DNA of 32,000 nucleotides from NCBI RefSeq assembly GCF_014396165.1, contig NZ_CP060715.1, positions 720,001 to 752,000 of the forward strand, written 5' to 3'. This stretch comes from Erysipelothrix inopinata. GTDB taxonomy: Bacteria > Bacillota_I > Bacilli_A > Erysipelotrichales > Erysipelotrichaceae. Position numbers and translations under genes: made by a program. Under the pieces are notes generated by a model. The model had not been told where the DNA came from, searched no databases, and saw nothing but the letters and a program-made list of their open reading frames with translations. Shown in pieces: positions 1 to 32,000 of the stretch; position 1 is the stretch's first letter, and every line of letters starts with the position of its first letter.

Positions 1-186
1 ATCGCTGGGTAGCTAAGTATGGACTGGATAAGCGCTGAAAGCATCTAAGCACGAAGCCAACTCCAAGATGAGATTTCCCATACGTAAGTAGTAAGACCCC
101 TGAGAGACGATCAGGTTGATAGGTCAGAGGTGGAAGCATAGTGATATGTGTAGCTGACTGATACTAATAGGTCGAGGTTTTAATCA
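1..186 (+). rRNA. rrl: 23S rRNA, 3' terminal fragment (operon cut by window start)
   Basis: Bases 1-415 read identical to 7984-8398, the tail of the complete downstream operon. It ends in the conserved ACTAATAGGTCGAGG terminal helix. Confidence 0.9.
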
Positions 187-263
187 CACAAAGACAACAT
201 TCGAAAAGATATCGAAATTTCTGTTATTCAGTTTTGAGAGATTATCTCTCAGCAATGCCAGGA

Positions 264-377
264 TCTGGTGATTCTAGCGAAGTGGTCACACCTGTTCCCA
301 TCTCGAACACAGAAGTTAAGCACTTTAGCGGCGACAATATCTAGCCAAGCGCTAGTGAAGATAGCTCATTGCCAGGT
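264..377 (+). rRNA. rrf: 5S rRNA
   Basis: About 114 nt with the Firmicute 5S core GTGGTCACACCTGTTCCCATCTCGAACACAGAAGTTAAGC. The 5' CTGGTGA pairs with the 3' TCATTGCCAG to form helix I. Confidence 0.85.
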
Positions 378-381
378 AATT

Positions 382-407
382 AGACATCCTTATGGATGTC
401 TTTTTTT
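382..407 (+). terminator. Rho-independent terminator of rRNA operon
   Basis: Stem AGACATCC / GGATGTCT with a TTAT loop, followed by a T7 run. Confidence 0.8.
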
Positions 408-439
408 ATGGTATACTTAGATTAGAACGGAGATAAATT

Positions 440-1363
440 ATGCGAAAATTTAATCTAGGTACAAGTGATTTAGAAGTTTCAACAGTAGGTTTAGGATGTA
501 TGCGAATGGCAAATAAGTCGGTTGATGAAGCGATAGCCATTATTCAAGCTGCACTTGATAGTAATATTAACTTTTTTGATCATGCGGATATTTATGGAGA
601 TGGAAAATCTGAGATCATTTTTGGTGAAGCCATTAAACGTATGAAAATAGATCGCAGTGATATTATCATTCAATCAAAATGTGGCATTAACAAAGTTGAT
701 GGAACCTTTGACTTCTCTAAAGAGCACATTCTTAAAAGTGTTGATGAAATATTAGAGAGATTACAAATGGATTACTTGGATGTGTTATTACTTCACCGAC
801 CAGATGCCTTGGTTGAGCCAGAAGAAGTTGCGGAAGCATTTAAGATATTAAAAGATTCAGGTAAAGTTAAGTATTTTGGTGTATCAAATCAAAGTAGCAT
901 GATGATAGATCTTTTACAGAGAAGTGTTGAAGATAAGTTGATTGTAAACCAAATGCAATTTAGTTTAATGCATTCGCCATTGGTTGATTATGGAATGAAT
1001 GTGAATATGGCTACAAATCCAGGTATTGATAGAAGTCAGGGAATGATCGAATATGCACGCTTGAATAATATTACGATTCAAGCTTGGTCTCCATTTTATG
1101 CTGGTTTCTTTGAGGCGGTGTTCGTAGATAATGATGATTACCCCGAAGTTAATGTGGCCCTTCAATTGCTTGCAGATAAATACAACGTTTCAAAAGAAGC
1201 TATTGCTGTAGCGTGGATTGATCGCCATCCTGCAAATATTCAAACTATTGTAGGAAGTATGAATCCAGATCGTATCAAAAGGATTTCGAAAGTATCAAAT
1301 GTTTCTTTAAGTAGAAAAGAATGGTACGACTTATACAAAGCTGCAGGAAATATATTACTCTGA
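440..1363 (+). CDS. Aldo/keto reductase family oxidoreductase
   Basis: 307-aa ORF with an AKR-like N-terminus (LGTSDLEVSTVGLGCM, FFDHADIYGDGKSE, LLLHRPD). The SD GGAGA lies upstream. It ends in a tandem TGA TGA. Confidence 0.8.
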   Translation: MRKFNLGTSDLEVSTVGLGCMRMANKSVDEAIAIIQAALDSNINFFDHADIYGDGKSEIIFGEAIKRMKIDRSDIIIQSKCGINKVDGTFDFSKEHILKSVDEILERLQMDYLDVLLLHRPDALVEPEEVAEAFKILKDSGKVKYFGVSNQSSMMIDLLQRSVEDKLIVNQMQFSLMHSPLVDYGMNVNMATNPGIDRSQGMIEYARLNNITIQAWSPFYAGFFEAVFVDNDDYPEVNVALQLLADKYNVSKEAIAVAWIDRHPANIQTIVGSMNPDRIKRISKVSNVSLSRKEWYDLYKAAGNILL

Positions 1364-1407
1364 TGATCGAGAACTAATTCATCAATTAATATGAAATTAT
1401 TAGATTA

Positions 1408-1455
1408 CACGATATATCATGAAGTATTGAATTTTCACGATATATCGTGTATTAT
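1408..1455 (+). promoter_or_regulatory. Predicted sigma-A promoter with two copies of a 14-bp palindromic operator-like motif
   Basis: TTGAAT (1427-1432), a 17-nt spacer, then TATTAT (1450-1455). The perfect palindrome CACGATATATCGTG (1436-1449) fills the spacer. A 13/14 copy, CACGATATATCATG, sits at 1408-1421. Confidence 0.5.
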
Positions 1456-1473
1456 ATTGACAGAGGTGATATT

Positions 1474-2130
1474 ATGTATATAGCACTAATTGGAGATATT
1501 ATTAATTCTAAAGAATATCTAAATCGTAATGAGATTCAAAATTTACTTCGTAATAAGATAGACTCACTAAATAATAAGTACAAGAAAGATCTTAAATCAC
1601 CAATCACAATCACATTGGGTGATGAATTTCAGTGTTTAATTAAGAACGTGAAGGTTTGCTTTCTCATCATTGACGAACTCAGTCTCTATCTTAGTCTAGA
1701 GGGTGTAGAGTTAAGATTTGGAATTGGTGTAGGAATGATTAGTACTGACATTGACGAGGGTATTAGTATTGGTGCTGATGGTCCTGCATATTGGAGTGCT
1801 AGAGAAGCAATTCAAATCGTACATCGAGATCATGACAATCGAAATACATCCACTTATCTAAAAATAACTGATGAGAATAACGAATCATTCTTTAATTCTA
1901 TTGTGAGACTGCAGGATTTGATTAGAAATAATTGGACCCAAACTCAAAAACAATTTGTTTACGAAATTATTTCAGACTTCGGATATGAGCAAATTGTTCC
2001 GAGAACTCTGGTCGAGACGATGAATTTCTCATCATCGCAGGTTTCTAACAGACTGGCCTCGACGGCGATTAGGCAATACGTAACGTCACGTATCGAACTC
2101 TCAAAACAAGTTAGTTTGGAGGATATTTAA
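1474..2130 (+). CDS. SatD-family protein (putative regulator with a C-terminal HTH-like region)
   Basis: MYIALIGDIINSK and ITLGDEFQ match my recollection of the SatD family. I prefer the ATG at 1474 (SD AGAGGTGA at 1463-1470) over the GTG at 1447 given by the track. Confidence 0.6.
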   Translation: MYIALIGDIINSKEYLNRNEIQNLLRNKIDSLNNKYKKDLKSPITITLGDEFQCLIKNVKVCFLIIDELSLYLSLEGVELRFGIGVGMISTDIDEGISIGADGPAYWSAREAIQIVHRDHDNRNTSTYLKITDENNESFFNSIVRLQDLIRNNWTQTQKQFVYEIISDFGYEQIVPRTLVETMNFSSSQVSNRLASTAIRQYVTSRIELSKQVSLEDI

Positions 2131-3009
2131 ATGATTTATTTTTATATTATTTCGCATGTTTTAGGCGATTTCTATCTTCAATCCCAAGAACTCTCCGACT
2201 ATAAAGCAGTATCTCGAGCAGGAGTGAGAATTCACAATATCCAATATGCTCTGGCTTTTATGATGGTGATGATACTGAGAATAGTTATATTACGAAATTT
2301 GTCCGCTATATTACCAGACTTTATACTAACTCTAATATTTGTTTCTATTCATGCAACAATTGATATTATTAAGTTTCGAGTAACGAAAACTGCTTATTAT
2401 AAAAATATTCCGTACTCCAAACTCGACTATAAATTAAAACGAGATCGGTTTGTAGAGAGTACAAGATTCGACTTTTTTAGAAAAATAGCGATGAATGATA
2501 TCCCTAGTAATGATAGTAAAGATAAATCATCCAGCAGTGGTAGAAAACCTCTAGCACCAATCACAATATTTGGAATAGATCAATTCTGCCATCTTTTTTC
2601 AATAGTAGCGATTTCCTTACTTGCGCGCAACATATATGGATATTCATTTAATCCTGAACTATCAGGATATGACTTTCAAGTTTTATTAAGAATGACGCTC
2701 GCAATACTTCTAGTTGGGAAACCGGCAAATGTTTTAATAGTCATGTTGACAGAACGATTCGATCCTAAGACTACGAAGATTGATGAAGGTCTTGCGGGAG
2801 CGGGAGCGCGAATGGGAACATTGGAGCGACTCTTAAGTTTACTGTTTCTTTCGCAAAATCTCGTCAGTGGAATCGCCGTTGTATTCACATTGAAGGGAAT
2901 TGCAAGATATAAGAAAATCTCAGAAGATGCAAAATTCGCTGAATATTTCGTTATAGGAACATTTACAAGTTTGTTGATTGTCTTTATCGTATATTTATTT
3001 ATATTATAA
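2131..3009 (+). CDS. DUF3307-type integral membrane protein
   Basis: It starts HVLGDFYLQS and later has IDQFCH, which are DUF3307 hallmarks as I recall them. There are multiple hydrophobic helices. Its ATG directly abuts the TAA of the upstream gene, with GGAGGA upstream. Confidence 0.6.
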   Translation: MIYFYIISHVLGDFYLQSQELSDYKAVSRAGVRIHNIQYALAFMMVMILRIVILRNLSAILPDFILTLIFVSIHATIDIIKFRVTKTAYYKNIPYSKLDYKLKRDRFVESTRFDFFRKIAMNDIPSNDSKDKSSSSGRKPLAPITIFGIDQFCHLFSIVAISLLARNIYGYSFNPELSGYDFQVLLRMTLAILLVGKPANVLIVMLTERFDPKTTKIDEGLAGAGARMGTLERLLSLLFLSQNLVSGIAVVFTLKGIARYKKISEDAKFAEYFVIGTFTSLLIVFIVYLFIL

Positions 3010-3013
3010 AAGA

Positions 3014-3045
3014 AGAAATTGATGGCCACATCAATCTCTTTTTTT
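3014..3045 (+). terminator. Rho-independent terminator
   Basis: Stem AGAAATTGATG / CATCAATCTCT (one mismatch) with a GCCA loop and a T7 run. Confidence 0.7.
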
Positions 3046-3276
3046 ATGGATTAAAGATTTTACGGTGACAACCAATAGATGTGTAACCGCTTTGATTTCA
3101 TTAAATAAAAATTTAATAAAAATAAAGAAATATTTTGCATAAAAACTTTTTTGCAAACAAGTGTAAAAAGAGTGGAATATATATAGATAATTACAGAAAA
3201 AAATATACTTAAAAAGCCTGTTTAGTGGCTATTTCGACTGTTTTTAAAAATAAAAAAAATAAAAGTGAAAAAAGCG

Positions 3277-3305
3277 TTGACAGGGTGTTGAGGTAATGAT
3301 ATTAT
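3277..3305 (+). promoter_or_regulatory. rRNA operon promoter
   Basis: TTGACA (3277-3282), a 17-nt spacer, then TATTAT (3300-3305). It is preceded by an A/T-rich UP-like tract (3240-3272) and lies about 125 nt upstream of the 16S. Confidence 0.7.
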
Positions 3306-3338
3306 GTACAAGCGCTAAGGGAAACCGGCGCAGCAAAT

Positions 3339-3357
3339 GGTCTTTGAAAACTGAACA
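3339..3357 (+). promoter_or_regulatory. boxA-like antitermination element in the rRNA leader
   Basis: GGTCTTTGAAAACTGAACA resembles the Bacillus rrn leader TGTTCTTTGAAAACTAAACA. It recurs in the 16S-23S spacer. Confidence 0.5.
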
Positions 3358-3429
3358 GGAAACGTCAATTTCAAGTAAATAAAAACAAAACAAAACAAAC
3401 TCGTCAGAGTTAAAAAAATGAGAAAGAAT

Positions 3430-4973
<1,544 letters not shown>

Positions 4974-5058
4974 AGGAGTAATATTTTAGAAAGACGTGAA
5001 ATTGACAAAATAGTTTCCTGTTTAGTTTTGAGAGGCTGTAAGCATCTCAGAAATGAAT

Positions 5059-5077
5059 GATCTTTGAAAACTGAATA
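5059..5077 (+). promoter_or_regulatory. boxA-like element in the 16S-23S spacer
   Basis: GATCTTTGAAAACTGAATA is a near repeat of the leader element at 3339-3357. Confidence 0.45.
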
Positions 5078-5262
5078 ACAGAAGAGATAGATAGACATTA
5101 AAAGTTATCAACAGAATATCTTTTCGAATAGTTGTAATAACTAGATTTACATCAAGTTAAACAAACAGTAACTTAAGCAATAAAAAAATAAGCGAACACA
5201 CGTTTATCAAGCGATAAACATAAAAAACTGATTTTAAATAGATCAGGCGCGAAATTACATGT

Positions 5263-8169
<2,907 letters not shown>

Positions 8170-8246
8170 CACAAAGACAACATTCGAAAAGATATCGAAA
8201 TTTCTGTTATTCAGTTTTGAGAGATTATCTCTCAGCAATGCCAGGA

Positions 8247-8360
8247 TCTGGTGATTCTAGCGAAGTGGTCACACCTGTTCCCATCTCGAACACAGAAGTT
8301 AAGCACTTTAGCGGCGACAATATCTAGCCAAGCGCTAGTGAAGATAGCTCATTGCCAGGT
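8247..8360 (+). rRNA. rrf: 5S rRNA
   Basis: Identical to 264-377. Confidence 0.85.
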
Positions 8361-8364
8361 AATT

Positions 8365-8390
8365 AGACATCCTTATGGATGTCTTTTTTT
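8365..8390 (+). terminator. Rho-independent terminator of rRNA operon
   Basis: Identical to the hairpin plus T-run at 382-407. Confidence 0.8.
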
Positions 8391-8427
8391 ATGGTATAAT
8401 GGTTTAGAAAGATATCGAGGGAAAAAT

Positions 8428-8859
8428 ATGATACGTTTGATGGAAATACCTGAAATTGATGAAGTCATGGACCTTTGGATAAATACAAACTTTGAGGTAC
8501 ATGACTACGTTGATTCTTCTTATTGGAGAGAAAATTACGATAGTTTTAAGGAAATGTTAGAAAATGCTAACATATATGTTTCTGTGGATAATAATCGAAT
8601 AAATGGATTCGCTGGTGTGCTAGGTGGTCATTATCTTGCTGGTATATTTGTAGATACTGTTTCAAGAAATAAAGGGATTGGCAAAGATTTGATGAATTAT
8701 CTTAAAGAACGATATGATGAGTTAACTTTGAATGTTTACCAACAGAATAAAAAAGCTATCAAGTTCTATGAACGAGAAGGGTTTGTAGTCATTGATGAAG
8801 ATGTTGAAGAGGAAACTAATATACCTGAATTTACAATGGCTTGGCCAGAAAATCTATAA
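8428..8859 (+). CDS. GNAT family N-acetyltransferase
   Basis: The ORF from the ATG at 8428 (MIRLMEIPEID) has the acetyl-CoA motif RNKGIGKDLM and FYEREGF. The track ORF start at 8251 runs through the 5S rRNA and terminator and is rejected. Confidence 0.8.
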   Translation: MIRLMEIPEIDEVMDLWINTNFEVHDYVDSSYWRENYDSFKEMLENANIYVSVDNNRINGFAGVLGGHYLAGIFVDTVSRNKGIGKDLMNYLKERYDELTLNVYQQNKKAIKFYEREGFVVIDEDVEEETNIPEFTMAWPENL

Positions 8860-8965
8860 TATACGTAATAAGGTAATACTAAAAATAGAGTAGAATAGTA
8901 CAAAATCGTGTGGGGACGCGGTTTTTTAGACTTTGTATGAGACCATAGATGAGAGGAAAGTATGT

Positions 8966-9658
8966 ATGGCATTTAAAGATATAGTTATACGATTGGGGTT
9001 AACATTAGTTTTTTCAGGGCTAATTGGTCTTGAGAGAGAAAAAAACCAAAGTAATGCCGGTATTAAAACACATTTACTAGTGGGAATAGGAGCAACTATC
9101 ATTGCACTTATCCAACAACACATTATTTTTGATACATTACAGTATGCAAGAATTCATCCAGATCTGATTGGATCGGTTCGGTCAGATCCAGCACGACTAA
9201 TCGCGCAAGTCGTAAGTGGTATTGGTTTCTTAGGTGCTGGGACAATTATAGTGACAAATAAAAATATATCAGGGCTTACGACTGCTGCTTCAATATGGAC
9301 AACTGCAGCATTAGGTCTTGCACTAGGTATGGGTTACTATGAGTTAGCCTTTCTAGGTTTTCTTGCAACAATGATTGTTTTATATATTATGAAACGAATC
9401 ATTGGCGAGAGTTTACCACACAAGCTAGTAGTTAAGTATATCGGTGGCCATAAGGTAGAACATGAAATTATTGAAACTCTTAATAGCTTTCAACTAGAAA
9501 TTCACCGTGTTCAATACTCAGTAGAACTTTATGGTAACGAAAAAATATATACTTATGTATATGAAATACACGGTGGTAAGAAAATAACATTTGATGAATT
9601 GCAACATGAGCTTTCAAAAAATGATAATATCGTTTCAATTCAGTCTACAAATATATAG
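8966..9658 (+). CDS. mgtC: MgtC/SapB family membrane protein
   Basis: LGLTLVFSGLIGLEREKNQSNAGIKTHLLVGIGA is the MgtC signature. I prefer the ATG at 8966, with SD GAGAGGAAAG at 8951-8960. Confidence 0.8.
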   Translation: MAFKDIVIRLGLTLVFSGLIGLEREKNQSNAGIKTHLLVGIGATIIALIQQHIIFDTLQYARIHPDLIGSVRSDPARLIAQVVSGIGFLGAGTIIVTNKNISGLTTAASIWTTAALGLALGMGYYELAFLGFLATMIVLYIMKRIIGESLPHKLVVKYIGGHKVEHEIIETLNSFQLEIHRVQYSVELYGNEKIYTYVYEIHGGKKITFDELQHELSKNDNIVSIQSTNI

Positions 9659-9666
9659 GAGTCATA

Positions 9667-10431
9667 ATGAATAAGTATAATGTTGCGAGACAATCTGTAC
9701 TCGAAGCAGGTTCTCTCATAAAAAATATGATGCAAGAAGACATTCAGGTTGATATTAAAAGCTCTGCTTCTGATTTTGTAACCAATGTCGATAAGCAAGT
9801 TGAAAAATTCCTAGTCGATACAATCAACAATTCATTTCCTAATCAAAACTATTTGACAGAGGAAAATACACGGGACTTTATAGGTCTTGAAAACCTTTGG
9901 ATTATTGACCCTATCGATGGAACGACTAACTTTGTATATAAAAAAAGGGATTTTTGTATATCACTCGCCTACTATGAAAAAGGGATGCCAGTTTTTGGTT
10001 TAGTTTATGATGTTATGAACAATGAACTGTTTGAAGCAAAAACAGGTAATGGTGCTTTCCTAAATGGAGAGAAACTCGCTTTGCTTGATCAGAAGAGACC
10101 TCTGAGTGAATCCGTTATTTCTGGAGATGTTTATCGACCAAACTTTTTTAAAGCAACTCCCTCAGAAATTAAGAGGCAAATTATTGCCCATAGATTTTTA
10201 GGGTCAGGTGCACTCGAGATTTGTCATGTTGCAGCAAATATGTCGCAAGCTTATGTATTCAATAGTTTGAAAGTTTGGGATTGTGCTGCTGCGGTAATTA
10301 TTTTGACAGAAGTAGGTGGAACGTTCCTTATGGGAACACAGGTCAATCAATTAGTATTCGATCAACAAGGTCACTTATTTATTGGTGCAGCAAACTCACT
10401 GATTATGAAAGGAATTGAAACATGGTTATAA
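9667..10431 (+). CDS. Inositol monophosphatase family protein (paralogue 1)
   Basis: Motifs EENT, WIIDPIDGTTNF and a late VWDCAAA are the IMPase/SuhB metal-binding signature. Confidence 0.85.
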   Translation: MNKYNVARQSVLEAGSLIKNMMQEDIQVDIKSSASDFVTNVDKQVEKFLVDTINNSFPNQNYLTEENTRDFIGLENLWIIDPIDGTTNFVYKKRDFCISLAYYEKGMPVFGLVYDVMNNELFEAKTGNGAFLNGEKLALLDQKRPLSESVISGDVYRPNFFKATPSEIKRQIIAHRFLGSGALEICHVAANMSQAYVFNSLKVWDCAAAVIILTEVGGTFLMGTQVNQLVFDQQGHLFIGAANSLIMKGIETWL

Positions 10432-11192
10432 ATGAAAAATTAGAATTCGCAAAAAAGGTCGTCTACGAAAGTGGCGAACTTATAAAACAACAAATGAAAG
10501 AATCACTAACTGTCGACACTAAACAAAATAAACATGACTTTGTTACCAATGTTGATAAGTCTACAGAAATCTATATTGTGAAGCAAATTAAAGATAAATA
10601 TGAGAATCAAGATTTTATCACTGAGGAGAAAAGTGTAAGTTATTTAGGAAATTCTCAGGTTTGGGTCTTAGATCCAATTGATGGAACGACCAACTTCATT
10701 TATCAAAAACAAAACTTCGCTGTCTCCTTAGCATATTACGAGGATGGAAAGCCTGTCTTTGGTATTGTTTACGATGTGACTCGTGACGAGATGTTTGTGG
10801 GTATAGATGGTGAAGGCAGTTATTTAAATGACCAAAAACTTCCCAATTTGGATCAAGATACGGATTTAGAAGATGCCATTGTAAGTAGTGATTTACCAAC
10901 ACTTAGACTGTATGATGAAGCATTAGAGAAGAAAATGATGGTGCACCGATACGTAGGTGCAGCAGCACTCGATACGTGTAATATAGCAAGTGGTCGTTCT
11001 CATGTTTATATTGCGCGACGACTTAAAGTGTGGGATATTGGTGCTGCAAATATTATTCTTAATGAAGTTGGTGGTAAAAGTCTAATTGATGGCGATGAAA
11101 CACTACAACTTGTTACTACTTCAGTTGTCTATATGGCAGCCAGTAATGAAAGAATACTTAATGAACTCGTAAAATACTATAAGGGGAAGTAA
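10422..11192 (+). CDS. Inositol monophosphatase family protein (paralogue 2)
   Basis: Motifs TEEKS, WVLDPIDGTTNF and VWDIGAA. The start overlaps the upstream stop by 10 nt. Confidence 0.85.
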   Translation: MVINEKLEFAKKVVYESGELIKQQMKESLTVDTKQNKHDFVTNVDKSTEIYIVKQIKDKYENQDFITEEKSVSYLGNSQVWVLDPIDGTTNFIYQKQNFAVSLAYYEDGKPVFGIVYDVTRDEMFVGIDGEGSYLNDQKLPNLDQDTDLEDAIVSSDLPTLRLYDEALEKKMMVHRYVGAAALDTCNIASGRSHVYIARRLKVWDIGAANIILNEVGGKSLIDGDETLQLVTTSVVYMAASNERILNELVKYYKGK

Positions 11193-11196
11193 GCGA

Positions 11197-11838
11197 ATGT
11201 TGGAAGGAATAATTTTTGATTTTGATGGTGTTATTATCGATACTGAATATGAATGGTATCCGATTATTATGGATTGGTTTAAAGAAACACATGATTATGA
11301 CTTATTGATGGAAGAGTATCTTATGTGTATTGGTTCTAATTCAAATAAAATGCTTAAAATTGTAAGTGAAAAAATAGGAACTGAAATCACGATAGATGAT
11401 TATCATGATGCAATATTTCCAACGTTCAAAGAGAATACACAAAAATTACCAGCTATGTCAGGTGTTGAAGCTCTCATGAAGGATGCAAAAGCAAAAGGTT
11501 TAAAGATAGCAATCGCAACAAGTTCACCACGTAACCATCCTTTAACTCATTTAAAAAGGCTTGACCTTCTTGAGTATGTTGATGTTATTGTTGGTGGAGA
11601 TGAAGTGGAAAATATTAAACCGGAGCCAGACTTATTTAATAAAGCGCAACAGTTACTGGGAATAGATAATGATAAACTTATAATTTTTGAAGATTCGCTC
11701 AATGGATTACATGCTGGCGTTAAAGCAGGGATTGATGTCATTGTGGTTCCGAATCGCATTACAAAACATCTTAAATTTGAGGGTCATCATGACATGATTG
11801 AATCACTGGATCATTTTGATTTGGAATCATATTTGTAA
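11197..11838 (+). CDS. HAD-superfamily hydrolase (subfamily IA phosphatase)
   Basis: HAD motif I is FDFDGVIIDTE, followed by IATSS and a late EDSLNG. Confidence 0.8.
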   Translation: MLEGIIFDFDGVIIDTEYEWYPIIMDWFKETHDYDLLMEEYLMCIGSNSNKMLKIVSEKIGTEITIDDYHDAIFPTFKENTQKLPAMSGVEALMKDAKAKGLKIAIATSSPRNHPLTHLKRLDLLEYVDVIVGGDEVENIKPEPDLFNKAQQLLGIDNDKLIIFEDSLNGLHAGVKAGIDVIVVPNRITKHLKFEGHHDMIESLDHFDLESYL

Positions 11839-11917
11839 AAAAGCAATATACCCCCATGAGCATATTGTTAGCCGAAAATAATAGAAACAGTTAGAATATT
11901 CATGAGAGGTGACAATT

Positions 11918-12595
11918 ATGAAAATTCAAATTTGGTCAGATTTTGTATGTCCATTTTGCTACATTGGTAAAAGACATTTAGAACAAGCATTAAAAGAATC
12001 CGGAAGAGATGATGTGGAAATTGAAATGATGAGTTACGAGTTGGATCCTGATTTTGTTGATCAACCCGGAATGTCTGTAGATCAAATGCTAGCAAATAAG
12101 TATGGAATGTCGTTAAGTGAAGCAAGAAGTAATAATGCACGTGTTAAAGAAATGGCAGCAAACGCAGGCCTTAACTATGACTTTGATGCAATGAAGCATT
12201 CAAATACTTTTAAAGCTCACAAGGTATTCCAACTAGCGAAAATTCAAGGCTTGGGACATGAAGTGAGTGAGAAATTCTTATCGGGGTATTTTGAAAAAGG
12301 TGCTTACTTAAATGATGATGAACAACTTGTTAAACTTGCTGTTGAAGCAGGAATGAAGGAAGAAGATGTTCGTAAGGCACTTGATTCCGATGAAGTTGGA
12401 TTAAAAGTACGTCAAGATGAACAATGGTCACAAATGATTGGTGCTAAAGGTGTACCACATTTTGTTTTCGATGACAAAGTATCATTATCAGGAGCACAAC
12501 CTGTTGAAACATTTAAACAAGCATTAGAATATGTTGAAAATCTTCCTAAGGAAGAAAACGTTGGAATGTGCGAAGATGGAGTTTGCAAAGTTTAG
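11918..12595 (+). CDS. DsbA/FrnE-like thiol-disulfide oxidoreductase
   Basis: MKIQIWSDFVCPFCYIGK carries the CPFC active site and GVPHFVF lies near the C-terminus. I prefer the ATG at 11918, with SD GAGAGGTGA. Confidence 0.8.
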   Translation: MKIQIWSDFVCPFCYIGKRHLEQALKESGRDDVEIEMMSYELDPDFVDQPGMSVDQMLANKYGMSLSEARSNNARVKEMAANAGLNYDFDAMKHSNTFKAHKVFQLAKIQGLGHEVSEKFLSGYFEKGAYLNDDEQLVKLAVEAGMKEEDVRKALDSDEVGLKVRQDEQWSQMIGAKGVPHFVFDDKVSLSGAQPVETFKQALEYVENLPKEENVGMCEDGVCKV

Positions 12596-12618
12596 GAATC
12601 ATGTTATGATTCCTTTTT
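12594..12618 (+). terminator. Rho-independent terminator
   Basis: Stem AGGAATCAT / ATGATTCCT with a GTT loop and a T run. Confidence 0.75.
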
Positions 12619-12656
12619 AATTGTAATGCTCAGGTGCTTATCGAGGAGGAATAATT

Positions 12657-14243
12657 ATGACAAAACGTAAATGGATATCAATTGGTATCGTAACGGTACT
12701 GTTCGTACTCATTGATATTGTAAATGGAAATACTTATCACTATATGGATATAGAATCAATGATTTATTTAAGCTCTTTTGTACTTATTATCTCAGGAATT
12801 CTATTTATTGATCGAAAAAATTATAAGAAGTTCTTTGGAACATTTGGAATTATTGCGTCTGTATTTGTTGTTGTATTTATTGTTGGGAGTGTTTCTTCTT
12901 CACGACTCATTAATGCAAAGCGTTATGCTAAAGTTGTGGGTCCAGTTCAACAAGTGAACTTTGAAGACCTCTATGGTGATGATCATAAAGTTGAGATGTC
13001 CTATGTAGACAAAGATTCAGCAATACTCGCAGCAGAAAAGAAAATGGGAGAGTTGAGTGATGTTTCTTCCAAATTTGATATTAATAAACGAGAATTTGCT
13101 CAAATAAACTATAAGGGTAATATGGTACGTGTTGCTCCATTTGTATATTCAGATACATTTAAGAAATATACTAATATGGGAAGTGGCGTTCCTTACTATG
13201 CCTTAGTAACAACGGGTGATGGAAACATTAATGCTAAAGCAGAGATCGTGAAATTGGATAAACCGATGAAGTACTATCCCGGAGCTCCTTTACAATATGA
13301 TTTAAAACGTCATGTTGCTATGAAACATAAATTTAGTTATTTAGATGGATGGACTTTTGAAATTGATGAATCGGGTCATCCATACTGGATTGTTCAAAGC
13401 ATTACGAAGAAAGTGGGAATTTGGGGAGCAAAAGATATGGAAGCTATTATTACCGTTGATGCTGTAACAGGTGCAACCCAACGCTATAAGCTTGATGAGG
13501 TGCCTGAATGGGTTGATTCCGTATATCCTACATCAATGCTCCTATCACAAGCTAAGGATCACTACACGCTCAACAGAGGCTACTTTAACTCATTTATGCA
13601 ACAAGAAGGTGTCATGGCTATTGATAGTAAAGAAGGAACCTATAATTATGTATCAGTAGATGACGAAATTTATGTCTTTACAGGAATTAGACCTATCAAT
13701 ATTGATGCATCTTCAACAACAGGATTGCTATTCCTTAATCGTCATACAGGTGAAGCCATGGAACTTAACCTACCTGGTATTTCTTTAACATCTGCAGAAA
13801 CTACTTCAGTAGGATCAATTCAAGAAAAAGGCTATACTCCCACAACACCAACACTACAAAATGTTGGCGGACACCCTACCTACGTTACATCTTTAAAAGA
13901 TATTTCAGGTGTTGTGCGTAGCTTGGCTTATGTGAACTATCAAGACTATACTAAATCTGCAGTAGGAGAAACAAAACCAATTGCAGAGAAAAACTATCTT
14001 AATGTGATGGGCGACCAATTAGCAATAATTGGTGGTAAAGAGGAAACAATATCCGGAAGTATCACAGCAATGAATCAAGTTATTATTGATGGAAATACAC
14101 ATTTCTTAATTAAACTTGATGATAAGAAAATTATCTTTGATGCAGCACTGAGTGTGAATGATGAACTTGCATTCTTAACACTAGGGGATAAAGTAACCTT
14201 GAAAGTCACTGGAAATAAAATATTAGAACTTACACTAGATTAA
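12657..14243 (+). CDS. Membrane-anchored protein of unknown function (three N-terminal TM helices and a ~440-aa extracytoplasmic domain)
   Basis: 528-aa ORF with a strong SD (GAGGAGGA). Hydrophobic segments are WISIGIVTVLFVLIDIV, MIYLSSFVLIISGILFI and FFGTFGIIASVFVVVFIVG. I recognise no family motif. Confidence 0.6.
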   Translation: MTKRKWISIGIVTVLFVLIDIVNGNTYHYMDIESMIYLSSFVLIISGILFIDRKNYKKFFGTFGIIASVFVVVFIVGSVSSSRLINAKRYAKVVGPVQQVNFEDLYGDDHKVEMSYVDKDSAILAAEKKMGELSDVSSKFDINKREFAQINYKGNMVRVAPFVYSDTFKKYTNMGSGVPYYALVTTGDGNINAKAEIVKLDKPMKYYPGAPLQYDLKRHVAMKHKFSYLDGWTFEIDESGHPYWIVQSITKKVGIWGAKDMEAIITVDAVTGATQRYKLDEVPEWVDSVYPTSMLLSQAKDHYTLNRGYFNSFMQQEGVMAIDSKEGTYNYVSVDDEIYVFTGIRPINIDASSTTGLLFLNRHTGEAMELNLPGISLTSAETTSVGSIQEKGYTPTTPTLQNVGGHPTYVTSLKDISGVVRSLAYVNYQDYTKSAVGETKPIAEKNYLNVMGDQLAIIGGKEETISGSITAMNQVIIDGNTHFLIKLDDKKIIFDAALSVNDELAFLTLGDKVTLKVTGNKILELTLD

Positions 14244-14246
14244 GCT

Positions 14247-14270
14247 AAACCACTCAATAGAGTGGTTTTT
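14247..14270 (+). terminator. Rho-independent terminator
   Basis: Stem AAACCACTC / GAGTGGTTT with an AATA loop and a T run. Confidence 0.75.
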
Positions 14271-14332
14271 CTATAAAATACGGATAAAAATTGTGATGAT
14301 ACCGTAAAAAATAAGGAAGCACGCGTTACCCC

Positions 14333-14360
14333 TTGAAATTACATTCAAAAAGACTATGAT
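14333..14360 (+). promoter_or_regulatory. Predicted promoter
   Basis: TTGAAA (14333-14338), a 16-nt spacer, then TATGAT (14355-14360), upstream of SD AGGAGG. Confidence 0.4.
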
Positions 14361-14380
14361 AGGAATAGGAGGACTTTGAA

Positions 14381-15151
14381 ATGAGAATAAAGGTTGGTAC
14401 TTACAACATACGGTTCGAAAACGAAGAAGACGGACCTGACCAGTGGAAGTATCGGAAGAAGGAATTATTGAAGCAAATAGAGAGAAACGGTTTCGATGTG
14501 ATTGGATTACAAGAAGTTGTATCGAATCAATTTAAAGATTTAAAAAAGCTAAAGAAATATCAAGCAGTTGGAAAGAGTCGTGACGGAGAGGGTCATGAGG
14601 AATACAATCCAATTTTATATCGAAAAGATAAATTCAAATGTGTTCAGCAAGCAACACTGTGGTTATCTAAAACGCCATTTAAAGTTTCAAAAGACTGGAA
14701 CTCAGCTTGTTATCGTATCTGCACATGGGTACTTCTTGAATGTTTAGAGACTCAAGAACGTTTTGTATTCATGAATGCACATATCGACCATGAAAGTTTA
14801 GAAGCTCAAATTAACCAGGTGAAAATTCTTGAAGAAATTACAGATGTTGAATATCCAATTATCTTAGTGGGAGATTTCAATGTCGAAAAAGAGAATAAAA
14901 TCCTGCGACCATTACACAATCGATTTAATTATATAAAACCAATACAAAATCACGGAACATTCAATGATTTTAGATTGGATCCAGAAAATGATGAACTAGA
15001 GCATATTGATCATATCTTTGTATCAAAGGATATCGATTGTGACTCACTCACAATTTGTACTGAAAAAACAAGAAAAGGACGTTATCTATCAGACCATTTC
15101 TTGCTTACTACAGAAGCAAATATTCCCCACACAGTTTCAAAGATAGTATAA
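14381..15151 (+). CDS. Endonuclease/exonuclease/phosphatase (EEP) family protein
   Basis: The N-terminal VGTYNIRF...DVIGLQEV, a mid GDFN and the C-terminal SDH are EEP motifs. Confidence 0.8.
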   Translation: MRIKVGTYNIRFENEEDGPDQWKYRKKELLKQIERNGFDVIGLQEVVSNQFKDLKKLKKYQAVGKSRDGEGHEEYNPILYRKDKFKCVQQATLWLSKTPFKVSKDWNSACYRICTWVLLECLETQERFVFMNAHIDHESLEAQINQVKILEEITDVEYPIILVGDFNVEKENKILRPLHNRFNYIKPIQNHGTFNDFRLDPENDELEHIDHIFVSKDIDCDSLTICTEKTRKGRYLSDHFLLTTEANIPHTVSKIV

Positions 15152-15172
15152 TAAGACTGTTTGGAGGCTATT

Positions 15173-15850
15173 ATGAACTATACAACTGTACTATTAGATT
15201 TGGATAATACGATTTTAGATTTTAAAGCAGCAGAAAAAGTTGCTCTTAAAAATACTATAGAGCATTTAGGGATTCCCTATACACAAGAACTAGTAAACCA
15301 TTATGAGTCGGTTAACCATGACTTATGGAGCCAGTACGAACGTGGTGAAATACCTAAGGATCAAATATTAGAAACACGTTTTGCTGAAGCATTTAAATCA
15401 TTTAATCTTCCATACTCAGGAATTGAAATGGATCGTTATTTCCGAAATGAGATTGAGGAAAATAATGTATTCATGGAATATGCTGAACAGTTTATGGAAG
15501 AATTATCAAAGCAATCCAAAATTATATTTGTAACGAATGGTGTGACAGAAACACAGCATCGTCGTATCAAACTAGCTAATCTTATGTCATATGCTGATGG
15601 TGAGGTCGTTTCATCAGAAACAGGATATGCAAAACCTATGAAAGAAATGTTTGACTATGTATTCAAAAAGTTTGAAATTACGGACTTGGAGAATGTCATA
15701 ATGGTTGGAGACTCACTAAAAGCAGATATCCAAGGTGGTATCAATGCCGGTATTGCGACATGTTGGTACAATCCAAAACATGAAATCAATGATACTGGAA
15801 TCATTCCAACTCATGAAATTGCAGATTTAAGAGAATATTTTAAAAAGTAG
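15173..15850 (+). CDS. YjjG-like HAD hydrolase (noncanonical pyrimidine nucleotidase family)
   Basis: VLLDLDNTILDF is HAD motif I, followed by VTNG and GDSLKADIQGGINAG. I prefer the ATG at 15173, after SD GGAGG. Confidence 0.75.
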   Translation: MNYTTVLLDLDNTILDFKAAEKVALKNTIEHLGIPYTQELVNHYESVNHDLWSQYERGEIPKDQILETRFAEAFKSFNLPYSGIEMDRYFRNEIEENNVFMEYAEQFMEELSKQSKIIFVTNGVTETQHRRIKLANLMSYADGEVVSSETGYAKPMKEMFDYVFKKFEITDLENVIMVGDSLKADIQGGINAGIATCWYNPKHEINDTGIIPTHEIADLREYFKK

Positions 15851-15873
15851 AATGCGCTTGCATTCTACTTTTT
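15847..15873 (+). terminator. Rho-independent terminator
   Basis: Stem GTAGAATGC / GCATTCTAC with a GCTT loop and a T5 run. It overlaps the stop codon. Confidence 0.8.
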
Positions 15874-15909
15874 AAATTCGTATAGTTAAAGTAAGGAGAG
15901 GTGATAAGA

Positions 15910-16215
15910 ATGTTGAAGACAAAAGTATTTAGAGATTATATGCCAGCTACAGACTATAAATTGGTAACTGCCTTGAGTCAAATGGAGGAATTCATTAACC
16001 AACCTAATGTTGTATACAAAGGGCATGATTTTACTCCAGAGAAAGTTAGTGGCTTTAACTTTGGAATTTGGTTCTTTATTTTTATCGGCCGTGCAAATCT
16101 TAAAACAGACACGCGGGGAATGATCACCCTTGTATACGAAGAATTAGAAGGGGATCTAAGTGAAACAATTATTGATGTGGAAGAACCAACATCAGTAGAA
16201 GAACAAGTATTATAA
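15910..16215 (+). CDS. Small hypothetical protein (101 aa)
   Basis: ORF with SD AAGGAGAGG upstream. The ATG at 15910 and the GTG at 15901 are both possible starts. I recognise no motif. Confidence 0.5.
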   Translation: MLKTKVFRDYMPATDYKLVTALSQMEEFINQPNVVYKGHDFTPEKVSGFNFGIWFFIFIGRANLKTDTRGMITLVYEELEGDLSETIIDVEEPTSVEEQVL

Positions 16216-16226
16216 AGTATAATCAG

Positions 16227-16256
16227 AAAACAAGTCGATAAATTCGACTTGTTTTT
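16227..16256. terminator. Bidirectional terminator between convergent genes
   Basis: Perfect 12-bp stem AAAACAAGTCGA / TCGACTTGTTTT with a TAAAT loop. A/T runs on both sides. Confidence 0.8.
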
Positions 16257-16260
16257 ATTA

Positions 16261-16944
16261 CTAATTGAGAGATTTTTGATATTGAAGTCCCATTACAACT
16301 ACCCAGACATAGGCAAGAGTTTTAGGAATCATTAAGAGACCTATTGCCTGATTTACATCCGACCATAACACCACAGGGATATAGAAACCAAAAGATAGAG
16401 TAATCGCCAGCCACATCCATTTGAAAGGATCATTCGCTCTCTTTCGAGACTCGTTATAGAATAGATAAATCATAATTATACCCATTATAGCAAAGGGGAT
16501 ATTGCGATAAATAGCCCAGTCTAGTGGTTGATTGTGAACAAGCCACATGTTTTGTGGGAAAAGACCAACGATAATTCGAACTGCAGCTAACACTAACAGA
16601 ACGATTGATATAGTCTTAGTATTTTTGACTTGATAGTATTCTTTCCAAATAATATATAGGATGAGATAGAATACGGTCATTGTAATCGAAGTAACAGCCT
16701 TACCAAAGCCCATAGAAACTTCATACTGTATAAATGCACTTGTTAAATCACCGTTTGGACCTGCAGATAATAGTGCAATCACACGTGGAATTAAATGGAA
16801 TGCGTCACCCGCACCAAGGATGACTGCCATCCATCCGTAAAGTTTTGTAACTTTATTTTTTGAATTTTTTAACAAATAAATACCCATACCAACGACACCT
16901 AATAAATAGATGATATCAAAAATTGATTCCATAATAACTCTCAT
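16261..16944 (-). CDS. Polytopic membrane protein of unknown function
   Basis: 227-aa ORF with about 7 hydrophobic helices. SD GGAGGTGA lies 5 nt before the ATG. It is divergent from a TetR gene. Confidence 0.65.
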   Translation of the reverse strand: MRVIMESIFDIIYLLGVVGMGIYLLKNSKNKVTKLYGWMAVILGAGDAFHLIPRVIALLSAGPNGDLTSAFIQYEVSMGFGKAVTSITMTVFYLILYIIWKEYYQVKNTKTISIVLLVLAAVRIIVGLFPQNMWLVHNQPLDWAIYRNIPFAIMGIIMIYLFYNESRKRANDPFKWMWLAITLSFGFYIPVVLWSDVNQAIGLLMIPKTLAYVWVVVMGLQYQKSLN

Positions 16945-16955
16945 AATTCACCTCC

Positions 16956-17010
16956 ATGAACAGTGTTCATATTGTATTACTAATATAGTTCAACAAAAGA
17001 AGAATGTCAA
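16956..17010 (-). promoter_or_regulatory. Promoter plus candidate TetR operator for the membrane-protein gene
   Basis: On the minus strand: TTGACA (17005-17010), a 17-nt spacer, then TATATT (16982-16987). A perfect 15-bp palindrome, ATGAACAGTGTTCAT (16956-16970), lies between the -10 and the SD. Confidence 0.55.
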
Positions 17011-17066
17011 GAAGTTTAATGAAAATTCGTGTTTAGTGTATAATAGATACGAATAGAGGTGACGCT

Positions 17067-17624
17067 ATGAAAATAAAAAGTTCTGAAGTTAGAGATACAA
17101 TTCTTGAGAAATCAAAACAAATTTTAGAAACTGGAGAATTTAATTCTTTAACGATGCGATCTGTTGCCTCAGAGTGTGATATAGCGTTGGGTACAATCTA
17201 CCGCTATTTTAAAAATAAAGACGAAATCTTAGTTGAACTGAGTAAAGAGTACTGGCATGATGCTTTAGAATCTTTGAATGAGATTACTTATTCAGGAACA
17301 GATTTTGATACTAATCTGAAGATTTTTTATAGTCATCTCTTCCCATTATTTACTCGTTTTGAAAACGATTATATTTTGAGACTGCGTGATATGTCCGTTG
17401 AACTTAAAGATACAGGGAGATCCATGGAGAAAAGAATGTTTGATTTGTTTGTAGAAAGTATCTATGACATCTTAGTCAGAGATACGAGAATATCTTTACC
17501 TGATAATCTAGAGTTGCATGAACTTTCAAAACTGATCAGAAACTCTTTAATGTATTCGATACTACAAAAAAATGATAATATCGACCAAGACATTCATACT
17601 CTAAAGTCACTCATCATTCAATAG
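17067..17624 (+). CDS. TetR/AcrR family transcriptional regulator
   Basis: The N-terminal HTH is LTMRSVASECDIALGTIYRYFKNKDEIL. SD is AGAGGTGA. Confidence 0.85.
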   Translation: MKIKSSEVRDTILEKSKQILETGEFNSLTMRSVASECDIALGTIYRYFKNKDEILVELSKEYWHDALESLNEITYSGTDFDTNLKIFYSHLFPLFTRFENDYILRLRDMSVELKDTGRSMEKRMFDLFVESIYDILVRDTRISLPDNLELHELSKLIRNSLMYSILQKNDNIDQDIHTLKSLIIQ

Positions 17625-17640
17625 CACCCATATCTATAAA

Positions 17641-17672
17641 ATAAAGCCGAACTCCTTGGAATTCGGCTTTAT
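17641..17672. terminator. Bidirectional terminator between TetR and tpx
   Basis: 11-bp stem ATAAAGCCGAA / TTCGGCTTTAT, flanked by A/T runs. Confidence 0.7.
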
Positions 17673-17701
17673 TATTAAGGTAATAATAAAATATGTTTAA
17701 A

Positions 17702-18190
17702 TTAAGCGTTTTGCGCTGCTTCGAGAGCTGCTTCATAATTTGGCTCTTGGGCCATTTCAGGAACAATTTCTGAGTAGACAAGTTTTCCATCTTTATTGAT
17801 TACAAAGATAGAACGAGCGAGCAATTCAAACTCTGGAAGGTAGATGCCATAAGCGTGTGCAAATTCGAGTTCGACATCGCTTAGCATTTCTGCCTCAATT
17901 CCAGCTACTGCACACCAGTCTTTGAGTTGATCAATGGTATTATTAGATACGTTCACAATCTTTACACTTGGATAATCACTTGCTACCTTAAAAAAGTGAC
18001 GCGTTTGAAGATCACAAACACGAGTGTTGATATCAGGGAAAATACTGATAAGAACAGTCTGTCCTTTTAGGGAATCTAAAGAAACGGTTTCACCGTTGAT
18101 ATTAGGTAAATTAAATGATGGAGCCATTTCGTTTAAGGTTGGTTGAACACCTGCTACCTCAGTTGGAACTCCTTTTTTTGTTATTTGCAT
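17702..18190 (-). CDS. tpx: Thiol peroxidase (Tpx, atypical 2-Cys peroxiredoxin)
   Basis: MQITKKGVP...APSFNLPNINGETVSL...ISIFPDINTRVCDLQTRHF carries the peroxidatic Cys, and LKDWCAVAG the resolving Cys. The start at 18190 has SD AAGGAGGAT. The 42-aa upstream extension in the track has no SD and is rejected. Confidence 0.85.
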   Translation of the reverse strand: MQITKKGVPTEVAGVQPTLNEMAPSFNLPNINGETVSLDSLKGQTVLISIFPDINTRVCDLQTRHFFKVASDYPSVKIVNVSNNTIDQLKDWCAVAGIEAEMLSDVELEFAHAYGIYLPEFELLARSIFVINKDGKLVYSEIVPEMAQEPNYEAALEAAQNA

Positions 18191-18211
18191 TAAAATATCC
18201 TCCTTGGCCTC

Positions 18212-18270
18212 ATTATAAGTGATAAAGTAGTATATTCCAAAGGACATGCAACCTAATTTTTTGGTACAAT
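18212..18270. promoter_or_regulatory. Divergent promoter region (tpx leftward, HNH/methyltransferase rightward)
   Basis: On the minus strand: TTGGAA (18235-18240), 17 nt, then TATAAT (18212-18217). On the plus strand: an extended -10, TGgTACAAT (18262-18270). Confidence 0.45.
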
Positions 18271-18290
18271 AGAAATGAATTGAGGTAACT

Positions 18291-18824
18291 ATGACAAAGA
18301 GAATTCTAACAACCAAACAAGAAATTGCGGATTATTGGAAAGATGCGATTGATACCAATCAAACAAACGTTACCTACAAAAATGCTACTTCACATTGTTG
18401 GCGATGTGGTGTTAAAAAACGTTTGGATCGTTGTCATATTCGCGCTTTTTCTCTTGGAGGAAAAGACGAGCCAGGAAATTTTATTCTACTTTGCAAACAT
18501 TGTCATATTGATAATCCCAATGTTGAAGACATCAGTATTATCTGGGATTGGCTCCATGCTTATAAATTCGACGATGAGAAACCTTATTGGTATCATCAAG
18601 GTGTACGGGAATATGAATACATTTATAATGAGAGTATAGAGAGTCATTTATCTCGATATCATATTGAGATTAGAGAACAATTTGATAAACTTCTAGAAGA
18701 AACATTGAAAGATGTCGCGCACCACTTCGGACAACCAAGAAACAACCGAGCTACTGTTGCAGGAGCTATAAAAATAACATTAAATAAATTGGATGAAATT
18801 GAGGATAATTATGAACAAAAATGA
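18291..18824 (+). CDS. HNH endonuclease-domain protein with an unassigned ~100-aa C-terminal region
   Basis: CWRCG (C36, C39), DRCHI (H49), GNFILLC (N63) and CKHCH (C68-H72) form a zinc-finger HNH signature. SD is TGAGGTAA. Confidence 0.75.
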   Translation: MTKRILTTKQEIADYWKDAIDTNQTNVTYKNATSHCWRCGVKKRLDRCHIRAFSLGGKDEPGNFILLCKHCHIDNPNVEDISIIWDWLHAYKFDDEKPYWYHQGVREYEYIYNESIESHLSRYHIEIREQFDKLLEETLKDVAHHFGQPRNNRATVAGAIKITLNKLDEIEDNYEQK

Positions 18825-20187
18825 ACATTACCAAGTTGAGATAATCGACTTAACTTACGAAGGATTTGGAGTTGCGAAAGTGGACGGTTTTCCTGTTTTT
18901 ATTGAGAATACGATTCCAGGAGAAGTTGTGGATATCACTATTTTGAAAGTAACAAAGCGCTTTGCATTTGGTAAAGTACTTTCGTGGACTAAAGAATCAA
19001 AAGCACGTGTCGAAATCACAGATGCAGTGGGAACTCGAACAGGAACGATGCCACTTCAGCATCTATCCTATAGTGAACAACTTAAGTTCAAAAAAGATTT
19101 AGTCATTAAGACATTATCGAAGGAAGTAAGCTTAGAAAATGTGATCATCCATGATACGTTAGGAATGGAAAATCCATGGAACTATCGAAATAAAGCACAG
19201 ATTCCTGTTAGAGAAATTAATGGTCAATTGGAAACGGGGTTTTATAAAAAGGCCTCTCACGATCTAATTCCGATTGAAAACTATCACATTCAAGATTCTA
19301 AAATTGATGAAGCAATCATTATTGTTAGAGATATTCTTAGAAAACATAACATTAAGGCCTACGATGAAGAACATCACCGTGGTAACATTCGTCATATCAT
19401 AGTGAGACGTAGTGAAGCAACAAACGAAATAATGATTATCCTCGTTACAAAGGAGTCAAAAAAACTCTCAATAAATATTGTGGAAGAAATTACCAAGGAA
19501 ATACCCGAGTGCATAAGTATTGTCCAAAACATTAATGAGAAACGCACTAATGTCATTATGGGTCAACAACAAATTCTACTATACGGAGAAGATCGTTATC
19601 ATGATATTCTATTAGGAAAGACTTTCTCAATTTCTTCAAGATCCTTCTTCCAAGTAAATACGAAACAAACCGAGGTTTTATATAGTAAGGCCATAGAATT
19701 GGCAGATATCAAACCAAATGAAACAGTTGTAGATGCCTATTGTGGAATTGGTAGTATCTCACTCAACCTTGCGGACCATGCGAAACATGTATATGCAATG
19801 GAAATTGTAGAAGATGCAATTGTCATGGCTAAAGACAATGCCGAAACTAATAATATTACTAATGTAACATTTGAAGCAGGAAAGGCTGAAGAAATCATGC
19901 CAAGATGGGTCAAAGAAGGGTTAAGTATTGATACTCTAGTAGTAGATCCACCACGTAAAGGATTAGATATCAATTTTATCGATGCTTCCGTTAAATCGAA
20001 TCCAGAGCGAATTGTTTATGTTTCATGTAACCCGGCAACACTAGCCAGAGACTTGAAGTTATATCAAGAACGTGGATATGAACTTAAGGAAGTATGTCCT
20101 GTCGATATGTTTCCACAGACAGTACATGTTGAGTCGGTAGTCTTGTTGAGTAAAAATAATTTTAATGCTGTCAGTTTTAATTACTAA
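18811..20187 (+). CDS. TRAM-domain 23S rRNA (uracil-5-)-methyltransferase, RumA/RlmCD family (paralogue 1)
   Basis: An N-terminal TRAM domain (GFGVAKVDGFPVFIENTIPGEVV), then NYRNK, FFQVN, SAM motif I VDAYCGIGSISL, DPPRKG and the catalytic VSCNPATLARD. I prefer the ATG at 18811 (SD GAGG at 18801-18804); it overlaps the HNH ORF by 14 nt. Confidence 0.85.
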   Translation: MNKNEHYQVEIIDLTYEGFGVAKVDGFPVFIENTIPGEVVDITILKVTKRFAFGKVLSWTKESKARVEITDAVGTRTGTMPLQHLSYSEQLKFKKDLVIKTLSKEVSLENVIIHDTLGMENPWNYRNKAQIPVREINGQLETGFYKKASHDLIPIENYHIQDSKIDEAIIIVRDILRKHNIKAYDEEHHRGNIRHIIVRRSEATNEIMIILVTKESKKLSINIVEEITKEIPECISIVQNINEKRTNVIMGQQQILLYGEDRYHDILLGKTFSISSRSFFQVNTKQTEVLYSKAIELADIKPNETVVDAYCGIGSISLNLADHAKHVYAMEIVEDAIVMAKDNAETNNITNVTFEAGKAEEIMPRWVKEGLSIDTLVVDPPRKGLDINFIDASVKSNPERIVYVSCNPATLARDLKLYQERGYELKEVCPVDMFPQTVHVESVVLLSKNNFNAVSFNY

Positions 20188-20314
20188 ATCTAGTATGTAT
20201 ACTGAGGATATAAAAAGGTAATAATTGGGTATTCTAATAAAAAAACTAAAATTGTCTAATTAAATCAGTCAAAATGGTTGATTGAAAATATGGGAAAGGA
20301 AGTGATTTGTAAAA

Positions 20315-23300
20315 ATGTGTCCAATAATACCAGAATACAAAGAACTAAATTCTCAGCAAGAAAGTCAAATGTGGAATACAATTTCATCGGATAAATATGA
20401 TTGGGAGGATAATTACTTAGAAAAAAGATTGTTAGGTCTACTACCATCTGAGAGACATTTTTTTAATGACAGAAATCAACAACTATCAAAATCTCATCAA
20501 GAACAAAATCGTATTGTGGATGAGATAAATCAAAACATTGGAAGAATAAATCGAAATCTAAAGGAGAATTTCAATCAGTACGTTAGATCGGTAAGTAATC
20601 TATACTCAAAGTTGTATTCTTACAAAGACGTTAAAGAAGACTACTCAAACGAAGAAGTTATAAATGAAGCTTTAAAGTTTAATAAAGTATTTTTGATTAC
20701 AGGTGTAGGTGGAATTGGTAAAAGTGAGTATATGTTTGAACTATCCCAAAAAATAAACGAGTATGGATTTGAGGTATTAACGGTTTATGGAAAGTATATT
20801 GAGCAGATATCAAGTGCAGTATTTAACGAAATTATAAAAATTTCAGAAGAGAAGAGATTTTTTCTTTTAGTTGATGCAATTAATGAATTAAGTGATGAAA
20901 CAAGATTACAAGTTTTAGAGTTTATTGATAAAAACGAGGGAAATATGAATTTACGCATCATACTAACCTATAGAGATTATTCACTCCCTAAACACGAAAT
21001 TGATTCCATAAAGTCAAAGGTAACTGATTTAGAAATTTTTAGTGGTGTTTCGAGCGAAGATGCGATTGAAAAGATATCTGAAAAGTACAATCTTGATTTA
21101 ACTATGCACGAGCATTTTATTGTTAATAACAATCCATATCATTATTCACTAGCAATTAAAGTGCTGTCAAAAAATTTCTTAGTTAATCCAGACAGAAAAC
21201 CTCTCATTAAAGGTACTCATCTTTATGAGAAGATGATTCAAATATCTTTAGGTAAACCAAGGTGGTCTCAGACAAAAAAAGTAATTATGGAAATGATTTC
21301 AATAAACAGTAAAGTTCTAACATTCACTCAGCTAAAAGAGATTTTAGGTGGTGAATTTAGTAGATATATAATTGAGATGGGACAGAAAAATTTCATTGTG
21401 ACTTATAGTGATAAAGAAAATCAATACATTCTTTTTAAAAATGAATCTCTTTGCGACTATCTGATCGCAAGAAGTATTATGGGGAAAATTAAGGAACTCA
21501 CTTCAGATGAAAGCGTTAAACTACTCAAGCAGCTATTAATCAATTTCCACTCGGTAAGTAGAGCCTTGATAATTATGATATTTGAAAAATGTGAAAATGA
21601 AATTAATGATGCATTGTTCATTATTATGGAGACTGGTTTGATTGAATCGTTAACTTTAGACATGTTTAACGAATTAGAATTAAGCGCAGAAAACATGAGA
21701 ATAATTAAAGATAGGTTAACTCACAATATGACCGTGAAAGATTTAATCCGAGAAATTGGTGGATATCACTCAAATCCATTTAATTGTGTAAATCATATTA
21801 ATATGCAATTGTTTGAAGATGCAAATAGTGTATATAGTTTGGAATATCAAAGATATGAAGTTAGCTCGATTCGTTCGAGACTTAAAATATGGATTAGAAG
21901 CATTGTTAGGTATGAATATTCAAGTATATATATAGAAGAAAAGTTCTGGTTTGCATTTTGGATAAGCTCATTACCTAACGGAAATATTAGATACTTAGCA
22001 AGAAAATTAATATTTGAAGTGGCAAAATTAAACAGTGAATATTGCGATGTTCTAATTGATTCATATTTTAGAGTGGAAGATGATTATATTAAAGAAGGAA
22101 TAATTCATGTTCTCAGTTCTTTGGAAAAAGACAATAAAAAAATTGTTGAATTTTTTCAACAAATCAATAATGAAACCCTACTAAACATCAATTGCATTCA
22201 GTGGATTCAATTATATCTTTACGGATATAAGAGATTAACTAATGAAACTAAAATAGATATAAGTGAATTCAGAGATAAGCAAAATGATGATACAATATTC
22301 GATTTCCTATCAGTGGTTGGTTTTGATTTTAAGTACGATTACAGATTGCTAAATATGGACGTCTATAATATTGATAAATACAACATACATTTCAGAACAC
22401 AGTTCTTAAGTGAAGATAAAGTGAAGATTAATAAAATACACCAAGAAGTTCATAAAAAGATGAGATTGAATGATCTTGATTTTTTAAAAAGATATGTATC
22501 AAATAATAAAGTAAAGGAGTACTATTCAGAAAGTGGAATTACTGAACAATTGGTAGACTCTTACGATATATATTTGTCTTGGCAGTATTTGTTTAAGTAT
22601 TTTTTAAATAAATATCATATTGATCTACACGATATTGAGAAAAAAAGAGTTTTTGAGTCTGATATGAAAAATAATCTTTATAAAGCTTTAGATTTATCAA
22701 TTTCTAATTTAGAAGGTTCTTTGGCATGTAATTATTACTTAAATACGTTTGACAAATATAACGAAAGAGAATTGTGTTTTGATTCATATGAAAACGATGT
22801 ATATAATGAGTCAGTAGTTTTATACTATCCAATTAGTGTTTATAATGAAGAAATCGATAGTTTGGATAAAAAAATCATAAAAAAAATATATATACCTAAG
22901 ATAAAAACAGATGAGTGGGCAGAAGATTTCAAATTATCTATCGCTAACTTCAGAGAATTAATAGCTCCCGTTAAGTTTAAAGGTGAAGAATGGAGGCTGA
23001 TATATGGAAGTATTAAAAGAAGAGAAAAAGATAAAAAAAGCGGCAAATTAGTATGGAGTGATGAATATATACTAAACTTGGCGGTCGATGAAAAATATAC
23101 ACTTTCAAATAATCCTTCAAATGATAGAATGTATACCATAGAAACTCCGACGATTAATGATGATGTTATTAATATAAGTATATACGACACTTCAAGGACA
23201 TGTAGTCTCAGAAGTACCAATGAGTTTAGAAATGAGTTTGTCGAAACAAATTTCAATGTTCCTTCGACTAGATTAGTAAAAATATTTGATCTTAAGTACA

Positions 23301-23686
23301 GCTTACATAATAACTCGTGGAAGAATAATAGTGGTGAGGATGTGATTCTTGTTAATAATAATAAAAGTTATTGGTATAATGATGGAATAACTGGGTCTTT
23401 GTTTATGAAAGATAAATATTTTAAGGTTCTTGAAAAAAAATGCAAATTGAAATATTTTGGTTTCTGTGAGCGTTTTTATGGCGATAAAGGATATAATAAT
23501 GAATCAGCACTTCAAATTGAGTTATACTTGGATGGAACTGAAAATTACTATAAACATTATGAAAGGCCGAATAGAGATAAACCAAATCTTCCAAATAGTA
23601 AACAAAATAGACAGGAAGGCATCGATGATAACCAAATGGAAGAATATTATAAAAAATTAAATGATTTGGAGTATACAAATGAATAA
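20315..23686 (+). CDS. Large NACHT/STAND-like P-loop NTPase (1123 aa) with no recognisable effector domain
   Basis: Walker A is GVGGIGKS (aa 130-137, nt 20702-20725). Walker B is FFLLVDAINE (D187), followed by RIILTYRD (aa 214-221). YILFKNESLCDYLIARSI (aa 371-388) is a winged-helix-like patch. SD is GGAAAGGAAGTGA. Confidence 0.7.
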   Translation: MCPIIPEYKELNSQQESQMWNTISSDKYDWEDNYLEKRLLGLLPSERHFFNDRNQQLSKSHQEQNRIVDEINQNIGRINRNLKENFNQYVRSVSNLYSKLYSYKDVKEDYSNEEVINEALKFNKVFLITGVGGIGKSEYMFELSQKINEYGFEVLTVYGKYIEQISSAVFNEIIKISEEKRFFLLVDAINELSDETRLQVLEFIDKNEGNMNLRIILTYRDYSLPKHEIDSIKSKVTDLEIFSGVSSEDAIEKISEKYNLDLTMHEHFIVNNNPYHYSLAIKVLSKNFLVNPDRKPLIKGTHLYEKMIQISLGKPRWSQTKKVIMEMISINSKVLTFTQLKEILGGEFSRYIIEMGQKNFIVTYSDKENQYILFKNESLCDYLIARSIMGKIKELTSDESVKLLKQLLINFHSVSRALIIMIFEKCENEINDALFIIMETGLIESLTLDMFNELELSAENMRIIKDRLTHNMTVKDLIREIGGYHSNPFNCVNHINMQLFEDANSVYSLEYQRYEVSSIRSRLKIWIRSIVRYEYSSIYIEEKFWFAFWISSLPNGNIRYLARKLIFEVAKLNSEYCDVLIDSYFRVEDDYIKEGIIHVLSSLEKDNKKIVEFFQQINNETLLNINCIQWIQLYLYGYKRLTNETKIDISEFRDKQNDDTIFDFLSVVGFDFKYDYRLLNMDVYNIDKYNIHFRTQFLSEDKVKINKIHQEVHKKMRLNDLDFLKRYVSNNKVKEYYSESGITEQLVDSYDIYLSWQYLFKYFLNKYHIDLHDIEKKRVFESDMKNNLYKALDLSISNLEGSLACNYYLNTFDKYNERELCFDSYENDVYNESVVLYYPISVYNEEIDSLDKKIIKKIYIPKIKTDEWAEDFKLSIANFRELIAPVKFKGEEWRLIYGSIKRREKDKKSGKLVWSDEYILNLAVDEKYTLSNNPSNDRMYTIETPTINDDVINISIYDTSRTCSLRSTNEFRNEFVETNFNVPSTRLVKIFDLKYSLHNNSWKNNSGEDVILVNNNKSYWYNDGITGSLFMKDKYFKVLEKKCKLKYFGFCERFYGDKGYNNESALQIELYLDGTENYYKHYERPNRDKPNLPNSKQNRQEGIDDNQMEEYYKKLNDLEYTNE

Positions 23687-23861
23687 GCTAAATGATCGAA
23701 TTTAACTTGAATAATAAATTGAAAGCAAACAAAAAAGAAATTGCAGAGAAACGCCCTTATCTTTTTTGTGCATTCAATTCATGTGGAGACACTCGCATTA
23801 CTTGCATCTATATTTTTATAGAAATAAACCAAAGTAGTAAATCTCAAGAGAGGTTATTATA

Positions 23862-24437
23862 ATGATCATATACGTGACTAAAAAAACAGTTGATAGATTT
23901 AACATGGAAATAATGGAAACCTTAAGTGATAATTCAAAAGATGAAGCACAAAGAATAGTAAGTGCGGAAAGTTGCAATAAAATGCACGAATGGGGCACAA
24001 AGATATTCTATTTTGAAAAACGAAAGTGTATTCAACTCGTACATTTTGCAACGAAATTCACTCTTATATTAGTAGATATAAAGGTCTCCGATTTGGAACA
24101 CTTGAGAGAGCTAATTCTTCATTATTTACTAACTTTATATACAAATGATGAGAAAATGCAGCTATGTATTTATCGAATGCTTTCTGAATGTCCTGAATTA
24201 GTCTATGCAAAGTTAACAGACAAACGAATCATTTCAACACTAAACCGGACACAACTCGATTTCTTATTGGATGGTTATAGATTGTATGACTACATTGAAA
24301 ATGGTATTCTCGTAACTATGAAACTAAATGAAGATATGAATTTTAAGTGGTTGGTGACAGAAACTATTGAAAAGAAAACAGACTACTTTTTTGCAGGAGA
24401 AAAGTTCAAGGGGGTAATGATGGCTAATTATGGATGA
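23862..24437 (+). CDS. Hypothetical protein (191 aa), possibly the DUF6933-like family
   Basis: ORF with SD AGAGAGG. The pattern MIIYVTKK...W..K.FYF.KRKC.QLVH..T.F..IL....SDL..L.ELI resembles a conserved Firmicute family as I recall it. This is unverified. Confidence 0.5.
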   Translation: MIIYVTKKTVDRFNMEIMETLSDNSKDEAQRIVSAESCNKMHEWGTKIFYFEKRKCIQLVHFATKFTLILVDIKVSDLEHLRELILHYLLTLYTNDEKMQLCIYRMLSECPELVYAKLTDKRIISTLNRTQLDFLLDGYRLYDYIENGILVTMKLNEDMNFKWLVTETIEKKTDYFFAGEKFKGVMMANYG

Positions 24438-25074
24438 GTACACTGATTTAAACATTGATAAAAAACCAAAAGAGACCTTGTTGAGTGAAATAAACAGTTA
24501 TAAAAAAGAAATAGAAAATAATAAAATTTTATTAGAGAAACCAAATAAATATAGTGAAGATGAGTTCTGAAAAAGAATTATTGAGATAGAAATGTTAGCT
24601 GAGAAAATGCAAGATGCAATCGTTTCGTTTAAAAAAGCAGGCGGAATCTATGAACAATCAAAACTAGAACGAAAATCCTCAGAATTTGACAGAAATCTAA
24701 AGTATATTTATAAATTGATATTTTCAATCGGTGGATTCTTATCAGGATATAAAAATTATATAATTATAGTAGGCAAAGAAGAAGATTCGGATATTGAAGA
24801 AGGTGACTCTGAGAATAGAATACCTTTTGAAAACTCAATAGAAATAAAATCTTACAGAGACAAAGCATTTCTTGATGAATTAAAAGAAATAAAAATTGGT
24901 GAGTGGAGAAACAGTTACACTACCGAAAGATTTGGTTATACGATATACGATGGAACACAGTGGGAACTTGAAATATATTATTGCAATGCAAAGGGCCCAA
25001 TTAGATTTTCAGGGAGTAACTCCTATCCCTATAATTTTAATAAATTTTTAGAATTGTTAAAAGAAGTAGAATAG
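24430..25074 (+). pseudogene. Unknown-function gene interrupted by a single in-frame TGA (46-aa N-terminal piece plus the 160-aa track ORF)
   Basis: The ATG at 24430 overlaps the upstream stop (ATGGATGA) and reads 46 codons to the TGA at 24568-24570. The track ORF 24592-25074 is in the same frame. Only 7 sense codons separate the stop from the next ATG. Confidence 0.5.
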
Positions 25075-25135
25075 TATAAATATCGGAAGAAATTAAAGTA
25101 TAATTAAAAACGATTAAACAATTTGAGGTGATGTT

Positions 25136-26539
25136 ATGAATAGAAACACATGCCCAACAGAAGTGTTGGAAGTCACAATCGATACGATTGAAGAAAATGG
25201 TTATGGGTATGCAAAATATACTCATGCACCTACAACAGGTTCACAAGGAAAAAGATTGAACCTCTTTATAAAAAATGTTGTACCTGGAGATGTCGTAAAA
25301 GTGACAGTTCCCAATGCACAAGGACGAAGAAAAGCTACTTTATCCTACGACGAACTTTTAAAACCAGGGCCAACTCGTAATCTGGATATTTCCACAGATG
25401 AATCTGTATCCGGTGGTGCACCTTTGCAGTATATGAAATATGAGAATCAACTTGAATTTAAAGAAAACATGGTTAAACATCATCTTGAAAATAATGGATT
25501 TGATACAAGTGTGGTTAAACCAATCATCGGCATGGAAAATCCATATCGTTATCGAAATAAGATGGAGCTAACATTTGGACCCAATGGTGAATTAGGAATG
25601 ACACAACAAGGGAATTTCCGTAAGGTTATTGATTTGCAGGATTCATTACTGATGCCAGAAATTATGGTTGATGTGAAAAATGTTGTCAGTGAATGGCAGG
25701 AAAAGTACAAACTTTCGGGATATAATAAAGAAACAGAAGAAGGATTATTAAGAAATCTTATGATGCGTATGTCCTTTACAACGGATGAATTGATGTTGGT
25801 GTTTTATGCTACACAGTCTCCCGCAGCATACGAAGAAGAAGTAAGAGATCTTGTTGATTTACTGACAACGAAATTTGATAACCTCGTTAGTTTACAATGG
25901 ATTGAACATGCTGAAGCTGTAGAACGTATTCAAGCTGACGCAATTCACATCCTCCATGGAAGAGATTATCTCGTTGATGTTCTTAATGGCTTTAAGTACC
26001 GCATTTGGCCCGATACGTTTTTTCAAGCTAATCCAGTTCAAGCTGAGAAGTTGGTTGAATTAGCATTGGAAATGGCAGAAGTTAATGATCAAATGAAAAT
26101 GTTAGACCTCTTCTGTGGGGTTGGGACATTTAGTTTGCCTTTTGCTAAGAACAGTAAAGCTCTAGCAGGGATTGAAATTGTGGATAAATCAATTGAATCT
26201 GCAAGACGAAATGCTAAGGACAATGGACTGGAAAATACCTATTTTATGACAAGTGATGCGAGAAGTGGCCTTCCTAAATTGAAAGAAGAGTGGGGTCATC
26301 CTGATATACTATTACTCGATCCACCTCGTAGTGGTGCAGGGGGAAAAGTAATGAGAAGCATTGGACGTTTCGCAACTGACAAGATTATTTATGTTTCCTG
26401 TGCACCAAGAAGTTTAGCTGAAGATCTTGTATGGCTAAAGGAGTTTGGGTATAACATTGTGACTGTTCAACCAGTGGATCAGTTTCCACATACTGCACAT
26501 GTAGAAACTGTAGTTCTGTTATCAAAGAATAATATGTAA
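25136..26539 (+). CDS. TRAM-domain RNA (uracil-5-)-methyltransferase, RumA/RlmCD family (paralogue 2)
   Basis: A TRAM-like N-terminus, then RYRNK, FFQAN, motif I LDLFCGVGTFSL, DPPRSG and the catalytic VSCAPRSLAED. SD is GAGGTGA. Confidence 0.85.
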   Translation: MNRNTCPTEVLEVTIDTIEENGYGYAKYTHAPTTGSQGKRLNLFIKNVVPGDVVKVTVPNAQGRRKATLSYDELLKPGPTRNLDISTDESVSGGAPLQYMKYENQLEFKENMVKHHLENNGFDTSVVKPIIGMENPYRYRNKMELTFGPNGELGMTQQGNFRKVIDLQDSLLMPEIMVDVKNVVSEWQEKYKLSGYNKETEEGLLRNLMMRMSFTTDELMLVFYATQSPAAYEEEVRDLVDLLTTKFDNLVSLQWIEHAEAVERIQADAIHILHGRDYLVDVLNGFKYRIWPDTFFQANPVQAEKLVELALEMAEVNDQMKMLDLFCGVGTFSLPFAKNSKALAGIEIVDKSIESARRNAKDNGLENTYFMTSDARSGLPKLKEEWGHPDILLLDPPRSGAGGKVMRSIGRFATDKIIYVSCAPRSLAEDLVWLKEFGYNIVTVQPVDQFPHTAHVETVVLLSKNNM

Positions 26540-26561
26540 ACATAAATTTAAGGATAAGTTT

Positions 26562-26711
26562 ATGAGCGTCCTAACAATAGCGAGTCAAAATTCTAAAGAA
26601 AGAGGTTACGATTACTATGTACGTGACCAAGTCCGCGAAGTTTTAAAATCAAATGAAACTGAAGCATATGCAGTTGTAAATGGTAGCGGCATGAATCTTT
26701 TTGACTTGTGA
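26562..26711 (+). pseudogene. Truncated N-terminal fragment (49 codons) of a SWIM-zinc-finger/SNF2-associated type protein
   Basis: MSVLTIASQNSKERGYDYYVRDQVREVLKSNETEAYAVVNGSG matches the N-terminal (E/Q)RGYDYY..G.V......Y.A.V.GS pattern that I recall from SWIM-domain proteins. It stops after 49 codons and no SWIM CxC...CxH follows. Confidence 0.4.
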
Positions 26712-26815
26712 ATATATATGAATGTGAATGAGTATTTTTAGATACGAAAGTTGTAATAATTATGAATCTTGTATCGACATCAATATAATAATATAAATGA
26801 TATGGGAGAGTAGAA

Positions 26816-27325
26816 ATGATCACATTGAAGAGTGTTAATGCAAATAATATTAATGACATAATTGAACTTGAAGTTAATGAAAATCAAGAGAAATTTCTTG
26901 AAACATCTGTTTTAAAAAGTATCGGAGATGCACTGGAGATGAATATGGATGGAACTCCAGCAGTCCCACTTGCAATATATAAAGATACAAAAATAATAGG
27001 GTTTATAATGTATATTTATGATGTTTTAGATCACGAAGATTTTCAAGGAAAAGAGTTCTACAACCAAAACACATATTTTATCTGGCATTTCGTAATTGAT
27101 AAAAGATTCCAAGGATTAGGTTATGGTAGGGATACTCTAGTCGAGTTTGATAAACTAATTAAAACCTATCCTAACGGTCCGTCTGATAATATAGTTCTTT
27201 TCTTCCATTCTGATAACGAGATAGCAAGAAATCTTTACAGATTACTGGGGTATAAAGAAACATCAATTACAATGGACAATTCAACGATGTTAATAAAAAA
27301 ATTGAATGAAACATTCACAGAGTGA
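26816..27325 (+). CDS. GNAT family N-acetyltransferase (diamine/spermidine acetyltransferase-like)
   Basis: RFQGLGYGR is the acetyl-CoA motif and NEIARNLYRLLGY is also present. SD is GGGAGAG. Confidence 0.75.
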   Translation: MITLKSVNANNINDIIELEVNENQEKFLETSVLKSIGDALEMNMDGTPAVPLAIYKDTKIIGFIMYIYDVLDHEDFQGKEFYNQNTYFIWHFVIDKRFQGLGYGRDTLVEFDKLIKTYPNGPSDNIVLFFHSDNEIARNLYRLLGYKETSITMDNSTMLIKKLNETFTE

Positions 27326-27610
27326 TTTATATATTGTGTATTGTGCGGTTTATGGAGATTGTTTTTATTCCAATCGATAATTCGGTAATAACGTACTGAT
27401 TTTTTAAAATAGTGAAGTTGCTGAAAATATGATTGATTAATAATTTTAGTCAATTATACAAGTCCCAATCCGATTTAGTTTAATTAGCATCTAACAATCC
27501 AGGTTAATTAGTAATAGGTCGTCTAAATAATTTATTGATACTGCTCATGTTGAAACAGTGGTATTACTCGAAAAGCAGTAACGGGTTTCTGATTTAAGTG
27601 CAAATGTATT

Positions 27611-29132
27611 GTTAGTGTCAAATAAGTGGGGGAAAATAATGGTTTCTTTAATTTCTGCTGATATGTGCCTTAAGCCATCTTGAACTCGAGGATTTATCGT
27701 AAGCATTTCGTTGTTCGAACATCGAGAAGTCATATTTGGCTTCTTTTTGTTTTATACTTTTAGGATCTATTGAATCTAAATATAAGTTTCTAATATCGAT
27801 ATGGTTAAGGAATAAGTTTCTTAGATTAAGATAAGCATTTAAATTTTCTTTGCAGTATCCCTTAGGTCTATTTGAGTATATAGAAGCGAGATTATGACTG
27901 ATAGCTGACTCCATACTACAACCTATTTTCAAGCCGTTGTAGCTGTACTGTATCGCAAGAGTATTGCGTAGTATATAATTACATTTTTCTTCTATTGTTT
28001 TTTGACGATTTGATTGTTCTGTACCATCTATCAAGGTTTGAATGATTTGATTAAAGGTTTCAGTATTTCCGTTAATTATATTGGAGGCGAGGATTTCTTT
28101 TGTAGGTTTATCTGTGGTGATATGATTAAGTGCTTGTTTAAAGTGAAACTTATCAAGGGCAAAGCTACTATGAGAAAATTCACGAGTTCCTGACTTAATC
28201 CATAAAGCACCATCTCCGAGTATGGTAATATTCTTGATTTTATCCATATCATACGTGATTGATAAGAGGTCATATACACTATTCCAGAAATTACTTTCAG
28301 TTCCTGAATAAACCATTTTATTAATCAATTGACGGCGCTTCTGAGGTCCTTTTATACCTTCAAAAATTACAGCTGACTTGACCATGACAGACTGAGATTC
28401 ATTACGTTGCATATGAACATACTTTTCATCGGCCATGATGTATAAGTGACTTGGTGTAGGCTTAGGCTCACAAAGTTCAGACAGTGACGGCAAGGGACGT
28501 TTAACGGTATTATAAACTGTTTGTCTTGATATACGATAATGTTCACGATGCTGAGACGTTGAGAAAGAAGAAAAGATTCTGTCACCAATCTGCTCTCCGA
28601 CTTTAATCATTGAATTTTGATTCGCAAAAGTCTCCACAATCATGCACTTTACGCATGGGTCATAGCGATCATATTTAGGTAAACCTAGTTTGCGATCGAC
28701 ATAGATAAAGGTTTTTCCTGTAGTCTTATCTTTGTAGATAGTTCGTTTAAACTTCACGACTCCAAATACAGTAATAAGGGTGCGTTCACGTGTTTGGTGA
28801 ACATAGTAATCTCTTTTACGAAGTGCGGAATTCTTAAATTTTAAATCAAGAAGTTCAAAGTTTTGAACAAGATAGTCACAAGCAGCAATGCGAAGCCATT
28901 CTGAAGTATGTTCAATAAACTGAGAGTAATTACGGATCGTAAATTCTTGATTGGTAGGTTCTAAAAGGTAATTCGTTGATTCCTGGATAGACACAAATAA
29001 ATTTTTTAAGGTGTTGGATAATTCAAATTGTGGTAAAATAGTCATGGCGATAGCTCACTTTCTAATAGTTTGTAGTAAAACCATTATAAGCGAGTTATCG
29101 CTTTTTGTATTCCCCCACCTATTTTACACAAT
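27611..29132 (-). mobile_element. ISLre2-family (UPF0236) insertion sequence, apparently intact
   Basis: A single 465-aa transposase ORF. The imperfect terminal inverted repeats are GTGTCAAATAAGTGGGGGAA (27615-27634) and TTCCCCCACCTATTTTACAC (29110-29129), matching 18/20. The flanking direct repeat CAAATGTATT sits at 27601-27610 and 29133-29142. Confidence 0.75.
27648..29045 (-). CDS. ISLre2/UPF0236 family transposase
   Basis: ERTLITVFGVVKFKRTIYKD...YVDRKLGL, LYIMADEKYV, ILGDGALWIK and LDKFHFKQAL match my recollection of ISLre2-type transposases. Confidence 0.75.
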   Translation of the reverse strand: MTILPQFELSNTLKNLFVSIQESTNYLLEPTNQEFTIRNYSQFIEHTSEWLRIAACDYLVQNFELLDLKFKNSALRKRDYYVHQTRERTLITVFGVVKFKRTIYKDKTTGKTFIYVDRKLGLPKYDRYDPCVKCMIVETFANQNSMIKVGEQIGDRIFSSFSTSQHREHYRISRQTVYNTVKRPLPSLSELCEPKPTPSHLYIMADEKYVHMQRNESQSVMVKSAVIFEGIKGPQKRRQLINKMVYSGTESNFWNSVYDLLSITYDMDKIKNITILGDGALWIKSGTREFSHSSFALDKFHFKQALNHITTDKPTKEILASNIINGNTETFNQIIQTLIDGTEQSNRQKTIEEKCNYILRNTLAIQYSYNGLKIGCSMESAISHNLASIYSNRPKGYCKENLNAYLNLRNLFLNHIDIRNLYLDSIDPKSIKQKEAKYDFSMFEQRNAYDKSSSSRWLKAHISRN

Positions 29133-29244
29133 CAAATGTATTATGTTAGTTTACTTATTAGGTGAAAACCGATAAAATAGTACTATCAATACATTCATTT
29201 ACATATTTAGTTATATAAAAGAAGAGTGGAGACACTCTTTTATT

Positions 29245-30660
29245 ATGGATATGATGTTAGAAACGGTAGAAAATATGAAATTTGAAGATTTAAAAATTAA
29301 TGAGGAGCTACTAAGAGCCTTGAAGGAACAAGGTTATGAAGCCCCTACACCAATCCAAGAAGGAGCAATTCCTGCTGTTCTTGATGGTAGAGATGTCTTA
29401 GGATTAGCACAAACGGGTACGGGGAAAACTGCTGCCTTTGCAGTCCCAACGCTACAGATATTGGCACAAAATCCAAACCAAGCAAAGAAACGTAAAATTC
29501 GTGCATTGGTCCTAACACCTACGCGTGAACTTGGAACACAAATATACGAAAGTTATCGTGACTATGGGAAGCATTTACCGCTGACAACGACAGTTATCTT
29601 CGGTGGTGTTAACCAAGGGAAACAAGTTACCGCACTTCGTGCTGGTGTGGATGTATTAGTTGCTACACCGGGACGCTTGATTGATTTAATGAATCAAGGT
29701 CATGTAGATATATCTAAGATTGAAATATTCATTTTAGATGAAGCCGATCGTATGTTAGATATGGGATTCATTCATGATATTAAAAGAATCATGAAAATCG
29801 TTCCTCGTAAAAAACAAACATTGTTATTCTCTGCAACGATGCCAAAGGAAATTGAAGAGATCGTAAGCGAACTTCTTTACAATCCTGTGAAAGTATCCGT
29901 AACTCCGGTATCATCAACAGTTGATACCGTCAAGCAGACAGTACAATTTGTAGATCAAAAAAATAAAATAAACTTGCTCTCAAGATTCTTGAAGGAGAAT
30001 CCTGGGTCATCAGTATTAGTGTTTACACGAACAAAACGTGGTGCTGACCGTGTCGTGAAAGATTTACAACGACGTCAAATATCAGCACTTGCCATTCATG
30101 GAAATAAATCGCAGAATGCACGCCAACGCGCCTTGAGTAGTTTTGAGGATTATGAAATTCAAGTACTTGTCGCAACAGATATCGCATCGCGTGGAATTGA
30201 CATTAATGAATTGGGTTATGTTGTGAACTATGACATGCCAGATGTTCCTGAAACTTATGTTCACCGAATCGGTCGTACCGGTAGAGCAGGGCATGAAGGA
30301 CACTCCATTTCATATGTTAACTATCAAGAAATTGAATTGTTGGAAGATATCGAGAAGTTAATTGGTAAAAACATAGAGGTTATCGACAATCCAGACTTCC
30401 CTCTAGTAGATAAAACGGAAAAAGTAAATAAGAGTAAAGCAAATCGCCACAAGAAGAAACAAGAATCAATTCAAACGAAATCGGACAGAAACGATTCAAA
30501 GACAAAAGACAATCGCCATAGAAAAAATAGACAAAAGAGTGAACCATGGCGTAAGTCAGAAGGAAAGAAATCAAATAATAAAAAATCTGGGGATAAAAAA
30601 CCAGGCAATCGTACACAAAAAGCAAAACGAGAAGCGAATAAGAGAAAACGCAAGGGGTAG
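29245..30660 (+). CDS. DEAD-box ATP-dependent RNA helicase with a K/R-rich C-terminal tail
   Basis: Q motif PTPIQ, motif I AQTGTGKT, PTRELGTQ, DEAD (ILDEADRM), SAT and HRIGRTGRAG. The start is ambiguous; the ATG at 29275 (MKFEDLKINEELL) is equally plausible. Confidence 0.9.
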   Translation: MDMMLETVENMKFEDLKINEELLRALKEQGYEAPTPIQEGAIPAVLDGRDVLGLAQTGTGKTAAFAVPTLQILAQNPNQAKKRKIRALVLTPTRELGTQIYESYRDYGKHLPLTTTVIFGGVNQGKQVTALRAGVDVLVATPGRLIDLMNQGHVDISKIEIFILDEADRMLDMGFIHDIKRIMKIVPRKKQTLLFSATMPKEIEEIVSELLYNPVKVSVTPVSSTVDTVKQTVQFVDQKNKINLLSRFLKENPGSSVLVFTRTKRGADRVVKDLQRRQISALAIHGNKSQNARQRALSSFEDYEIQVLVATDIASRGIDINELGYVVNYDMPDVPETYVHRIGRTGRAGHEGHSISYVNYQEIELLEDIEKLIGKNIEVIDNPDFPLVDKTEKVNKSKANRHKKKQESIQTKSDRNDSKTKDNRHRKNRQKSEPWRKSEGKKSNNKKSGDKKPGNRTQKAKREANKRKRKG

Positions 30661-30663
30661 GTC

Positions 30664-30867
30664 ATGGATCCAAAACAACGAAAAAATATTAAACCAGGAC
30701 TTCATGTTCTTGTAGTACAGAAACAAGATCAACGTACCGGTGTTACTACTGAAGGTTATGTTGATAGACTGCTTACAAATTCACAGTATCATCCCCATGG
30801 AATTAAGGTAATGTTACAAAGTGGAATCGTAGGACGTGTTTGTGAAATCTTAGATGATCACAATTAG
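30664..30867 (+). CDS. ywbE: YwbE-family small protein (DUF2196)
   Basis: LTNSQYHPHGIKVMLQSGIVGRV is the YwbE signature as I recall it. It starts 3 nt after the helicase stop. Confidence 0.7.
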   Translation: MDPKQRKNIKPGLHVLVVQKQDQRTGVTTEGYVDRLLTNSQYHPHGIKVMLQSGIVGRVCEILDDHN

Positions 30868-30884
30868 GGAAGAGAGAAATAAAT

Positions 30885-32000
30885 ATGAGTACAGTAACAA
30901 AGAATGAAAAATTAGAATTAGAATTTATTGATTTAACGTTTAAAGGAATGGGTGTTGCGAAAGTTGATGGTTTTCCTGTTTTTGTAGAGGGTGTCTTACC
31001 AGGGGAAAAAGCTGTCGTTAAAATCGATCGAGTTACAAGCCGTTACGCATTTGGAGAACTTGTTGAACTTAAATCACGTTCTTCTGAACGTGTTGAAGTA
31101 AAAGCAAAACATCAATCACTTACGAGCATTGCTCCATTACAACATATTTCATATGAAAAACAACTTGAATTTAAAACTAAACTTGTGAAAGATGCACTAT
31201 CAAAAGAAGGATTTACAGATGTTGAAGTACGTGAAACCATGGCATCACCACTTGATTGGCATTATCGTAATAAGACAGTAATTCCTGTACGAAGTATCGA
31301 TAAGAAAATGGTTACGGGCATTCTTGATAGAAAAACGCGTCACCTTGTTCCTGTTGATAACTTTAAGATGAACAATGAAGGTATCGATGAAATTGTCACA
31401 AAGGTTAAAGATATCCTTGTTGAATTTAATGAGAAACCTTATGATCAACGTACGCATACTGGAAACATTCGTCATATTATTGTACGTAAGGGATTTTACA
31501 CTGATGAAGTCATGATTACAATTGTGACACGTTCAAAGAGCCTTTTCCCAGTTTCAAAAATTGTACCTGCAATTATTGATGCAATTCCAAATACTGTAAG
31601 CATTATTCATAATGTTAATGGCGCGAAAACAGCACAAGTTATGGGTGATTTATCCGAAGTCATTTATGGAGAGTCCTTTATCGTTGAACGCATTTTAGAT
31701 GAATCATTCCTTGTTCCATCCACATCTTTCTTGCGTGCAAATACGCTTCAATCAGAAGCTATGATTAATACTATTTTCGGGTTGTTGAATCTGGAAGGTA
31801 ACGAATCAGTTGTTGATGTTAATTCAAGCGTTGGAATCCTTTCAATTCTCATGGCTGATAAAGTTAAACGAATTGTTGGTATCGATGTTGTGGATGATAA
31901 TGTCGAAATTGCTGAAGTTAATGCGGAAAATAATGGCGTTTCAAACGTTAAGTTTGTCCAAGGACATCCTGGAAATGTGAATGAGTTGATTGAATTTTCG
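30885..32000 (+). CDS. RumA/RlmCD-family paralogue 3, 3'-truncated by the window end, with degenerate SAM-binding and substrate motifs
   Basis: This is my own translation from the ATG at 30885 (SD AGGGAAGAGAG); it is open for 372 codons to the window end and is absent from the ORF track. The TRAM domain is GMGVAKVDGFPVFVEGVLPGE and HYRNK is present. However, it has FLRAN instead of FFQxN, and VDVNSSVGILSI instead of D.(Y/F)CG.G. Confidence 0.8.
   Translation, partial: MSTVTKNEKLELEFIDLTFKGMGVAKVDGFPVFVEGVLPGEKAVVKIDRVTSRYAFGELVELKSRSSERVEVKAKHQSLTSIAPLQHISYEKQLEFKTKLVKDALSKEGFTDVEVRETMASPLDWHYRNKTVIPVRSIDKKMVTGILDRKTRHLVPVDNFKMNNEGIDEIVTKVKDILVEFNEKPYDQRTHTGNIRHIIVRKGFYTDEVMITIVTRSKSLFPVSKIVPAIIDAIPNTVSIIHNVNGAKTAQVMGDLSEVIYGESFIVERILDESFLVPSTSFLRANTLQSEAMINTIFGLLNLEGNESVVDVNSSVGILSILMADKVKRIVGIDVVDDNVEIAEVNAENNGVSNVKFVQGHPGNVNELIEFS

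Follow-up and report, generated by a model that had tools for sequence, protein, structure and literature searches.

An AT-rich block in Erysipelothrix inopinata is probably for the most part an integrase-less mobile-element leftover in the last codons of a rum gene and carries a probable Avs-like STAND NTPase

The window analyzed here is a 32,000-nucleotide stretch of the Erysipelothrix inopinata genome (NZ_CP060715.1:720001-752000), in which two rum paralogues enclose an AT-rich block (20188-25135; Table 1). Both paralogues score above the curated TIGR00479 cut-off of 183.55 bits; Pfam assigned the TRAM and tRNA_U5-meth_tr domains to paralogue 1, which is the only one of the two with a TRAM match. 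The block coordinates given in the initial annotation were reproduced, and the 1123-aa ORF between the paralogues encodes the STAND NTPase H9L01_03595.

Table 1. Features in and around the two rum paralogues; coordinates are counted from the first nucleotide of the window.
Feature	Coordinates	Strand	Evidence or remark
rum paralogue 1, RlmD/RumA-type 23S rRNA m5U methyltransferase	18793-20187	+	TIGR00479 rumA 463 bits
attL-like core of element A (CATGTTGAG, His-Val-Glu codons)	20125-20133	+	8/9 bases match 23780-23788
Element A, integrase-less insertion, 28.1% G+C	20134-23777	+	Absent from L001; flanked by rum 3' end and orphan copy
1123-aa STAND NTPase H9L01_03595	20315-23686	+	Pfam nSTAND3 25.7 bits (cut-off 27.2)
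Orphan original 3' end of rum paralogue 1 (HVETLALLASIFL, then stop), attR side of element A	23780-23821	+	Motif scan
191-aa DUF6933 protein	23862-24437	+	Pfam DUF6933 E = 3.6e-17; PADLOC PDC-S63 E = 1e-11
46-aa ORF overlapping DUF6933 stop codon	24430-24570	+	Gene call on Logan contig
160-aa ORF, phage-associated family	24592-25074	+	phrog_24571 E = 2e-20
rum paralogue 2	25136-26539	+	TIGR00479 283 bits; 30% identical to paralogue 1 (BLASTP)
attL-like repeat of element B (ATACTGCACATGTAGAAACTGTAGT)	26490-26514	+	21/25 bases match 27538-27562
Element B, second integrase-less insertion, 29.2% G+C	26515-27537	+	Absent from L001
49-aa ORF, possible SWIM-protein N-terminus fragment	26562-26711	+	E = 0.1
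169-aa GNAT acetyltransferase	26816-27325	+	Pfam GNAT
attR side of element B: repeat and orphan original 3' end of paralogue 2 (TAHVETVVLLEKQ, then stop)	27538-27581	+	
Intact ISLre2-family insertion sequence	27602-29141	-	NCBIfam ISLre2 197 bits; Pfam UPF0236
ISLre2-family transposase	27648-29045	-	

The G+C content of the block was 28.5%, compared to 34.6% for the non-rRNA remainder of the window, and a scan of the non-rRNA part (8361 onwards) revealed no 4.9-kb stretch with a lower value. Five hand counts in the initial annotation (0.31, 0.31, 0.27, 0.37, and 0.45) were all exact. Of the two compositional checks it had proposed, the G+C dip was found, whereas a codon deviation was not: in their synonymous codon usage, the three genes of the block were indistinguishable from core genes (z = +0.65, -0.81, and -0.04), and the STAND gene had a GC3 of 0.244, compared to 0.22-0.32 in core genes. 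Within codons, the decrease affects positions 1 and 2, since the encoded proteins are FYINK-rich and GARP-poor; the spacers, with 21-29% G+C, contribute as well. Synonymous codon usage is flat, and the low G+C content is attributed to amino-acid composition and spacers.

Synteny was compared at close range with one near relative, the Erysipelothrix MAG L001 (~87% nucleotide identity), and one distant congener. L001 is collinear with the window as far as 20133, then holds an unrelated 153-aa ORF, and returns to collinearity at 25135; a second pair of synteny breaks lies at 26514/29140. The block is thus accessory, as had been proposed, because this relative lacks it. In Erysipelothrix sp. HDW6A, a type I restriction-modification (R-M) system and an AAA_13 gene follow the same HNH-rum pair, so that three Erysipelothrix genomes show three different contents at the site of paralogue 1. 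The AT-rich block is real, and it is probably for the most part an integrase-less leftover of a mobile element inserted in the last codons of a rum gene.

Homology to L001 stops at 20133 in paralogue 1 and at 26514 in paralogue 2, in both cases exactly at the His-Val-Glu (HVE) codons (CAYGTNGAR) that form the crossover point; further downstream, the original ends are found displaced. Each rum paralogue was struck by a separate insertion at these codons, close to its 3' end, and each insertion supplied a replacement gene end ([ST]VVLLSKNN…) and displaced the original end downstream as an orphan. A motif scan found four HVE-type rum ends in the window, two of which are the orphans, versus 0.007 expected by chance. 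The peptide VVLLSKNN, shared by both paralogues and initially suggested to mark a junction, does mark one; elements A and B encode it with different codons, and the coding pattern had no further match in viral or metagenome collections. Other parts of the initial annotation had to be revised. Att-like repeats had been reported as absent, but orphan rum 3' ends start at 23780 and 27546; the left border had been set at the stop codon of paralogue 1, but it lies inside this gene, at 20134; and the presumed single island is a composite of an att-bounded 3.6-kb element and a separate 1.3-kb segment.

Rum paralogue 1 is a hybrid gene whose last 18 codons (20134-20187, SVVLLSKNNFNAVSFNY and the stop) come from element A. 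The attL-like core occupies the same position as the junction in the phi1605 and phi-m46.1 records, and the right-hand core reads CATGTGGAG. The element A repeat, being 9 bp long with one mismatch, counts against the insertion account. The orphan is identical to L001 positions 11331-11343 in 13 of 13 nucleotides, which is weak as a DNA match alone (E = 0.035), and the L001 counterpart of paralogue 1 ends in HVETIALLNKENKLNL, followed by the stop. The STAND NTPase is the sole gene of element A, with 91 bp of non-coding DNA between its stop codon and the orphan. One clean gene and no gene debris are less expected under random deletion.

Paralogue 2 is likewise a hybrid gene, with the codons from 26515 onwards (…LLSKNNM and the stop) contributed by element B. 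This sister insertion lies beyond the block coordinates given earlier. The attR side of element B, on which the orphan occupies 27546-27581, matches the RlmCD2 3' end of L001 in 34 of 37 nucleotides (92%; E = 2e-9), and RlmCD2 of L001 ends in HVETVVLLEKRNS and the stop. The repeat is preceded by 212 bp without a recombinase gene. The 49-aa ORF, described initially as a truncated SWIM-type fragment, resembles the N-terminal part of a SWIM protein (157 aa) only loosely, and Pfam and a large protein search returned no match for it. The adjoining IS was annotated correctly as such; it belongs to the ISLre2 family and has 31-nt inverted repeats (27609-27639 and 29105-29135) and an 8-bp direct repeat on each side (AAATGTAT).

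It is known that rum 3' ends are targets of streptococcal serine-integrase ICEs and IMEs (PMC4701971, PMC5357655), as the initial annotation had stated for ICEs, and that rum genes are also targets of Erysipelothrix prophages (PMC12785378). In the record of the Erysipelothrix phage phi1605, rumA ends in HVET… and an orphan HVEAIVLLIK with its stop overlaps the 3' end of the recombinase gene (582 aa; Resolvase/Recombinase/Zn_ribbon). The record of phi-m46.1 (Streptococcus) shows the same arrangement, with two orphan ends in tandem. Elements A and B share with the rum-targeting serine-recombinase elements (phi1605 and phiEr670-like prophages of Erysipelothrix, phi-m46.1, and rumA ICEs/IMEs with Ser_4 integrases) the target gene family, the crossover at HVE codons, and the exchanged rum C-terminus with an orphan original end at the far side. 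Defence cargo close to the element ends is a further common feature; in phi1605, each end has type III R-M genes, and the left one is also close to a gene for an SNF2-like helicase. However, the known elements measure 50-90 kb, compared to 3.6 kb and 1.0 kb here, and have a large serine recombinase at attR, with att inside its 3' end; in phi1605, this gene reads into the orphan end, and elements A and B have no such gene. The replacement ends in the window also keep the rum frame and code for a mimic of the rum C-terminus; for the streptococcal elements, by contrast, a change of frame is reported (PMC4701971).

No recombinase, relaxase, or T4SS protein was found in the ORFs of 20134-27537 (Pfam, NCBIfam, PHROG). 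Across the window there was neither a Resolvase or Recombinase domain nor a phage or conjugation module (Pfam, PHROG), and no recombinase relic lies beside either orphan; the search also agreed with the initial annotation that the window has no integrase and no tRNA. In tblastx, neither the inside of A or B nor that of the third segment was similar to the parts of phi1605 and phi-m46.1 that were compared. The inserted DNA would represent site-specific elements of the phi1605, phiEr670, phi-m46.1, and rumA ICE/IME kind, which use a large serine recombinase whose gene lies at attR, and later internal deletions would have taken the recombinase and almost everything else. What is left resembles CIMEs, i.e., decayed descendants of ICEs/IMEs in which attL and attR persist but integration and transfer genes have been lost (PMC6323972, PMC7563491), since no recombinase remains: A would have kept one intact gene, and B a gene fragment and the GNAT gene. 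Both lie between attL/attR-like repeats, at a target known for site-specific integration, and carry cargo only, without recombinase, relaxase, or transfer genes. Unlike described CIMEs, which mostly occupy tyrosine-integrase sites (e.g., fda in S. thermophilus), they lie at rum; they have no tandem partner element, their repeats are degenerate, and no parental ICE or IME was found. The earlier description of the block as old or non-autonomous fits the missing recombinase, the imperfect repeats, and the fully host-like codon usage.

Instead of wreckage, A and B could be living cassettes, i.e., integrase-less units moved in trans or in cis by visiting rum-specific recombinases, with rum genes serving as an exchange site for defence and toxin-antitoxin genes. 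Element A, with its complete gene and short clean flanks, would suit this, as would the different codons for VVLLSKNN, the accretion implied by the tandem orphan ends of phi-m46.1, and the documented cis-mobilization of CIMEs (PMC6323972, PMC7563491). Integrase-less islets with orphan rum ends, which support the decay account, also occur in Eisenbergiella tayi (type I R-M), a Bacillus MAG (HD and Phd/ParE), and Fundicoccus. Two such islets carry whole functional modules (a complete hsdMSR set in L072 and Phd/ParE in L005), which would suit the cassette reading; however, selection for useful cargo during decay accounts equally well for intact modules. The STAND family lies directly downstream of a rum gene in three of 22 independent contexts, but these rum-adjacent homologues are only 26-28% identical. 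As no other rum site yielded an identical or near-identical cassette, the VVLLSKNN-coding pattern is confined to this locus in the collections searched, the repeats are degenerate, and attL x attR recombination by a serine integrase requires a directionality factor, we consider living cassettes unlikely.

The DNA between orphan 1 and paralogue 2 (23822-25135) is a separate variable segment outside element A, and would be a different, older part of the same hot spot. Its 191-aa protein fits both the DUF6933 and the PDC-S63 models, the latter being a phage-defence candidate family of PADLOC, and it lies outside the att-bounded element. The 46-aa ORF gave only weak PHROG and Pfam matches, and the 160-aa ORF gave none in Pfam, NCBIfam, or PADLOC.

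In the STAND protein, a helical N-terminus (1-115) precedes the NTPase (about 120-400); helical repeats follow (about 400-840), and the C-terminal domain (about 845-1085) is beta-rich. Walker A (GVGGIGKS) and Walker B (LLVDAINE) are intact and invariant in 32 homologues. The AF2 model (pLDDT = 82.7) returned Avs4, Apaf-1, MalT, Cdc6/ORC, and a STAND-TPR protein in Foldseek. For the C-terminal domain, which is confined to its own family by sequence, the sole PDB neighbour was Avs3 (8dgc; E = 3e-6; aligned Avs3 residues not given), and the matches included no nuclease folds. Among 5.8 billion proteins, 51 homologues have the same length; the window protein is full length and lacks the CxxC tail that nearly all homologues carry. 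Whole-protein Pfam analysis gave nothing beyond nSTAND3, and residues 1-122 and 841-1123, scanned separately, contained no significant Pfam domain; no effector domain was recognized. There was no NCBIfam match, none of the PADLOC-DB families, Avs models included, reached E <= 0.1, and no promoter stood out at the gene. The protein belongs to a small family found in defence islands, in which the neighbours include R-M systems, Fic, KAP/OLD, HicAB, Schlafen, and a second nSTAND3 protein; in L115, one of the rum-adjacent contexts, a distant homologue occupies the end nearest to rum in a phage-like region and is followed by phage-like replication genes.

By its predicted fold and its genomic neighbourhoods, the surviving, intact gene probably encodes an Avs-like anti-phage sensor. 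As in Avs proteins, and especially in Avs1-3, which sense terminase by a beta-rich C-terminal domain (PMC13601566), a STAND core is followed by helical repeats and a beta-strand-rich C-terminal domain, and the family forms a single-gene system found in defence islands. It differs in size (1123 aa compared to 1500-2000 aa for Avs), in its N-terminus of ~115 helical residues without a recognizable enzymatic effector, and in matching no PADLOC Avs model. A phage protein would bind the helical-repeat and beta-rich C-terminal region, and ATP-dependent oligomerization via the NTPase would gather the small helical N-terminal domains, leading to toxicity or abortive infection. As the modelled C-terminal region is Avs3-like, the trigger may be the large terminase.

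A role outside defence, as a MalT/AfsR-like regulator, a housekeeping NTPase, or a decaying non-functional gene, appears improbable. The MalT and Cdc6/ORC matches, the empty PADLOC and NCBIfam searches, the missing effector domain and CxxC tail, and the inconspicuous promoter region would be compatible with it. However, the protein has no DNA-binding output domain, its full-length ORF retains the invariant catalytic residues, and its family is very small and patchily distributed, as is typical of mobile defence genes, and consistently embedded among R-M, toxin-antitoxin, and other defence genes. It is very improbable that the arrangement is ancestral with STAND loss in relatives, or that the block was gained by homologous recombination through the rum flanks: host-like codon usage, the single close relative compared, and a 130-bp near-perfect duplication of a rum 3' end in Bacillus ectoiniformans (L078), which looks homology-driven (Campbell-type), speak for it, but simple loss or allelic replacement makes no displaced second copy of a gene 3' end, the repeats (9-25 bp, imperfect) are too short for homologous recombination, the break lies just where known serine-recombinase elements have their junction, and contents differ among all three Erysipelothrix genomes.

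We assign a probability of roughly 0.7 to the combined account, in which rum-targeting elements decayed to CIME-like elements A and B, A retained an Avs-type STAND sensor, and the 1.3-kb segment is separate. A more far-reaching version, which we regard as unlikely, is that the HVE codons of rum genes are a dedicated cassette exchange site across Bacillota and that the STAND protein is a minimal Avs1-3-like sensor. If so, serine recombinases of visiting phages and ICEs would capture integrase-less cassettes with their own rum 3' mimic, stack them, and hand them on; the cargoes known so far are type I R-M systems, toxin-antitoxin pairs, and the present STAND family. The rum site would then be integron-like in function, built on the 3' end of a housekeeping gene, and the STAND family would be a Gram-positive terminase sensor with a new, non-enzymatic N-terminal effector.

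The block at 20188–25135, which lies between two rum paralogues (genes for RlmD/RumA-type 23S rRNA m5U methyltransferases), had been described in the initial annotation as an accessory island. Its 1123-aa STAND NTPase is identical to H9L01_03595 of E. inopinata, located on a 2.2-Mb contig. A search for relatives with paralogue 1 as query and one genome per species yielded a close Erysipelothrix metagenome-assembled genome (MAG; locus L001) at 91% protein and about 87% nucleotide identity. Three segments are collinear between the window and this MAG (see the table), therefore leaving two variable intervals: window positions 20134–25134 are replaced in the MAG by 567 bp with an unrelated 153-aa ORF, and positions 26515–29139 by about 490 bp. 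The 153-aa ORF had no family match in Pfam, NCBIfam, and PHROG scans, and its assignment as a GIY-YIG nuclease was rejected for this reason. In Erysipelothrix sp. HDW6A, the upstream AhpC/HNH/rum order is kept; downstream of rum lie an HTH gene, then a type I R-M system whose hsdR is broken, and finally AAA_13. The contents of the paralogue-1 site differ in all three congeners, and the accessory reading is borne out, as gene order at this site is not conserved in either relative. In the MAG, a small, apparently frameshifted gene (13337–13710) also separates rum paralogue 2 from the DEAD-box helicase gene; it is absent from the window. An HNH endonuclease gene (172–177 aa) extends into the 5′ end of rum paralogue 1 (window 18291–18824; L001 9499–10032; L092 8486–9004); the pair is kept in all three Erysipelothrix genomes seen, and the region matches the IscB model weakly, below threshold. 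Paralogue 1 itself is 63–64% identical to its counterparts in other Erysipelothrix species and 55–58% to those in Carnobacteriaceae/Aerococcaceae (e.g., Jeotgalibaca, Alkalibacterium). That Erysipelothrix other than the MAG are barely closer than these genera hints at an unusual history of the gene.

Features of the two rum sites, with the corresponding positions in the Erysipelothrix MAG L001
Feature	Window position	Strand	L001 position	Sequence or content
Collinear segment 1	8779–20133		1–11341	
HVE copy, present end of paralogue 1	20125	+		HVESVVLLSKNNFNAVSFNY, stop
Element A	20134–23777			Repeats CATGTTGAG and CATGTGGAG
HVE copy, orphan (paralogue 1)	23780	+		HVETLALLASIFL, stop
ORF 1	within 23822–25135			DUF6933 protein; matches PADLOC candidate PDC-S63
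ORF 2	within 23822–25135			46 aa
ORF 3	within 23822–25135			160 aa; phrog_24571
Collinear segment 2	25135–26514		11909–13288	
HVE copy, present end of paralogue 2	26498	+		HVETVVLLSKNNM, stop
Element B	26515–27537			Repeat matching at 21/25 bases; cargo of a 49-aa ORF and a GNAT gene
HVE copy, orphan (paralogue 2)	27546	+		TAHVETVVLLEKQ, stop
Collinear segment 3	29140–31997		13775–16632	

Inside both rum genes, synteny is lost at a conserved His-Val-Glu motif near the C-terminus. Scanning the window in six frames revealed four copies of HVE[ST]xxL on the plus strand, compared to 0.007 expected from Markov shuffles; two are orphans, i.e., original rum 3′ ends displaced downstream. The orphan at 27546 is identical at 34 of 37 nt (E = 2e-9) to the true paralogue-2 3′ end in the MAG (HVETVVLLEKRNS, stop), and the orphan at 23780 shares 13/13 nt (TTCATGTGGAGAC) and a T[LI]ALL continuation with the paralogue-1 end of the MAG. 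The two displaced ends therefore indicate one insertion per paralogue, each bringing a new gene end and displacing the old one. Because the paralogues are a mere 30% identical and encode VVLLSKNN by different codons (including AGT vs. TCA for Ser), this peptide stems from the inserted DNA and not from the paralogues. The suspicion that VVLLSKNN might mark a junction is thereby confirmed. The claimed lack of att-like repeats was wrong, since such repeats flank both elements, and the island is accessory in origin but not a single unit: the block is composite, with borders that are now exact. Beyond their rum-like ends, elements A and B share no similarity above background. No tRNA gene is present in the 32 kb, the block borders carry no tRNA or Rfam element, and a promoter and terminator scan was uninformative.

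The initial annotation had named rum 3′ ends as ICE integration sites in streptococci, which is documented: streptococcal ICEs and IMEs that encode a single large serine integrase have rumA as their common target, the att site lies within the gene of this integrase, and the 3′ portions are reciprocally exchanged (PMC4701971, PMC5357655). In E. rhusiopathiae, phiEr670-like prophages flank rlmD and encode a serine recombinase (PMC12785378). The record of the Erysipelothrix phage phi1605, a rum-site element, begins with rumA (ending in HVETVVRLTRKK, stop) and ends with a 582-aa Resolvase/Recombinase/Zn_ribbon protein, whose gene holds the orphan HVEAIVLLIK (followed by a stop) in another frame at its 3′ end. 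In the record of the streptococcal element phi-m46.1, rum terminates in HVECVALLVKA, and two tandem orphan ends precede pnp. These lie 116 bp apart (FM864213.1, about 56.9–57.0 kb; positions 3404 and 3520 of locus L136), which suggests serial insertions at the streptococcal site. Both elements share the crossover position, CAYGTNGAR, with the window; in contrast to elements of this type, however, the window holds no recombinase, phage, or transfer gene in Pfam, NCBIfam, and PHROG scans, in agreement with the integrase-free reading made before, and the gap between the STAND stop codon and the first orphan spans only 91 bp. By tblastx, the accessory segments showed nothing in common with the fetched ends of phi1605 and phi-m46.1, so it is the site, not the sequence, that points to the parent family. 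A VVLLSKNN-coding pattern, used to look for an intact parent, gave no match in viral and metagenome collections. Several "phage" records matched by rum or SWIM queries are unannotated assemblies that seem to include bacterial chromosomal DNA, and matches to them are thus no evidence of phage carriage; one of the records, OR844988.1 (L134, "Staphylococcus phage SA 1306 Kay", 386 kb, UNVERIFIED_ORG), contains an ABC transporter ATPase gene. In several clostridial rum proteins (L012, L015, L024, L069, L101, L115), HVETVVLLS is followed by a long conserved extension (e.g., TQKTKRRINIVIDTDSLDLTR), which could be a native domain or an acquisition from an integrated element.

CIMEs (cis-mobilizable elements) are defined by att sites that are kept while integration and transfer genes are lost (PMC6323972). 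With att sites and no recombinase, phage, or transfer gene, elements A and B fit this definition as CIME-like remnants. The best explanation, with a probability of roughly 0.7, is that rum-targeting site-specific elements decayed to such remnants, one of them preserving an Avs-like defense gene. Its main rival, according to which these are integrase-less cassettes still mobilized as units, appears unlikely.

Integrase-less inserts also emerged when 80 fetched rum loci were compared for the orphan-end signature. In Eisenbergiella tayi, a complete hsdM-hsdS-hsdR set lies between rum and the orphan HVETVCLLSKKT (followed by a stop); in a Bacillus MAG, an HD-domain gene and Phd/ParE precede an orphan rum end, and in Fundicoccus ignavus, a 179-aa ORF does so. 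Bacillus ectoiniformans (L078, 11200–13716) shows a different pattern, as a near-perfect duplication of the rum 3′ end of about 130 bp flanks a 2.3-kb insert; this looks homology-driven rather than site-specific. The insert comprises a SAM-methyltransferase-like and a LysR-like ORF, both assigned from sequence alone. None of these four cases includes a recombinase.

The remainder of the block, segment 23822–25135, lies outside the att-bounded element, is absent from the MAG, and has a low G+C content of 29.4%. No borders were found for it, and the most plausible reading is an older layer of this hot spot. Its 46-aa and 160-aa ORFs were considered as one frameshifted gene, which was rejected because the 160-aa ORF by itself spans the entire length of the PHROG family (about 126 aa). 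Element B and the adjoining insertion sequence (26515–29141) lie outside the block. The 49-aa ORF of element B had been called a truncated SWIM-type fragment; it does match the N-terminus of a 157-aa SWIM zinc-finger protein, but weakly (40% identity, E = 0.1), and homologue searches were otherwise nearly empty, with the ORF itself and one 40-aa match in the large protein search, none in plasmids, and only E = 0.1 in phage records. A special kinship of the GNAT protein with the acetyltransferase encoded first in phi-m46.1 or with STAND-adjacent GNATs was dismissed as generic GNAT similarity. The insertion sequence noticed downstream is indeed present, as an intact member of the ISLre2 family with 31-nt inverted repeats and an 8-bp target duplication (AAATGTAT). 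Just upstream of its transposase start, positions 29044–29106 match the Rfam family of the S. pyogenes antisense RNA Spy392987 (48.4 bits; cut-off 47), which may represent an ISLre2-type IS end rather than a free-standing sRNA.

Regarding composition, the block has a G+C content of 28.5% vs. 34.6% in the non-rRNA remainder of the window, and was the lowest-G+C 4.9-kb stretch in a scan of the non-rRNA part from 8361 on. The five G+C values counted by hand and the ORF coordinates of the initial annotation were all exact. A flat G+C and codon profile had been named as speaking against acquisition: G+C does drop, but in synonymous codon usage, the three genes of the block fit the core genes (z = +0.65, −0.81, and −0.04), and GC3 of the STAND gene (0.244) is inside the core-gene range. 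The deficit is located in spacers (21–29% G+C) and at codon positions 1 and 2, the latter because the block proteins are FYINK-rich and GARP-poor. Foreignness by codon usage was thus dropped, and composition alone would not have proved a foreign origin. The window also contains two rRNA operon pieces (1–377, 23S end and 5S; 3430–8360, complete 16S-23S-5S), whose 5S copies have identical scores.

The STAND protein belongs to a small family: a search of 5.8 billion proteins yielded just 51 homologues, which are nearly all 1080–1160 aa long, and among 1.84 billion representatives the C-terminal domain is confined to this architecture. No homologue was found in sequenced phages or plasmids; one distant homologue comes from an IMG/VR contig, where its gene neighbors a VapE-like gene and the gene of a C5 methylase. 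Neighbors of the homologues include a serine recombinase with DNA methylases, an MmeI R-M system with Fic and a second nSTAND3, KAP and OLD-like ATPases, a PLD-helicase with hsdM, and HicAB pairs. Among 22 independent upstream contexts, three have the gene directly 3′ of rum, namely those of the window, L101/L115, and L121; the rum-adjacent homologues outside the window are only 26–28% identical to the window protein. At L115, downstream genes include Schlafen/AlbA_2, a DnaB-like helicase, an Enc34-type ssDNA-binding protein, and a group II intron reverse transcriptase, which suggests that the STAND gene occupies the rum-proximal end of a larger mobile element.

An AlphaFold model (pLDDT 82.7, pTM 0.82) has four parts, leading from a helical N-terminus (residues 1–115) through the NTPase, whose Walker A and B motifs are invariant, and a helical-repeat region to a beta-rich C-terminal domain. 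By Foldseek, the whole model groups with Avs4, Apaf-1, MalT, a STAND-TPR protein, and Cdc6/ORC, and the C-terminal domain modeled separately (pLDDT 81) matched only Avs3 (8dgc, E = 3e-6, probability 1.0). In Avs1–3, a beta-strand-rich "C-terminal sensor" follows the TPR region and binds the terminase ATPase (PMC13601566). The predicted domain would fit such a sensor by its position, the aligned Avs3 residues not being given by the tool. Against membership in the Avs group, the STAND protein has no PADLOC match, an nSTAND3 score just under the cut-off, no effector domain in Pfam scans, and no CxxC in its tail. As Avs3 carries a Cap4/PD-(D/E)xK nuclease, a nuclease was also considered for the C-terminal domain; this was judged unlikely, with no nuclease among the Foldseek matches, no Pfam match, and no canonical D…ExK. 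Nearly all homologues have this CxxC in their C-terminal tail, whereas the tail of the E. inopinata protein (23560–23686, residues ~1085–1123) does not; no frameshift accounts for the absence, and disorder is predicted for this tail.

Taken together, the AT-rich accessory island is confirmed as an observation, and its interpretation is supported with the corrections described. Where the genome annotation lists hypothetical proteins only, the island now has exact limits and an origin. In one genome, both rum paralogues have the att site known from streptococcal ICEs and from Erysipelothrix and Streptococcus prophages, and the three codons concerned are the same in each. None of these findings overturns current understanding; of note are the recurrent link between the STAND family and the rum site and the wider occurrence of orphan-marked integrase-less defense islets. 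Orphan rum 3′ ends provide a simple signature for such decayed islets, which also revealed defense and toxin–antitoxin islets in Eisenbergiella, Bacillus, and Fundicoccus, and the small, uncharacterized STAND family, with its rum association and Avs3-like C-terminal domain, is a candidate phage sensor of Gram-positive bacteria.

Follow-up and report, generated by a model that had tools for sequence, protein, structure and literature searches.

The window analyzed here comprises 32,000 nucleotides of the Erysipelothrix inopinata genome and contains the following features around the site of interest:

18793–20187, forward strand: rumA1, whose homologues are named RlmD (23S rRNA m5U methyltransferase).
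20134–25134, no strand assigned: acquired block of 5.0 kb between two rumA paralogues, delimited by blastn against a sister genome, the junctions and a dip in GC content.
20315–23686, forward strand: STAND gene, encoding 1123 aa.
23862–24437, forward strand: DUF6933 gene, encoding 191 aa (PF22016, E 3.6e-17; PADLOC PDC-S63, E 1e-11).
24592–25074, forward strand: ORF of 160 aa inside the acquired block, with no family match in Pfam, PADLOC or NCBIfam.
27648–29045, reverse strand: transposase of the UPF0236 type.

The 5-kb block is horizontally acquired. It begins 54 nt before the stop codon of rumA1, inside the 3' end of the gene, and the last 18 codons of rumA1 come from the block, with the break at codon E447 and the codons beyond it differing from those of a sister Erysipelothrix genome (locus L070). 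According to blastn, this genome is collinear (87%) up to position 20133 and again from position 25135, and carries 567 bp in place of the 5.0-kb block. The GC content is 0.26–0.30 over 20–25 kb and approximately 0.35 in the flanks. The GC dip, the UPF0236-type transposase and the absence from the sister genome agree with the original prediction, which had placed the STAND gene in an AT-rich variable block near an IS. The supply of a new RumA C-terminus by an insertion was described for streptococcal ICEs integrated at rumA (PMC4701971), and the E. inopinata block, which likewise starts in the 3' end of the gene and gives it a new C-terminus, comes closest to decayed ICEs and IMEs that target rumA. 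Such ICEs and IMEs use a single large serine integrase, whereas the 5-kb block is devoid of integrase, relaxase and conjugation genes; no recombinase was found between 20134 and 25134 in the ORF list or with Pfam. Apart from the resemblance of the two rumA paralogues to each other, the window contained no flanking direct repeat. A member of the STAND family is found at the same position relative to rumA in ten or more further genomes. In other genomes, the STAND cassette was also seen flanked by copies of a 'RumA extension' of about 95 aa.

The STAND gene starts with ATG in the ORF list of the window, preceded by a ribosome-binding site of the GGAAG type approximately 12 nt upstream. Its product is an exact match to WP_187534659.1/QNN61458.1 (locus H9L01_03595, E. 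inopinata), which is annotated as hypothetical protein. The full-length AF2 model reached a pLDDT of 82.8 and a pTM of 0.82, and the ORF together with the four motifs picked out beforehand proved to be exactly positioned on rechecking. The following parts can be distinguished, all on the forward strand:

20315–20680: N-terminal helical domain, aa 1–122, from the secondary structure of the model.
20681–21049: nucleotide-binding domain (NBD), aa 123–245, from motifs, invariance and the nSTAND3 match.
20702–20725: Walker A, GVGGIGKS, aa 130–137.
20858–20887: Walker B, FFLLVDAINE, aa 182–191.
20954–20977: sensor-I strand, RIILTYRD, aa 214–221.
21050–21499: helical domain 1 and winged-helix domain, aa 246–395, from the model, conservation and fold matches.
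21425–21478: winged-helix patch, YILFKNESLCDYLIARSI, aa 371–388.
21500–22831: alpha-helical repeat arm, aa 396–839, all-helical in the model.
22832–23569: beta-rich C-terminal domain, aa 840–1085, from a separate AF2 model and Foldseek; putative sensor of the Avs2/Avs3 type.
23570–23686: C-terminal tail of low confidence (pLDDT <50), aa 1086–1123, and stop codon.

The P-loop consensus patterns for Walker A (GxxGxGK[ST]) and Walker B (hhhhD[DE]) are both satisfied. In an alignment of 27 homologues with 23–49% identity, G130, G132, G133, G135 and K136 of Walker A, D187, A188, N190 and E191 of Walker B, R220 at the sensor-I position and N273 are invariant. The same holds for L379 and R386 of the winged-helix patch, in which D381, Y382, L383 and I384 are kept in at least 90% of the sequences. 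As judged from this conservation, the STAND motifs are evidently under selection and not the product of chance. The region of helical domain 1 and the winged helix additionally holds an NNP(Y/L)H motif and NESLCDYLIAR at 376–386, which, from knowledge of NB-ARC motifs, we take to be GxP-like and MHD-like, respectively.

The 1123-aa protein is a STAND-class (bacterial NLR-like) ATPase, because the fold search, the invariant motifs and a near-threshold match to nSTAND3 converge on this class, as had been proposed at the outset. The best Pfam model was nSTAND3, with 25.7 bits compared to a cut-off of 27.2 (aa 116–230, E 1e-5), and the precomputed annotation of WP_187534659.1 in the database includes PF20720 (nSTAND3) as well. 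Among the 27 relatives, 13 matched nSTAND5 and four nSTAND3 at E<=0.01; NPHP3_N, AAA_14, AAA_16 and NACHT were the other Pfam models matched. The label NACHT given in the original prediction was not confirmed: NACHT (PF05729) gave no match at E<=1 and was matched only weakly by three of the 27 relatives (best E 0.0019). With Foldseek, the best full-length match in the PDB was Avs4 in complex with portal (8dgf, E 3e-6), in an alignment of 945 columns that spans the ATPase and the helical arm, followed by Cdc6/ORC, MalT, SAMD9, Apaf-1, NLRP7 and NLRC4. Avs4, MalT, SAMD9, Apaf-1, NLRP7, NLRC4 and the STAND-TPR protein 6mfv all matched at E<=6e-4, and the matches to Avs4, Apaf-1 and NLRs extend over aa 246–395. 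Generic AAA+ proteins (Cdc6/ORC, RFC, RuvB) scored too, as expected from the common core. Avs3 was missing from the top 50 full-length matches, and Avs detection models in PADLOC v2 and NCBIfam gave no match at E<=1 except for spurious ones.

The STAND family consists of about 110 sequence clusters with one uniform architecture, scattered over Bacillota, Fusobacterium, spirochaetes and Bacteroidota, with Bacillota predominating. This sporadic distribution is shaped by horizontal transfer. Granulicatella and a Clostridiales genome have in common a 4.2-kb unit, 98.6% identical, in which the STAND gene alone was transferred. Across 52 non-redundant loci, no neighboring gene recurs at a frequency above about 12%, and the STAND gene is a stand-alone, single-gene system. 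The neighborhoods of homologues, proposed beforehand as a check for defense islands, contained both defense and mobile-element genes: MmeI, Fic, a second nSTAND3 protein, DpnII R-M, Hachiman, HicAB, OLD nuclease, KAP NTPase, Type I REase, JetC/JetD (Wadjet), DRT, GajB (Gabija), AbiLi and many methyltransferases, with R-M types I, II and III all represented, and in other loci adjoining Rep, Mob and integrase genes. The homologous loci showed no conserved core neighborhood, a setting that had been named in advance as speaking against a defense function.

Three co-oriented genes in one acquired block raise the question whether the STAND protein could be a sensor only, signaling to an effector encoded elsewhere, such as the DUF6933 gene, which matches the PADLOC defense candidate PDC-S63, or the 160-aa ORF. 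Neither of these genes nor a 56-aa ORF has a homologue in any of the 68 homologous loci searched with tblastn, which does not support the earlier suggestion that small downstream genes might provide the effector. In addition, the recurrence of any neighboring family stays at or below about 12% of loci, and the STAND gene traveled by itself in the Granulicatella/Clostridiales unit. The sister genome has an ORF of 153 aa at this site, to which the 160-aa ORF shows no similarity. An external effector of this kind is thus extremely unlikely, and the DUF6933 gene, given its family match and its absence from the homologous loci, appears to be a candidate defense gene in its own right that does not work together with the STAND gene.

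The preference for rumA could alternatively indicate that the protein does not act against phages but serves in maintenance or competition of the element, for example by excluding rival integrative elements at rumA, or is a STAND-type regulator. In at least 11 genomes, a family member occupies the rumA-proximal end of an integrated element, a striking recurrence; Rep, Mob and integrase genes adjoin family members in other loci, and no homologues were found on 72,556 plasmids or in 50,697 phage genomes. Against such a function, scans with Pfam, PADLOC and NCBIfam detected no DNA-binding or recombinase domain, many loci contain R-M and other defense genes without rumA or an element backbone, and the closest structural relatives are antiviral sensors. 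Defense genes are moreover typical cargo at the ends of elements. We consider a role outside of phage defense very improbable. The favored reading, which we hold to be somewhat better than even, is that of a stand-alone antiviral pattern-recognition ATPase of the STAND (Avs) type that travels as cargo of a mobile element and has a putative role in defense.

In the tripartite layout of Avs proteins, the NTPase and the sensor parts were found, while aa 1–122 have no recognizable effector fold. This N-terminal domain consists of a conserved motif of about 45 aa around W30 and P44, followed by a helical hairpin (59–101), and W30 is its sole invariant residue (alignment A3). No catalytic residues and no family match (Pfam, PADLOC, NCBIfam) were found for it, and a profile search retrieved only fragments of the same STAND family and no other architectures. 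The lack of a catalytic signature and the absence from other architectures leave an effector role unsupported, and aa 1–122 are a candidate output or latch module. Scans of the entire protein with Pfam, PADLOC and NCBIfam likewise revealed no enzymatic effector, confirming that nuclease, TIR, SIR2 and protease families are absent. The status of an 'orphan', which the original prediction had regarded as unusual, is not exceptional, because the N-terminal effector of EcAvs2 has no recognizable enzymatic function either (PMC13601566).

The roughly 700 aa following the core, so far a large unassigned region, can now be divided into the helical arm (396–839) and the beta-rich domain (840–1085). The arm includes the stretches RYLARKLIFEVAKL (aa 559–572) and GIIHVLSSLEKD (aa 595–606), whose likeness to HEAT/ARM repeats had been pointed out from sequence and fits their location within the helical repeats of the AF2 model. 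It further contains a strongly conserved loop, GG..xNPFNC, at 482–491 and the invariant residues K524, E542 and K564. The separate AF2 model of the C-terminal domain reached a pLDDT of 87.4, and its only PDB matches at E<=0.001 were chains A and B of Avs3 bound to terminase (8dgc; E 1.5e-6 and 2.1e-6, probability 1.0, 257 columns). Since the TM-score to the query was only 0.39 and the rmsd 12 A, the similarity may be limited to sub-domains that are hinged differently. The search output gives no residue range for Avs3; we infer from the literature and by elimination that the match falls on the C-terminal sensor, given that structures of Cap4, other PD-(D/E)xK nucleases, ATPases and TPR proteins were absent from the match list. 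EcAvs2 and SeAvs3 bind the terminase ATPase with a common 'C-terminal sensor' rich in beta-strands, and both sensors touch the same surface of it (PMC13601566). With terminase-bound Avs3 as sole significant PDB neighbor, the modeled C-terminal domain looks like a sensor and not like an effector. Its profile retrieved only proteins of about 1100 aa with the same architecture, or fragments thereof, among 1.84 billion representatives. A CxxC in the tail is present in 25 of the 27 relatives but missing from the E. inopinata protein, which retains none of the four cysteines that make up a Cys4 site kept in 24–25 of the 27; to go by the alignment, this loss could mean an altered or reduced function.

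The original prediction had considered the last approximately 350 aa as a possible novel effector, and an enzyme or toxin in this position might be freed by STAND oligomerization while the helical arm alone acts as sensor. Indeed, the densest invariant polar residues outside the NBD are found here (R938, T941, E1052), next to D916, K1046 and N1014–1016 that are nearly invariant among the 27 homologues, and no other effector is visible to Pfam, PADLOC or NCBIfam. These residues do not show the spacing of PD-(D/E)xK or other known catalytic sites, however, and the domain has no nuclease, protease, NADase or pore-former among its structural neighbors, with pore-forming toxins appearing only at E>0.3 and a probability of <=0.02. 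The one match is to Avs3, in which the beta-rich C-terminal domain senses, and the effectors of characterized Avs proteins are located at the N-terminus, where oligomerization gathers the copies (PMC13601566). A C-terminal effector is therefore improbable.

For an antiviral sensor of the Avs type, the analogy to characterized systems suggests that a conserved protein of phages is what the STAND protein most probably detects, and the DNA-packaging terminase is a plausible candidate trigger. It is also possible, if rather doubtful, that the trigger is some other protein conserved among phages, or a cue that is not a protein, and that the C-terminal fold is a scaffold instead of the determinant of specificity. 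The arm has no detectable similarity to the arms of Avs2 and Avs3, the best full-length match is the portal sensor Avs4, and the match to Avs3 is weak in TM-score. Phage proteins of at least 13 folds are recognized across the various Avs families, and sensors without structural relationship can have the same target (PMC12803255). Terminase is favored by the C-terminal domain having no significant PDB match other than terminase-bound Avs3 and by the contact of both the Avs2 and the Avs3 domain with one terminase ATPase surface (PMC13601566).

In the mechanism that we propose for the Avs-type sensor, the ATPase would be kept closed at rest by the arm together with the C-terminal domain. Upon infection, these parts would envelop a conserved phage protein, foremost perhaps the ATPase domain of the large terminase, since this is the target of the putatively homologous C-terminal sensor in Avs2 and Avs3. 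ATP-bound protomers might then oligomerize via their NBDs, which would bring the N-termini together. The output is the weakest step: the clustered N-terminal module (aa 1–122, W30/P44) could be a non-enzymatic toxic or signaling module, as was proposed for the uncharacterized effector of EcAvs2, or mere trapping of the target could suffice for protection. A more specific version, which we regard as unlikely, is an effector-less Avs that traps terminase without killing the cell, or in which the W30/P44 motif is a minimal non-enzymatic death module, encoded by a single-gene cassette that rides the rumA 3' recombination site without an integrase of its own. With trapping, ATP-driven oligomeric capture of terminase would block DNA packaging.

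Nearly all characterized Avs proteins are known from Enterobacteriaceae or Pseudomonas, and in them sensing is linked to an easily recognized enzyme. The present compact Firmicute family has kept the sensor architecture and an Avs3-like C-terminal domain, and no enzyme was found in it. Because the sensor architecture is kept and the enzyme lacking, the family is a good test for whether a bacterial NLR can defend without a catalytic effector and whether the fold of the C-terminal sensor is a portable predictor of terminase recognition. At 1123 aa, the protein is small enough for structural work, and the recurrent site just after rumA constitutes a defined hotspot for finding further defense cargo in Gram-positive genomes. 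Should the family be one of the 589 prokaryotic STAND clades of a 2026 census (PMC13581612), it would be of more modest value, as an annotated case whose output module is unusual.

Avs2 and Avs3 (EcAvs2, PDB 9O4E; SeAvs3, PDB 8DGC) have the same order of parts as the STAND protein, i.e. an N-terminal module, the STAND ATPase, a long helical arm and a beta-rich C-terminal domain, and both they and the present family are single-gene, horizontally spread systems in defense islands. Avs2-trypsin, with effector, STAND, TPR (~470 aa) and CTD (~290 aa) (10.64898/2026.08.25.746987), has the layout of the 1123-aa protein once its enzyme is subtracted. In contrast, sequence-level similarity to Avs2/Avs3 is absent (PADLOC, NCBIfam and PDB sequence searches), the protein is much smaller than the about 1460–2000 aa of Avs2/Avs3, effector domains such as the Cap4 nuclease, trypsin or MBL are missing from it, its arm has no detectable relation to theirs and nSTAND3 is the type that its NTPase resembles most. 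The characterized Avs2/Avs3 are from Enterobacteriaceae, whereas the present family occurs mainly in Bacillota. Avs5 (SIR2-STAND, PF20720) has an NTPase of the nSTAND3 type (10.1101/2025.07.08.663546), the best Pfam model for the present NTPase, and likewise a helical-repeat sensor in a single gene, but the STAND protein has no SIR2 NADase domain at its N-terminus (Pfam), possesses an additional beta-rich C-terminal domain and scores below the nSTAND3 cut-off. Avs4 (portal sensor, PDB 8DGF) is the best full-length structural match, with an identity of 11–12% and a low global TM-score (0.19–0.20), yet the STAND protein lacks the Mrr-type nuclease and its C-terminal domain does not match Avs4. 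The claim of novelty in the original prediction has to be tempered in view of the STAND clades already catalogued (PMC13581612). The family is a fresh variant within a known class of immune sensors and does not amount to a system of a new kind.

The gene encoding the putative STAND NTPase starts with an ATG that is preceded at a distance of about 12 nt by a GGAAG ribosome-binding site:

20315..23686, + strand: STAND gene, ATG start, 1123 aa

A scan for promoters and terminators was uninformative, as the number of sites did not exceed that in shuffled sequence. The gene product is identical to the database entry WP_187534659.1 / QNN61458.1 ('hypothetical protein H9L01_03595', Erysipelothrix inopinata), and 50 other proteins match it at E<=1e-43, of which the complete ones have approximately 1100 aa and the shorter ones reside on short contigs. 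Every motif quoted in the original prediction was found at the residue numbers assigned to it. In an alignment of 27 relatives with 23-49% identity, G130, G132, G133, G135 and K136 of Walker A, D187, A188, N190 and E191 of Walker B and R220 of the RIILTYRD strand were invariant. In the winged-helix patch, L379 and R386 were invariant and D381, Y382, L383 and I384 were conserved in at least 90% of the sequences. This invariance indicates that the motifs are selected features and did not arise by chance. We take RIILTYRD to correspond to the RNBS-B 'TTR' sensor-I strand of NB-ARC proteins, NNP(Y/L)H at approximately residues 272-276 to the GxP (GLPL) motif and NESLCDYLIAR to an MHD-type winged-helix patch. 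Conservation was roughly even along the protein, with a mean column identity of 0.53 in the N-terminus versus 0.59-0.64 in the other domains.

The nearest Pfam model for the NTPase was nSTAND3 (E 1e-5), although the score of 25.7 bits remained below the cut-off of 27.2; weaker matches were obtained to nSTAND5, NTPase_1 and NPHP3_N, and relatives of the protein additionally matched AAA_16, NACHT and KAP. The NTPase of Avs5 belongs to the nSTAND3 subtype (10.1101/2025.07.08.663546). PADLOC and NCBIfam scans yielded no real match and contained no model for the protein, and sequence searches of the PDB with the full-length profile or the profile of the C-terminal domain returned coiled-coil noise and nothing significant. 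An AF2 model of the full-length protein, built on the family alignment, was confident (pLDDT 82.8, pTM 0.82), and the best match in a Foldseek search against the PDB was Avs4 with a phage portal (8dgf, E 3e-6, 945 aligned columns). Further STAND proteins matched at E<=6e-4 were MalT, SAMD9, Apaf-1, NLRP7, NLRC4 and one STAND-TPR protein, and the same threshold also admitted Cdc6/ORC, RFC and RuvB, which share the common AAA+ core. Profile searches and full-length fold matches thus both support assignment to the STAND class, whereas the narrower label 'NACHT' in the original prediction found no support.

The 700 residues following the core are split in two in the model. Residues 396-839 form an all-helical arm, which comprises the stretch initially described as HEAT/ARM-like. 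Notable in this arm are the loop GG..xNPFNC (482-491), whose conservation is striking, and the residues K524, E542 and K564, which are invariant in the family alignment. Residues 840-1085 form a beta-rich C-terminal domain (CTD), for which a separate model from a sub-alignment of 16 sequences reached a pLDDT of 87.4. The sole PDB matches of this domain at E<=0.001 were two chains of terminase-bound SeAvs3 (8dgc; E 1.5e-6 and 2.1e-6, probability 1.0, 257 columns, 15% identity), and the next PDB match had an E-value of 0.35. The structure search does not report the matched Avs3 residues, and the match was placed by elimination. The closest relative of the N-terminal nuclease of Avs3 is Cap4. Since neither Cap4 crystal structures nor any other PD-(D/E)xK protein, ATPase or TPR structure were among the PDB matches of the CTD, the match should be to a domain that only Avs3 possesses in that PDB copy. 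Such a domain, a sensor rich in beta-strands at the C-terminus of both EcAvs2 and SeAvs3 that binds the terminase ATPase, has been described (PMC13601566).

We conclude that the C-terminus most likely acts as a sensor and does not provide the missing effector, which had been suspected in the last ~350 aa. A PD-(D/E)xK nuclease in the CTD was rejected because the conserved D916, K1046 and E1052 are not suitably spaced and no nucleases were among the structural neighbors. An exhaustive HMM search of 1.84 billion representatives with the CTD profile recovered 112 proteins, all of which had the same architecture of approximately 1100 aa or were fragments of it, indicating that the CTD has not been shuffled at detectable sequence similarity. 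Avs2-trypsin, with its effector at 1-203, STAND domain at 204-700, TPR at 701-1170 and CTD at 1171-1461 (10.64898/2026.08.25.746987), shows the same order of parts and an arm and CTD of similar size, but contains an enzyme, which the protein described here lacks.

The E. inopinata copy differs from most of the family in four cysteines, which 24-25 of the 27 relatives possess as a C-x4-C motif around residue 720 and a CxxC motif immediately past the CTD:

aa 718, 723, 1096 and 1099 (nt ~22466-22483 and ~23600-23611): cysteine positions

The pattern of these residues suggests a structural Cys4 zinc site that would tie the tail to the helical arm. E. inopinata has L718, F723, K1096 and R1099 instead, and a distant relative (P0050) also lacks all four cysteines. 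The region around residues 671-740 and the tail were the least confident parts of the model. The gene retains every NTPase invariant and so does not resemble a pseudogene, although its function may differ in detail.

Across 20-25 kb of the window, the GC content drops to 0.26-0.30. A sister genome (Erysipelothrix sp. MAG GCA_036641495.1, locus L070) is collinear with 87% identity over 8779-20133, and collinearity resumes at 25135. The features of this region are:

1-8360: rRNA operons, the end of one (23S end, 5S) and a complete 16S-23S-5S operon at 3430-8360
18291-18824: free-standing HNH endonuclease gene, overlapping the start of rumA1, conserved in the sister (L070 9481-10014)
18793-20187 and 25136-26539: tandem rumA/rlmD paralogues, 30% identical, the first being rumA1
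20134-25134: acquired block of 5.0 kb with the STAND gene, a DUF6933 gene and a 160-aa ORF, absent from the sister
23862-24437: DUF6933 gene, 191 aa (Pfam E 3.6e-17)
26515-29139: second block with a GNAT gene and a transposase, absent from the sister
26816-27325: GNAT acetyltransferase gene, within the second block
27648-29045, - strand: UPF0236-type transposase gene, within the second block

In place of the acquired block, the sister has 567 bp with an unrelated 153-aa ORF, and the two rumA paralogues are adjacent, about 0.5 kb apart. This ORF (L070 11362-11823) overlaps the rumA1 stop and shows by eye a GIY-YIG-like motif (FYIGKTT..); if this reading is right, two homing-endonuclease-like genes would bracket rumA1. 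The sister also carries a third TRAM-methyltransferase gene after a DEAD helicase gene. An rRNA operon is located about 12 kb upstream of the acquired blocks, and an Rfam match to the Streptococcus pyogenes antisense RNA Spy392987 (29044-29106) directly adjoins the transposase gene at its end. The DUF6933 gene matches the PADLOC single-gene defense candidate PDC-S63 (E 1e-11) and is a candidate for a second, unrelated defense gene in the acquired block.

Collinearity with the sister stops 54 nt before the rumA1 stop codon, just after the codons for H-V-E, beyond which the rumA1 C-termini differ. As in the window (20080-20190), a RumA/RlmD gene lies directly 5' of the family member in at least 10 other genomes from different families and phyla (loci L028, L044, L053, L054, L049, L061, L059, L060, L068 and L073/L074), including Granulicatella, Fusobacterium necrophorum, Diplocloster agilis, Extibacter muris, several Lachnospiraceae and a Clostridiales isolate, and the genes 5' of rumA vary among the loci inspected. 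Granulicatella (L028) and the Clostridiales isolate (L044) share a 4.17-kb unit with 98.6% identity, which begins within the conserved 3' motif of rumA and carries the STAND gene alone, without an integrase. In three loci, copies of a 'RumA C-terminal extension' of approximately 95 aa (..YEQIQNYVLEKYDFKVSTLYIAQVKRKYGLEV..KVPQCP.EKE.AI..ALKHFKMI), which matches no Pfam family, flank the STAND cassette or successive cassettes. Copies were located at:

L053: 7422-7751 and 11577-11878
L054: 7617-7956, 12456-12578 and 16557-16787
L061: 7519-7856 and 12547-12891
L029: 7655-7957

In Diplocloster, the next cassette encodes another nSTAND3 protein. In Extibacter muris (L073/L074, 6001-9265), a 547-aa RumA directly precedes the family member and a RhuM gene follows it. 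Here a frameshift has broken the family member into ORFs of 143 aa and approximately 930-950 aa, and the sequence collection lists the identical 143-aa product in 79 blocks.

The junction in rumA and the pattern of extensions fit published integrative and conjugative elements (ICEs) with a single large serine integrase that target rumA, whereby the 3' parts of rumA and of the integrase gene are swapped; CTn5 of Clostridioides difficile likewise inserts in rumA (PMC4701971). Successive integrations may have left the RumA extension behind as an exchanged 3' portion of a serine integrase gene. Since no integrase was found in 20134-25134 by ORF list and Pfam, and a repeat search of the window revealed no att repeats beyond the similarity of the rumA paralogues, we read the acquired block as cargo of a decayed or trans-mobilized element at a known hotspot, which supports the proposed defense-island context. 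RumA was also considered as functional partner and rejected: it adjoins the STAND gene at only some 10 of roughly 60 loci, and the position of the junction within rumA suggests an integration site and not an operon.

Defense genes in the neighborhood of homologues include MmeI, Fic, a second nSTAND3 protein, DpnII restriction-modification, Hachiman (HamA and helicase), HicAB pairs, an OLD-family nuclease, a KAP NTPase, type I restriction enzymes, GajB, JetC/JetD, a DRT reverse transcriptase, AbiLi and many type II and III methyltransferases, and mobile elements are represented there by tyrosine and serine recombinases, Rep, MobC and relaxases. The second nSTAND3 protein is larger (1234-1249 aa) and encoded one or two genes 3' of the family member (L004/L006 15287-18991; L054 12611-16357); its occurrence in two unrelated contexts suggests that STAND sensors cluster together. 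The family is sporadic in Lachnospiraceae, other Clostridia, Bacilli, Erysipelotrichaceae, Granulicatella and Oribacterium as well as in Fusobacterium necrophorum, Treponema/Spirochaetaceae, Muribaculaceae and one Anaerolineaceae MAG. No match to the protein was obtained by tblastn against 72,556 plasmids and 50,697 phage genomes, and one IMG/VR contig contained a family member.

Pfam, PADLOC and NCBIfam scans detected no enzymatic domain anywhere in the STAND protein. The N-terminal 122 aa are helical in the AF2 model and contain a motif of about 45 aa that is conserved across both clades of the family, in which W30 is the sole invariant residue and P44 is almost invariant. When used in a profile search, this module retrieved nothing but truncated or frameshifted proteins of its own family and no new architecture, so its status as a portable effector module is unsupported. 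The alternative that the small downstream genes supply the effector did not hold, because tblastn with the DUF6933 gene, the 160-aa ORF and a 56-aa ORF found no homologue in 68 homologous loci; these genes were rejected as partners, as they do not co-occur with the family. A census of two upstream and two downstream ORFs at 52 non-redundant loci revealed no gene family in more than about 12% of them. As the downstream genes are not shared, no neighbor is conserved and the gene was transferred alone in Granulicatella and the Clostridiales isolate, we consider the system to consist of a single gene. EcAvs2, with an N-terminal effector described as having 'no clear enzymatic function' (PMC13601566), provides a precedent for a STAND protein without recognizable enzymatic output. 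For the output, we rank first that clustered N-terminal helical modules would form a non-enzymatic toxic or signaling unit, second that the protein would trap its target stoichiometrically, and third an effector acting in trans, which is disfavored by the synteny data.

The original prediction of a STAND-type candidate anti-phage sensor is supported in its broad reading, in contrast to its specific proposals for the effector. The protein is best read as a compact, stand-alone pattern-recognition ATPase of the Avs type with an Avs3-like C-terminal sensor, for which the phage large terminase would be the leading candidate trigger. Because a census from 2026 covers 589 STAND clades and 684 sensor clusters (PMC12803255, PMC13581612), the family may already be among the catalogued clades. 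Logic and fold are the same as in Avs proteins, but the protein does not belong to any of the catalogued Avs families at the sequence level, and it differs from them in lacking an enzymatic effector and in its lifestyle in Firmicutes at the rumA hotspot.
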